A DNA stretch of 64,000 bases, taken from assembly GCF_011745625.1 (NCBI RefSeq), contig NW_027191454.1, positions 186,001-250,000 on the forward strand, read 5' to 3'. The notes below the pieces were generated by a model. The model worked only from the letters and a program-made list of their open reading frames with translations, had not been told where the DNA came from and made no database searches. Position numbers and translations under genes: made by a program. How positions within the stretch are numbered: the first letter of the stretch is position 1; every line of letters starts with the position of its first letter. Source of the stretch: Cladosporium halotolerans (Eukaryota). Shown here in pieces: positions 1 to 64,000 of the stretch.

Positions 1-251
1 GTCAACGTGCGCCAGCCGCCAGACGGCTTCTAACCTTTTCTTGTTACCTTAGCATAATGCCTCGTGTAAAGTATCGACCTTTGTGCATAGGCCCCGCTCG
101 CGTTGACCTGCCTGATACAGCCCAGCGCGAACTCACTCGTGCTACCTATCTCCAATCGGTCTCTAATGGATAGGGTAAACATATTTTCTCTAATCATGCC
201 ATCTCAACAACATCCTCCTCTCCAAATGAAGAATCAGGAAATCAGCACACA

Positions 252-1025
252 ATGTCGTCCAAACGTCCCAACCCCAACCCCTCCAACCTCACCTCAAAAC
301 TCCACACCAATCTCCTTCGCCTCACGCAAATAACCTCCACCCCAACCGGCCTCGACGCCACCCTCGCAACAATCTGCTACACTTGTCTCCTCCTGCACAC
401 CCACCTCCGCTCCAAACCCCCAGCCCTCAAAACCCTCTACACCACCTTCGAAGATCACCGCATCCTCACCCGCCTCCTCGGCCTCCTTCCGCTCTACGCC
501 AGCATCGCCGAAGCACGGCAAACCCAACATCGCGATCCGATCGTCAAAACGCTCCTGTACGCTTCGCTCGCGGCGGGGACGGCGTTCCAGGCTCTGGAGA
601 ATGTGGCGGTGCTGGTGCAGAGGGGGGTTCTGAGGGGGAGGAAGTGGAGGGAGTGGGAGGGGTGGTGCTGGGTCGTGAGTTGTCGGTTTTGGCTGGGGCA
701 GTTGGTTTTGGAGATTGGGAGGTTGGCTAGGGTGCGGCAGTTGGGGTGGAGGGAGGAGTTGGGGGCGGAGGGGTTGGAGGGCAAGGGTGAGGAGCGAGAG
801 GGGGGAGAGGTGTGGAGTGGGAGAGGGCAGGTTGAGGTGCAGAGTGCGCGGTTGGCGAGGAAGTGGTGGCGTGAGGTTTACTTGACGGCTGCGTCGGTTC
901 CATTGGCTATGCACTGGAGTTTTGAGGAGGAGCGGAGTCCGGTTAGCGAGGTGCTGTTCGCTGGTATGGGGCTGATCTCGGGGTTAATTGGATTGCAGGA
1001 CGCTTGGGACGAGGCAGCTGTGTGA
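252..1025 (+). CDS. Peroxisomal membrane protein, PEX11 family (Pex11C-like)
   Basis: Intronless 257-aa ORF with PEX11-like blocks RILTRLLGLLPLY, FQALENVAVLVQRGVL, WVVSCRFWLGQLVLEIGRL, WWREVYLTAASVPLAMHWS and a hydrophobic C-terminus. Confidence 0.72.
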   Translation: MSSKRPNPNPSNLTSKLHTNLLRLTQITSTPTGLDATLATICYTCLLLHTHLRSKPPALKTLYTTFEDHRILTRLLGLLPLYASIAEARQTQHRDPIVKTLLYASLAAGTAFQALENVAVLVQRGVLRGRKWREWEGWCWVVSCRFWLGQLVLEIGRLARVRQLGWREELGAEGLEGKGEEREGGEVWSGRGQVEVQSARLARKWWREVYLTAASVPLAMHWSFEEERSPVSEVLFAGMGLISGLIGLQDAWDEAAV

Positions 1026-1143
1026 TTATCGGCTTGTTGGTGGTACAGCTCTTCTATTTACAACCGCTGGGCTAATGCATGGGCGTCTATCGTGACTTAG
1101 ATTTATAACTTTTAAATCGATGCGCGCGTCTTCATTAGATTGA

Positions 1144-2236
1144 TCAAGCTTTCTCCGCTAGCTTGTCCGGCAGGATGCGGCCTTCGATGAGACGCATGAC
1201 TCTGTTCGTCTGTTCGGCGAGTGAAAGTGTGAGGATCTGGAGAAAGTAAGTGTTAGCTTAGCGACTCTCACGTGCTTCAAGCGTTCTCAATCACTCACGG
1301 TATGAGGCAGGATGCGGGCCAAATGCGCGAAGAAACCCTTGTACACCGCTAGAGGGCCCTCAGTCTTGACCGTCCGGATCAAGCAATCGAGGGCGCTGCC
1401 GTAGAGGTTGCCAGTCTGATTGTACATGCGACTCATGACGGTGTCAGGAGGGTGCATGACCACACACACGACGAAACCGGAGCAAGCCGAAGACATCAAA
1501 TGCAGCGCAGGACCTTCCTCCATGCCCAAGTGTCTCACGAGTCTCCTCTTCGCGAAAAAGTATGTCGGAAGCTGCACACTGGAACCAAAACCTGTCCGGA
1601 CCATCGCAGGAACAACACCACGGTAAAGACCCTTGACACCCTCCGCTTTGTAAATCTGTTTCATTCCGTCGGCAGCGTTTCGGTAGTTGTGTTGTGTCCC
1701 CACAGGAAGGAAGGGAGAGTAGGATTGGAGGCGAGTCTTGACGAGGAAGAACGGTGAACCAGCTGCTGCGCCGAGGACGCCAGACGCGGCACCGGAGAAG
1801 ATGTTGACAGGAAGTGATTGTAGGTTCTTGACGTCTGCGTCTTGGGTGTGCATAGGAGAGCGGTGGAGGACGAGAGAGTTGACGCTGAGGCGGAGGGGTT
1901 CATAAAAGCCGAGGCGGCAGCCATTGAGGGTCATTTGGTAGATATACTGTATTAGAAGTTAGCATGCCTCCTTCCAGCGACCATGTGGCCGATTTCCCTA
2001 GGCATATGTCTTACGGCGCAGCTCAACCCCCTCAAAAGACCCTTCAGGCCTTCATTCTGGAATACCACCTTCACACCATGGCCAACACCCTTGTACAACC
2101 GCGGCGAATCCTTCTTGGTCTGCAGCTCTCCTTGAAGTTGTAATCTGATCTTGATCGTCTCAAAGGAGTGTGTGACAGTGACGGCGCCGCATGCTGCTAC
2201 ACCTCCGGCAATGAAGGATCCAATGGTAGTCGACAT
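1144..2236 (-). CDS. OAC1: Mitochondrial oxaloacetate/sulfate carrier
   Basis: Three carrier repeats (HSFETIKIRLQ, SPFFLVKTRLQ, HPPDTVMSRMY). Exons 2236-2015, 1946-1299, 1236-1144. Introns 1947-2014 (GTAAGA..CTAAC..CAG) and 1237-1298 (GTGAGT..CTAAC..CAG) restore the frame; ends ...PDKLAEKA*. Confidence 0.92.
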
Positions 2237-2640
2237 AATTCCCGTTCAGCCGTCCAATCGCGGGTTGTGTGTAACCTTTTGAGAGCGCAAAGGCGCGCGC
2301 ACGAATGCGGAAATCAATGAGAGGAGAGGAGAGAAAAAGACTGATGCTAGATATGCCGCGGTAGAGAGGAGAGTCGCGGTGCTGAGTCGCATTAACTATT
2401 TTCGCTTAGAGATGGCTGATGTGACGTGAGCGCGGACTAAGCCCTTCCGACCTCGGAAGCTCGAAGCTTGAGGGCCCGGGGCGCTGGTCGATCAGCCACC
2501 AGGCACTCCAGACTTGCGGGAGCGCGCCGCCGCCTCCAGCCGCACTGCGGTCTGCGGCTTAACCATCTTTCACATGCCAGTCGGGACAAACGTCTCCACC
2601 ACGCAGCAAACACCGACACTACACACATGCGTCGGTGAAC

Positions 2641-3705
2641 ATGGACTCCCTCCCATCCCAGCGCGCGCCCTTGACCAAGGTCCAGGATATCATCCAGACC
2701 TTCCGTCCCTCCAAGCAATTCAAATCGCCCGCCTCGTACACCTCCATCGACTTTGACGACAGCGGCGAGTTTGCCCTCCTCGCCCGCACCGACGATACTA
2801 TCCAACTGTACAACACGAAAGCAGGCGCGCATGCAAAAGAGCTGAAGTCACAAAAATACGGCAATGCCCTTGCGCGCTTCACCCACAACTCGTCCAACAT
2901 CATCTACGCCTCGACGAAGGTAGACCATGGCATCCGATACCTGTGCATGCACGACAACAGCTTCATCCGATACTTCAAGGGCCACGAGGATCGCGTGACC
3001 TCGCTCTCGCTATCTCCTGGTTCCGACCACTTCCTCTCCGCCAGCTTGGACAATACCGTCCGATTATGGGACTGCCGAAGCCCAAACCCGCAAGGCCAGC
3101 TGAATTTCACCTCAGCGTACCTGACCGCGTACGATCCTAGTGCGACCGTCATCGCGATCGCGTCCCCGCCTGCGCAGACAGTCTTCCTCTACGACCTCAA
3201 GAACTACGATAAGGCGCCCTTCGCGTCCTTCGACCTGCAAGATACAGAGCAAAGATTCAGCAACAGCCACGGCATGAAAGTAGCGGAGGGCTGGTCGGGG
3301 CTTGAGTTTAGTAACAACGGCAAATATCTCTTGATCGCAACCAGTGGCCCTGGCCACTATGTCCTCGACGCCTTCAACGGTAAAATGGTACACTACCTTC
3401 GCCGCCCGTCAGGCTCAACCGCGCACTTGGCGCCTGGAGACACACTACCTAGCTCTGGAACAACCACATACACGCAGGCCGATGCCGCTTTCAGTCCAGA
3501 CGGTAGATACGTGATCAGCGGCAACGGAGGTCAGAACGGTCTTCTAGTGTGGGACGTGCAGGATAAGGAAGGACAGGCTGTGTTGGACCCGATGGCGGAA
3601 TTGCCCTCTCAGCGGCCTGCAAGTGTGGTCGCGTACAATCCTCGTCACAACTTGATTGCAAGTGCGGAGCGCGAGGTCTTGCTTTGGTTGCCCGATCCTG
3701 ATTAG
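2641..3705 (+). CDS. SWD2: WD40 protein Swd2/WDR82 (COMPASS and CPF subunit)
   Basis: Motifs SIDFDDSGE, LKSQKYG, IRYLCMHDNSFIRYFKGH, SASLDNTVRLWD, LEFSNNGKYLL. First ATG at 2641. Divergent from OAC1. Confidence 0.92.
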   Translation: MDSLPSQRAPLTKVQDIIQTFRPSKQFKSPASYTSIDFDDSGEFALLARTDDTIQLYNTKAGAHAKELKSQKYGNALARFTHNSSNIIYASTKVDHGIRYLCMHDNSFIRYFKGHEDRVTSLSLSPGSDHFLSASLDNTVRLWDCRSPNPQGQLNFTSAYLTAYDPSATVIAIASPPAQTVFLYDLKNYDKAPFASFDLQDTEQRFSNSHGMKVAEGWSGLEFSNNGKYLLIATSGPGHYVLDAFNGKMVHYLRRPSGSTAHLAPGDTLPSSGTTTYTQADAAFSPDGRYVISGNGGQNGLLVWDVQDKEGQAVLDPMAELPSQRPASVVAYNPRHNLIASAEREVLLWLPDPD

Positions 3706-4773
3706 GTGGATGCGGTCTTACGATTCTTCATGGGCATTGCATTGAAAATTGTTTCCCGTTGGTTTAGCGAGGCGTCTGGCGCATGGAGGGAGGCTTGTGG
3801 ATTGCTGGAAGCCGGCACCTGAAAACGGTATGGATACCTCTAGGAGTAGCTCCTTGTCTGAGTAGGCGGTATAACAAATCTATTTGAAGATGCAAACGAA
3901 GCCTGGACATCGCCACGCCTGTGTATTAGCCTTGGCTCGCATGTTTGGCTTGTTGTCCAACTGCCCAAACCCGAACTAAACCCATAGTTTGCGATTCGCC
4001 TTCGGACTCTGCAGCATCGGAGAATGTTGGAGCCGTAGCACGGACTTTGAGCATGGACGATGTTAAAGAACAGCTGCGAAGAGACCCACCCCGCAGCTGC
4101 TGCTGAGACGTGAGGGGCTTCTGCCCTCTTACCACAACATCTTGACCAACGTATCGGGCGCTCGGAATCCTTGCCGTACGACTCGTGATGTGCCAACGTT
4201 GGCACTTGTCCGATGATTGCCCTCTGGCCCTAGAGTTAACTCGTCCTGCAACTCCTGGAGCTCATTCCTCAATCGAAGGTTCGTTGGATAGAGGCTGCAT
4301 TAACTTCTCCCAAGCTTGTGAGACATACATACACAAAAGCAGACAGCGATAATGCACGATGCCAGTCCTGGTCCATCTCACTGGGTTCTTGTCCTGCTGC
4401 GGAATCCTCCGAGGCGTTAGTGCTGACAATATGCCTCTCAAGCCACACGAAGAAGCCGCCACCGCCTCAGAACCAAAGTCTGACTTCAGCTGATGAGTTC
4501 TGCTTTCAAAAATAGCTTCCACTGCGGTCGGAGACCTACTGGAAGAGAACAGCCCTGGAGGTGAGAGTTCTTTGATGATAAGCTGAGACGTTGATCGTCC
4601 CTCTCCATACATAGTCGACGCATCACAGCCGCAATGGTGAAACGGCTAGCAGGTACAGACTTGCTGCTTGTACTCCACCAACGCATATATTGATCCGGCG
4701 CCCACCACGCTGCATTGTTTCCTTTCTGCATTGCCGTTGATCTCACACGACTAAAGTCTCTATCTCGACAACA

Positions 4774-5238
4774 ATGATTTCCTTCCTGTTTCCCGAAGAC
4801 CTCAGGGTCGCTTCAGCCCCGCCATCACAACAATCGCCGCAGAAACCAGAAACACATGGAACATCACCAGCCATACCCTCAGGATTACCACCTCGCGTCC
4901 CCAATCGGACCCCTCCACCACCACCGCCAATCTACACCACACCACCCGTCCCTGCCCAAAAGAATCAACCCGCCATCTCAATCACAGAGCTCAACACCAA
5001 CAACCCGAGCCTCGACATCAAACGAATGAAAAGCAAACGCTCCCTCCGCGCAATAGCGAGCTTATCCCACCTGCGAGGTGTGAGAGAGGCGAGAGCCGTC
5101 GCCGAGAGGGAGAACGTTCCGCCGAAAGTGGATATCGTTCTCCCGCCGCTGTCGCCGGTCGTGGACGATGAGTTCTGGCGCACGGGGAGGTATCCGACTT
5201 CGCCAGGGGGTGGTGGGATGGCGTTTGTTGCATTTTGA
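4774..5238 (+). CDS. Hypothetical Pro-rich protein (154 aa)
   Basis: ATG in good context (acaATG) and an uninterrupted ORF; no recognisable domain. Confidence 0.5.
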   Translation: MISFLFPEDLRVASAPPSQQSPQKPETHGTSPAIPSGLPPRVPNRTPPPPPPIYTTPPVPAQKNQPAISITELNTNNPSLDIKRMKSKRSLRAIASLSHLRGVREARAVAERENVPPKVDIVLPPLSPVVDDEFWRTGRYPTSPGGGGMAFVAF

Positions 5239-5416
5239 GTGAAGAATTGACTGGTTAGCTAGTGAGGTTTTGGCACGTGAAGCTCGAATGCGCAGACCGG
5301 AGCGCACGTGGGCTATTATTGAAAGGCTGATTGTCCTTCAACTTCTTTCTTCCTCATACACCCAAGCACGCAAACACCTGTTTTCTGTACGAACACAAGG
5401 GCATGGAACAGCAATC

Positions 5417-6101
5417 ATGCCATTTGATTACGATCACATCAAGATGTACGCGGAGTGAGTACACCCACGCAATGCATCGAAATACGTACGCTTACATGAC
5501 ATCTAGGCTCTCCGACGTCCATGTCAAAGTTGGTTTCGATAGCGACTTTCGATCTCGTGTCATTGTTGAGGCACTCCTCTTGGCTAGCGAATCCTCCGAG
5601 CTCGAAAGCCACTGCCGGGAAGCCATCGAGAACGGAACTTATCAATTTATCCTGCCTGATACTGATGCGGGAACATTTCTGGTTCTCACGCAATGGCTCA
5701 CTGCGCGGAAGGTCGAAACTGAAGATCAGGAGCTACTCTCTTCTGCCTGGAAACTCGGCGGCGACTTGCAAGTCCAAGAATTTCAGAACGACGTGATGCG
5801 ACAGCTGTTCAATCGCTTTGAACTCTTCTCTGATGGCCTGAGCATCGATGCAGTGAATGCGGCATACGAAGTGGGGTCTGAAGGCAGCCTCTTCCGGAAA
5901 GCTTTAGTGCAACGGCTTGCACACGAGTTCACCAATCAGTATCATGAGCGTTGGCGGCAAGAGGACTTCAAATTTCATGGACTGCATGAGAATACACAAC
6001 TCTTGTTAGACATTGTGGTCGCCTTATGTGATCATCGCATGGATAAGTCGGTTGAGGTGCCTGCTCCGGAGATAGATGGTTTTCTGGTATCTTATGATTG
6101 A
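5417..6101 (+). CDS. BTB/POZ-domain protein
   Basis: Exon 1 5417-5454 (MPFDYDHIKMYA), intron 5455-5506 (GTGAGT..TAG), exon 2 to 6101. Fungal BTB pattern VHVKVG..LLLASES..FILPDTDAGTFLVLTQWL..AWKLGGDLQVQEFQNDVMRQL. Confidence 0.75.
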
Positions 6102-6317
6102 GGCAAACGCCTTTCTACAATGGCAAAGCGACGATCAGCCATTACGGCTCGCGCACATAGAGCTCATGTCATTCTCAGTGCATCAATCAAGGCTGGACGC
6201 GAAAAGACGGCTATTGAGTCCTACAAGTCTACAAAAGGTTTGGTCAAGCACATCTCAATGAATACGATCATATATGATAGAGTCTGAATAGGATCCATCA
6301 ATTGTCTCCTTTGTTTT

Positions 6318-9083
6318 CTATAGCGACTCAGGCAGTGCCTCCGGAATATATGCGAGATTCACAATCGCAGCCAAGCCATAGTTCGCGGCCTCATTCGTCG
6401 AGATCCAAGTAGCCTCATCCACAGGCGCCAAAACCTCGCTTCCGTTCAGACGCTCCACCTCCCACGTGCCCGTAGTGTTCAGCCCATCGGCCTCAAACTC
6501 GCTCCAGGCGCGGTCAGCGTACGTCTGGTTCTGCGTCAGGTAGTACCCGTGAGCCAGCAGGCGCGAGTGGTCTTGCCGCAGAGTGGCAGTGCGGGTCCAG
6601 TTCGTGCCGTAGCGCGCTGTCTGCTCGGCGGCCGGGGCGCGGTAGTAGTAGCAGTAGTCGAGCCAGGCTTGCTGGAAGCCTTCGGGCAGGTCGTCGTCGA
6701 ACTGCTCGATGATCTCCGCGATGACCTCCATGAGGCCGAAAGCGCCTGCGAGGTGTGAGACAGCGACGACGCCCTCGTTGTCCGGGTCTGTGGGCGGTGG
6801 CGAAAGCGTGCCGTCTTCACTGTTGAAGAGGGCGGAGCCGGTGACGAAGCCGTTCTTCAGGTTGACGACGCCGATCATGGTGTTGGTGAGTTTCGTCTTT
6901 GCTTCTTGCCAGCGAGAGCCCCGGCGCTCCCATTCCAGGAGCCAAGAGGCGGCGAGGGCGGACCAGTCGGTACCTAGGCCGATGGTGGCAGGCTGACCGG
7001 GTGCAGGCTCCCAGCCGTCGGTGCGGACCTTTCTGTTGGGGTCGAGGCGCTCGTATGTTTTGTCCGTGTCGAGAGTCTCGTCAACGAGCTCGCCGACACG
7101 CTCGTCGCCGCCTGAAACAAAGTAGAAGATCTTGCGATACTGCGCGGTGGATATACGCGCCTGCTTCGCACTATCGCCCCAGTGCTGAACGCCGTGTCTG
7201 GTTCCAAGACCCTTCCATTGACCAATGTGATACACATCCACCTCACCTGTGTGCCTAGTCAAGGCTTCAGAGAAACGGTAGACGTCCTTGTTGCCGGTGC
7301 GCAGGAACTGCGGCCAGAAGAACAAGTCGGGCGACAGTTCGGAGTTGTCCCACGCGTAGCCACCAATGTCGTAACGCCACTGGTGCCTGTCGACGTCGTA
7401 GGTGTGCATAATGTCGCCGCTATCGAAGAACCCGTACCATCTGCGCTGCTCCACTTGATCTTGGTAGAATTTGGCGAGAAATTCGAGGTTGCTCTCAATC
7501 TTTGCGGCAACATCGCTGGAGGTGTTGGAAGATGGCGGAGCCCACCAGTTGCCCGCTGCTTTGGTCTCATGGACATATTCAGGCTCGGCGTAGAGGACAG
7601 GTGGGGTGTTGGTGTGCTCAATAAGAGTCGAGAGGTGGTCTTGGGGCGGGGTTTGGTCAAAAGCGTAGATGTAGAGCTCGTTTGTACGAGCGACGCCGTA
7701 AGGCGTGTCAAAGCCTTCCTCCCAGTCTTCGTATGTGATCTCAAGAGCATCAAGCTGTTCCTCGTAAGTCTCTAGGCCCAAGCCATCGTGGTATGGACGA
7801 AGATCAAGCGGTGGGGCTTCGGGGCTGTAGAGCCAGGCAGTGATCTGACCAACATCGGTGGCTGCATCTCTGATGTCCAGCCCTACGGGATAATGCTTCC
7901 AGAAGTTGCGCAAGCCCACAGCCAGACCTCCTTGGGTTGCTCCGCCCAGGTAAGCCAGGCCTCCAGACCTGGTAGATCCAGGAATGTTGACCCAGCTTTG
8001 TCCGGGCTTAGTGCGCTTCTTCAAAGTGAAGCCGTCGGGAGACAGCTGGGACAGAGTATAGTCGTTCCAATCCGGGATCCATTGAAGTCTGCTCGAAACG
8101 CGCGTGTCCCAGGTATCGATGCTTGGAGTAGCCTCTCCGTTGAACTGAGCGGACCGGACCTCCTCGCCTGGATCTCTGCGAAGTCCAGTGATACCCTTCA
8201 CGGCTTCACTTAGCATACCTCCGTCGACACCTGCAATTCTCACATGACGGTTGTACAACTCCTCGTCAGTCAGAGGAACTTCAAAACGGACACCGACGCC
8301 AGTGATGAAGTCTCCAGTAGAATTCCCGTCGAACACGACGCTATGAACAAGGCGGATTGCGTCTGAGTTTGCGTAGAGGTAAAAACGCAAGACGAACTGG
8401 AGCCAGTCATCGTGGTCTTCTCCATTGGCAACCTGGTGTTTGCCACGGACAGTCACCAGCGTGCGGACTGGGCTGTTCTCAGAGACCGTGACGTTGTCAA
8501 TCGCGCTCTCGAAACCAAAGTATCCAATCGAAGAATTTCCCCTGTCTTGAATGTCCTCGCTGACGCCAGACTGTGAATGTAATACAAGTTTGCCGTTTTG
8601 ACCAACAACTTTTCCGCCGGCAGTTGTAATCTGATCGATGACATTGTTGCCAGTCCGAGGGAATGAGACTGATATCTTGCCAGTATCAACAGTAATGCCG
8701 TCATCGGAGGACAAAGTAGTGACGCCAGCAGGCTGAGAGGCATTGCCAGCGCCAGAGGAAGCAGTGATCACGTAGCTTTCCTGACTAGCCTCTGAGGCTG
8801 GAATCGCATGTCCAGTCCATTTGATCGAGCCATCGTTCCAGTACGCCGTAACCCAAGACTGCAGAGCACCATCACCAGAAATGGCGAAATTGGTGCCGTT
8901 GGGAAAGAACTTGCCGCGTGCCCATGGTAGGCCAAATGTCGTTCCCGAATTGTAGGCCGGTGCTGAGCCGTCGATCCAGCGTACATTGACGCTTTCGTCA
9001 GTGTTGTTCTGGTATTGCTGCCCACTGCTACGCTGTACAAGCGCAGCCGTGGCAGTCAGTGCCGCGAAGAATGAATGCAACAT
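6318..9083 (-). CDS. Secreted rhamnogalacturonan exo-lyase, polysaccharide lyase family 26 (PcRGLX/YetA-like)
   Basis: Intronless 921 aa from ATG 9083 with a signal peptide (MLHSFFAALTATAALVQRSSG). Motifs TTFGLPWARG, YWNDGSIKWTGHA, RWYGFFDSGDIMHTYD..WRYDIGGYAWDNSELSPD and GLGTRHGVQHWGDSAKQARIS. Confidence 0.85.
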   Translation of the reverse strand: MLHSFFAALTATAALVQRSSGQQYQNNTDESVNVRWIDGSAPAYNSGTTFGLPWARGKFFPNGTNFAISGDGALQSWVTAYWNDGSIKWTGHAIPASEASQESYVITASSGAGNASQPAGVTTLSSDDGITVDTGKISVSFPRTGNNVIDQITTAGGKVVGQNGKLVLHSQSGVSEDIQDRGNSSIGYFGFESAIDNVTVSENSPVRTLVTVRGKHQVANGEDHDDWLQFVLRFYLYANSDAIRLVHSVVFDGNSTGDFITGVGVRFEVPLTDEELYNRHVRIAGVDGGMLSEAVKGITGLRRDPGEEVRSAQFNGEATPSIDTWDTRVSSRLQWIPDWNDYTLSQLSPDGFTLKKRTKPGQSWVNIPGSTRSGGLAYLGGATQGGLAVGLRNFWKHYPVGLDIRDAATDVGQITAWLYSPEAPPLDLRPYHDGLGLETYEEQLDALEITYEDWEEGFDTPYGVARTNELYIYAFDQTPPQDHLSTLIEHTNTPPVLYAEPEYVHETKAAGNWWAPPSSNTSSDVAAKIESNLEFLAKFYQDQVEQRRWYGFFDSGDIMHTYDVDRHQWRYDIGGYAWDNSELSPDLFFWPQFLRTGNKDVYRFSEALTRHTGEVDVYHIGQWKGLGTRHGVQHWGDSAKQARISTAQYRKIFYFVSGGDERVGELVDETLDTDKTYERLDPNRKVRTDGWEPAPGQPATIGLGTDWSALAASWLLEWERRGSRWQEAKTKLTNTMIGVVNLKNGFVTGSALFNSEDGTLSPPPTDPDNEGVVAVSHLAGAFGLMEVIAEIIEQFDDDLPEGFQQAWLDYCYYYRAPAAEQTARYGTNWTRTATLRQDHSRLLAHGYYLTQNQTYADRAWSEFEADGLNTTGTWEVERLNGSEVLAPVDEATWISTNEAANYGLAAIVNLAYIPEALPESL

Positions 9084-11383
9084 GGCTGCACCGCAAGGAC
9101 GAGCCAATGCTCTACAACGAAACGGAGGCGAAACATGTAGACTTATTATACCGCGGTGCCATCCATACATTCAAGGCTCACTTGGGTGAGCATTCATCTA
9201 TTTTGCCGTACCCAAGATGCTACCCCTCTCGCGTGACAAGACGCAATGGCGCTATGCCACGGTAGCGTTGTTCCTGCATTGTTGCGTCTGCACGAATTGA
9301 GGAGAAATACTGTCAACACCTAAGAGGCTCTGATCAAGCTCTCAAGGCCAAGAATACGCGAGGAGGCTGGGTTCCTGTACAGGTAAGGATGCGCTGTCGT
9401 CGGTGGAAGATATAGCGAAAATGCGGCAGGCCCTCGGCACAACGGAAGCGAATAACTTCCTCTATAAAGGACTATAGTTTAAGGGGGAGTGTTAGATCGA
9501 AGCGAAGGTAGTCAGTTTTCGCGCCAATGAGTGTCCTCTTCTCACAACCTTGAAATCTGAAAACGCAGGAGGGTTGCCTCTTGTTTTGAGGGAGAAGCTC
9601 ATGTGGAGCCGAGGTGTTGTGATCGGGGTCATGACCTCCATTGAGATTAGTGCGGCGGGCAGTCCCGGTGTTGGTGCCACACCTTAAGTGGATCTCAGCT
9701 CAATCCAATCACATACACCTTCTCGCAGCCGCGATGTACGGGGAACACAAGTGGCTGTGCATCCGTGGTCTCCACGGCTCTGATAATCGGTGAACGGCAA
9801 CATGTACAATCCAATTTCTGGCCGAATGCCCGTCTCGCCCGTCTCGCTCACCCAGTAACTGGACGAGCCACGCTCGTTCGACTGTAACGGACAATACTCT
9901 TCGGTCAATCGGATTTCTTACTCAACGTCCACTTAGCCAGGCACCAACCATTGCACGCGGATCATATATGTCTCCCAACGAGCAATTTGGCCAACAGCCC
10001 ACGCTAGGAGGCATGGGCTCGAAGTTGGTTCCAATCCAGAGCAAAAAAATGCGAAAAAGATGTGGCTCTGCCGTGAATCGAACACGGGTCTGCGCGGATG
10101 CTGAATGCTCGCTGAAGACGAGGGACCACAACACGCTGTACTATCCACTATACTACAGAACCCTGATTGATGGAGATGGAGGCCATTTCTGGGAATATAT
10201 TCGCTGTTTGTGACCCAGATTCGACGCTCGGCGATCCTTGGGGATTGTCTCACGCATTCTTGACGACTGGGAGAAGTTGCAAAGGCCACAAGACATCCAA
10301 ATGCATGACCAGTCTCATAGTTTCCCCATATGCGCCCCCGACGCCACCTCAGACTTCCGTAGACTGGCAGACCTTGGAGCTACCAGATCCGGCTTTCCCT
10401 ACCATTTGCGATCATGGCCGCATGCTTGGTGGTCTTGGTGGTGACCTACGACCGCATATGACAGTCTCGGGAAAAGGGATGGCCTTCATGGGGGTTGGCG
10501 CAGACCTCGACGCACGTGTTGACACATGCGACGGGAGATTGCAGCTTGGAGGGGATCGCTGTCCAGGAACTGATGAAGAAGTCGTCCAAGGTCCACGACT
10601 GCCTGCGAGGAAGGTCTCTTAGGAGACATCTATATGTATCTGGTCATACGGCGCGCTATCCCTGGGCTTGCAGAGCCATAGCGAGCCTACCAGCTTCCCT
10701 TCATCATCTCTCACACGTGGAATACTTATAATCAGAACAGACACAGATGTTCCTCTCACTGATGAGCTCAGACTCTCGCAGAGTCCCAGTTGTCGCCTCA
10801 CTTCTTGGAACCCAGTAGGAAGGAGAAACCAGAGTGCTGAATATATTCTTAAACTTAGCTGGAATATCGACAGGGTTTCTGACATATGCAAGTCGCATTT
10901 AAGGTCATCTCACTCGTTGGACATGAGGCAGGCTTACCCCAACCCTAACCCTCGCAACCATACGGGACTCCTTGGGGTAGCTTTGGAATTTCGCAGTCCT
11001 TTACGTGGCACAAATTCGAGCATGAAGACAAGACCTCGGCTTGAGGGCTCGCACGCAGCCCTAGTCATACCAGTGTTTGACAAGATGTGTCCTAGACTTT
11101 ACGTGTCGCTCGGGTCTGCGCTGGAGGTCGCATCTACTCACTCGAAGCCATCATCTACTGCAGCCTGAGGCGACAACACCGATAAGATAAGAGCATTCAC
11201 TTTTACTCTCCACCCATTCATGCTACCACGCCTCTACGCCGACCTCGAAGGATCAGCGAATGAGAAGCTCGCAAGCCGATGTCTCCGCAGTTGCTTCCCC
11301 ATGGAAGACGATCAACCTCGTAACTCTGCTCCCTTGAATCCTGCAGCACCGAAGTTTCCGGCAAAATGAATGCGAAGGCCGGT

Positions 11384-11402
11384 TCGGTGCCCAATTACCC
11401 GA
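11384..11402. promoter_or_regulatory. TCGG-N11-CCGA palindrome (Zn2Cys6 site, RhaR/PDR-1 or Gal4-type spacing) upstream of GH35
   Basis: TCGG tgcccaattac CCGA, ending 155 nt before ATG 11558. Confidence 0.6.
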
Positions 11403-11557
11403 GCTCTAAGATGTAAAGTGACGGATAAGTACGAACACTGGAAGACGACGATTACTGCAACTCGCGCCGGCCTCTGTCTACTCAGTCTTTCATCCATGAT
11501 CAAACATTACTACAGCCTACTCTCTACAGCCTACAACTCCTTCCAGATCAATTTAAA

Positions 11558-13285
11558 ATGCCACCACAAATCCCCCACCTCCGCTTAACACCTACATCCA
11601 AGCAGCTAATCGTCGACGGCAAACCCTTCCTGATGCGCGCCGGTGAGCTCCAAAACTCCTCCATGAGCTCGGCCAAATACATGGCAGAGGCATGGCCGAA
11701 GCTTGTAGAGGCGAATTTCAACACAGTGCTAGGCTCTGTCGCGTGGGAGCAAATCGAGCCGGAAGAGGGGAAATTTGATTTCACAGAGTTGGACGCGTGT
11801 TTGCAGGGCACGAGAGAGCATGGACTGAGGCTTGTGTTGCTTTGGTTTGGGAGTTTTAAGAATGGTCTGTTGTCTATGGGGAGTGACGGCGTGTGTATTG
11901 AAGGCTGATCTTCGATAGGTCTGTCGACTTACGCGCCTTCTTGGGTGAAGACGAACATCAAGCGGTTCCCGAGGGCGCGGTTAAGGAAGGCTGGTGGCGA
12001 AATCGCGATTGCCGATGTCCTCTCCATCTTCCACGAGGAAGCTCAGAATGCCGATGCGAAGGCTTTTGCGAAGCTTCTTACGCATCTCAAGGAGGTGGAC
12101 GGCGATCGGTCGAATGTGATTATGGTTCAGGTGGAGAATGAGGTTGGCCTGCTCGGTGATTCGCGTGATGGTTCGAGTGCTGCTGAGAAGCGATTCAAGT
12201 CTGCTGTGCCAGCACAGCTAGTCAGAGCCTTGGAAGCAGAGAAGAACCAACTTCGGCCTGAGATGCGATGGGCTCTCGAGCGAGTCAAGAAGAACTCAAA
12301 GGGAACGTGGACAGAAGTGTTTGGACATGGGCGCAAGACTGACGAACTCTTCATGGCTTACCACTATGCTTTGTATCTTGAACAAGTGGCGAGCGCGGGT
12401 AGGAAAGAATACGCTCTCCCACTGTACACGAACGTCTGGCAGAACTACAACGGTGAAGATGGCGACAAGAGCTTCCCCACCGTAGTCGGAGGGGGCGACA
12501 ATCCTGGAGACTACCCTTCAGGAGGCGGCGTGATCGACGTCCTCGACATCTGGAAAATTTTCGCGCCTTCTCTTGACATGATCTCGCCGGACGTATACCT
12601 GAACGACTACAGCAAGACTTGCGCGAAGTACCGCCACCGAGACCAGCCGCTATTCATCCCCGAGCAACGCCGTGACGAGTATGGCGCAAGACGCGTCTGG
12701 GTGGCTGTTGGGAGCTATCAATGCCTGGGTGCGTCGCCCTTTGGCATAGACACCCTCGAGCCGCATGAGAACCCCTTCAAACGCCATTACGGTTTGATGG
12801 CCCAAGTGTCAGAGCACATCCTGCAAGCTCAACGTGATCACAGCAGCATCGGGTTCTTCTTCGATGAGCTCCCGGCGGGTGCTGGCGCTACAGATCCCTC
12901 ACCGCCTCAAAAAGCAAAGTTTGGACCTTGGACATTGACCATCCAGCGGTCTTTCGTCTTTGGACACCCTGGCCCGGGATTCGGGATGGTCATCCACAAA
13001 GGCGGTGCGAGATTTGTGTTCATAGGCGCCGGATTTCAAGTCACATTCAGGCACGAGTCGGCGTCATTCACAGGAATCCTTCGTTTCGACGAGAAGGAGG
13101 CTCAAGAAGATGGTTCGCTAAGGACATTGCGAATGCTGAACGGCGACGAGACAAGGAGCGGCGCATCCTGCGTAATGCCAAACGAGAGCCCAGACTATGG
13201 CAATTTCCCAATTTGCATCACAATCCCGGCCAGGACGATGATCGCGGAGGCGGAAGTGTATGCCGTGGAAGACGACGAGGCATGA
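11558..13285 (+). CDS. GH35 beta-galactosidase-like protein with C-terminal DUF5597-type domain; no signal peptide
   Basis: Motifs LIVDGKPFLMRAGELQNSS, WEQIEPEEGKFDF, LVLLWFGSFKNG, VIMVQVENEVG, GDYPSGG, LFIPEQ, RMLNGDET. Intron 11865-11918 joins KNG to LSTYAPSWVKT. Confidence 0.88.
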
Positions 13286-14108
13286 GAGGGCTTGGGAGAG
13301 TGACCAGTTGGAAGCACGCCGGCATTGGGAGCACAACATCCGTGTGCCGTATGCAATGCACAGTCGCCGGGGCCTCAAGGTGAACCCACACTAGGTGATC
13401 ACATCCGGGCCAGAGGCGCTTCATGGCACCCTCGTAGCCACGTTCCTGCATGTCCATGCATGTCAGCCTTGTTTCGCGTACATAGAAGCTGGGACTGCCG
13501 TGGGGTGGTGGCGGCACGTTAGAAGTGGGTACGGTAGCTCGCTGTCGTGCAGCTCGCGTGCTCGTAAGAGCTTTCAGATTGAGTTTACGCGTGCAGAGAT
13601 TGTGTAATCTAGGTACTCAGAACGTCTCGCGATATGTGGACACATGATACCTGGAGACTAGAGTCGAAACCGAGGCTGTGATAAGCGCGCGGCAAGGGCC
13701 AGTCCCAGAGTGGGAGCTGAGGCCGCTCCGATCCCTTCCATCCGACGCTTTGGCGAAGGAACATCACCCGCCCACCATCCTGCACTCTCTCCCCCGACCA
13801 AGCCGCCGCCGCGAGCCTGTGCGACATGGCGTAGTAACATCAACCTCCTCTCCTATACCCGCCGGTCTAAGTATGTTTCATCTGTCTCCTGCCATCCCTC
13901 CCTCCCTCCCTCTCCTTCTCGTCTAATCCGCATATGCACGATGATGATGTCGAGCGTCTGGAGCTGCTGTAAGATGTAGCAGGTACTCTCGCTCGCAACA
14001 ACCGCATCCGCACCGCAGCACATCGCCCAGCGCAGCAGAACCACCGCTCCAGCCAGCGAAGCAAAACCAACAAGCGGCGCTCCGCCCCATGGCGCCGGCC
14101 CGCCGTCT

Positions 14109-14687
14109 ATGCCTCAGCACCCACCCTCCCGCGCCCGCCCACCGCAGCAGCAGCCCCGCCAGCAACAACAATACCCACCGCAGCCTCGCCCACAGAACTA
14201 CCCACAATACGCCCAGCAAGGCCAACCGCCGCGCCAACCCCCACCCGCCTCCTCCCCGCCAGCTTCCATCCCCGACACCAACCTCGGCCTCTCCGCCCAA
14301 GATGTCTCCACGCTCCGCCACCACCAACAACTCGCGCACACCTCCGCGCGCTCCAGCGCCGGCAGCGCCGCCTCCTCGCAGGGCCGCCTGCTCCTCGACG
14401 CCAGCAGCCTGACGCTGCTGGGCCGGCACCTGGAGCGCGTGATGGGCGCGATCCAGACGCGGCTGGAGGCGCTGAACCGCGCGACGGAGCTGGCGACGGC
14501 GGCGCAGGGCGCGCGGGGAGCGGATGCGCTGGCGGTCGCGGACGCGGAGATCGCGCGCTTCAGGGCGCTGCTGAGGCAGATCGACGAGCTGGAGGCGGAG
14601 TTTGAGAAGATCGGGAGGATCCGGGAGATGGTTAGGGGGTTTCGGGCGAGGGTTGAGGCGATGGAGAGGAGGGTTGAGAGGAGGTGA
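14109..14687 (+). CDS. CNL1: BLOC-1 subunit Cnl1-like coiled-coil protein with Gln/Pro-rich N-terminus
   Basis: SIPDTNLGLSAQDVSTLRHHQQ..SAASSQGRLLLDASSL..ADAEIARFRALLRQIDELEAEFEKIGRIREMVRGFRARVE fits filamentous-fungal Cnl1. Confidence 0.72.
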   Translation: MPQHPPSRARPPQQQPRQQQQYPPQPRPQNYPQYAQQGQPPRQPPPASSPPASIPDTNLGLSAQDVSTLRHHQQLAHTSARSSAGSAASSQGRLLLDASSLTLLGRHLERVMGAIQTRLEALNRATELATAAQGARGADALAVADAEIARFRALLRQIDELEAEFEKIGRIREMVRGFRARVEAMERRVERR

Positions 14688-15188
14688 GGGCGAGGTGGGG
14701 TTCTGGGGGGCTGGTTTGGGATGCTTCGAGTGGGCTTGCTTGGGCAGGGAACGGTTCCTCGGGTTTGCTGGGTATTGGCTGCGATGATGGCGGGACGGGT
14801 GGTCACGCGAGCAGCGGAACGACTCTCGAGGGCTCGTTTGCCTTCGTCTGAGGCTCACGGAAGACCAGGCGTTCTAGCGGAAGGGACGCTGGCAAAACCC
14901 AAGAATAGGCGGCATCGAAGCCGCCTGCGCCTCACGGCGACAAAAATTCCGGTTTTATAGTCATCTCATTATCAAAGAAACATCCTCTATCTCAACTACT
15001 GAATTAAATTTCTGACTTCAATACGTATCGCAACTGCTATACTGGGTATATCCACTATGAACTCCTACCAAAAAACCCCACCCCGGAAATCCACAATCCG
15101 AGAAACGAGACCGAAATCGACGCGGCTCTTGCAAGACCAGGCAAGACAACCGGTATAAACATTACCACCCCCTTCCTTCTCTCAGACA

Positions 15189-18100
15189 CTACATGACGAC
15201 GCAGTTCTCGTCGTCCTTCTTCTTGTCGCGCGTCAGCTTGCCCGACATGGCCTTGTTCTTGCCGCCCTTGCGCAGCTCCTCCAGCCGCTCGAGAGCCTTG
15301 GGAAATTGCAGAGCTGCGGCACGATCAGTCAGTAAGGTTTCCAACATACAAAGAGTGAGGACAATGACAACTTACAAGCAGCCCGCCCATACCACCTCTT
15401 CGCCTCCTCCAGACTCTTCGGGCACCCTATGCCCTGCTCGGTGAAGTAGCCCATGGCAAACATGGCCTTCGCCAGCGGCGGCTCGGACTGCGCGGCCTTG
15501 CGCGCCCACAGGTACGCCTCCATGTCGCTCTGCTCGAGCATGCCGTCCGCGCCCGTCAGGTACCAGCCGCTGAGCGCCAGCTCGGCGTTGTGCTCCCCTT
15601 GCGCGGCGGCCTTGGTGTACCAGGCGATGCTGGCGCGGTTGTCGATGTCGAGCCCGAGGATGCCGTACTCGTACGCCTGGCCGAGGCGGAACTGCGCGCG
15701 CTTGAAGCCGTACTCTGCGGCGCGGCGGAAGAGCGAGAGCGCGTAGGCCTCGTCGGGGAGGACTTTGGCGCGGACTTCGGGGTCGACGGTGGCCGGGTCG
15801 TGCAGCGTGGCGAGCTCGTGCAGGGCGTGCGGGTTGTCCTTGTCGGCGCGCTCGGCGGCGCGCTTGAGCCAGATGTGCGCTTCGCCGACGTTGCGCGGGA
15901 CGCCGAGGAGGCCGCGCAGGAGGACGATGCCCAGCTTGTACATGGCGGCTGCGTCGCCGAGGGCGGCGGCGCGCCGGTACCATTGCACGGCTTTGGGGTA
16001 GTCTCTGCGCGTGCCGCCACCTTCTTCGGGGCCGATTTCGCAGGAGACGGCGGTGCGGAATGCGGCGGCTGCGTGGCCTCCTTTCGCGGCTGCTTGGTAG
16101 AGGGCAAAAGCTTCTTTGGAATCCACCTGGAGGCCGAGCTCACCGGAGCCGTAGCATTCGGCCATGAAGAATTGGGCTTCGGGATAGGAGTTCCGCACAA
16201 GGTCTTTGACACGCCTGTAGGCGTCGTTGAGGTACTTTTCGCGGTTGCGCTGGGTCATCTTCGCATCGAGACGTCCACCCTCGGATGCGAGCACGTGGGA
16301 TGCCTCGACCAGCTTCTTGGCATATCTGAGTGCAAGTCGGGGACTAGCTGGGCTGGCTTCTGCATCGATACGAGCCTGTTCCAGATCTGCTTTTGTGATG
16401 GGCTTGTCCGAGATGGAAGGCTGCCTCGTGTGCGATGATGACGACGAACGGTTATCGTAGTTCCTGACCGGTGCAGGTTTGGGAGGCTGAGGAGCGCCTT
16501 GTTGTTCCATGAGCCCAGGCCTGAAAGGAGTAGGGTGGTGGGGTAACGTGTCAGGATCGCTGCGTCTTTGCTGCTGTGGTACTTGGCCATTCGGCGGATG
16601 ACCAAGCGGCGCTCCAGGTGGCATTCCTCGCATGGACTGCTGCGCTGGTGGCGCACTAGGTGCTCTATGCTGCTCGTCGAGGAATCTACCATTCGGAGGA
16701 ACGCCACGAGGCGGTCCGCCTGGTGGACCTTGATGCATGGGTGGAGCAGTGGGAACACGTTGTTGCCCAGGATCGGACCAGCCGCCTTGAGCCATCGGAG
16801 GACGAGTGGAAGCCGAGCGTTGCTGTGGTGGAAGAGGGCCTTGACCGCCTGGATGGAAACGATTGGCTTGAGAGTGTCCAGGAGGAGGACCTCCACGCAT
16901 AGGCATCTGCATTTGCCGTGGGTTTACAGGCGATTGGTGTTTCCGCATATCTTCCGGGGGCGCAGACTGAGGAGGTCCGTAACCCATGGGTTGTTGACGA
17001 GGCGGTGGCTGCTGAGCGTAGTCGTGTTGTGGGGACGCGCGGACCTGCTCGCCGGGCACACCGAAGACAAAGCCATCAGATATCTCATTGCGACCTTGAC
17101 CGGTGCTAGTCAGATCCGGCTCTGAGGCCACGGCGGAGTCTGCAGGAGTGTAGGGCTTCTTGCTGTATGCCGGCAACGATTGCGCACTCCCGTTGACCTG
17201 CTGCCCAGGCATTGGAGGCGCTGGCTCGGACTTTGTCTCCGCGAGATGCTTGTCGACAGTCTCTTGGCGTTTATGTAGGCTGGAAGTCTGTCCTGGTGCT
17301 GCACTATCAAAATCTGGCATCTCAGCCTCGATTTCTTCCTCTCTGTTCTTGGGCGGTGGCGGAACAGCTACAGAGTCTGCCTGATCATCACCGAGATAGT
17401 CATCGTACAAGTCATCAAGGGTTTGCTGTTGGTCTAGCTGCGATTGTGTGGCATGTGCAACGCTGGGCTCATGGTAATGGTGCGTCTGAGCATAAGCTTG
17501 AGTACCGCTAGCGTTGGGTCGTTGTGACGGTGCATTAGGGTTGTCATCTGCAGCTTGGTAGGCCATGGCGGCTCCCGCATGTGGTACAGGCTTCCTTCGT
17601 TGCTCATCAGGTCGATGGGCCGCTGTAGGCTGTGGCTGATGTACGTGCTGTGACCGCCCTTGGGGAGGTGGCATCCCATGTTGCTGCGCGTTCATTGGTG
17701 CACCAGCGTGAGGCTGTTGTGTGCTGATCGGAGAAGGCTGTTGTTGCACCCTGTCCCTAGGATGCGAGGCGGGGTCTCCATGGCCTTGAGGGGCAGCTCC
17801 ACCTCGCATTTTTTGCTGCTGATATGGCCGAGAACTGCCCTGGGGCGGCTGTCCATTTCTTTCCCATTGCTGTTGAGGATACTGGTCATAAGTTTGTTGC
17901 TGTGAGTACTCCTGCATTGGTTGTTCTTGAATCGGGTCGAAAGATTGCGCGCCGCGGGTCGGGTAAACCTGGTGATGCGACTGCCCACCAGCAGCATCGC
18001 GAGGGGGCGATCCATTCTTCTGTTCGTTGCTCCTCGAACTTCCAGGCCGCGAGCCGTGGCGATTACCAGACGAAGACGGCCGAGCCTGCTCTTCGCTACT

Positions 18101-18982
18101 CCTTGCACTCTTAGTTCCACGCGCTTTTTCTTCTTTCGACGTTGACGGAAACGTTGGGAATGCGTTATCTTGTGGGACGATCTTGGGCTTCCCAGCAGCT
18201 TCATGCATCTTCGCCTTTTCTTTAGCCTTCCATTCCTCCATAGCGCTCATCTTCGGCTTCTGTGGAGCTGGATCAGGGTGGCGACCTCCGCTATGAGACT
18301 CGTTCGCGGCTTTCCTGCCGACCGGAGCTTCTCCATTCGGCCGACGCTGGTCTGCGTATCCGTTACGCATGTCCCGTTCCTGTTGCACAGGCGCCTGATT
18401 CGGGTACCCTGAGCGGCCTGTAGGCTGCCCATTCCGCGAGTCCTGCCTGTCAGGTTGAGCAGGTCGCCTATTATAATCTGAGCCCGAGGTTGGAGGCCTC
18501 TGAGCAGGTGCTCCGTTAGGAGGAGCACGAGGGTCTCTGCCAGGGCGCTGTTGATATCGAGGGTCGTAGTTTCGATCGTGAGGATTGCGGCCGTTCTGCC
18601 GAGGGTCTCCGTAGCCTTGGTTCGGTTGTGCCCAGCCATTGGTTTGGTAGGAGCGATCATCGCGCCCGTACTGTTGACGTCCAGCGTCTTGCGAAGGGTA
18701 GCCTTGATCGTACTGATCGTATCCGTAGCCATTCTGCATGCCGCTGTCTCCATAGTATTGGCCGTGCTGCGAGTTCATGCCGTGACTATAGTCATCATAC
18801 CCTCCGTGCTGTTGGTACTGATCGTAGCCGCCATACCCTTGGTCGTAGGGCTGCTCGTACCCGCCGTACTGATCATGCTGCGCAGAATAGCCGCCATACT
18901 GCGCCTGGGCCGGAGCCTGACGATATTGACCGTGGTGATCCTGCCGAGGAGGCCTGTAGGCGGCTGATTGATTGTATGCCAT
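15189..18982 (-). CDS. CHS4: Chitin synthase activator, Chs4/Skt5 family (SEL1-like repeats, C-terminal CaaX)
   Basis: Long Q/P/G/Y-rich disordered N-terminus followed by SEL1 repeats. Intron 15314-15375 (GTAAGT..CTGAC..CAG) gives the terminus SLQFPKALERLEELRKGG...KKKDDENCVVM*, a prenylation motif. Confidence 0.88.
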
Positions 18983-19896
18983 GCTGCTGGCGCGGCGTGC
19001 TCCGGAAGTGAGTGGTGGAGCGGAGATTAGGGGTTCAGGCCAGGAACTCCATTGGGCGTTCTTCGAAGTGAATGTATGCAGGCGTGGGAGTCGATGTATG
19101 CCGGAGAGCGGTGGTCGCGTGGGGAAGGGCCGAAGTGGAGCGAAAGGTCGGCAAACAGGCGTGTAGAATCTTTGTCTGTAGCTAAGCCGGATCTTCTTAC
19201 AGATCTTGACGTTTCGGGAGGCTGCGAGCAGGGAAGTGACGTTTCAGGATGCGCGACGAGGACGGCGGAGATGCTGCGACGGGCAATGGCGGGTGCAAGG
19301 GTGGCGCGGCGCCGGGCAGGGTGCGGAGGGAGCGGCGGGGGCGAGAGGGTGGTGGTTGTGGTAGAGAGCGCAGGCACAGCAGGATCAACGGCTGATCGTC
19401 GTCACGCGCCGGGCTGTCGCAAGAAGGGCTCGGACGACCAACGGACGACCAACCATCGCGCGCTGTCGCCGCGCACCGCCACCGACGCCTGCCCCGCGCC
19501 TGCAGCCGGCGGCGCTAAGAAGCCGTCAGGATGCATGCGAGGCTTGTCTCATGCGCCCGCCCACCACTGCCGGCCGCGCTGTGGCTTGCACCTCTTCACT
19601 TGCCGCGCCGATCGTCACGTGCTGCCGCCGCGTCCAGGAACATCGCACCACATACGCGTCTCACGATATGTGTCGCAGGAGCTAGTGCCTACGCTCGCAC
19701 AGCTGAAGCGGACACTCACACCGCAGCGCTGCTACTGCACGCGTGAAACGGGTCGTGACGTCGCACGGTTTCGGCCGGATCCTGGGGAAAAGGGCCTCGA
19801 GACAGCCCTACAGCGACTTCAAACGCCATACCTACGAATCGCATGCTGTGATCAGCACCCTGCAAGCTCAAACACACGGCGAGGCACACGCCCAGC

Positions 19897-22595
19897 ATGC
19901 CGCCCAAACCACCCCAGCAACCCTCAGCGCAACAGGGCAACAAGCGCAAGGACCCGCCGAAACACAACGCTTCTGCCAAACCTCACGCAGCGAAACGCCC
20001 GCGCTTCGACCAAGCTTCCAAAACGCGCGATGCCCGTACTCTCGCCTCACAGACGAGCTCCAAAGCCTTCAAGCATGGCGAGCTGGACGTCGACAAGTTC
20101 GTGAAATCGCGCGAGTATGAGATCCGCGCGCTCGAGCACGGCCTCGCCCGCAGCAAGAAAGCTCTTACGAAAAGAGCTTTCCAGCAGGTGCCGAAAGAGT
20201 TGAGGAGAAGGACGGCGAGCCACAATGTGAAGAGGATACCGAAGAAGCTGAGAGAGCGGGGAAAGCGGGAGGTATGTTGTTTCGCCGTGCCATTGGCGTG
20301 GCTTCAAGGTTGGTATTGCGCATTGGCGCTGTGAACGGCAGCTGATGGCTTTTGCAGATGGTTGAGGATAACACGCCTACTGTTACCGCTCGACGGAGGA
20401 AGGCTTCGCGACACATGCGACTGAGGCAAGAGACGGCCAAGAAGCTCAGAGCAATGGGTGCAAAGCGAAAGGCCAGCAAGGAGAAGGCCAAGGATGGAAA
20501 AGTCACCGTGAAGCCAATGCCAACTACCGACACCGATGTGCAGATGGAAGACTCAGGTGTAATCAAGACCCGCGCTCCACGAGTGAAAAAAGCCAACCTC
20601 GCACAGCCACCCGAGCCCAAGGCCAAGTTCCGCAAGCGACAGATGCACAAGTCATGGCTCCCCACGCATATGTTCCACACGAAGCGGGCCCGGATGACGC
20701 CGCCGAAGGAGTCTCTATGGCGCTTTGCTGTGCCCATGACTCCGACGGCAAAGAGCTACAGACCGACGCACCGCGCGGCCAGTGAGCGGGGTGCTCTTTG
20801 CTGGGATGTCAGCTACATGAGCACCATATCTCTAAGCGGTCGGGAGGCAAGCATTGCCGGCATGCTTAAGCAGCTTGGTGTAGGCGAGACCGAGAGTTCG
20901 ATGTGGGGATTGAAAGGAGACAAATGGCGAGCGGGAAAGCGAGCGATGGAGTTCTTCCTTCACGAGCGAGAGGTTCCTCATTCGCCAATTGCACCGGTAA
21001 CCGTCATCTGGTGTGCAGCGGATACGACTGAAGTCGAGGAGAAGCGCAAACGTCAAGTTTTCCTTCGAGTTCATCCATCCGCTTTCTCGCAGCTGTGGGA
21101 GGAAGCCCTGCGGGTCGCTAAGATCGCAAAGCCATCCGTGACGGTGGAGGACCTGCGATTTGAAATTGGCAGTATTGACGTGACTGGTCCTGCATCTACA
21201 GAGGCTCTTCTCAGTGCGCTTTGGCCTACGTCTTACGAGGTTACTACTGAGCGACCGGGACAAGGATCAGGGCGTACTTTTACTCAGCTCCACGGTCTTA
21301 CCAACCCTGCTCTGCTGCCTAGTGGCGCCCTTCTTGCTTTCAACATTCAAGATCCAAGACTGCATCACCCGCCTCGACCCGTCAAGCAGCCCGACACGCC
21401 CGATTCTCAGATGAAGCTCCTCGAGCTTATCGCCGAATGGCCAGGCGATGCTAGCAGCACCGCAGCAGAAATTTTCGATCGCAAAGCTAGATTGGCAGCA
21501 TCTGCGAGCCTTCCCAGCCAGAAAGCGATCAACAGACGGGGTACTCTCGCTTCGCCGGGTCAGTATCCCGATCCCATGGCAAGAGACCCGCGTATCCCAG
21601 TCATGCTCTACGTGCTACCGCCGAAGCATAACGCGAAGAACCAGCAGCTTACGTACCACCTCATTCTTCCTTGGAAGTGTGTCCAGCCGGTGTGGTACTC
21701 GCTCATGTACACGCCACTTTCAACCGGTCAGCAGCCGAAATTCGGAGGTCTGAATGAGCAGAGGCAGATTGCGTTGGAGAGAGGCGAGCACTGGTTCCCG
21801 GCAGATTATCCAGGCACAAAGGCCGGTTGGAACTGGGAGGTGGAAGAAAGCAAGAAGAGGAAAGACTACTGGGAGAAACGGCCCAAAAGCAAAAGGGCCA
21901 GCTGGGAAGCAGTCGATCTGGGCAACGACAAGAAAGGCGAAGTCGGTCTCGGATGGGCCTGCGACTGGACTCGCCTCCTCGAAGGACCCAAGCCCACCCA
22001 GCACCCACCAACCGACAACCCAACATCGCACCCCGCCACGACCTCCCCACCCTCAATGCCACCCACCCTATCCCAACTCCCGCCGTCCCTCGCCCATTCT
22101 CTCTTCTCCCCCTCGAACCCCACAACCCCACCTCCCTCCTCCCTCCTCCTCCCAATAACCCTCCACCTCCTAACCCGCGGCGTCCCCACCCCCTGCGCCC
22201 GCATCTACCGCCTGCCAACCACAAACCCCACCCTCCGCGCCTCCTGGCTCGCCCTGCACCCGCGCAACCAACCCAGCACAAAATCCCGCCGCAAAACCGC
22301 CGCGCCCCCATCCAACAACAGCGACGTCCCGCCGCACGTCCGCCGCCAACGCCTCGCAGCCTCGCTCCTCGAGCCGCCTTCCGCGGGCGACAAGGAGTGG
22401 CCTGCCTGCCCGGGCGAGGAGGATCTGGTCGGTTTCGTGACGAGTGGGAATTATGATCTTGGGGCGGGGAGGGGCGTTGGGGTTGGGTGTTTGGTGCTGG
22501 GGAGGGTGGATTTGGACGGTGGCGAGGAGGGGAGGCTGTGTGTTGTTCGGGGGGCGGGGGTGGGGGTGGGGAGGTTGGGGAGGTGGGAGGTCTGA
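19897..22595 (+). CDS. POP1: RNase P/MRP subunit Pop1
   Basis: Motifs FVKSREYEIRAL, RAFQQVPKELRRRTASHNVKRIP, WLPTHMFHTKRARM, WDVSYMS, FPADYPGTKAG, DLVGFVTSGNY. Intron 20272-20357. Confidence 0.93.
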
Positions 22596-23587
22596 TTTAA
22601 GTGTAGGATGGTGGTGTTTAGGGAGTGATGAGAGAGGGAGCGTAGCCTTGATAGAGTAACGAAAACATAAAGATATCGCTCCCTCCGGGGCGACACATTA
22701 TCAACGTGACACTCGCACTGGCAAGCGGACTTGGTAGCCGTGAGAACACAACGTTTGCGGAGATAAATGATCTTGCTGCTTTTGGGAAAAAGAAGTCATT
22801 CTTCGGAGGCTGCCAAAAAAAAAAAGAGCAAAAACATACAACAGGCGGGATTCCCAGATGGTCACCCACTCTAGTACTAGTCGCCCGGTTCAGTGCTTAT
22901 GTATGGCAGAGCGGACGGGATGCCCAGTTTTCACTGACCTGTGGTCGTATGTGCTGATACACTGTGATGCAAATAACTTATACTTATGTCATATTTTGAC
23001 AGCAGGGCGAACAAGGAGGTTCAGCTAACGCCTGCTCCACCATCTACGTCAAACAGCTACGACCACCAACAAAAGACGAAAAATCCTTCAAGGAACGTTC
23101 CATCTCTCGTCTTTGGAGTCGATGGCACGAGCACACATCTAACGTAGTTTGCTTTCTTTCACTGCAAAGAACTTTCCAAATGGCTGATGAGGTAGCCAAG
23201 GACGAGACAACGACTCGGTCACTTGGGCTTAGAATTGGGCGCTGGAGCAGTCTATTTGCGAATGATGAAACCTGAATAAACTCTAGATAGACCATTGTCC
23301 AAATCTTGGAAAGTTTCTCTTTGCAAAACGATGATGCTTGGAAGAAGTCGGGATGACTTGATGCGATTGAGATAGCCGTAAAGGCTCATAAGACAGTCTG
23401 AAGGCCTTAGATGATATAAAGATTCACCTTGTCGCTGAAGCCGGTACAGATCTTAGCGTTATCCCCGCAATGCATATCATGTTTTGCCGCTATTTCTTAT
23501 TGCGACTCTGACCCTAATTGGTTTTCCCGCCTTCTCGTCCGTCCTGGAACCGGCTCATCAGGCTAATCCTGTGTACGCGAGATGCTT

Positions 23588-23606
23588 TCGGTATGAAATG
23601 TACCGA
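23588..23606. promoter_or_regulatory. TCGG-N11-CCGA palindrome upstream of PL4 lyase
   Basis: TCGG tatgaaatgta CCGA (arms extend to TCGGTA/TACCGA), about 195 nt before ATG 23801. Confidence 0.6.
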
Positions 23607-23800
23607 GGACGTACATCGTGACAAGAGACCTTCTGGGTTTCGTTAGGGCTGCTGCCCTACTCATCTCCGAAAATTGACTTCCCATTTCGCATGAGAGACC
23701 GGCACAGAAAGGATGAGTAGAAAGATAGACGTCCCTCTCGCCCCTTCTCAGAGATTCACTCCATCTCACAGGTCGCTGGTCGTAGCTGAGCTCATACTAA

Positions 23801-25856
23801 ATGCTGCGAGCTATTGTATTCTTAGAATGGGCCGCAATCGCTTGGGCGGCCCTCAATGCCACGGAAGACTCGACAAGGCTTACCATTAACAACGACCGAC
23901 TGTTCGCTTCTGTCGATAAATCAATTGGCGCTATTGATAGACTTACACTTGATGGTCAAGATTTGCTCGGCGCGAGATCTGGCAACACTGGCATCGGTCC
24001 CTACTTAGACTGCTACTGCGTCCCAAGCGGTGCTTATACTCCTGGTCGCATTGACCCAGTCTACACGCTCCTGCAAGGTACCGATGCGAGCAAGACGGCA
24101 TGGGCCGGCGTGGTCATGAGCGAGACCTATCCGGCTACTGGCCAAGTGCTTGAACAGTACTGGTTTCTTCGTGATGGAGAGACTGGTATTCACACATTCA
24201 GCAGACTGGCCTATCACAACTCTACAACGCAATTTCTGCGGAATTTGCAAGAGTTTAGAACGCTTTTCAGACCTAACACAAAGCTCTGGACGAACTTGTC
24301 GACAAACGCAATTCAATATGCACCGCTACCGAACCCCAACCCAGCTGCAGGAGGGAAAGGCGATTTCGTTACAGTGCAGGATGCGACTTGGTATCTCCCA
24401 AACCGCAGCGACCCGTATGTGATCCAGGAGTCTGACTACTTCACCAAATATACATTCTCCGATATTTGGAGAGATCATCGTGTCCATGGACTGTTCGCAG
24501 ATGGTTCAACAAGCCCAGACGGGTCAACATATGGTGCTTGGGTTGTCATGAACACTGTTGACACGTATTTTGGTGGCCCCAAGAATTCCGATCTGGTCGT
24601 GGATGGGATCCTTTACAACTACATTGTCAGCAACCATCATGGCAACGGTACGCCGAACATCACCAACGGTTTCGACCGGACCTTTGGACCAGCTTATCAT
24701 CACTTCAACAAAGGGCCCGCTGGCACTACGCTCGAAGAATCGCGCGAAGACGCTCTTCAGTACGCTTCACCAGAATGGAACGCTGAATTTTACGACTCTA
24801 TTGCTGTATATGTGCCAAACTATGTACCCACCTCGGGCCGTGGTACATGGAAAGGCAGCATCCGGCTTCCGCGAGACGCAAAGAAGCCAATTGCCATCTT
24901 GACTCAGAACAAAGCGGACTTCCAAGACAATGTCATCGACACCAAAGCTTACCAGTACTGGGCAGACATCGATCCGAGCAGTGGTGCCGTGCAGATCCCT
25001 CGCGTCAAGGCTGGTGCGTACCGCTTGACTGTGTACGCCGAAGACATATTCGGTCATTTCACGCAGGACAACATTGTTGTCAAGGCTGGGAAGACGGCAT
25101 CCACCAAGGTTCAATGGAAGGCCGAGTCTGCCGGCACTGAGCTGTTCAGGATCGGCACACCTGACAGGAGCAGTGGCGAGTATCGCCATGGCTATGAGCG
25201 TGATCCGACTCACCCGCTGCATCCTGAAGAATACCGTATCTATTGGGCAGCATATGACTATCCGACGGACTTTCCAAACGGCGTTCAGTTCAAGGTCGGA
25301 GAGAGTGATGTAGCGAAAGATCTCAACTACGTCCACTGGAGCGTCTTCGGCGGCTATGCGAACTCTGTCCGTCCGGAGCCATACTATGGCAATGGAGACG
25401 TGAACAACTGGACGATCGCTTTCGACACCACGAAGCGCGATCTCCAGCACAAGTCAAAAGCTACATTCACAATCCAACTCGCAGGCGCGAAGACCGCGGC
25501 AGGCAACACTGACAATTACAACGCTACTGAACCTTACTCGAATTTGCCCTACACGGTCGTCGTCAATGGGCATGCACTGGAGCCATGGATTATTTTGTAC
25601 GCCCATGACTTTCCCTCTCGCTGTTTGCCAGATGCTAACAGGATACAGGTACTACCACAGCAGCTCTTGTGCTGTTCGATCATCGGTCAGCTGCTACAAC
25701 ATCGCCCACAAGTTTGTCTTCGATACAAAGCTCCTAAAAGCTGGTGAGAACTCTCTCGTGCTGAGCTTGCCATTCAACGCAACGAATTATGAAAGTGCAC
25801 TGTTGCCACGGTCGGTGTATGTGCAGTACGATGCTTTGAGGCTTGAGCTGAGCTGA
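23801..25856 (+). CDS. Secreted rhamnogalacturonan endo-lyase, polysaccharide lyase family 4
   Basis: Signal peptide. Motifs GIGPYLDCYC, QYWFLRDGETGIHTFSR, LQEFRTLFRP, YFTKYTFS, SNHHGNGTPNITNGFDRTFGP, VYVQYDALRLE. Intron 25597-25648 joins WIIL to YYHSSSCAVRS. Confidence 0.9.
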
Positions 25857-26128
25857 ATATATCATGATTGCTATGTGGACAATTTCTCCATGAATGTGGA
25901 GCGATGGAGCGATGCGAAATGTCGACTACAAATCCTTTAAAAACGAGACAATATACGCTCAAAGTAAATGCAACTACGCGCGACAGACGTATGCAATGAC
26001 AAGCCCATCTCTGAAAAGGCTTCAGAACTAAACCCACCCAACCACCAAAATACTCAACGCGCCTTTCCTTACCCCTTGGCCATCCCCCAGGTGTTGATGT
26101 AGCATGATCGCATGAAACAACTTCAGGC

Positions 26129-28104
26129 TCACCAACCGGCCTTTTCCATCATACCGGAACGAGCCTCCCGCCCACCGCGGTCACCACGGCCCCTTCCACG
26201 TCCGCGATTATTCTTCCCTTGGCCGCGCGATGGTCCACCACCACCGCCGCCACCACCACCACCGCCACCGCGCTTAGCACCACCTCCACGACGATTGACA
26301 GAAAAGTTGATGCGAATCAGGGGCTTTTCTACGAAGTCAACCCCTTTCAAACCCAGCCTCTTCTTCTCATCCTCCGGAATACGCCAGGGCTGGAAAACGC
26401 CCATCAGAGTCTCCATGCTGTCCCCATCCTGCTGCAAAGACACGCCTCCACCGTCCTTGTTGCTGCGACCAACATCGCGCAGCTCCGGCATCCACATGCG
26501 CACGTACTCGCCGTTAGAGTCGTAGTCCACGGCTTGCTTCACGGGGTTGAAGACGCGTGCGGCACCGCGCGGGTCGTTGCCCACGCCCGCCACGTACTGC
26601 CAGTTGCCCCAATTGCTGTGCACGTCGTAATCGATGAGGTTGGTCTCGTACCACTCTGCGCCGAGGCGCCAGTCGATGCCGAGGTGTTTGCTCAAGTACG
26701 ACGCGACGTTCTGACGAGTACGGTTGGACGTGTAGCCCGTGAGGAAGAGCTCGCGCTGAGAAGCGTCGATGAGGCCCGTTCCCGTGCGGCCGGCAACGAA
26801 GCGCTCGACGGCCGCGCGAGTGTCGTTGTCATTGACTCCGTTCGAATTCTTCTTCGCAGTCGAGTGTGTAAACGGGCTGCTGATGAACTTGAAGTTCGCC
26901 TCGCCGTCGCTGCGGTAGCCGTCGACCATGAAGAGGCGGCTGCCGAACTTCTTCGTGCACAGGCGCATATAGTCGCGCCAGAGAAGCTCGAAGCGCACGC
27001 CTGCGGTGCCCTTGCTCTCGCCCTTGCCGTAGCCTTCTGTCGATTTGCCGAGCGGGGTCTTGCCGTCTTCGAAGTCAACCATTAGCCAGTGCACCTGGCG
27101 TGCGGTGATACTACCGAGGGCTAGCCAGGCGGACAGCTTTGTGCTGAAATCTTGTCCGATGAGGCCGTTGCGGGTGTCTTTGTAGGAAGTCATTGCTCCA
27201 GATTCGATCAAGTGGCGGACTCGCTCAATGCCGGTTTTTGAGCCGCCCTTGAAGTCGTGGGAGTTGACAGCGCCTGCGGGCTTTTCAGTGGGCATTTTAG
27301 GCATCTCCATGTCGACCGGTAGAGGCTTGTGCAGAGCATCGATTACTCCGTTCAGGGTATCTGGGATGGCGAAAGGAGCTGCTGGAGGGGGGATGTGATC
27401 AGGCAGGGGCAGCAGCTTGTCAGGCTTGGGAAGCTGTTTTCGGGGAGCTTCTCTGAGAGGCTCGACAGTGTTTCTAAACGATGTAAATACGTCCTTGAGA
27501 TCTCTGGGATCCTTGAATGGTAGATCGCGGCTGTGGCAAAGTCAGTAACTGTCTCTTCAAGGAGCAATGCAAGAAGTCCTTACTCGTCGACGAAATACTT
27601 CTCATCAACCCAGCGCTTGAACTCCTTGCCCTCCTTCCTCATCAGGGCTTCGGCGTCTCTCTCTTCATATTCCTCCTCCCAGCCTTCTTCCTTCGTCATC
27701 CACAGGCCATGCACTTCTGAGCCCTCCTGATCCCGGTAGCCATCAAGAATAGAGCGGACGGCGTCCTTGACAGTTCCAGCGCGAATAGTAAGTCCACTGC
27801 CAATGTTCTCGAGGTCCGTCTTCAGATCCCAGACACTCTCGGCAAGAAATTTAGAGCGTAACCTGCCGCACCTCCAGAATCCTCCAACTTGGCTTCGCGC
27901 TTCCGGATACGGCGACTTCTCTCCGTCTTTGACAAAGCCAGAGACCTCAAGTTGCTGTGCAGGGAAAACGTAGACCGGGAGAAGGTGCGTGAATGGTTTT
28001 TGAGATTGGCTGTTGATTCGTGCGAGCTCGTTGAAGATTGGGTTGTCGGCCAATCGAAGATCGCGCCGGAGTAGGTAAATCAGAATGCGGTTCGGCTGCG
28101 CCAT
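26129..28104 (-). CDS. Cryptochrome DASH (photolyase/cryptochrome family) with Gly/RGG-rich tail
   Basis: Motifs LLRRDLRLADNP, YKDTRNGLIGQDFSTKLSAWLALG, FELLWRDY, TGYTSNRTRQNVAS, DYDVHSNWGNWQYVAGVGNDPR. Intron 27531-27583. Confidence 0.92.
26235..26270. repeat. Imperfect (CCA/CCG)n trinucleotide run encoding poly-Gly in the CRY-DASH tail
   Basis: ccacca ccaccgccgc caccaccacc accgccaccg on the + strand. Confidence 0.8.
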
Positions 28105-29587
28105 AATTTCCAGGTCCAAAGATCGCACCACGCGACAAGATTGTAGTGACAGGTTACTTAAGGAAAGAAGCAGTCGTATGCGAGACGAGAGGTGTGTATG
28201 CTAAAGTTTGGCGAGTCGACGCAAGAACAAATGCTTTTCTAGATCATATGGTGCGTGCAGAGGAGGATGCTGACAGCTGCGTGGCGCTGGTTGGCCACTG
28301 GCGCGATCAAAATCTGACACCCAGGGCTATCGAGATGGGCATCTGTGAAGTGATGATTCAGGGAAGGCGGTCATAGATCCCAGCGCCCGAGACGCAGGAA
28401 CGAGTGGAAGGTAAGGGAAGCAGGGTCTGAGGGCTCGAGGTGGCGGCCTCTTTTACCAGCCACGCTAGCATCTGAGCGAATCACTAGTAGCATACTTGAG
28501 TTTATTCTCACCGTCGGTCATTTTATTTCCCCCATGCGTGCCCTCAAAGCCCTGGGCGGCGGGGATGCGAAGGCATGCAGATCCGCACCGGGTCGCTGGC
28601 CGAGTGGGTACAAACACTGGGGATCGGGCGGTCGTCGATGTCATATCTCACCAGCCAGCACTTTTCGAACGTTCGAAGACTTGATTGCAAGGCTTTCGCT
28701 TGGCATCGATCTCTACAAAGTGTTCTCATAGGCCCGTTTTGACCGTGCGATGAGCACAGGGCGTGGTGTCTCTGCGGGAGGGTGCATGGATCACGGTTGG
28801 CCGATTGCCAGCGATTTACGGAAGGCCTTCCAGATCGAACATCAGGCGACCCAAGCGTTTGCCTCTTGCAGTTACTCACGGTGTTCTGCCAATCGACTCG
28901 TAAAAACATGCAGTGGGAACAAACAAAAGCTTCTTACAGTAGTCACGTCAAGGTGAAACGTCAGCATCCTCATTTCATCGAACAAATGCTGACAAGTTAA
29001 TTGGGGTTGATGCGATCTGCATTTAGCCCGGAAAGGCCGACCGAGGCAAGATCTAGGATGCTAGGACAAGACGTGCTCGCACTCTACTAGGCGAATTGCT
29101 GGGACGCCTACTAACTTGTTGTCATCAGGGTAGCAAAGCAACATGTTGTCGCCCTTTGCCATCGTCGGCAATGTCTGCGACAAACTGAGTGGGGCCGGTA
29201 TGAAGTCGCGGTGCAACATCCATGGTCCGAGTGTCAGCAAGCTGCAGGGCCCTGTCAAGCACATGCAGATATTGGAACCATCTCAGATCTATCGAGATCC
29301 ATTCATGACGAAATCGTGTGGATGCGCGCCAACGCTCTCGTGATGCCGGCCAACCGGTAAAGCGAGTGTGGGCGAGGAAATTGTGGCGAACATGACGACA
29401 TTTGTCCTACAAACGATCTGAACGAACGCAAGCGGGAGCGACAAGATCGTTCGCAGACGTTCTTGATCTCTGAGAGAAAGCATTCGCCGCACTTGTGACA
29501 GCGACATCGCTGCAAATCGTTTATTGGAACCCTACAAAACATTGAAAGCTCGCCAAACGCTAGACCACAGAGCAAAAACAAAAGATA

Positions 29588-29668
29588 TGGACGAACCCGG
29601 AGTCGAACCGGGAACCTTCTCCATCTTAGCAATGCTAAGAAGATGTCATACCGCTAGACCATACGCCC
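29588..29668 (-). tRNA. tRNA-Ala(AGC) with a 9-nt intron (29624-29632)
   Basis: Minus strand folds as GGGCGTA-TG-GTCT/AGCGGTA/TGAC-A-TCTTC-TT-AGC-A-[TTGCTAAGA]-T-GGAGA-AGGTT-CCCGG-TTCGACT-CCGGG-TTCGTCC-A. Has the G3:U70 alanine identity pair, A73 and a downstream T4/T5 Pol III terminator. Confidence 0.93.
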
Positions 29669-29970
29669 CAACATGTCTTGGCACTGAGCGCACGTGATTA
29701 TTGTTCTCCAACAGTTTGCGGCGAGCGCTATGGACATCGAATCAACAACTTCAATTCGCATTATACTTCAGTGAATAAAAAAAGCGTCATGCATTATTCG
29801 CTACTCACGAGGAGATCGTGCGACCTTGCTTTGTATGGTTTAGGTTGACTTGAACATATTATTTTTAGCCTCCCGACAGGTCTACCTCAACGCCAAATGC
29901 TCGCGTGTCTGCAGTGCACGACCGCCCAATATCCCTCATTGTATCTTTACCATCTCATCTCAGAATGCAT

Positions 29971-31779
29971 CTAAGCGGAGCCGTAATCGTTGAAGTTGTG
30001 CAGAGCAATGTCCTGGTTGTCCCTGTTCTGTGTCCGCGGTGCCTCATCCGAACCAACAGGCTTGAGGCCGTTCGCTGGGTTTGCACCAACAGCGTGCGAT
30101 GAGCCGGCCTGAGCAGCGACCACCTCACCGTTCTCTCCAACGGCGACGCCGTGCGCTGCCATGCGCAGCTGCTCGGCGCCAGCAACGCCATGTCGCACCG
30201 CCTCGCGGGCGCCGTCGAGCACCTTCATCTTCTTGGCCTCGCCGCGCATCTGCTCCATGTGGCGGAAGTACTCCTCACCAACGGGCGTCACATACTTGCC
30301 GCAGAAGACACCGACCTCGAAACGCTGGGTCTTGGGGTCACGCGGGCTGTCTTGCGCGCAAGCCTCCTCGAGGTCCTGGAGAGTCTGGTAGACAACGGCA
30401 TCGGCGCCGATGGCTTGTGCAATCGCACCGTTGTCGCGCTCGTGAGCGATGAGCTCGTGAGGGCTCGCAAGGTCGATACCGTAGATGTGAGTGTTGGTGA
30501 TGGGCGGGGCGCAGCTGGAAAAGTAGACCTTCTTTGCGCCGGCCTCGCGGGCCATGTTCACGATCTCACGGCTAGTGGTACCGCGGACGATACTGTCGTC
30601 GACCAGCAGGACGTTCTTGTCCTTGAACTCGATGGGGATGGCGTTGAGCTTGGCGCGGACACCACGTTGACGCGCGCGCTGTGTGGGCATGATGAAGGTG
30701 CGGAAGATGTAGCGGTTCTTGACGAAGCCCTGGCAGTAGGGCTTCTTGAGGTGTTTTGACACAGCGTACGCGGAGACGAGCGAGGTTTCAGGAATCGGGA
30801 TGACACAGTCAATCTCGTTCATCTCGGCGGGAGTGAGCTGTGTCTTGATCGTCTCGGCCAGGCGGTAACCCATGAGCTGACGGCTGCGGTACACAGAGAT
30901 GCCGTCGATGATGCTCTCCGGGCGAGCAAAGTAGACGTATTCGAAGATGTCTGGTGCGTAACCCATCTGTGGCGAGACCTGCTGGTAGACAGGAGCCTTG
31001 CCCTTCTCAATGATGACAGCCTGACCGGGCAGGATGTCCTTGATGTTGCCGTAGCCGTTTTGGCTGAGCGCCACCGATTCCGAAGCCATCATGTAGTCCA
31101 TGCCACCCTCAACGTCAGACGACTGGCGCTCTCCGATAACCATAGGACGGATACCATAGGGGTCTCTGAAACCGATCAGACCAAAACCGGCGAGCATGGC
31201 AGTGCAAGCCCAGCCACCCTCGCATTTTTTGTACATCCTCTCAAGAGCACCAAAACAGTCCAAGGAGTTGATACGAGCCTTGCCGGTCTCGTTAAGCTCG
31301 TCAGCGAAGACGTTCAACATCAGCTCGCTGTCGCTCTCAGTGTTGATGTGGCGATGCGCCTCCTGGTCCAGATACTTCTTGAGCGCGGGAGCATTGATCA
31401 AGTTGCCGTTGTGTGTGAAGCAGATGCCGTAAGGAGAGTTGACGTAGAATGGCTGAGCCTCAGCATTTGCGCTGCTACCAGCAGTGGGATATCTGAGGTG
31501 ACCGAGGCCCATGTAACCGGGGAGATCGCTCACACGCTCACCGTTGTGGAACACTTTGGCAGCAAGACCGTTGCCCTTGCACTGGAAGATCTTGCCGCCA
31601 CGGGAGCAGGTGGCGATACCGCAAGCATCCTGGCCACGGTGCTGGAGGTAGTACAACGCTTGCTTGTGTCAGCGGAGGACAGAGCAAAGGTCTACTTTTC
31701 AACGAAGCGTACCCTGATGCAGCTCAGGCGCAGCGTCCTGGTCAGACGCTGCCAGAATGACTGCAATAATGCCGCACAT
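29971..31779 (-). CDS. ADE4: Amidophosphoribosyltransferase
   Basis: N-terminal MCGII (Ntn Cys), [22 protein letters not shown] and the PRPP motif [14 protein letters not shown]. Intron 31659-31712. Confidence 0.96.
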
Positions 31780-32817
31780 CTTTGTGTCGTGATTTTCTCG
31801 AGTGACACCGTTAACGGCTTATCTTCAGAAATTTCGAAGGCTTAGCGATCGCGCTGTCAATCGATTGGCTGGTTGGAGTGCGCCTGCTGCACCGTAAAAC
31901 CAAATTCGACGACGAAGTCTGTATTGCGAGGAGATACCGTCAGAGCCGTCGGCGACAAGGCCTGTCTGATATTTTTGATTACCTCCATCGTTCGGGTCGG
32001 GAGGATGCGCGCGACCAGTCTCTGCCTCTTCAAGGGACCGCGGGGAATTTCCGGTGGCCGAAAGTTTGATCACCGGCTTCGGAGGGACTTCACTTCACGA
32101 AGTTCACGCGACACGCCTCACGTGCCGCCCTTCTGCTCATTTCTTGCTGCGATAGCTTATATGTGATCGGCCTGCGGAATTCACAGCATATCATTTGCAA
32201 AGTAATGCGTCAAGCCCAGCTTTCGCGCTTGGTGGCGGCACAGTCGTACATCTCAGTCCCCCAAACGAAAACAGCACACCTTGCACCCTCATTGGAGTGA
32301 ACTTGTCACATTCGTCCAGCACCAAGTAGTCTGAGCACGGTTTGCAGAGCGAAAGTTGGACGTCGAAGATGGGCTCGCAAAAAGTACGCGGTCCTCGTCA
32401 GTAGTCGGCAACTCGTTCACCAACTCACCAACACTCCAGGCAAGTATGCCCAGCCCGTTTGAGGTCCGGGTCAGGCATGGAAGCCTGCGACCGTCCCCTT
32501 GATGGTATCTACAAACTTTCCTTGTACGTATCAGCGTATGCCTTAGAACTTCAATTTTTTCGTCGCTTTGTTTTTGGCTCATTGGCTTTCACCGCTTGCT
32601 CGTCCACCGTTTGCGCGATCGCAAGACATTCACTTTCACATGTAAGAAGGTCCGTGCGCTAGGCACCTAGGCGCTCGTGCAGCGCGTGGTGTCGCTATTT
32701 TCATTTCACGGATATCTCGAGCTTCGCCCACTCGACCTCCCACCACTCCCTCCGTCTTTCCGGGTGCTAGACTGTAGCACTACGACAACTCCATTGTCAG
32801 GCCATCGCATCTTAAGA

Positions 32818-34893
32818 ATGGCACCGCCTCTGCCACAACGTTCGAATACTATTCGACCGAGCGCAAGTAACGGGCTCAAAGCTACCGAATTGATCGATCT
32901 TACTGCTGAGGAACGAGAACTTGAAGCGAACCCCAACATTCCTCCCGGCGCCGTCTGCCTCCATTACATCGTCTTAGGCAAGAACACCTTGACTTCTGGA
33001 AGCAATGTTGAGTTGATAGACGGTGATTTCCTCCGCATTGTCCACATCTTCCGGGAAATCGCTACCGCAAAAGTCGGGCTTAGAGGCTATCTGCTACGGA
33101 GAACCAGTGCAGCCGAGAACTTCTTCCCAACAGACTCGCGCCCAGAAGGCAAGGTCTGGAGATGGGTCAACGAGCTGTGTCTCATTGCGCCCTCGCTGGA
33201 AAATCTTGAGAACGGCAACTTGACGGAATGCATGATCACGCGAGATCCTGGAGACGTGCTTCACACTAGGGAGATCTTCTTCACGAATGCACCTTTTCCG
33301 GAGTTCAGTCATTGGAGGGAAACTCGCCATGACTTTCATACTGTTGGGGAGGCGAAAGCAGTCGCGGAGCTTACCTGTCGCTGGAAGATCGCCTTCACCA
33401 AGAATAGTGGGGGCAGTTATTACTCTGGGGCCGTCGTACGTCTCCGAGAGGAGGATTGCGACGAGAAGTGTCGTTGCTCCGATGTGGTCCTACTCAAATC
33501 CCATAAGGTCAAGCTGCAGAAAGGAACGAAATCAGAAGCTCCGAAGACGGAAAAGGCGCGGGCTCAGCAGTCGAGGACTGCTCAATCAACCAGATCCAAG
33601 AAGCGGCGTCGCATTGATGACCAGGTGGGACATTCTGACGATGAGATCGAGGTCATTGAATACAAGGTTCGCAAGACGTCCAAGGTGGCTAGCTCGACCA
33701 AAGATTACACCCAGCGGCGGAGAAAGAGAAGCAGTACAACCGTGAGCGTCACAGAAAGCGTTCGCTCTATGTCGCTTTCCAGCATCTTCCCGGCAAGAAA
33801 ATTCCGCCGCGGGCCTACTGCCCAGCCCCAAGCCCAGCCCCAACGGCCAAAGGTACCACCAGAGATCATTGATCTCAACGAAGAACTATATACCTTGGGC
33901 GAGTTATGTGCTGGAATTGGGGGCTTTACGAGTGGCGCCCAGCAGGGAGGTCTCGGCGCAATTTGGCTAGTTGACAAATGTCCCAAGTGCTGCGAAGGCC
34001 TCAAAAAGACTTTCCCTCGGGCAAAGGTGTTATGCGAGGAACTCCAGAAGTTCTGCGATGAGCAAAGCGCGCGCGGATTCGATGTCGAATGTGACATCCT
34101 ACATATCTCGTTCCCATGCCAGACACATTCGCTGGCCCATACCGTCGAAGGGAAGAACGATGATGCGAATATCGCTGCTATGTTTGGAGTGCTCGAGAAG
34201 GTCATTGATAAATGCAAGCCTCGCATTATCACCCTTGAGCAATCACCTGGAATCGTGGAGCGACAAACGGTCACTGACGAGCGGTACGGCACCATAGAGA
34301 AGAGTGCGTATTTCAAGTATCTTGTCCGTGAGTTGACCGAGAAAGGATACAGCGTCCGATGGAGAAAGATTGATGCTTCCAAATACGGAGTCGCACAGCT
34401 ACGGCAGAGGATGATCATGATAGCCTCGTGCCCCGGCGAGATATTGCCACAATTCCCCGAACCTACTCATGGAGACGAACCAGGCCTGAAGCCTATCGTC
34501 ACTATCCGCGACATTCTCAATCTCGCTGAACAGTGGAAGCAATTTGTGCCTGACATCATGAACAAGTCGAAACCTTGCACCGGAAAACCTCAAACGCCAA
34601 TGGACATCCCGCTCCCGCACTGCATCACAACCAGCGGCACCGAAGATTTTCATCCAAGCGGAGAGCGCACATACACGCCTCTAGAGCTAGCGCTATTCCA
34701 AGGATTCTTGCCTCACCATACCTTCGTTGGTGGCTTTGGGGATATCAAGAAGCAAATTGGCAATGCTGTCCCTGCGGTTTTCGCCAAGTTACTCTCAGAA
34801 CAAGTCGTCAGCAGTTTGCGAGAGAGCGATCGGAGGATCAAAAAGTGGGACCTGCAGCAGAGGCGGAACGCAATTGAGCTTGAGGAAGACTAA
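32818..34893 (+). CDS. rid: C5-cytosine methyltransferase of the RID/Masc1/DmtA family
   Basis: Intronless 691 aa. Motif I GELCAGIGG, motif IV DILHISFPCQTHSLAHTVEGKNDDAN, motif VI ITLEQS (EQ in place of EN, typical of RID/Masc1), motif VIII YGVAQLRQR, IX HPSGERTYTPLELALFQGF, X QIGNAVP. N-terminal region VELIDGDFLRI..LTCRWK resembles the RID N-terminal domain. Confidence 0.88.
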   Translation: MAPPLPQRSNTIRPSASNGLKATELIDLTAEERELEANPNIPPGAVCLHYIVLGKNTLTSGSNVELIDGDFLRIVHIFREIATAKVGLRGYLLRRTSAAENFFPTDSRPEGKVWRWVNELCLIAPSLENLENGNLTECMITRDPGDVLHTREIFFTNAPFPEFSHWRETRHDFHTVGEAKAVAELTCRWKIAFTKNSGGSYYSGAVVRLREEDCDEKCRCSDVVLLKSHKVKLQKGTKSEAPKTEKARAQQSRTAQSTRSKKRRRIDDQVGHSDDEIEVIEYKVRKTSKVASSTKDYTQRRRKRSSTTVSVTESVRSMSLSSIFPARKFRRGPTAQPQAQPQRPKVPPEIIDLNEELYTLGELCAGIGGFTSGAQQGGLGAIWLVDKCPKCCEGLKKTFPRAKVLCEELQKFCDEQSARGFDVECDILHISFPCQTHSLAHTVEGKNDDANIAAMFGVLEKVIDKCKPRIITLEQSPGIVERQTVTDERYGTIEKSAYFKYLVRELTEKGYSVRWRKIDASKYGVAQLRQRMIMIASCPGEILPQFPEPTHGDEPGLKPIVTIRDILNLAEQWKQFVPDIMNKSKPCTGKPQTPMDIPLPHCITTSGTEDFHPSGERTYTPLELALFQGFLPHHTFVGGFGDIKKQIGNAVPAVFAKLLSEQVVSSLRESDRRIKKWDLQQRRNAIELEED

Positions 34894-35062
34894 GCATCTT
34901 GCGTCGATGATGAGCGGTTTCGCCACAGATTTTGTTCAATCATCGCCCATGTCATCGCGGGCAGCAATTGTGCAAAAGTTGGTCGGGCGCTGAGAAGATG
35001 TCGTGCAAGGAGTTCTGGGTTGAGTCAAGAGCCGTGTCAGATTCTGCCGCCCGAAGTAGTCT

Positions 35063-35632
35063 TCATTCTTTCGAAGCTTCCATAATCACGAATACCAGTT
35101 CACGAAGTTCTGATTGACCCTGACAGCGAACAAAACCGTGCATTCTCAGATCCAGCCCCAAACTCTTCAGTGCATCTTGTAGAGGCTTCACGTATTTGAC
35201 AGCATCCACAGAAACGTGGCGCATGGTGTCTGCGTTTATCGGTTGATAGATCCCTCTCCAGCTATCGGCCTCTCCAGTCTGTCTCATCTCTGCCCCAAGC
35301 CGTGACAGTAGTTCTAATTGCGAGTCGTGCAGATCAAAAACCGCAACTTGCGGAAGCAACGCGATAGCCTCTGGGCCGATAGCCTCAAACCAGCGTGTCA
35401 GAGGAGTGATGGGACCATCATCAAGGTGAGCGCTGAAACGGGTGTTTGCGAGATACATGTGCAGCGACTCCTGCCTCATTTGGCGACATGTTCGAGTCAG
35501 AGGGCTTTGAGCATTATTGGGGCCAGATGCTGGACCGAGCGAGACACGGAAGCGGTTGGACGAGCAGAAGACGTGCTCGTAGATTTTGTTACGGAGTTCA
35601 GGTGAGAGACGGGCGAAGGGAGAAAAGTCCAT
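35063..35632 (-). CDS. Hypothetical protein with N-terminal F-box-like motif
   Basis: SPFARLSPELRNKIYEHVF..PLTRTCRQMRQESLHMYLANTRF; 189 aa from ATG 35632. Confidence 0.65.
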   Translation of the reverse strand: MDFSPFARLSPELRNKIYEHVFCSSNRFRVSLGPASGPNNAQSPLTRTCRQMRQESLHMYLANTRFSAHLDDGPITPLTRWFEAIGPEAIALLPQVAVFDLHDSQLELLSRLGAEMRQTGEADSWRGIYQPINADTMRHVSVDAVKYVKPLQDALKSLGLDLRMHGFVRCQGQSELRELVFVIMEASKE

Positions 35633-36220
35633 GTGCGTTACGACTTCAAGACCGCTTCTTTTGATGTGACTTAAGGATTGGAAACGTATGTGCTCTAACG
35701 ATAGATGATATTTTGCTGCGATCTGGAGATGCTGTGGCACTGACTTGTCGTTTCTCCAGTCTACGCACAGAGGACGCTGATCAGCCACCACAGCCGAGGT
35801 CGGTCCTGCTGTCAACCCTTGCGCGCCATGCATGCAAGCCATCCTTCCCACTTCGCCTCTTTATCTTCAGCATAGCTCGCTTGTTGTAGTACTCCTAGTC
35901 CCCATGCATCTTCAATCATGCTCTAAGACTACTGCACCTGGCTATGATGCAAGCATGGCAAACTCCTTTACCATCCTCCGCGGCGTTGCTCAGGAGAACA
36001 ACTGGGAAAACTTCGCACAAGCGCTCGTGCACCGTTAGTACACACGCGGTTGCCAATGGCCTCATCCGTCTTGCCATCGGTCCAAAATGACCAACGTTCG
36101 CAAGTAATAGTCAAAATAAGGCATGTCCCAAGGCTGTAGTCGGCAAAATGCTGCCCTTGCCGAAAGGTAGGTATAACGTTGTCTCTCATCACACCGTACG
36201 CTCTTTCACCAAATCCAAGT

Positions 36221-37045
36221 ATGCGGCTCATTCCAGCAGTTGCTGTTTCTCTCTGTGGCATTAGCGTATCTTTTGCATCGTCAGAAACACAATGTGTGCC
36301 TCAAATTAGCCCGCTCGACCTTCAGGAGCACCTGCTTGAAGCCTGTGAGCCTCTCAATCACACCGGCAAACACAACCTCAACACACCATGTGGAGTGGAA
36401 GCCAGCATACAAATGCAATGCATCTACAACGCATCGCCCGAGAAAGCTGCACTGCCGGACTACGAGTTCCCATTTCGCAACACGCCTATGGCATCCAACG
36501 CCACGCTGCGCGACTGCCTCTGCCAAACGCACATTTTCGAGATCATCAAAGCCTGCTCAGCATGCAACAAAGCCCACGGCGGCCTCGAGGGCTTCGGCTG
36601 GGAGACAGACGACTCGTACGACTCGGCCAGGAGCGCCTACTGCGCAGTGAGCGCGACGCCGACGCTGAATTTCGCCGACTTTATGAGCTCGGCCCTGGCT
36701 TCGAGAGAAACCAAGCACCCACCCTCGACAAAGTGCTCCTCGTTCTCCGACCCTGCTGGAAGCGCAACGGACGTTGCGGTCTACTACACCCCCTCCATCC
36801 CTCTCAGCGTAGCCAACAGAGTCGCTCTGCTGATGCCGACAGAGACGGGCCAGAACGCTACGTCCTACACGAGCCTCTACGTGTCGGACGGCCAGATCAT
36901 GCCGACGCCTACGGCTGGGCATGAGCGTGGAGGGCACCGCAACAAGAAAGGACAAGATAAGGCTACCTCGACTGCTGGAGCGATGCCGACAGCTAGGCTC
37001 GCAGTAGGAGCGTTAGGATTCGCGGCGATGGCTGTTGTGTTGTAA
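36221..37045 (+). CDS. Secreted Cys-rich, GPI-type cell-surface protein (paralog 1)
   Basis: Signal peptide, Cys core (C..PC..QC..RDCLCQ..CSAC..AHGG..YC), S/T-rich stalk, SDGQI motif and hydrophobic tail GALGFAAMAVVL; 274 aa. Confidence 0.8.
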   Translation: MRLIPAVAVSLCGISVSFASSETQCVPQISPLDLQEHLLEACEPLNHTGKHNLNTPCGVEASIQMQCIYNASPEKAALPDYEFPFRNTPMASNATLRDCLCQTHIFEIIKACSACNKAHGGLEGFGWETDDSYDSARSAYCAVSATPTLNFADFMSSALASRETKHPPSTKCSSFSDPAGSATDVAVYYTPSIPLSVANRVALLMPTETGQNATSYTSLYVSDGQIMPTPTAGHERGGHRNKKGQDKATSTAGAMPTARLAVGALGFAAMAVVL

Positions 37046-37770
37046 TTTTGCCAGCTTGTGCTATTATTTTACGTTCCATCGAAATTCGATTCGTCTTCTT
37101 CCGTGTCGTTCTGCATTCTTGTGTTGATTTCACCGGGACCGATCCACAAATCGACCGAGCGCGCGACTCGTGGAGATGCGCGGTGAGAGGCGAAGGGCGA
37201 ACGTGTTCCACGAACATGCTCATCCTGGACAGTTTGCATCCTGCTGTGCCCAAACACTCGACATGCAACTAGGGTCTGTCTGTTGTTCGGCGCCTGGCCC
37301 ATGCCTGGTTCCGGCTTGGCGACGCCATTTCCATCGAAGGATCGCGCCGCAGCTTTTGCGAATGCAAGGTACCAAGGGCTGACTCCTCGCAAACCCCGGC
37401 GGGCTCACCAGACGGCGTCGGCGGTGCATCGCACAGCCTTCACGGAACCCACACCGGCCTGCAACCTGCTGGTCTTCACCGGTAAAGTGGCGTCTGCCAT
37501 GCAATTCCTTCAGTAGACTGGCAAGGCTCGCTTTGCTGCAAGGCGACTGGCGAAACAACGTTGCTGCGCCGCACCTCGCTAGAGATCCTTCGCGCGTATG
37601 AAAATGAATCGCCTATTCATAGAGTCACCTCGCGAATTGTTATTTAAGTGGACGGGATCCTCAGGAAATATTTCTTCAGCTGTTCTGTGTCTGTAACAGT
37701 CACGCAAACGAACTTGTCTCTCTCGTCTACGACATCACGACATCAGCTAAACTCCAACCACTCTGCCAAC

Positions 37771-38625
37771 ATGCACGCCTTCTTCATACTTGCTCTCTCC
37801 TTTGCTGATGCGAACGCATCCCTTCTCAGCAGGGGCCTTAGCAAGAGACAGCTACACAACATTGATGAACGACGCGATTGGGAGGACCATCTGGAGAGTG
37901 TCTGCATGCCCGCAACCGCAAACGATGAACAGGATTGGAACGCGCCTTGCAACGCGATTGTCGCAATTGAGTACCAGTGCATATACGGCGCAGACATCAT
38001 GGAAGCCCTCTCCGGCAGGACGGACGACTATGAGGATCCTCCGATGATGTCTAACGAGACCCAGCGCGACTGCATCTGCCAGTCGCAACTCATGAACCAA
38101 GCAGCCGGCTGCAAAGCCTGCTTCGAGGCACACGGAGGCGAGGGCCCATCGAGGACGTTCATCGATTTCGACAGGCTCGAGCCGCTGGTGAACAAGTACT
38201 GCAACGCTTCCGCGACACCGACGGAAGCATTCCCCATGGTCGTTTATTCCCTCGTCGTCACGGGACCCGTCGAGTCTACGGCAGCAGCGACTACTTACTC
38301 GGACCCCATCGGTAACGCTACGGACGTCTCGCGCTACTTCACGCCGTCCATGACCGGCAGCGCCGCTTGGAACCCTGCAATGCCGACGGCTGAGAGCTCG
38401 GGTGCGACCTCGACGTACGCGAGCGTAAAGACCTCGGATGGACAGATTGTGCCTCTGGCGACTGACGAGGTTGAGAGTGGCGATGGAGGCAGTGCTGCGA
38501 CATCGTCGGGCGCCAGCAGTGAAGGCGCGACGACCGACTCTGGCTCTGGTGCTGTGCCGACCGCAATGGTGGGCTCAGGCGCACTTGGTGCGTTGGGCTT
38601 TGCGGCTTTGGTGGCCGCGTTGTAG
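37771..38625 (+). CDS. Secreted Cys-rich, GPI-type cell-surface protein (paralog 2)
   Basis: Signal peptide and KR site, the same 8-Cys core (RDCICQ, CKAC, AHGG), SDPIGNATDVSRYFTPS, SDGQI and tail GALGFAALVAAL; 284 aa. Confidence 0.82.
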   Translation: MHAFFILALSFADANASLLSRGLSKRQLHNIDERRDWEDHLESVCMPATANDEQDWNAPCNAIVAIEYQCIYGADIMEALSGRTDDYEDPPMMSNETQRDCICQSQLMNQAAGCKACFEAHGGEGPSRTFIDFDRLEPLVNKYCNASATPTEAFPMVVYSLVVTGPVESTAAATTYSDPIGNATDVSRYFTPSMTGSAAWNPAMPTAESSGATSTYASVKTSDGQIVPLATDEVESGDGGSAATSSGASSEGATTDSGSGAVPTAMVGSGALGALGFAALVAAL

Positions 38626-39207
38626 ACGAGCGTGGACAGCGTCTCCTACCAACACGGTAGTATGTAATGTATCAACGAGTGCCGAGTATATCCGCGGTAG
38701 CATGTGCGCCCTCCAGTCTTCCCCAGCTCTTGCACATCCGCTCGCACGGCGCTGTACCCTTGTACCGCAGCAGCAGGCAAGGAAAGCCTCGGCGATGGAT
38801 AATTGCGCGCCCCCGGCTTGAAGGAAGCCCGAGGTGCGGTAAGTCTCCTCCCGCGCGTTGGGCGGGCTTATCGTAGCGGCGCCATCTCATCATATTATCC
38901 AATTGTGCCAACTCCGCCCGCCCTGTGCCGCCTGCGTTTCTTGTTGTCTGCTGACACCACACCACATTTCTACATTCCAGCTTTATTCCCTACAGTCTCT
39001 TTCTCCCACGTCCTTCTTCTGGCTATCCTGTACGATATGCGCTGAGTAGTTCACCGACACTGGCGCCCGAGCCTCCCACCTGAGCTCTCCGCTCCCATCT
39101 CCGCCGCCCACCGCCCACCGCCGTTCCCGTGACCTGTCGCATTCACTCGAGGGTCGCCTGCGTGGAATACCTTGGCCAATTTGAAGAACACATACCGATC
39201 GCATACC

Positions 39208-40093
39208 ATGCGTCTCCGAAAGGCCGCCCGCATGATCCTCATCGGCGCCCCGGGCGCCGGTAAAGGCACCCAGTCCACTCGCATGCTCGAGCGCTACGAA
39301 CAATTGTCCACCATAAGCTCCGGCGATCTGCTTCGCGAGAATGTGCGCAACCGGACGCCCCTTGGTACGCTCACTCCATTCCTGCCAATTAATGTACTTT
39401 CGCCCCGCTAACAGGTCACGCGACACAGGCATCCAAGCCGAGCATCTCATGAAGACCGGCGCCATGGTCCCAGACAGCATGATCCTCCGTCTTATCCGCA
39501 ACTCCCTCACGAACCGTGGCTGGCTCATGGAACGAGGAGGAATGCGCCCGATGACTCTCAACTCGGTCGCGGGGGATTTGTCAACATCTGGGCTGCAGGA
39601 CACCATGATTGCGGAGGAGCACATGATGACCAACATCCCGTTGGAGCAAGAGAGGGAATACGATTTCACAGAACACCCGGACGCGTCCTTCATCCTGGAC
39701 GGTTTCCCTCGGAACGAGCATCAGGCTGAACAGCTGGACGAACTCGTCCCGATGAACTGGGTCGTGAATGTCAAGACACCCTCGGAGATCATCATGGAGC
39801 GGATCTGCAACCGCTGGGTACACGCGCCAAGCGGTCGCACTTACAATACCACATTCAACGCGCCGCGGGTAGCCGGTAAGGACGATGTCACAGGTGAAGC
39901 ACTCACTCAGCGTGACGACGACAAGCCCGAAGTGTGGAAGGCGCGATTGAAGCAGTTCGAGGAGGCCAGCATGCCTCTGCTGGAGCATTACGACAAGCTC
40001 GGCGTGCTTTGGACTGTTCAAGGGAACAGCTCGGACGAGATCAGCCCGAAGCTCTTCGCCGAATTCGAGAAGAGATTCGCCAAGGGCTATTAA
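39208..40093 (+). CDS. ADK2: Mitochondrial GTP:AMP phosphotransferase (AK3-type adenylate kinase)
   Basis: P-loop GAPGAGKGTQ, ISSGDLLR, FILDGFPR, LID region RWVHAPSGRTYN. Intron 39365-39428. Confidence 0.9.
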
Positions 40094-40485
40094 TAGACGG
40101 ACGACTAATACCCATCTTTGCTACATTGGATTTACGGATGCGAGAGAAAGACAAGGTATGCTTTCGTGGAGAACTTCCCGGGATTCAAGAGCCAAACAGT
40201 GGCCTTTTTTTGGGCGCAGGCGATGTCATGGATTTATCAAGCCATTCGATGACGATTTTTTTTTTGGCGATACGGATCAGTCAGAAAACGGCAGATTTCT
40301 GTTTCGATTGAGACGAGGCATTATTGAGCCGGGTGTACGATTTTAGCGGGTCCACGATTTTGACCACCAAGGTAGCTCCCATCAAGGTCGAGTACCAACT
40401 TTATGACGATATTCATAAAACGAAATATGTCTACCACGCATCCAGGCCTCATGATCCTTCCAAGAGCTCTCTCCGCCGCAGTACC

Positions 40486-42288
40486 ATGCATTCTAACCAA
40501 AACAGCCAAACAACCATGACCGCCCCCGACCAACTCCCCCCAATCCACGACGTGCTCCTCGTCGGCGCCGGCCCCAGCGGCCTCGCTGTCGCCGCCCGCC
40601 TGCGCGAACGCACCCCCTCCGCCCTCTACACCGACGAAGAGCACCGCCGCTTCCACTGGCTCGCCAAGCACGGCAGCCGCAGCAGCGTCAAAGACCGCAA
40701 GACCGGCCGCGTGCGATCCGCCGCCTCCTCCTCCTCGCCCCAGCACCGCTCCCTCCTCGTCCTCGACGCCGAGAGCCCCGCCTGGCTCGCGCGCTGGCAC
40801 GCCCTCTTCGCCGCCCTGCGCATCGCCCACCTGCGCAGCCCCATGTTCTTCCACCCGGACCCGGGCGACCGCGACGCGCTGCTGGCGTTCGCGCACGAGG
40901 CGCGGCGGACCGGCGAGCTGGAGGAGATCGCGGGCTGCGTGGGCAAGGAGGTCAGCAAGCACAGGATGAAGAAGAGGCGGCGCGAGGTGGGCGGGAAGCG
41001 CATGGCGCCTGCGACGGTGGACGAGAGGGATCGGAAGGACTACTTCACGCCGTCGAGGGGGGTTTTTGCGGATTTTGTGGAAGGGGTTGTGGAGAGGTAT
41101 GGGCTTGGGGAGGAAGGGTTGGTGCGGGAGGAGAGGGTGGAGGATGTGGAGTTTGGGGTTGTGCCGGGGCTTTCGGGCGAGGGGGGGAGCGAGAGGTTGT
41201 TTAGTGTTAAGACGAACGAGGGGGTTCATTATGCGAAGGCGGTTGTGTTGGCTGTTGGGGCGGGTAATGCGCCGTGCATTCCGAGGCCGTTTGAGGGTGT
41301 TGGGAGACAGCACGAGGCTGCTTGCCATGCGCTTGCGATGAGGGGTGAGAGTGGGTTGCCGAAGTCGTTGAGGGCTAAGGTGGCGGCTGGGAAGTCGACG
41401 AATGTTATGGTGATTGGGGGTGGGTTGACGAGCGCGCAGATTGGGGATTTGGTGATTCGGCAGGGGGTGAGCAAGGTTTGGCATCTGACGAGAGGGACGT
41501 TGAAAGGTTTGTTGATGGAGCGATTGGTGAATGATGGATGTTTTGATCTGACGTGCTTCGCAGTCAAACCGTTCGATATCGATTTGAACTGGATGAGCAA
41601 ATTCAGAAATCAAGAAAAGGCAGCTTTCTGGATGGCCGACGATGACTATGGTATGTTCAGTCGCATCCAAATTACCATGGTTGTCATTGCTAATCTACGG
41701 TCTCCAGAAAGAGCAGATATGCTACGAGAAGCGCGCGGTGGTGGCAGCATAACACCTCGCTTCGCCAAAGTCCTACAAGGACACGTCCAATCAGGACGAA
41801 CAGCCCTGCACACATCGACCACCGTCCAATCTCAATCCTACGATCCATCGAGTCAGACGTGGGAACTCACCACCTCGCCAGCCATCTCGGACCTCCCCCT
41901 TATGGACTACATATACTTCGCGACAGGAGTGCAGAGCGACGTCTCTACCCTCCCTTTCATGCAGAACATCACATCGAAATTCCCGCTCGAAACATACGAC
42001 GGGCTACCGACGCTCACAGACGATCTAGCGTGGAGGGATGATGTCCCACTGTTTCTAGCCGGCAAGTTCGCTGGGCTTAGACTTGGGCCGGGAGCTGCCA
42101 ACTTGGAGGGCGCAAGGGCTGGAGCGGAGAGAATCGTGCTCGCCATAGAGAAAATGCTTGGTTCTGGGGAGGCGAAGGTCAGAAGGGATTCCGGGTTTGA
42201 GGAGGAAGAAGCCAGTGATGGCGGGTCAGCCGAGAGGTATGGAGCGGGCCTGGGCAGTCGGTACGAATGGTTGAGTTTGGATGATTGA
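40486..42288 (+). CDS. Uncharacterised FAD/NAD(P)-dependent oxidoreductase (two-Rossmann, flavin monooxygenase-like)
   Basis: Motifs DVLLVGAGPSG, HLRSPMFFHPDP, VVLAVGAG, VMVIGGGLTSAQ, IYFATG, GPGAANLEGAR. Predicted introns 41507-41563 and 41651-41707. Start may instead be 40516. Confidence 0.8.
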   Translation: MHSNQNSQTTMTAPDQLPPIHDVLLVGAGPSGLAVAARLRERTPSALYTDEEHRRFHWLAKHGSRSSVKDRKTGRVRSAASSSSPQHRSLLVLDAESPAWLARWHALFAALRIAHLRSPMFFHPDPGDRDALLAFAHEARRTGELEEIAGCVGKEVSKHRMKKRRREVGGKRMAPATVDERDRKDYFTPSRGVFADFVEGVVERYGLGEEGLVREERVEDVEFGVVPGLSGEGGSERLFSVKTNEGVHYAKAVVLAVGAGNAPCIPRPFEGVGRQHEAACHALAMRGESGLPKSLRAKVAAGKSTNVMVIGGGLTSAQIGDLVIRQGVSKVWHLTRGTLKGLLMERLVNDGCFDLTCFAVKPFDIDLNWMSKFRNQEKAAFWMADDDYGMFSRIQITMVVIANLRSPERADMLREARGGGSITPRFAKVLQGHVQSGRTALHTSTTVQSQSYDPSSQTWELTTSPAISDLPLMDYIYFATGVQSDVSTLPFMQNITSKFPLETYDGLPTLTDDLAWRDDVPLFLAGKFAGLRLGPGAANLEGARAGAERIVLAIEKMLGSGEAKVRRDSGFEEEEASDGGSAERYGAGLGSRYEWLSLDD

Positions 42289-43105
42289 AGAATGTTGCAT
42301 CCCCATGATAGACATCACTAGCGCCTTGTGTGTACCATCAAGTTTTCGCGTAGGTGCATGTGTTCGTCGATCGAGAGTCCTCTTACCATGAACAAGTCTT
42401 ATGAACATCATCATCGAAGAATCAACGAGGCAGGTGTCATTGCTCTTAAGCTCATCTCAACCATTTTCCATTCCATCATCCGAATGCTCAAGACTGGCTA
42501 GACCACTTACATTTACAGACAACCGGACACACGTAGGCCAAAAAGCCCCTTTGCCGCGAAAACACCTTTGCCTCTGCGATTGACCGTTGCATTGCGGATG
42601 GCCAGGGTGTTGTACTAGCCGATTGCGCATCGACTATGTCAACGATCGTGTATGCGGAGAGATCGATCACTCCTCGCCAAGCTGTCTTCGAGCGAGAAAC
42701 ATGATGTCGCGTCGACGTTGACAGTTCATCCTTGCATGCCCGTCACAAGACACTGGCTCTGCCTGTTACATCAAGCTCGTCCCGCACGCCACTCGCCTAC
42801 ACAACGTTCCAGGCAGGCCCATTCGTCTCATAGCACATGCATATGCGCGTCATTTTTCTGTTGCTTTGACAAGGTCAGGATATCTGTTGCGTACAATATC
42901 GGAGCTGACTCCTGTCACGTGCTTAAAGATACCATGGGTCCGCTGCCCTGCATACTCGGCTAGCTCCGAGCTCTGGCGCGCCGTCTCCCGCCGGCTCGGC
43001 TCTCTCAATCGTTCGAGACACATTTCCTTGCTGGATGTACCTTGGTATGGTATACATACCCCTATACAGAAACCACAATCCCGGCAAAGACCTGACGTAG
43101 TGGCC

Positions 43106-43860
43106 ATGGATCGGCCATCCGACTCTCAGCGCCCTGCCGCGCCCGCACCTCCGGAGAAAAGCACGCGTACCAAATATCTCACCCTCTACAACCTGGGCTC
43201 AACAACAGCATGGCTCCAAATCTTCTATCGCGTCGTTCTGGTCGTGGCTGTAGGAGGTGGTTGGGAGAAGGTCTTCGCGGAGTCGGATACCCTTGTCAGA
43301 ATCGTGCAGACGGCCGCTATGCTTGAGGTCGCGCATGCCGCTTTGGGTAGGTGGTTTTCGCATGCAATGCGCGAGGGACATGAACCCCAACGGAATTAGC
43401 CTGACTGATCGTGCTTCAAGGCATCGTCCGCGCCCCGCTCCTCACCACCGTGATGCAAGTCGCGTCCCGCTTCCTCCTCGTCTGGGGCATCGCGCTCTAC
43501 TTCCCCGAGTCGACCTCCGCCTCGCCCGCCTACACCACAATGCTGCTCGCGTGGAGCGCGACAGAGGTCATCCGCTACGGCTACTTCGCGTTCAGCCTGT
43601 ACTTCGGCTCCGTCCCCAGCTGGCTCACGTGGCTGCGCTACAACACGTTTTTCGTGCTCTACCCAATGGGTATCTCGAGCGAGTGCTGGCTCGTCTATTC
43701 AGCCATCGCTCCGGCGGGCAGGCACTATGGCAAGGAGCTGGTGTGGGCGCTTTGGGCTATCCTGGCGATTTACGTACCCGGCGCTTATGTGCTTTACACG
43801 CACATGATGGCGCAACGCAGGAAGGTCCTGAAAGGGTTGGCGCAGAAGAAGACGCAGTAA
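43106..43860 (+). CDS. PHS1: Very-long-chain 3-hydroxyacyl-CoA dehydratase (PTPLA family)
   Basis: Motifs YLTLYN, QTAAMLEVAH, TTVMQVASR, AWSATEVIRY, WLRYNTFFVLYPMGISSE, LYTHMMAQRRK and a dilysine tail KKTQ. Intron 43347-43420. Confidence 0.93.
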
Positions 43861-46354
43861 GGGCTTGGATGACGAGGTTGTGAAGTCTAAAGGATGGCGG
43901 TGGGCGCAACAGCTCACCGTACATATGCTCATATCAGCGAGGCTTGTCTAACAAGCTGGACTGTCAACCCAGTTGGACTGGCAACCTGATTGAAGTGCTC
44001 ATCCATTTCGACTGTCTATCCAGCTGCCGAAGCAAGCCATCGGCTATGATGGGCATGGCTAATAACGATCAACCTAGTTTCGGCTATATAATGAATGTGG
44101 CGCACTAGAAGCTCTATCAAACCTGCATACATACCTTAGTGGCAGACGTGAACTGAATGGAAGGTACCCGAGTGGCGTCTGGGAGGCGCGTGAAGCGTAC
44201 AGGAGCCTACGTGCACGAAGACTAAACCGTATCCATTCGTGCCCCAGTCCTCGCCACACCAAAGGAGGGGAGTCCGGTCGAGATGTCGCTTCTTCGGTTA
44301 AGGTGCCGATGACGCTTTCGAAGGATTGTGAACGAGCGGGCCTCTGGGTCTAGATGCGTAGAATGGTAGGCAGAGTATGCTAAACGGCTCCACCGGGCTA
44401 ACACTACATTCACATCTCATTCGGGGGACAGGCCCGAGTCCGGCACGATCGTTCTCCAAGCGGCGGATGTGTCCTTTCAGTCGCTGCCACGGCTGCATCT
44501 TCACGGCACGATCAAGGCTTTACCCGCGCTACGCGCGCCTGTGCATGAGATAAGGTAGGCGATCCCGAATTTAGACATCTTGTAAAGTAGATCACCGATC
44601 GTTCTGATCCACGAGGCAGAACAGCCCATGTTTGATTACACGTGCGGGGTGCCCTTGGGAGGCGGATGCAGGCCAAGAGCGACACGCGAGCCCTCGTGCG
44701 TTGTTATGCATGTGAGCCGTCGTAAACCACCAAATTGGGATCTCGCATACATATAGTCCTGCGGAGATGCTGGAGCCTGATGCCTTGAGGCCGAAGGTCT
44801 GCTTCACGTAGAGGCTTGAGCCTGATAACCTGTGCTCGAAAGCGCCGCAGACACATGTGGTGTAACATCACTGGTGCCCGTGTACGAGCACTGCGTCTCC
44901 AGTGCCGAATGTGCACTGGCTTTTATGGGTTGTACCACACATCCAGTGAGCGAGACAGCTCCGAGGAGTTGTACGCATGCCTCCCGGTGGCTTGCTGCGA
45001 TACTTCCGGCCGGCACGCTGGACTACCCGTTGCCGGTAATGAGGAGGAAGCTGCTAAGGCACTGGCGGCGACGGGCAAATTGGCCGTCGCTCTTGATGCA
45101 GCATTTGCCACTGTTTGACCCTACCATGCGACAAACATTCCAGCGATGACGAGCATCCACTCCACGCGTCTTGCTGGACTCAATTCCACTCCGCCCAGCG
45201 ACTGCAGTCTTGCGCCAGGGGAATTTTCGTCAGATCGAACGTCGGACCCGTTTCCGACTCCTCTCGTCCCGGCCGCCTGTCACCAACCGCACGCATGGTA
45301 CCAGGCCCAGGCGTTTGAGGGCACCAATGTGCGATGGACACAACACTTCCCCGATACACTTCAAGGCCATGCTCGGGCTGCGGGGGCCGGCAGTTGCGAG
45401 GGCAATAATGACGATGGGACCAGCCAGGCCAGCGATGGGCCAGCTGGAGTCGCCGCTTACATTGCAAAACGCTTACACGCCTAAACGCAAGATTCAAGGA
45501 CGCGAGCCTTGCGGAGACCATGTCCGAAGGCCGCGAATCTGCGACTATCTGGTGTGATTGGCCGTGTTTGTTCGGAGCAAAGTCCTCAGGGCAGTCCTGG
45601 TGGCCGTCTGCCTCCATGCGTTTCTCTCCGTCCTCCTGCCGCGATGGAATTTGTCTCGACGCATCTGTAGGCTTTGTGCGGAGCCTTGGGAGCCCTGGTT
45701 CGGTCCATCGCGATCACGCCCGGCCAACTCTCTGGCATTAAGGGGCGTCTGGCACTCGGCCGTTTCGCGTCTGACGGCTTGTCCTCTTATACGGCTTAAC
45801 GAGAGCACAGTTGAGCCACTAGTACATTCCCAGCCTCTAGCTTCTACGGTTCCCACCGAGGGACAGAGGACATTCAGAATCTCCGTCTTATTCAGCGCGG
45901 GTCAGGATTCGTGTCATATTTCCGGACGGGGGGCGAAATAGTAGCTACGTCAAGGGTGGCAGTAGCCTTGGCCTTCAGTCTGGGATCACCGGCTCCGCGG
46001 TTTCGCTGGGTTCTGTCACACACCTCAGTAGCTCAGAGAGTAGTCTACGGGCTGCTGAGGACCGCGCACTTCAGGTACCAGGCCCTCATTTCTCAATGCA
46101 TCTTTGGAGAAACGCATCGTCCTCGCCTCGCGCTTCCAGACTCGCACATGCATCAAGCCTTCTCTCTAGGATCGACAATTATCTCCAGGCAAGCGAACGA
46201 CGAGGCTCAACCAGTCAGCTCCAAAACCGTCGCGATTCCGCGTTCGGGTTATCTGACCTTCTAGCCGTCTTGCAGACATTTCGCGCAGGTTTGTCCACGA
46301 AACTGGCGCGCGCAAGGCTTTGGGGCGGTTGTGGCTCGCACGGAAGCGGTGAGC

Positions 46355-48327
46355 ATGTCAGTATCTTCAGGCGGTCCGGGATCTGGGCCGTCCACATCTG
46401 ATCGGCCCAAGAAACTTCAGCGCATCTCTCAGGCCTGCGACCTATGCCACCGTCGCAGCATCCGCTGTCGTCCGAGCACCGAGAACCCTCAGTATCAGTG
46501 CCAGAATTGCTACGACTTTGGGGTCGACTGCACGTACAAGCGACCTTCCAGGCGACGCCGCAACCCCTCTGTATCTGGCGGCCAGCCTGCACAGCCCAAT
46601 GTTTTGCCAAACCAACAACAGTCTTCGAATCGGGTATGCTCACCGTCCCTTCTCTATCATCTTTGCGTCACTAACACGTGTTAAAGGCCAAGTCACCCAG
46701 CGAGCCGATTCTCGATGGACCAAACGGCACCCTTGAGCCATCATCAAGTCGCGCGTCTGATTACACCGGCGCGTTTTCTGCGGTTCGAGAAGGGCGCTCT
46801 GAGGATCTCATAGCATGGCGTTCATTTGCGTTTTCTAGCCTGGAGACCATCGAGCAACTGCTTCGGATATATGTGGACGTCGTATACCCGATCTATCCAC
46901 TGTTTCACGGACCGTCACTATGGGATCGCATCGGTAAACGCGAGCACCTGTACGACCGCGGATTCTTTGCTTCGATCATGGCCGCTTGCGCCCTGGCCTC
47001 CGCAAGAGCGCGAGACGGAGCTCTTTCCGACAGCCACAAGTTCTCCAAGAACGGCATGGAACAACAATCCGAGATGTTCTATTCGGCTGCTTCGGAAGCG
47101 ATATTCAAGGACTTGAACAAGGCCCAAGGCGTGGGCTATCTGCGAGCATGCGGACTACTTGCGATGACCGCCCTGCAATATGGACAAATTGCATCCATGC
47201 ACCAGCATCTCGGCAACTTTTGCACGCTTTCGGCGATGCAGCAGTTTCACGACGAAGCTCACTGGCCGCAGAGCATTTCATTGATTGAGAAGGAAGAACG
47301 TCGGCGCCTGTACTGGTCAATGTATAACCTCGATGTTCTGGCTGCAGTGGTTTTCAATGGCGTCATGAAGTTTCAAGAGACGAGCGCAAATGTCCTCTAT
47401 CCGTCAGAAGTCGACGATGAGCAGATCACCCTGACTGCCTGCATCCCAACTACCGAATGGAACTGGCTCCGGGGCTGGAACTTCACTACAGATCTGTACC
47501 GGGTTCTGGAGCACACCATCAAGCGAGTGAGGCGCAATCATCAGAGCCATAAGAATGACAGGCTCCAGCTCACCCAATTGCTGGCCCCGGAGAACTTCAA
47601 CAACACGCAAGTGGCAGATGGCGTTTGGGGACTATATCAGCAGCTTCCGAGTCGCTTTAGGAATTACACTGTTCCTGTTACAGGGATACCCTCCGAGGAC
47701 CTGTTTGGATTCCAGGCAGCTAACATACAGGCGACCATGCAGCTACTTCGCATGACGCTCTTCTCTGTTGATCTCCATCATGATGTCTACCAGAAATGCG
47801 ATGTAGCCAAGGAGCTCTTGTCGACCTTGCACAGCATCTGTCCGCGTTTTCTTACGGCAATCAGCACGCCTTTAGTCTACCACCTTGGCGGCATTGGACA
47901 CATCCTCGCATCCGTCATGGAAGGCTCTCTTACCGAAGATTCATATCAGCGCGTCCGATCCTTGTTAGTGTCGATGGCTGATCTCTTGGAAGGCCTCGAA
48001 TCCGGCCTCCAGCCAACAGCTGGCGCGAGCAAGGGACTGCGCTCACAAGTCGACAAGATCGATCGCTACATGCAGGCGCAGCGCTCGACATCCGCCTACG
48101 GCTCCAGCATGATGGACGCGCAGCCCATGGCAACCTACTCCGGCCAGAGAGCAGGATACCCTCAGCCGCAGGCGCCAAGGGGCACCGCGGGAGGACCGTA
48201 CCCGCTGCAGCAGCTCCCGGCGCAGTTCCAGGTGCCTCAAGAAGTGGTTGGAGTGTGGCCCTGGCCGTTCGAGCCGCAGAATGATCCGTCGCACCCGTCT
48301 GTCAATATGCAAGGCTTTGACGGCTGA
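46355..48327 (+). CDS. Zn(II)2Cys6 transcription factor with fungal-specific middle domain
   Basis: Cluster CDLCHRRSIRC-x10-CQNC-x6-C; intron 46634-46686; middle region YPIYPLFH and EKEERRRLYWSMYNLD. Confidence 0.9.
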
Positions 48328-49796
48328 ACAGGAGGAAGATACATGAATATACTGGGACGTCGGCTGCATCTGGCTTCCGAAGGGGGATGCGAGCCGCGTC
48401 AAAAATTTTCTCTGCGTTACAAGTACAACAGCGTCGGCGTTTGGGACCTGGATATACCCGCATTATGCAACAGCGGTGCTTTACATTTCTTTAGTTTTTC
48501 TTTTGCGGGACGGGCAAGATGAGGACGAGGTCGGAAAAGTAACTGTAATCGACAGTGATTGCTCGAAGACGCTTTTTGTAGCGAAAGTATGAGACTGGAG
48601 TTGAACGACAGACCGCAAGGTCACTACTGCACCATCTTTGCCACGATGTCACTCCAGAGTACGAGTCAGGCTAGCTTGCGGGACTGTCCATTGTGTCATC
48701 AGCCATCAGTCTTCTCGGACCGCCTACGAGAATTCGCGATTGACGAAGACCGATGAAGACGGGTTCGCTGAACCATGCGGTATATTGTATCTTGCGCGCC
48801 GTAGCTGCAACCACGAGGCTTGTCGGTCGACCGAATATCTGGCATGAAGACTGGAGCAAAAATCAATCCTCATGTTCCAATTCTGAGTACTAATGTTTGA
48901 CAGTCGCGCTGGCGATGACTAGGAGCACTATGACTCTCCACAGGTACGGAAGCTTTGTTCTCGATTTCCGCAACTAAGATCACTGCAATCCATGGAGACA
49001 TGAGAGCACATTCAAGCCGTTCGGCGTTGTATCAACTAGCCACCACAGGATGTCGCCAGAGGCTGACCAACAGCCTGAAACTGCAATAACATACATTTGG
49101 TCCACAGAATTGACATTATGGATCCATCATCGTCGTTTTTGGGTGCAGTTCACTTGTATCGTTAGTGTCAGATGCGTACTCTTGTGAACATGAGAGGGTT
49201 TTCAGAAAAAAGCGCTCATGAACAACGACGCTTTATTCTGAGGAAGAGACTAGAGAGCACTAACAAATCACACCATGATCTAGTCTGCGTATTTGCATAT
49301 CACGCAATCGAGAGGGCGCTGCCCTGCCCCAGCATTGAGCAACGGACCCGTCGAGGCTCACGGGGATCAAGCTTTGTCGGGACGCAGAAATCTCAGACTT
49401 CGGGCTTTGCAAAGCCGGGCCGAAGGCTTGTACCTACCCATTTCGTCCATTGCGAATCGACAGAGTATATCACGAAGGCATGCATGATCAAGATAGCCTT
49501 CTTCGTTTGCTGGCAGAATAATAACGCGAGCCATATTCGCCTGGCCCACGATGGACGACCTGCCCCAGTGCAGATTGAATTTTTAGCTAAGAAAAACGCT
49601 TAGTCTGAACGGACTGAACCCCATCGTGTGGAGGAAAGAATGGGTTTCGAGATGCGGCCCGACTGGCCCATGGCACTACGGCGGCCCGTGGGAGGACACA
49701 GACTGTTGTCAACGTCCCTACTAAAGCCTCTGCTACTCACGTCGTCGTCACGACTCGACCGCGCCGGCCTCTCTTCAGAGATTGCATTCTGCCAGC

Positions 49797-51713
49797 ATGG
49801 ATAACACGGAGCTGGGCTACCCTGCGAAGGGAACCACGACGACCACCGTCCAGCATGACTCTGGATCCGAGGGCCGAAAGGGTTTCGGAGGTTTCGTCGA
49901 CTCCTTCAAGCCTGCGCCCTCCGGAGGGATCTCGCCTTCGGTCAAATCGCTAGCTGACAGCGCCGATGTGCAACAGGCCGATCAGCTCTCCCAGGGACTC
50001 AAGAGCCGCCACTTGCAGATGATCGCTATCGGAGGATCGATTGGAACTGGACTGTTTGTGGGCTCCGGATCTGCTTTGTCCACTGGAGGCCCCGCGTCTG
50101 TGGTTATTGGCTTCGCGCTGGTCGGTATCATGATCTATTGCACTGTGCAGGCTCTGGGCGAGTTGGCGGTGCAGTTCCCGATTGCTGGTTCGTTTGCGGC
50201 CCATGCCTCGCGATTCGTCGATCCTGCGTAAGTTTATCGTGAGCTAGGTAATGTTGTTTGCTCAGTACCGCTAACACTTGAATTCAGATGGGGGTTTGCC
50301 ATGGGCTGGAACTATGCTCTCCTGTGGCTGATCTCACTTCCTCTTGAGATTATCGCTGCTTCGATCACAATTTCGTTCTGGAAAAGTGCCGCTGACATCG
50401 ACCCTACGGTTTGGGTTGCAATCTTCTTCGTTGCCATCACGGTGATCAACTTGTTTGGTGTCAAGGGTGAGTCTTGTGCGATAACGGAGCTCAAGAATCA
50501 ATTCTAATCTGTTCAAAGGATACGGCGAAGCCGAGTTCGTCTTCTCTATCATCAAGGTCATTGCAGTTATTGGCTTCATCATTCTAGGAATAATCATCGA
50601 CTGCGGTGGTGTCCCCGGCGACGACAGAGGCTACCTCGGTGCACGCACATGGTACGAACCCGGAGCATTCAACAATGGCTTTAAGGGACTCTGCAGTGTG
50701 TTCATCACAGCCGCTTTCGCTTTCTCTGGAACGGAGCTCGTCGGTCTTGCTGCAGCCGAGACGCAGAACCCCAGAATCGAGCTTCCAAAAGCTATCAAGC
50801 AGGTCTTCTGGCGTATCTTGCTTTTCTACATGGTCTCCTTGACTATCGCCGGATTGCTTGTTCCCTACGACGACCCTCGTCTTCTCGGAAGCAGTGACAC
50901 TGACGCCAATGCGTCGCCTTTCGTGATCGCGATCAGGGATGGTGAGTGACGGCTCCAGCGTCGTCTGCCTGTCTTCCGGTTCTCACTGACATTCTCATCA
51001 CAGCTGGAATAAGTGGCTTGCCCTCCGTCATGAACGCTGTCATCATGATTGCCGTTCTCTCCGTCGGCAACAGCTCGATCTACGCCAGCTCTCGCACACT
51101 CGCTGCCCTTGCCGAGCAAGGCCAGGCTCCTAAATCTTTCGCGTACATCGACCGCGCCGGCCGTCCGTTGGTCAGCATTCTCGTCTCGTCTGCCTTCGGC
51201 CTTCTCTGCTTCATCGTTGCGGCTGGCGAGAACGCACAGTCAGAAGCCTTCACGTGGATGCTCGCCATCTCCGGTCTCAGCCTAATCCTGGCCTGGCTCA
51301 GCGTGTGTCTATGCCACATCCGTTTCCGCGCCGCGTGGAAGAAGCAAGGCCGTCGTCTCGACGAACTGGCTTTCCGGTCCCAGACCGGCGTCATTGGATC
51401 CTACATCGGCCTGATCTTCAACTGCCTCGTTCTCATTGCCCAGTTCTGGATCGGAGCCTTCCCTGTGGGCTGGCGTGAGATGACCGCAGCCGATCAAGTT
51501 GAGTCGTTCTTCCAGGCATACCTTGCGGCGCCTGTGGTTCTGGCTTTCTACTTCGGCTTCAAGATCTGGAAGCGTACTTCCATCCACACAGCTTCGACGA
51601 TCGACATCACCACTGGTACGCGTGAGATCAACTTGCCTAAGATCCTAGAGGAGGAGCGCCAGGAAAGGATGACATGGCCGGCTTGGAAGAGGTGCTATAG
51701 GTTTTTCTGCTAG
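49797..51713 (+). CDS. Amino acid permease (YAT family, Gap1-like)
   Basis: Motifs [54 protein letters not shown] and a C-terminal FFC. Introns 50228-50287, 50467-50518 and 50942-51003. Confidence 0.92.
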
Positions 51714-51856
51714 ATCGAAAGTTTTGCCTCTCAACAGGCTATCTGTTCAATAATACAATAATGCAGCCAGACGGGCGAGGCGGACCGTCAAAGATTCCGT
51801 ATGATACATTTTCTCGTGATCTCCCACCTCCCCGTTCTCACCCGATCTCATTTCTT

Positions 51857-52711
51857 TTATTGAGCAGCAGCAGCAGCAGCAGCAGCAGCCGCAGGCTCGG
51901 CAGGCTCGGTAGGCGCAGCAGGTGCAGGCGCAGCAGCAGCAGCACTCACTTTGCCATGGAACGTCAAAGTCGCGAATCCTCCCGGCTTGCCCTCGAAGGA
52001 CTTCTCCTTCGCGCCCTTCACGCTCTGCGCGACACTCCTAATCTTCGCCAGCACATCCTGGCACTCCGCCGGCGACGCCTTGCGGCCCCTTTTCTTACTC
52101 GCAAGCACAATCTCCACCCTCCTGCCCTCCGCCAAAAACTCCTTAACCTTATCCAACCGATGCCCCAAATCATTCCCATCAATCGCCCAGTTCAGCTCCA
52201 GCGTCTTGACGCTGTTCTCCTTCTGCGCCGCCTGCTTATTCTCCTTCTGTACCGCTTTGCGCCGCTTGTCCGCCTCGTAGCTCTCCTTCTTGTCCACGAT
52301 CTTGCATACCGGAATGGAATTAGGGTCCGCCGGGTCGTCAGGCACAACCTGCACCAGGCGATGCGTCTTCTGGTCGAGGTTTTGGAGCACGCCCCAGCGC
52401 GGAGTGGGCTCCTCGAGCCGGTTGGTCTCGGGGTTCACGAGGATGATCCATTTGCCTTTGATTTCTTCGTTCCATTTCTGCTCGCGCTTTTGCGGGGCTT
52501 TATTGGCGTTTTTGCGTTTGACGAAGAATTTGGAGGGTGAGCTGCTGAAAGAGCGAGTCTGAGGGGAGAGGTGCTGTTTGGGCGTGGCGGCGAGGTTCCG
52601 GTTCAGCCACTGTGGTCGCGCTGTTCGTGATGTGGAGAGCGCTGGCTGTACGAAAACGTTGTAGAGTGCCTTGTAAGGACTGGCCGTGTGAGAGATGTGT
52701 TTGGAGACCAT
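51857..52711 (-). CDS. Mitochondrial translation initiation factor IF-3
   Basis: Presequence-like N-terminus (TRSFSSS), WNEEIKGKWIILVN, PVCKIVDK, VKTLELNWAIDGNDLGHRL..FLAEGRRVEI, and an Ala/Pro tail. Confidence 0.85.
   Translation of the reverse strand: MVSKHISHTASPYKALYNVFVQPALSTSRTARPQWLNRNLAATPKQHLSPQTRSFSSSPSKFFVKRKNANKAPQKREQKWNEEIKGKWIILVNPETNRLEEPTPRWGVLQNLDQKTHRLVQVVPDDPADPNSIPVCKIVDKKESYEADKRRKAVQKENKQAAQKENSVKTLELNWAIDGNDLGHRLDKVKEFLAEGRRVEIVLASKKRGRKASPAECQDVLAKIRSVAQSVKGAKEKSFEGKPGGFATLTFHGKVSAAAAAPAPAAPTEPAEPAAAAAAAAAAQ
51863..51889. repeat. (AGC)9 microsatellite encoding the poly-Ala C-terminus of IF-3
   Basis: Nine perfect AGC units. Confidence 0.9.
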
Positions 52712-52994
52712 AATTGACGGTAATACGATCGGGCGCGTGTGTGTGTGAAGCGTGCGGTGTGAGGACAAGATGTTGTCGATATGCGGAGATGCTCCAAGCT
52801 CGAAGCTGGAAATGCGATGCGGAGGAATTCCAGGGAGCCGAATGTCACGTGCAACATTTCTCCAAACAGCGATGAGTTGCGCGTTCAAGCTTGAGTACAA
52901 TCTTGACGGGAGACTAATGTAGTTGCTTGTCGGGGATTACAATGATGATGATATAAATACAAATGCTGTACAGAATCCCACAGGCATTCCCCAT

Positions 52995-54360
52995 CTACCT
53001 GTACCGGCTTCCAGGCAGCTTCTTGTACGGCAATGGCTCGATCTTCTTCCTCTTGAATTCGATGTCTCCGCCGATGACACCAGCGCGCTCCATGACACCC
53101 GCGGTTCCTTCGTCGTACACCGTTCTGAACAGGTCCGCACCAACAGGCTTCAAGTCCTGAGTCGTGTTGAAGGACCGGAGAATGAAACCATGACGCTTGG
53201 TGTAGCGGCCAGCTTCCTTAATCTTTGCAACGTCAATCTCCTGCGATCGGCATGCGGAGTCCGCAGCAGACTCGAGTTTGGGCTGCTCCATAATGAAGAT
53301 AGCAAGACGCTGATAAGGCAAGCCCTTCTGCGAGTAAGGGGCCAGCCAAGGCAGGATGACCTGCTTCTCACTCAAATCTCCCAGCCTCACCATGGTCTCG
53401 GTGGGCGAAATGCGCACGTTGCTTGCAAGGTAGTGGCATCTGTAATCGAAGCCGTCCTTCTTGACGTTAGGAACATCTGGGTCAACGACCGCAACGGTGT
53501 ATAAACGTTCGCCCTGATCGTATGGCTGAATTTCCAAGAAAGGTGCGATCTCGGAGACTCGCGAATCAACAATCTCTCCGTGTTGCACATTTCGCCGGCC
53601 AAACATGAGCGACGTAGAGACAACCGGGTCGACTGCCGGGAGGACGTCAGGAACAACATTCATCTGAGTAATACGCTGCATGAGGACCTGGCGTTTGTAA
53701 CTGCGCCACTTCTTGTCGGCGAGGTGGCGGTAGATCGGCTTGTTCATGTCGCCTAAAGATAGGCTTGTCAGCACACACGGGCTCAGGCTTGCACCAAATC
53801 AGTGGACGTGACATACCCTGCTTATCTTCAAACGTTTTCTTGACCATAGGATCGTTGATGTCGGCCAGTATCTTCAAGTGATCCAGACTTTCCCTCATCG
53901 ACTTGAGCCTGTGATTCTTGCGGCCCTCATCTTGGGGCGCCACATTTTGCGCCTGCAACCGCTCCATGCGCTCCCTTTGCACTCTGATCTGCTCGAGCTT
54001 TTCTTTCCTATCCTCCTGCAATACCTTTCGCGCCTCCTGGAAGCATTGGAAAGGAAGCTGCTCAAAGGGAATGTTCTGGGTCTGCTTAAGCATGTAACGC
54101 CTGCGACGAGAGGCCACAGGCTGCTTGCCGGTTTCGGCGACCACGCGACGTTCCTGAGATGGTCTGGAGACGAGCTCCGGGTTCATGGACATGGGTTGCC
54201 TCGCGGGCGGAGGAGCGGTTTCGGTCGAGGCGGGATCATTTGTCGTCTCCAGGAGAGCGGCGCGAGAGGTGGTGAAGGTGCGGATGGGCAACGCTGCCCT
54301 TTCGTGCTTGGTGCACTGTAGGCATCGCGCCAGTGGGCGGGCGCCCTTTTCGAATGCCAT
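52995..54360 (-). CDS. MRPL35: Mitochondrial large ribosomal protein mL38 (PEBP domain)
   Basis: Motifs FEQLPFQCFQEARKVL, ADINDPMVKKTFED, DMNKPIYRHLA, VVPDVLP, YTVAVVDPDVP, QKGLPYQRL. Intron 53753-53816. Confidence 0.9.
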
Positions 54361-54558
54361 TGTTTCGCTGAGTCGGCACGCGAGCGGGTAGGATTGCTGG
54401 CTGCTCTCAAGTTGCTGGCGCGGGATCAATTTGCGGCGTTCGACGGAGGTGCCAGCGAAAGCCATCCAGCGCCGACTTTTGGCTGACACCCCCGAGCCCG
54501 TTCCCTGCGACAGCAATCGACCACCCAACACCGCCAGGCTCGGTATCACACAGCAACA

Positions 54559-55587
54559 ATGGCATCACGCAGGGCCGCAGGCCCGGCCAAGCAGCTGTTC
54601 AGCGGCTTCCGACTCTCTCAGCGAGCATCGCAACAGCCATGCCTTGCCCGCGGCATGGCCACCACCACCGAGGCTCCGAATGCCACTCTCTCCAAAACCT
54701 ACGACGATGCGCATCTCGCTTCGGCACCCACAGAGCCCGTCCTTAAAGACAACGTATCTGTGCCCCCTCCCAATACCCAGCAATCCGCGCCCACTCCCAG
54801 GTCATTCCGGCCAACGCGGAACCCTTTCCTCAGCACCACACAATGCACCCTTTACGACTTTCCCTCCTTCGAACCCACCGCTTTTGCAACATACCCAAGC
54901 ACGCACCTTCAGGTGCCTATGCGAAAAGATCTGCTCCACCGCGCAGTCATCTACGAGGGTGACATGACCCGCCAGGGCACCGCATCCACCAAATGGCGCA
55001 AAGAAGTGCACGGCTCGAACCGCAAGGTGAGACCACAGAAGGGCACCGGCAGCGCACGACTCGGCGACAAGAAGAGTCCCATGCTCAAGGGCGGTGGTGT
55101 CGCGTTCGGCCCCAAGCCCAGAGATTTCAGCACGGAGCTGCCGAAGAAGATATACCACCGGGCTTTCAGGACGGCGATCAGCTACCGCTACAGCAAGGGC
55201 GAGCTGATAGTTGTGGACGGCGATATCGAAATCGATGTCGCCGACGGCAGCTTGGAGAGGTACATGAGGGACTTCCTGGCCTGGCAAAACATGGGACGCG
55301 GGGGCGGCAGGACTCTCTTCGTCACTCTTGACCGGAGAGAAAACCTGTTTACCGCTTTGGAGGGCGAGAACATGGGCCGCCACGCGAGGGCGCTCGAGGT
55401 CGATTACGTGGACGTGAAAGACATGCTGGAGCTTGGAAGGGTGGTGATTGAGAAGGCTGCGCTGGAAGCGATGTTCTTGGAGTACCAGAGCGATGTGCTC
55501 GACATGCACGCGTTTGGAAATAAGAGGCCCCACGGAATCAGGCGATTGGAAGCGTTGGGCCGGTCAGACAAGCTTTATAATGCTTAG
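54559..55587 (+). CDS. YML6: Mitochondrial large ribosomal protein uL4m
   Basis: L4 signature RQGTASTKWRKEVHGSNRKVRPQKGTGSARLG..SPMLKGGGVAFGPKPRDF, with an N-terminal presequence. Confidence 0.93.
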   Translation: MASRRAAGPAKQLFSGFRLSQRASQQPCLARGMATTTEAPNATLSKTYDDAHLASAPTEPVLKDNVSVPPPNTQQSAPTPRSFRPTRNPFLSTTQCTLYDFPSFEPTAFATYPSTHLQVPMRKDLLHRAVIYEGDMTRQGTASTKWRKEVHGSNRKVRPQKGTGSARLGDKKSPMLKGGGVAFGPKPRDFSTELPKKIYHRAFRTAISYRYSKGELIVVDGDIEIDVADGSLERYMRDFLAWQNMGRGGGRTLFVTLDRRENLFTALEGENMGRHARALEVDYVDVKDMLELGRVVIEKAALEAMFLEYQSDVLDMHAFGNKRPHGIRRLEALGRSDKLYNA

Positions 55588-55686
55588 ATTTGTATACCTA
55601 TCTACTGTAAAACATTCTCATATTCCAACAGCTACAGTCATTCTCGCACAGTCCACCTGCTGTTCGCCCAGAAGGATGTTCAGCCT

Positions 55687-56094
55687 CTATGCCTCACCTG
55701 CACCTCGAATATCAGCACGTCTTATGTCACACTGAGGGCTATCTTCTACTCACGAATACACTCGTATCGCAGCCCGATAATCGAGGTCTCGCTGCCCTTC
55801 AACTCACAGCGTCCGTGGCACAGCACGCCCTGCTGATCGTTGTCGGCTTGTTCGGTAGAAATACAGCCATCGGCACAGTCGCTGGCTATATTCGACGCTG
55901 TCAGTTTTCGTGACATTCATCGCCCAATGCACTCTGCAGCGTTGGCTTCACTCACGGCTGGTGTAGATGCCTCCCTTGATAAACTCGCCGGCGATCTCAC
56001 ACGGAGGCAGGTCGTTGATTTGGCGGGAACGAAGAGTAGGAGAGGCCATGGCGATGCTAGCCAGGAGGGCCATGATGGAGAGTGAGGCTTTCAT
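55687..56094 (-). CDS. Small secreted cysteine-rich protein (93 aa, 6 Cys)
   Basis: Exons 56094-55956, 55885-55754, 55697-55687; introns GTGAGT..CTGAC..TAG and GTGAGT..CTGAT..CAG. Product MKASLSIMALLASIAMASPTLRSRQINDLPPCEIAGEFIKGGIYTSPSDCADGCISTEQADNDQQGVLCHGRCELKGSETSIIGLRYECIREA. Confidence 0.85.
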
Positions 56095-56577
56095 TGTGGG
56101 AATTTTATGATTCGCTTGAAGGGTCAGGTGATGCTGCCGGGTGAACAATTCAATCATTAGCAAGGGCAGTTTGTCTCCTATTTATTCTCAAGAGCATTAT
56201 AATGACATAGTGTTCAGCCGCATATTCTGTCCAATTGTTGCCTCGCAACATTGACGAGTCAACGTTGGATGAACGCTGCCCAGATGAGAACCAACAATGG
56301 TCTGAATCCTGTAGGAAGCTACCTGACGAGTATGTTTGTCGGTTGTCTAATTTACGAGAAGGTCTTGGCTCAGAGGACTTCAATCCCTGTGTAGCGCGCT
56401 AGACACGAGGTAATATGATGTCGTTGTGGAGATGGAAGACGTCTGGCGTTTCTTGGAGAAATCCTTCGCTGCTCGGCGTGGGATTGGTGGATCAACGGAT
56501 CTCCATGTACTCGTTACGATGAATCGATCATTGGCAGTACACACATCATGTTACAATAGCCCCGTAACTCGACCCAC

Positions 56578-58390
56578 TCACTTCAATCCCTGGGCAAGGC
56601 CCTCCAAGAACGTCGCGAGGCCGTGAGCTCCGGGATCCGGCACCTCCTCGAAACCGCTGCCGCCGACGTACACGGTGCGACCCAGGCTCGCCTTCATACC
56701 CTTCGTGTTGGCAGCTCCTTGCTTGGCCGCCTGCGCCGCCTTGTGGACATCGCCGCTCTTTCCGAGCTCCTCTACGAAAGGAGCCAGGGCGTCGACAAGC
56801 GTCCTATCACCGGGCTTCGCGGGCGTGTACTTGGCCATGCTCTCGCTTGCGACCTTCAAGGCCTTTGCCCACACTGGAGCGTCGGCCTTGCCTCCTCCGT
56901 TGCCCTGGGTGCGCAGTCCATGGGCCAGGGCGTTTAGGAAGATGGCGTAGATAGCGCCGCTGGTGCCGTCCATTGTATTCTCGACGGTTGAAATGATCTT
57001 GTCGAGGTACAGAGCAGCGTCGTTCTGGCTTGAGTCGAGAGAGGAGAGGATGGCTTCTGCGCCACGCTTGAGACCGATGCCGCAGTCGCCGTCTCCGACC
57101 ACAGTGTCGTAGCGCGTGACGTCGGGCTCGGCGGCGATGAGGCTTTCGAGGCCGTTCTTTAGTGCCTTAGTGGCTTGGTTGGGATCGATCGTCAGGCTTG
57201 AGGGTTTGTTTGCGACGTCCTTGTCACCAGAAGCCTCGCTGATCTGCGTGGGCGGCTTGTCCCAAGTGGAGGACTTGACTGGAGCCGTCCAGCCTGTGGC
57301 CTCAGCTGGCGCATCGAGTAGTTCGAGCATGGACTTGCCGACTCCAGAGTCGGCGAGCTTAAGCAGAGAAATGGAGAAGCCGAGGCCGTTGAGGGATGTC
57401 ATGAAGGTGCCAGAGAGGATTCGCACGGGCTTGATTCCGTACTTGTTCTTGAGCTGGTTGACGACCTCTGCGGTGATGCCGCCCATCTCGAGTGGGCTCA
57501 CACCACCAAGGTTGTTGATGAGCAGGACAGTATCGTCGCTCTTGCTAACTTGAAGGAAAGCGCGGTCCTTGTCCGTTTGATCAAGCATATAGCTCAACAT
57601 GGTCTTGACGGTATCCGGCAGCTCGGTCTTGGTCCGCTCAGAGCCAGGCTCGTTGTGAATGCCCATGCCGACCTCGACTTCACCATCCTTAAGCTCGTCC
57701 TCTCCACCAGGGGCACGCCCAGGTACGTGAACATGGGCGAGCGAGCTTCCAATGGATACCGTGTTGTCAGCAACCACCCTAGCGACCTTGTGAACCTCTT
57801 GCAAACTAGCACCCGTCGCGGCGAGCGCTCCTGCGATCTTCTGGACGAGGACAGTACCAGCAATGCCGCGGCGACCGACCTTTCCGCCCTTCTCCCTTCC
57901 CACGCCACAGTCGTCGGCCATGACAATCATCTCAGCCTCAATGCCAGCCGCCTTAGCCTTCTCCACAGCCATGCCGAAGTTGAGCACATCGCCAGTGTAG
58001 TTCATCACCACCACCAGCACGCCTTTGCTCTTCTCGACTCTCTGCAGAATGCATCGTCTGATCTGCTCGGCGCTGGGAGATGCAAAGATGGTGCCTGCGA
58101 CGGCACCTGACAGAAGGCCTGGTCCGACGAAAGCTGCAAACGAGGGCTCATGGCCAGCTCCACCGCCTGAGACGAGCGAGACTTGCGGTTTTGCTGCGTC
58201 GGGTCGTAGGTAGACGACCTTGTTTTCTGCGTCTAGAGCTGTGGTGGGGTTGGTCTGAGTGACTGCTTCCAGAGCAGACTTGATCAAGTGCGTGGGATCA
58301 TTGATGAAGTGTTTGGCTATGACGTTCTCGTATCAATAAGGGCTCCGGTGGGCTCTGAGCAGTGAGTGTGACGTTAGACTTACATGACAT
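56578..58390 (-). CDS. DAK1: Dihydroxyacetone kinase
   Basis: 7-nt first exon ATGTCAT and intron 58317-58383 give MSSKHFINDP. Motifs VSGGGAGHEP, NYTGDVLNFG, GRRGIAG, GMGIHNEPG, VGDGDCG, GDRTLVDAL, PDPGA. Confidence 0.95.
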
Positions 58391-58572
58391 CTCCGTTGAG
58401 AGCTGTTTGGTCTGTCAACGATAATAAAAGATAATTGCGTGAGAGATAGTCGGGATGAGGAGGGAAAGACGAAAGAGCGAGACAGCTTGAAGTCCACTAC
58501 TTACGCTCAAGATTATCTTGCCTCAATGCTGGGCACTAGAACTGTTGACTTGGAAGATCTTTGATCCACCTA

Positions 58573-58659
58573 CCGGGGATCCCCATCACTCCGTCGCGGG
58601 CCCATACCTCGAGCCATTCGAAGCGGGGTCGTTCTTGTGGCGGGGTTACGTAGCGGGGT
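58573..58659. promoter_or_regulatory. Cluster of SYGGRG (CreA/Mig1-type) boxes upstream of DAK1
   Basis: CCGGGG at 58573 and GCGGGGT at 58623, 58640 and 58653. Confidence 0.45.
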
Positions 58660-59395
58660 TGCTCGCGGCAAGAAACGCCGTGGTCGGAGGCGAGCTGCGA
58701 GACCATCAGGGTACCAGGCCCATTTGCGTCAAATTGGCAATGAAGAGGTAGTATCAGTTTTTTCTCCTTAAATAGAAGGGTGATTGCTGCAAGGCTCGTC
58801 TGTAGATGTCTCGGAAGCAGAAATCGATGACAATGCTCCCAGGAGTGGATCCGAATTGGTTATTTGAGGCGGTGAACAGAAACAGCATGGAAGATCAAGA
58901 ATGACACCGTTACTATGAAAACTTGGGGAGTTATCAATGCGTTGAGAACACGTGTGACCCAAACTGCAGGGCGTTCCCCGTTGGTCACGATGATGTTTCG
59001 AATTGAACGATCGTGATCGTTTGTTAGAACGTGATTGTTGATGTTGGTTCAAATGATCAAGTACTGTATGAGAAAACTTCAATCAAGTCAAAACGTGACC
59101 GGAGCGAGCAACTACAGCGAGCGACTTTGTTTCTGAGTAGTGAATATGTATCGTTGACCGTTTGGTCTCGGAAGTGCCAAGAGGCGTCTAGTGGGGCGGC
59201 TGGCGGCGTTTGAAGCGACAAGCAGCACGTCACATCTGTCAACAACGACTCGAATCTTTTGGTTTCTATCAGTAAGCAGTCACGCCACCCGCAACAACAA
59301 CCTCGCGATTGCGCGACTCATCAGCTCAACCTATCCATCACGATCGCATACAAAAGTGAAGTCTGTGAAATCACAAGACTTGATACACCGCAAAG

Positions 59396-61159
59396 ATGGC
59401 GGCTATCCCGGTGAAAGTGAAGCACCAGGGCAAAACTTATGATGTCGAGATCGACCCTTCTTCGACCGGCGAGGATCTCCAGGGCCAGCTATACTCCCTC
59501 ACCAGTGTCGAACCTCAAAATCAGAAGATCATGGCTGGCAAGATGATTAAGGCCGATACTCCACTGTCTTCGATCAAGTTCAAGCCAAACCAGGTTATCA
59601 CTATGCTTGGCCAGCCCTCTGCAGATGTGGTGATGGAGGCGCCGAAAGAAAGGATGAAGTTCATGGAAGATATGACTGAGGCTGAGATGGCGAGACAAGA
59701 CGGTGCAATGCCGGCGGGCTTGAACAATCAGGGAAACACTTGCTACGCAAACGCGACGCTGCAGACCCTGCGCATTATTCCTGAGCTTCAGGAGGAGCTG
59801 CAAGGATACAAATCGAGCCCTGGCGCTGGTCCTTCGTCTTCGCTATTTAGTGCAGACCAGCTGGCAAACGTCGGTCTCGGTGGACTTGGTGGCGCAAACG
59901 ACCTGACTGGCTCGCTGAGGGACGTGTACAAGATGATGGGAGAGACGCAGGGTGCTGTGCAGCCGCTCATGTTCTTGACGGCATTGCGTCAGCAGTACCC
60001 TCAATTTGCCGAAAGATCAAAAACCGGACATGGATACGCTCAGCAGGATGCCGAAGAAGTGTGGTCACAGCTCATTCAGACGCTTGATCAATCGCTCAAG
60101 CTTGACACCAAGGATGCAACAGATCAAGGCTTCAAGACTTGGGTGGAGAAGTACATGGGCGGCCGCTTTGAGAGTGTCACCAAAAGCGAGGAAGCACCCG
60201 ATGAGGAGCCCATCCACGGAAAAGATACCTTTAGGGACCTGAAGTGCAACATCAAATCCGAGACCAACCATCTCCGCGAGGGTCTTGCTATTGGTCTGAA
60301 CGAAGAATTCGAGAAGCAGTCCGAGACCCTTGGCCGCAACGCAATCTACCAGAAGACATCTCGCATTTCTCGACTACCTAAGTACCTGCCTATTCATCTG
60401 ATGCGCTTCCTTTGGCGTCGCGACACTGGTAAGAAGGCGAAGATCTTGCGCAAGGTCTCCTTCCAGCATGAGATCGATCTTCTGGAGTACTGCACAGACG
60501 AGCTGCGCGCCAAGCTCGTTCCTGTGCGCGACCGGGTTCGAGAAGTCAGGAAGGAAATCGAGGATGTCGAGCGCCAGAAGAAGAGGCAGAAGCGCAGACG
60601 GCAGGACCTCGAGGACGAGGCGCAGGGAGCGAGCAAGATCAGCAAGGACGAACCATTCCAGAAGCGCGCACAGAAGGAGAAGGAACGTGAGACCAAGGCT
60701 ACTGGTCCGGCCAGCGAGACCGAACTTAGCAAGGAGAAGAAGGGCGAGGACACCACCATGGGTGGCACCGAAGAGGTGTTCAAGACCGATGCCGAAATCG
60801 AGCAGGAGCGCGCCGAGCAAATTCGCAAGCTGAAGAAGGATCTTCTCGATGCAGTCAATCCCGAAATGGCCAAGGATAGCACCGCTAACCAGACTGGCCT
60901 GTACGAGCTGCGTGGTGTGATCACTCACCAGGGCTCCTCCGCGGACTCCGGTCACTACACGGCTTATGTCAAGAAGACTGCCCAGCCTGGCAAGGAGGAA
61001 GATGGCAAGTGGTGGTGGTTCAACGACGACAAGGTTCAGGAGGTGGACAGCGAGAAAATCGAGACCCTTGCTGGCGGTGGCGAAAGCCACTCTGCGCTCA
61101 TCTTGCTCTATCGCGCCGTCGAACTGCCTAAGGAAGATGAGACCGTGGGCAGCGCATAA
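59396..61159 (+). CDS. UBP6: Proteasome-associated deubiquitinase Ubp6/USP14
   Basis: N-terminal UBL domain (IPVKVKHQGKTY), Cys box GLNNQGNTCYANATLQ, QQDAEE, His box THQGSSADSGHYTAYVK and WWWFNDDKV. Confidence 0.95.
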   Translation: MAAIPVKVKHQGKTYDVEIDPSSTGEDLQGQLYSLTSVEPQNQKIMAGKMIKADTPLSSIKFKPNQVITMLGQPSADVVMEAPKERMKFMEDMTEAEMARQDGAMPAGLNNQGNTCYANATLQTLRIIPELQEELQGYKSSPGAGPSSSLFSADQLANVGLGGLGGANDLTGSLRDVYKMMGETQGAVQPLMFLTALRQQYPQFAERSKTGHGYAQQDAEEVWSQLIQTLDQSLKLDTKDATDQGFKTWVEKYMGGRFESVTKSEEAPDEEPIHGKDTFRDLKCNIKSETNHLREGLAIGLNEEFEKQSETLGRNAIYQKTSRISRLPKYLPIHLMRFLWRRDTGKKAKILRKVSFQHEIDLLEYCTDELRAKLVPVRDRVREVRKEIEDVERQKKRQKRRRQDLEDEAQGASKISKDEPFQKRAQKEKERETKATGPASETELSKEKKGEDTTMGGTEEVFKTDAEIEQERAEQIRKLKKDLLDAVNPEMAKDSTANQTGLYELRGVITHQGSSADSGHYTAYVKKTAQPGKEEDGKWWWFNDDKVQEVDSEKIETLAGGGESHSALILLYRAVELPKEDETVGSA

Positions 61160-61503
61160 GCGTTGTTGTACGCTAGGGTGGAAACGTCGCTGTCAGGAAA
61201 TTCTTGAAAGACGACCATGAAAGCATTGCAATGAGAGTGCATGAGAAAAATGATAGAGATATGCAAATGTGTTATGCTGATATGTCTCAATGCGTCTGTT
61301 CGTGGATGTGTTGCACTGACAGCCCAAGCTTCGCTTCCCGTCATCAAGTCGCGTCGCGACAGCTAACCTCACTTCACGCGTCCAGCCTCCAAGTTCCAGG
61401 CTTCCCTCGGTCGCATCCTCAACACACATCCATCTCGTTTCAGCCTGCCGTCAACAAACTTCATTCACATGTCACGCGCCATTCTTTCCTTACCCTGAGC
61501 ATC

Positions 61504-63799
61504 ATGTTCTACAGTCACGAAGGTAATTTCTCACGTCACTTCGCCTCAAAGGCGTTGCATCAGCTAACGCGCTTCTCAGTCCTGACGTCTCGCAAGTACG
61601 GTGTCGCAACCGTCTGGTATGTATTTTATCTAAAATCTAGTCGCCCTTCCCTCGAGTGCTCTCAGCTTGGAAGTCCGCTCACTGAACATCATCGCCTTAG
61701 GCTTGTCGCGACTCTCGGCTCAAAGTCGAATCTAAAGAAAGTCTCACGCAAGGCCATCCTTGACGTCGACGTGGCGAAGGCATGCGACACGATCATCGAG
61801 CCAGGCGCTCCCATGGCGCTGAGGTTGTCGAGCAACCTACTGTTCGTACTTCGCTCTTGAGCACATTGACACCATCCTTCGCGTGCTGACATTGGCGCGT
61901 CCCAGGTATGGCGTCACGCGTGTCTACGCGCAGCAATGCGGCTACGTCCTTACTGATGCCGAGGCGGCGAAATTAGAGATGCGCGCGGTGTTCAAGACGC
62001 TCAAGGCTGATGCGCTGGATGCTGTTGGTGGGCACAAAGGACGGTAGGAGACAACGCGCCGTTTGTGTGACCGATCAAACATACTGATGCATGCTAGCTC
62101 CGACCAACTAGTTCTTCAAGATGATCCGAATTTTCTGCCTGAGCTCGATCTGCTTCCTATGGACCTTGATACCGCTACTGCAATTGTCAACTTAGACCTG
62201 CGGCGTTCCTCCGACCTCTTGACTCCGCAAGGCTCTCAAGAGAAAGAATCGCTCCTGCAATACTCTGGCGGTGCTTTGATGGCGCCTCTATCGGTCAGCT
62301 CCTCCTTAGGTGGCCCCATAGGTGGCACTGGGTACGTGCGCGGTGACCAAGGTCCGGGCACTCCAGTAGGAGGCGGATTTCTTCATCGAGATGAGCCGCA
62401 AGGGTTATTAGAAGACGACCTTGGCATCCAAATTGATGCAGACGGCAACTTCTTTCTAGATGAGGAGCTATCGACGGTAGCTGCACGCCAGCCACACGAA
62501 TCAGTCACAGGCAGAGCGGACCACGCAGAGCTCCCAAGCGAGGCGGCGAGCGCGCGTGTGAGGCGTGAGCATGGTGAAGGTCAAAAGCCAACGACTTTCG
62601 CCGAACACGAGGACGATGGCTTCGTCCCTGCCTTAGATGACGGGTACATCGACGCACAAGCGGACGCCTTCTCGGCACGCCAGGAGAAAGAAGATGAAAC
62701 GGAGCACTTGATCGCATCAGAGAGTGCCGAGGCAGAACAGCGTCGCCGCTATCGTGGTCCGAAGACCATTCCCCTCGACACAAGCATCGAGCTTCATAAC
62801 CACGAAATCTCCGCGTGGAACCAGGAGTACAGAGCAAACATGAACGAAGCTCTTCGTCACAAGCATGCGCATCGTTTGGTAACTCTTGCCAGAAAGAACG
62901 CCGAACACTGGATGCTAGGGCCAAGCGAGGAGGAGCTCATGCAAGGCAATCGTGGTCCACTTACCATGTTCACTGGTATCAAGCTACTCGAAGCTATGAG
63001 CGGCCTCAAGCTCTCGCCCGGCAGTGGAAAGCGCGCCAGAGATGACGAGCCAGGCTCTGATGACAATCGCCGTGTGCGTTCTCGCGCGGAGCCATCTTCG
63101 GATGAGGCTGGACGTGGCTTCGCTCTCGCCGATGACGGCTTCATGCCAATGGCCGATGACTACACCATCGAGCAGGGCAGAGACCAACCTACGCCGCTTG
63201 ACGATCGCAACATGACCAGTATCTTCCCCTGGAACCAAAGCACTGGCTCTCACCGCCCAACCGGTATCTTTAGTGCTGGCCGCAGATCTGCCGTCGGCGG
63301 CTTTCCTCTCCCATCTCATAGCCGTCGTGGAAGCCGTCTTGCGACAGCCTCTCCGCTCATTGGCCGTGGATTCCCTGTCGGTCACGAAGATGACGACCTG
63401 CAAATTGTCGGTTTCGATATGGATGTCGATGCAAAGGCAGGAGACGAGTTCGAGCTTTTTGGTCCAGCCGCGAAAGTGGACACCCAAACCGCAGCAGAAT
63501 CGCAGTGGGTGCGTGCGGCTCTGGACGGAGAAAGTGCCAACTTCCTCGAATTTGTCAAAGCCGGCATTGAGGAGCTCGACCTGCAGCGCGAGACTGTTCC
63601 GCTAGGCGACGAGGAAGACGAAATATTGCATGGATCGATCGAGTTCAAGCAGCTGCTCCCTCCATCTGAGAATAGCCGGGTGGTCGCCGCACAAGGCTTA
63701 CTGCATGTTTTAGCGCTGGTGACGAAGAATGCAGTGAGTGCCGAGCAGAAAGAGCTTTTCGGGCCTATCGGCTTGAGAGTTCTGGAGATTGAAGCGTAG
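61504..63799 (+). CDS. REC8: Meiotic cohesin kleisin Rec8
   Basis: Spliced N-terminus MFYSHEVLTSRKYGVATVWLVATLG..PMALRLSSNLLYGVTRVYAQQC is the Rec8 type rather than the Rad21 type. C-terminal SRVVAAQGLLHVLALVTK. Introns 61523-61579, 61617-61700, 61842-61905 and 62044-62097. Confidence 0.88.
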
Positions 63800-64000
63800 G
63801 CCTGGTGCTTTGATTTGCTTTGGTCATTTGCTCCTCTGGAGCAAGCTGCTTTGGATCGCTGAATGCTGGATTCTTTTTTGCTCACTTTTTCTATTATGCA
63901 GAATACCCCTTCAACTGCCAATAATTCATTAATCGCTACTTTGGACAATGTACCGATGAGAGATATCTTCCTATCGCCCTGAATCCTCTGACTTCAGTGG

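Follow-up and report, generated by a model that had tools for sequence, protein, structure and literature searches.

The rhamnose-responsive Zn2Cys6 activators RhaR (Aspergillus nidulans AN5673, also known from A. niger) and PDR-1 (Neurospora crassa NCU09033) define the closest described regulons to the genes examined here. RhaR has been shown by EMSA to bind CGG-X11-CCG (PMC4245848), and the PDR-1 site has been given as TCGG-X11-CCGA (PMC5469009). A different RhaR motif has also been proposed in A. niger, from a search with a width of 6-10 nt. RhaR activates the lra genes as well as rglB, rgaeB, and urhgA, and the last three are established as its targets in A. niger. The alternative motif counts against RhaR control of the genes examined here, as do two further findings: rglB requires GaaR when A. 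niger grows on beet pectin, and N. crassa regulates its PL4 gene asd-1 in the opposite direction to the PDR-1 targets.

We analyzed a 64,000-nucleotide stretch of the Cladosporium halotolerans genome (hereafter, the window), in which an earlier note had proposed a module for the use of rhamnogalacturonan I (RG-I) consisting of a PL26 lyase, a GH35 enzyme, and a PL4 lyase joined by a TCGG-N11-CCGA palindrome. A motif search of the window confirmed the three genes and the three sites, and the palindrome, which had been tentatively assigned to RhaR/PDR-1, matches the published element. We consider it likely that these are sites for a RhaR/PDR-1-type activator and that the three genes belong to a regulon dispersed across the genome rather than to a separate module. 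The co-regulation that had been suggested would follow from membership of a known regulon, whereas a module in its own right is not supported, and regulon genes are spread over many contigs. This regulon has already been described, and PL26, GH35, and PL4 are probably its scattered members in C. halotolerans.

The family assignments made previously hold for all three proteins. The gene for the predicted PL26 exo-rhamnogalacturonan lyase (PcRGLX-like; 6318..9083, minus strand) encodes 921 amino acids in one exon and appears to be single-copy, with one match in its own genome. The protein has a hydrophobic N-terminus, shares the three-domain architecture of PcRGLX from Penicillium chrysogenum over its full length (Pfam PF19501, PF21345, and PF21346), and matches PDB 5xq3 from end to end with E=0. 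The activity of the Cladosporium protein is predicted from this likeness. PcRGLX tolerates galactose branches. We found no report in the literature of a PL26 gene as a RhaR/PDR-1 target.

The PL4 rhamnogalacturonan endolyase gene (RglB/C-like; 23801..25856, plus strand, predicted intron 25597-25648) likewise appears to be single-copy, as it holds the only fn3_3 match in the genome. Its product carries PL4 domains II and III, a similarity that is family-wide, and its homologues are named rhamnogalacturonate lyase B/C. In these respects the protein resembles the RglB-type PL4 of A. niger, whose gene is a RhaR target, and the presumed RglB orthology is based on database names and the absence of any PDB sequence match. 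Positions 23096-24100, which include the 5' part of PL4, have no coverage in sequencing runs X19 and X21 and are covered by DNA run X10, a gap that we did not count as evidence.

The GH35 gene (11558..13285, plus strand) encodes a beta-galactosidase of the bacterial-like DUF5597 subgroup. Its intron (11867-11920) is a 54-nt GT..AG segment skipped in contigs of runs X19 and X21, and no signal-like N-terminus is evident when the translation is read by eye. Both catalytic glutamates, the galactose-site residues, and the C-terminal DUF5597 domain are present, and the equivalents of E190, E350, W288, D326, Y328, and D494 are invariant in all 35 aligned GH35 sequences. These features are shared with Bxy_22780 from Bacteroides xylanisolvens (8z47), a beta-1,2-galactosidase that is the nearest solved relative, and with Cellvibrio japonicus Bgl35A (4d1i). 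However, the +1-site residue Q291 aligns with tyrosine in 34 of the 35 sequences, and 13 inserted residues come next, which may alter the choice of aglycone. Bxy_22780 can use L-rhamnose as a minor acceptor, and this sugar fits the +1 site of the enzyme, which is only a hint of an RG-I-related role for the fungal enzyme. A fungal counterpart with DUF5597, the 564-aa beta-galactosidase TspBgal of Tetracladium, is predicted to be cytoplasmic (PMC12519765). The literature consulted reports neither a natural substrate nor a regulator for fungal DUF5597 enzymes. A possible A. niger orthologue of GH35, An07g04420/lacD, was dropped because no link by sequence was found.

Exact copies of TCGG-N11-CCGA lie 155 nt before the GH35 ATG at 11558 (11384..11402, plus strand) and 194 nt before the PL4 ATG at 23801 (23588..23606, plus strand). 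The PL26 promoter carries TCGG-N11-GCGA (9400..9418, plus strand), located 316 nt before the ATG at 9083, and its one mismatch falls in the right CCG triplet. The motif search also revealed a second GCGA-type site in the PL4 promoter (23348..23366, plus strand, 434 nt before the ATG) that had escaped the earlier note. Moreover, the window holds four exact sites rather than the two previously counted (shuffles average 1.44 and reach at least four in 3 of 100), with the extra pair residing inside the coding regions for an adenylate kinase (40031) and an amino-acid permease (50741). When up to one mismatch is allowed, the window has no more sites than chance would give (43 versus 34.6 expected).

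Across the genome, we counted 696 exact sites in 27.9 Mb, compared to 579 for the reversed-pattern control. This frequency of 1 per 40 kb replaces the 1 per 65 kb on which the original chance estimate was based. An exact site within 500 nt in two of the three chosen promoters gives a binomial p of 4e-4 before allowing for the choice of window and motif. By chance, about 120 promoters per 10,000 genes would carry an exact site, which we count against RhaR control. A further point against it is that the PL26 and GH35 sites are both spanned by spliced contigs from run X19, a weak hint that these sites may be inside transcribed DNA. Among the 40 of 717 sequence differences listed, one in X19 falls in the spacer of the PL26 site and none in its half-sites, as expected by chance at 5% divergence. 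Two longer consensus patterns were dropped. TCGGT-N4-AAT-N3-CCGA has four genome matches, two in promoters of this window and two at unrelated genes. TTCGG-N5-A-N5-CCGA has 67 genome sites versus 77 for its control; 49 of 66 examined sites are under an open frame of at least 200 codons, and no pectin or rhamnose family was found beside the other non-coding sites scanned. Putative matches to GARE, CreA-type, and TG[CAG][GTA]GGG elements occur in the three promoters.

Evidence for RhaR control also comes from rhamnose, RG-I, and other promoters of this genome, each scored for an exact site no more than 500 nt from its start codon. The site is strongly enriched at rhamnose-catabolism and RG-I genes, being present in 4 of 5 such promoter regions elsewhere in the genome versus 0 of 63 other promoters (Fisher p 6e-6), or in 3 of 4 versus 0 of 44 when the lra4-like gene is left out (p 2e-4). 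A single site is common to lra1 and lra2 (-166/-203), and others precede a second lra1 (-241), the lra4-like gene (-229), and a CE12 acetylesterase (-301). The genes were drawn from whole-family scans, and the site was carried by 1 of 17 SDRs, 1 of 9 amidohydrolases, and 1 of 5 DHDPS genes. In the lra set, exact sites arise with a spacer of 11 only. LRA2 was identified through database names, LRA3 through NCBIfam, CE12 through PDB 1deo, and both LRA1 proteins have 7b81 as their best PDB match. The lra4-like gene is only putatively of the lra4 type, in part from its position, and it has only a generic DHDPS name in the ESM Atlas.

The canonical target lra3, the rhamnonate dehydratase gene, carries no exact site, which counts against RhaR control; the region it shares with a divergent rhaR-like Zn2Cys6 gene on contig C332 (from ~24.8 kb) has a copy with 7 of 8 bases, 12 nt before the rhaR ATG. 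The rhaR-like protein exhibits the spacing C-X2-C-X6-C-X6-C-X2-C-X6-C together with the Arg-Lys and Pro described for RhaR, and the gene is called rhaR-like from this cysteine spacing, these residues, and its position. A fungal transcription factor encoded in the window itself (46678-48324) is not RhaR-like and has one short match. Site-bearing genes elsewhere are on contigs C332, C1, C142, C13, C185, C132, and C207.

Other pectin genes give a mixed picture. None of 13 PL1/PL3/CE8 promoters has the exact or GCGA form, which speaks for RhaR control, whereas the exact site is also missing from the promoters of 9 GH28, 4 GH105, 3 secreted GH35, and 2 fucP-like transporter genes, which speaks against it. 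The GCGA variant is present at 5 of 19 other pectin promoters versus 1 of 44 controls, an enrichment that is suggestive only (p 0.008, or Fisher p 0.05 if gaaC is classed as a control). One carrier is gaaC, presumably a galacturonate-pathway gene. Others are a GH105/transporter pair and an endo-polygalacturonase, kinds of genes that belong to the core regulon of PDR-1 in N. crassa and therefore count in favor. Because the motif equals the published site and is enriched at rhamnose and RG-I promoters, control by RhaR is likely for PL4 and plausible for GH35 and PL26. The PL4 site is very probably functional, the GH35 site rather probably so, and for the PL26 site functionality is only slightly favored.

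Whether all three sites matter can be weighed further from GH35 orthologues. Only the PL4 site might be a true RhaR site; the GH35 site would then match by coincidence, in a gene separated from an ancestral transporter/regulator cluster, and the PL26 variant would be background. The site is absent from the three closest GH35 orthologues (metagenome loci L036, L067, and L037), and just 1 of 24 orthologue promoters has the exact form within 400 nt. Of 26 fungal loci tabulated, seven have a sugar porter gene divergent from GH35, and in three of these a Zn2Cys6 gene follows beyond the porter; the GCGA variant is also frequent (2030 genome copies, 3.5% per 500 nt). However, 5 of the 24 orthologue promoters, from 4 of 20 groups, contain TCGG-N11-CCG, exact or with 7 of 8 bases (shuffles average 0.82, p 0.007), and 11 is the commonest of spacers 0-20. 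The chance that any one 500-nt promoter has an exact site is just 1.2%, and the GCGA enrichment noted above also argues against mere background. We regard this restriction to PL4 as unlikely. It seems more improbable still that the GH35 site, and with it perhaps the GCGA variant, serves a different CGG-N11 Zn2Cys6 factor, one belonging to galactose or arabinose metabolism, and that the enzyme trims beta-1,2-galactosides or lactose-like sugars instead of RG-I fragments. The motif core is identical to the Gal4 site (CGG-N11-CCG), and the activity of Bxy_22780, the cytoplasmic TspBgal, and the variant at gaaC would all fit, but the exact 8-bp form tracks rhamnose genes in this genome, in which no alternative factor was identified.

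The arrangement of the genes bears on whether they form a physical cluster. The 2.5 kb that separate PL26 from GH35 contain a tRNA-His(GTG) gene (10062..10162, minus strand, 28-nt intron), which was found by ARAGORN with introns allowed and was not detected by Rfam. GH35 is followed by a conserved gene without a Pfam match (13923..14687, plus strand, start not fixed), whose homologue is ~5 kb upstream of GH35 in L036, and then by Pfam-identified genes unrelated to pectin for a Sel1-repeat protein (main exon 15329..18991, minus strand) and the RNase P/MRP subunit POP1 (19852..22595, plus strand), the 3' end of which abuts GH35 in L037. A 5S rRNA gene (22833..22952, minus strand; Rfam RF00001, 78.5 bits) lies upstream of the PL4 promoter. 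Thus, the three unrelated protein genes reported previously are indeed there, and the tRNA and 5S rRNA genes had been missed. Fungal catabolic clusters are recognized by contiguous genes and conserved linkage, and many include a regulator of their own; here five unrelated genes intervene and PL26 is not beside GH35 in L036 or L067, so the adjacency noted before is not a feature of the closest metagenome orthologues.

It is nonetheless conceivable, if doubtful, that the trio is a physically selected cluster, either assembling or decaying, rather than a set of chance neighbors. PL26 and PL4 are apparently single-copy genes 15 kb apart, three of 10-20 regulon genes within 20 kb has a rough probability of 0.0002-0.002, and the LRA genes on C332 are likewise strung over ~42 kb among unrelated genes. 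Yet this estimate is partly circular because GH35 was counted as a member on account of its site, the tRNA, the 5S rRNA, and three housekeeping genes intervene, and no PL26 or PL4 match occurs in any of 80 GH35 loci, most of which are too short to show one. In the two with 5-8 kb of upstream sequence, transporter and regulator genes are found where PL26 would be.

Given a dispersed RhaR regulon, the cytosolic GH35 would be its unexpected and possibly recently recruited member. In two of the three closest orthologues, genes for a sugar transporter and a dedicated Zn2Cys6 factor lie opposite GH35, and the C. halotolerans lineage has apparently lost both; the PL26-GH35 intergenic region has no remnant of them among the matches listed. 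All three loci that retain the cluster factor lack the site, whereas some transporter-less loci have it (such as the Alternaria-like L040), a pattern that hints at repeated regulator swaps. We infer a route in which CE12 would deacetylate RG-I, secreted PL4 would cut it internally, secreted PL26 would release unsaturated GalA-Rha units for import by a transporter, GH105 would free rhamnose, and the LRA pathway would make the inducer. GH35 may have been rewired into the regulon, such that the cytosolic enzyme would take galactose off imported lyase products. A lyase/GH105 route run by an ordinary dispersed RhaR regulon appears to be the best reading.

An improbable extension would have GH35 lose its ancestral transporter and Zn2Cys6 factor, gain a RhaR site, come to lie beside PL26, and act inside the cell as a Gal-beta-1,4-Rha hydrolase, completing the breakdown of galactose-branched PL26/PL4/GH105 products in a rhamnosidase-free rhamnose route, with TCGG-N11-GCGA as a second, unrecognized RhaR form at polysaccharide-degrading genes. 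Cleavage of this linkage by GH35 would supply the intracellular step missing from fungal RG-I use, and the gene would be an example from nature of control passing from a local cluster regulator to a global one. Should RhaR bind the GCGA form, strict-palindrome regulon predictions miss many targets. If neither is true, the locus is simply one more ordinary case of a RhaR site.

Either way, sequence-level evidence now extends the known regulon to a Dothideomycete, in which PL26 and the cytosolic GH35 become new candidate members. C. halotolerans shares with the RhaR/PDR-1 systems the site itself, a putative regulator gene divergent from lra3, and candidate target types that include lra genes, an rglB-type PL4, CE12, GH105 with a divergent transporter, endo-polygalacturonase, and beta-galactosidases. 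The TCGG-N11-GCGA form goes without mention in the RhaR/PDR-1 literature consulted. Profile searches of the genome for GH78 gave no match to PF17389 or PF05592, which is not proof of absence, and one weak partial PF08531 match was rejected because its surroundings are not GH78-like. With no convincing GH78, C. halotolerans resembles N. crassa and is unlike the Aspergilli. The GH35 targets of N. crassa, however, are described as secreted, whereas the Cladosporium enzyme is of the cytosolic DUF5597 type.

A motif search of the window bore out the three sites described in the earlier note. Exact copies of TCGG-N11-CCGA lie at 11384-11402, 155 nt before the start codon of GH35 (11558..13285, + strand), and at 23588-23606, 194 nt before that of PL4 (23801..25856, + strand), and TCGG-N11-GCGA lies at 9400-9418, 316 nt before that of PL26 (6318..9083, - strand). 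A second GCGA-type site is located 434 nt ahead of the PL4 start codon, and two further exact sites in the window each fall inside coding DNA. Genome-wide (27.9 Mb), there are 696 exact and 2,030 GCGA sites, giving background rates per 500 nt of 1.2% and 3.5%, respectively. Finding the exact site in two of three chosen promoters has p = 4e-4, a value that leaves selection out of account.

RhaR is established to activate rhamnose and RG-I genes via a CGG-X11-CCG-type site. The earlier note's reading of the palindrome as the RhaR/PDR-1 motif agrees with two articles: binding of RhaR to CGG-X11-CCG was shown via EMSA by Pardo and Orejas (PMC4245848), and TCGG-X11-CCGA was proposed as the PDR-1 motif by Thieme et al. 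(PMC5469009). A different short motif is put forward in the accessible text of Kowalczyk et al. (PMC5617896).

For promoters elsewhere in the genome, whole families were scanned first and members with an upstream site were picked out afterwards. The exact site is upstream of one of 17 scored SDRs (out of 180 candidates), one of nine amidohydrolases, and one of five DHDPS-family genes. The amidohydrolase is LRA2 according to homologue names, with an identical protein recorded for C. halotolerans, and its gene has one exact site in common with a divergent SDR. For both this SDR and the one from the family scan, the far best PDB match is 7b81, which we take to be L-rhamnose dehydrogenase. The DHDPS gene is presumably LRA4-like, to judge partly from its place on contig C332, with lra3 to one side and lra1/lra2 to the other; calling LRA4 orthology is known to be difficult. 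A CE12 gene (PDB 1deo) has an exact site at -301, and the best form in the lra3/rhaR interval matches only seven of eight bases.

Within 500 nt of the start codon, the exact site occurs in 4/5 rhamnose/RG-I regions versus 0/63 other promoters (p = 6e-6), where control start codons were approximated as the first in-frame Met and thus some may be wrong; with the lra4-like gene dropped, the counts are 3/4 versus 0/44. The 63 promoters comprise 28 family controls, 13 PL1/PL3/CE8 genes, three other GDSL genes, and 19 further pectin-related genes. Not part of the tally are an amidohydrolase locus that is truncated, single PL1 and CE8 genes, a fused fucP-like gene, and a pair of GDSL loci, one of which has an exact site ~1.3 kb upstream of its match. 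At G000:C35:223348-224457 (L203), a FucP-like transporter domain ends an 894-codon frame that has another membrane domain before it, and at G000:C57:162955-168204 four pectinesterase-like domains lie in very long open frames of 1606 and 1860 codons.

The GCGA variant precedes an endo-polygalacturonase gene (-133), two GH105 genes (-117, in a promoter common to a transporter, and -270), a putative gaaC (-299), and a secreted GH35 gene (-180). It is present in 5/19 pectin promoters versus 1/44 controls (p = 0.008, or 0.05 with gaaC moved to the controls), with promoter classes drawn up after part of the sites had been seen.

The rhamnose genes themselves (lra3/rhaR, the lra4-like aldolase, and lra1/lra2) form a loose cluster extending over ~42 kb at G000:C332:23000-65600 (L003, L120, L226) with unrelated genes between; one paper places the fourth rhamnose gene away from the cluster in the majority of fungi. 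The other LRA1-like gene (L219, G000:C1:441700-442500) also has an exact site; in its nucleotide-binding motif, Cys stands where the C332 copy has Gly, and therefore it may be diverging.

Within the window, PL26 matches PcRGLX along its whole length and is present as one copy in the genome. PL4 has domains II and III and homologues named rhamnogalacturonate lyase B/C, with no sequence match in PDB. A Hortaea werneckii record (P0168, 1013 aa, 78 member sequences) joins PL4 and GH105 (PF07470) domains, either as a true fusion or through a merged gene model. GH35 is a DUF5597-type protein of 560 residues whose intron is supported by spliced contigs from two runs; its best named match is from C. 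fusiforme (77%). In the literature searched, mostly from outside subscription journals, DUF5597 is mentioned in a single paper.

A tRNA-His gene with an intron occupies the PL26-GH35 interval, so these genes have no simple single short divergent promoter in common. Its surroundings (9732-10789) are covered by a 1073-nt contig of a putative RNA run (X19), and contigs of runs X16 and X10 end loosely at a short telomere-like CCCTAA stretch at 10936-10955. Between GH35 and PL4 are an unnamed gene, a Sel1 protein gene, POP1, and a 5S rRNA gene. Farther on are a tRNA (29588-29668; called Asn without introns and Ala(AGC) with a 9-nt intron once introns are allowed), a C-5 cytosine methyltransferase gene (32671-34893), and a flavin monooxygenase (40312-42288) with a weak ornithine-oxygenase match.

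The comparison with relatives covered GH35, for which a single metagenome scan yielded 80 loci. Of these, 24 with upstream DNA and at least ~47% identity were taken as fungal (20 groups, by eye); four lacked usable upstream DNA, and the others were put down as bacterial or uncertain without recourse to a tree. The exact site is absent at the three closest loci (73-79% identity), one of which, L037, offers just 193 nt upstream, and in L067 both half-sites are gone from the alignable stretch. Within 400 nt, 1/24 loci has the exact site, whereas TCGG-N11-CCG, a relaxation picked post hoc, is found at 5/24 loci in 4/20 groups (shuffle p = 0.007). Neither PL26 nor PL4 was seen in any of the 80 loci, most of which are short.

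What recurs instead is a related sugar porter facing GH35 in 7/26 tabulated loci. This porter clade is linked to DUF5597-type GH35, mostly divergently, in L036, L067, L043, L045, L046, L051, and L079; linkage is also seen in L059 and L063. A related Zn2Cys6 gene lies past the porter in L036, L067, and L046, which we read as a three-gene uptake cluster. The best C. halotolerans matches are 35% to this factor and 47% to the transporter, compared with 79% for GH35, so both were probably lost from this genome. The site is absent from all three factor-bearing loci; L051, with transporter and exact site, makes this pattern unclean. The cytosolic GH35 may have been rewired.

The proposal of co-regulated RG-I genes stands in part: the sites, the enrichment, and a rhaR-like gene in the genome favor it. 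The three genes may be neighbors by selection: by a rough estimate, the PL26-GH35-PL4 trio is unlikely to have come together by chance, yet its linkage is not conserved where checkable. CE12, PL4, and PL26 would convert RG-I to unsaturated GalA-Rha fragments. Import by a transporter and the action of GH105 would then free intracellular rhamnose, with the LRA pathway as the source of the inducer. Genome searches found no convincing GH78, which fits such a lyase/GH105 route. The cytosolic GH35 may take galactose off branched fragments.

The closest solved structure to GH35 is the bacterial beta-1,2-galactosidase Bxy_22780, for which the available text describes L-rhamnose as a minor acceptor fitting the +1 site. 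Catalytic and galactose-site residues are unchanged in 35/35 aligned sequences, whereas the +1-site Gln291 is replaced by Tyr, followed by an insertion (numbering mapped by hand in both cases).

Judged from sequence, the element appears to be real, already known, and placed on mostly expected genes, and the case amounts to one more example of the RhaR/PDR-1 regulon. Follow-up value lies in the rewired-looking GH35, PL26 as a candidate target, and the GCGA site form. In the sections available, the PDR-1 core regulon consists of the lra genes, gh105-1 with mfs-20, gh28-1, and gh35-2, with the PL4 gene asd-1 under opposite regulation (PMC5469009); rhaR is divergent from lraC (PMC4245848); and RhaR targets include rglB, rgaeB, and urhgA (Kowalczyk et al., citing Gruben 2014), with GaaR dependence reported on beet pectin (PMC5617896). 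On PL26 with RhaR or GH35, the text consulted, from literature mostly outside subscription journals, names no PL26 target.
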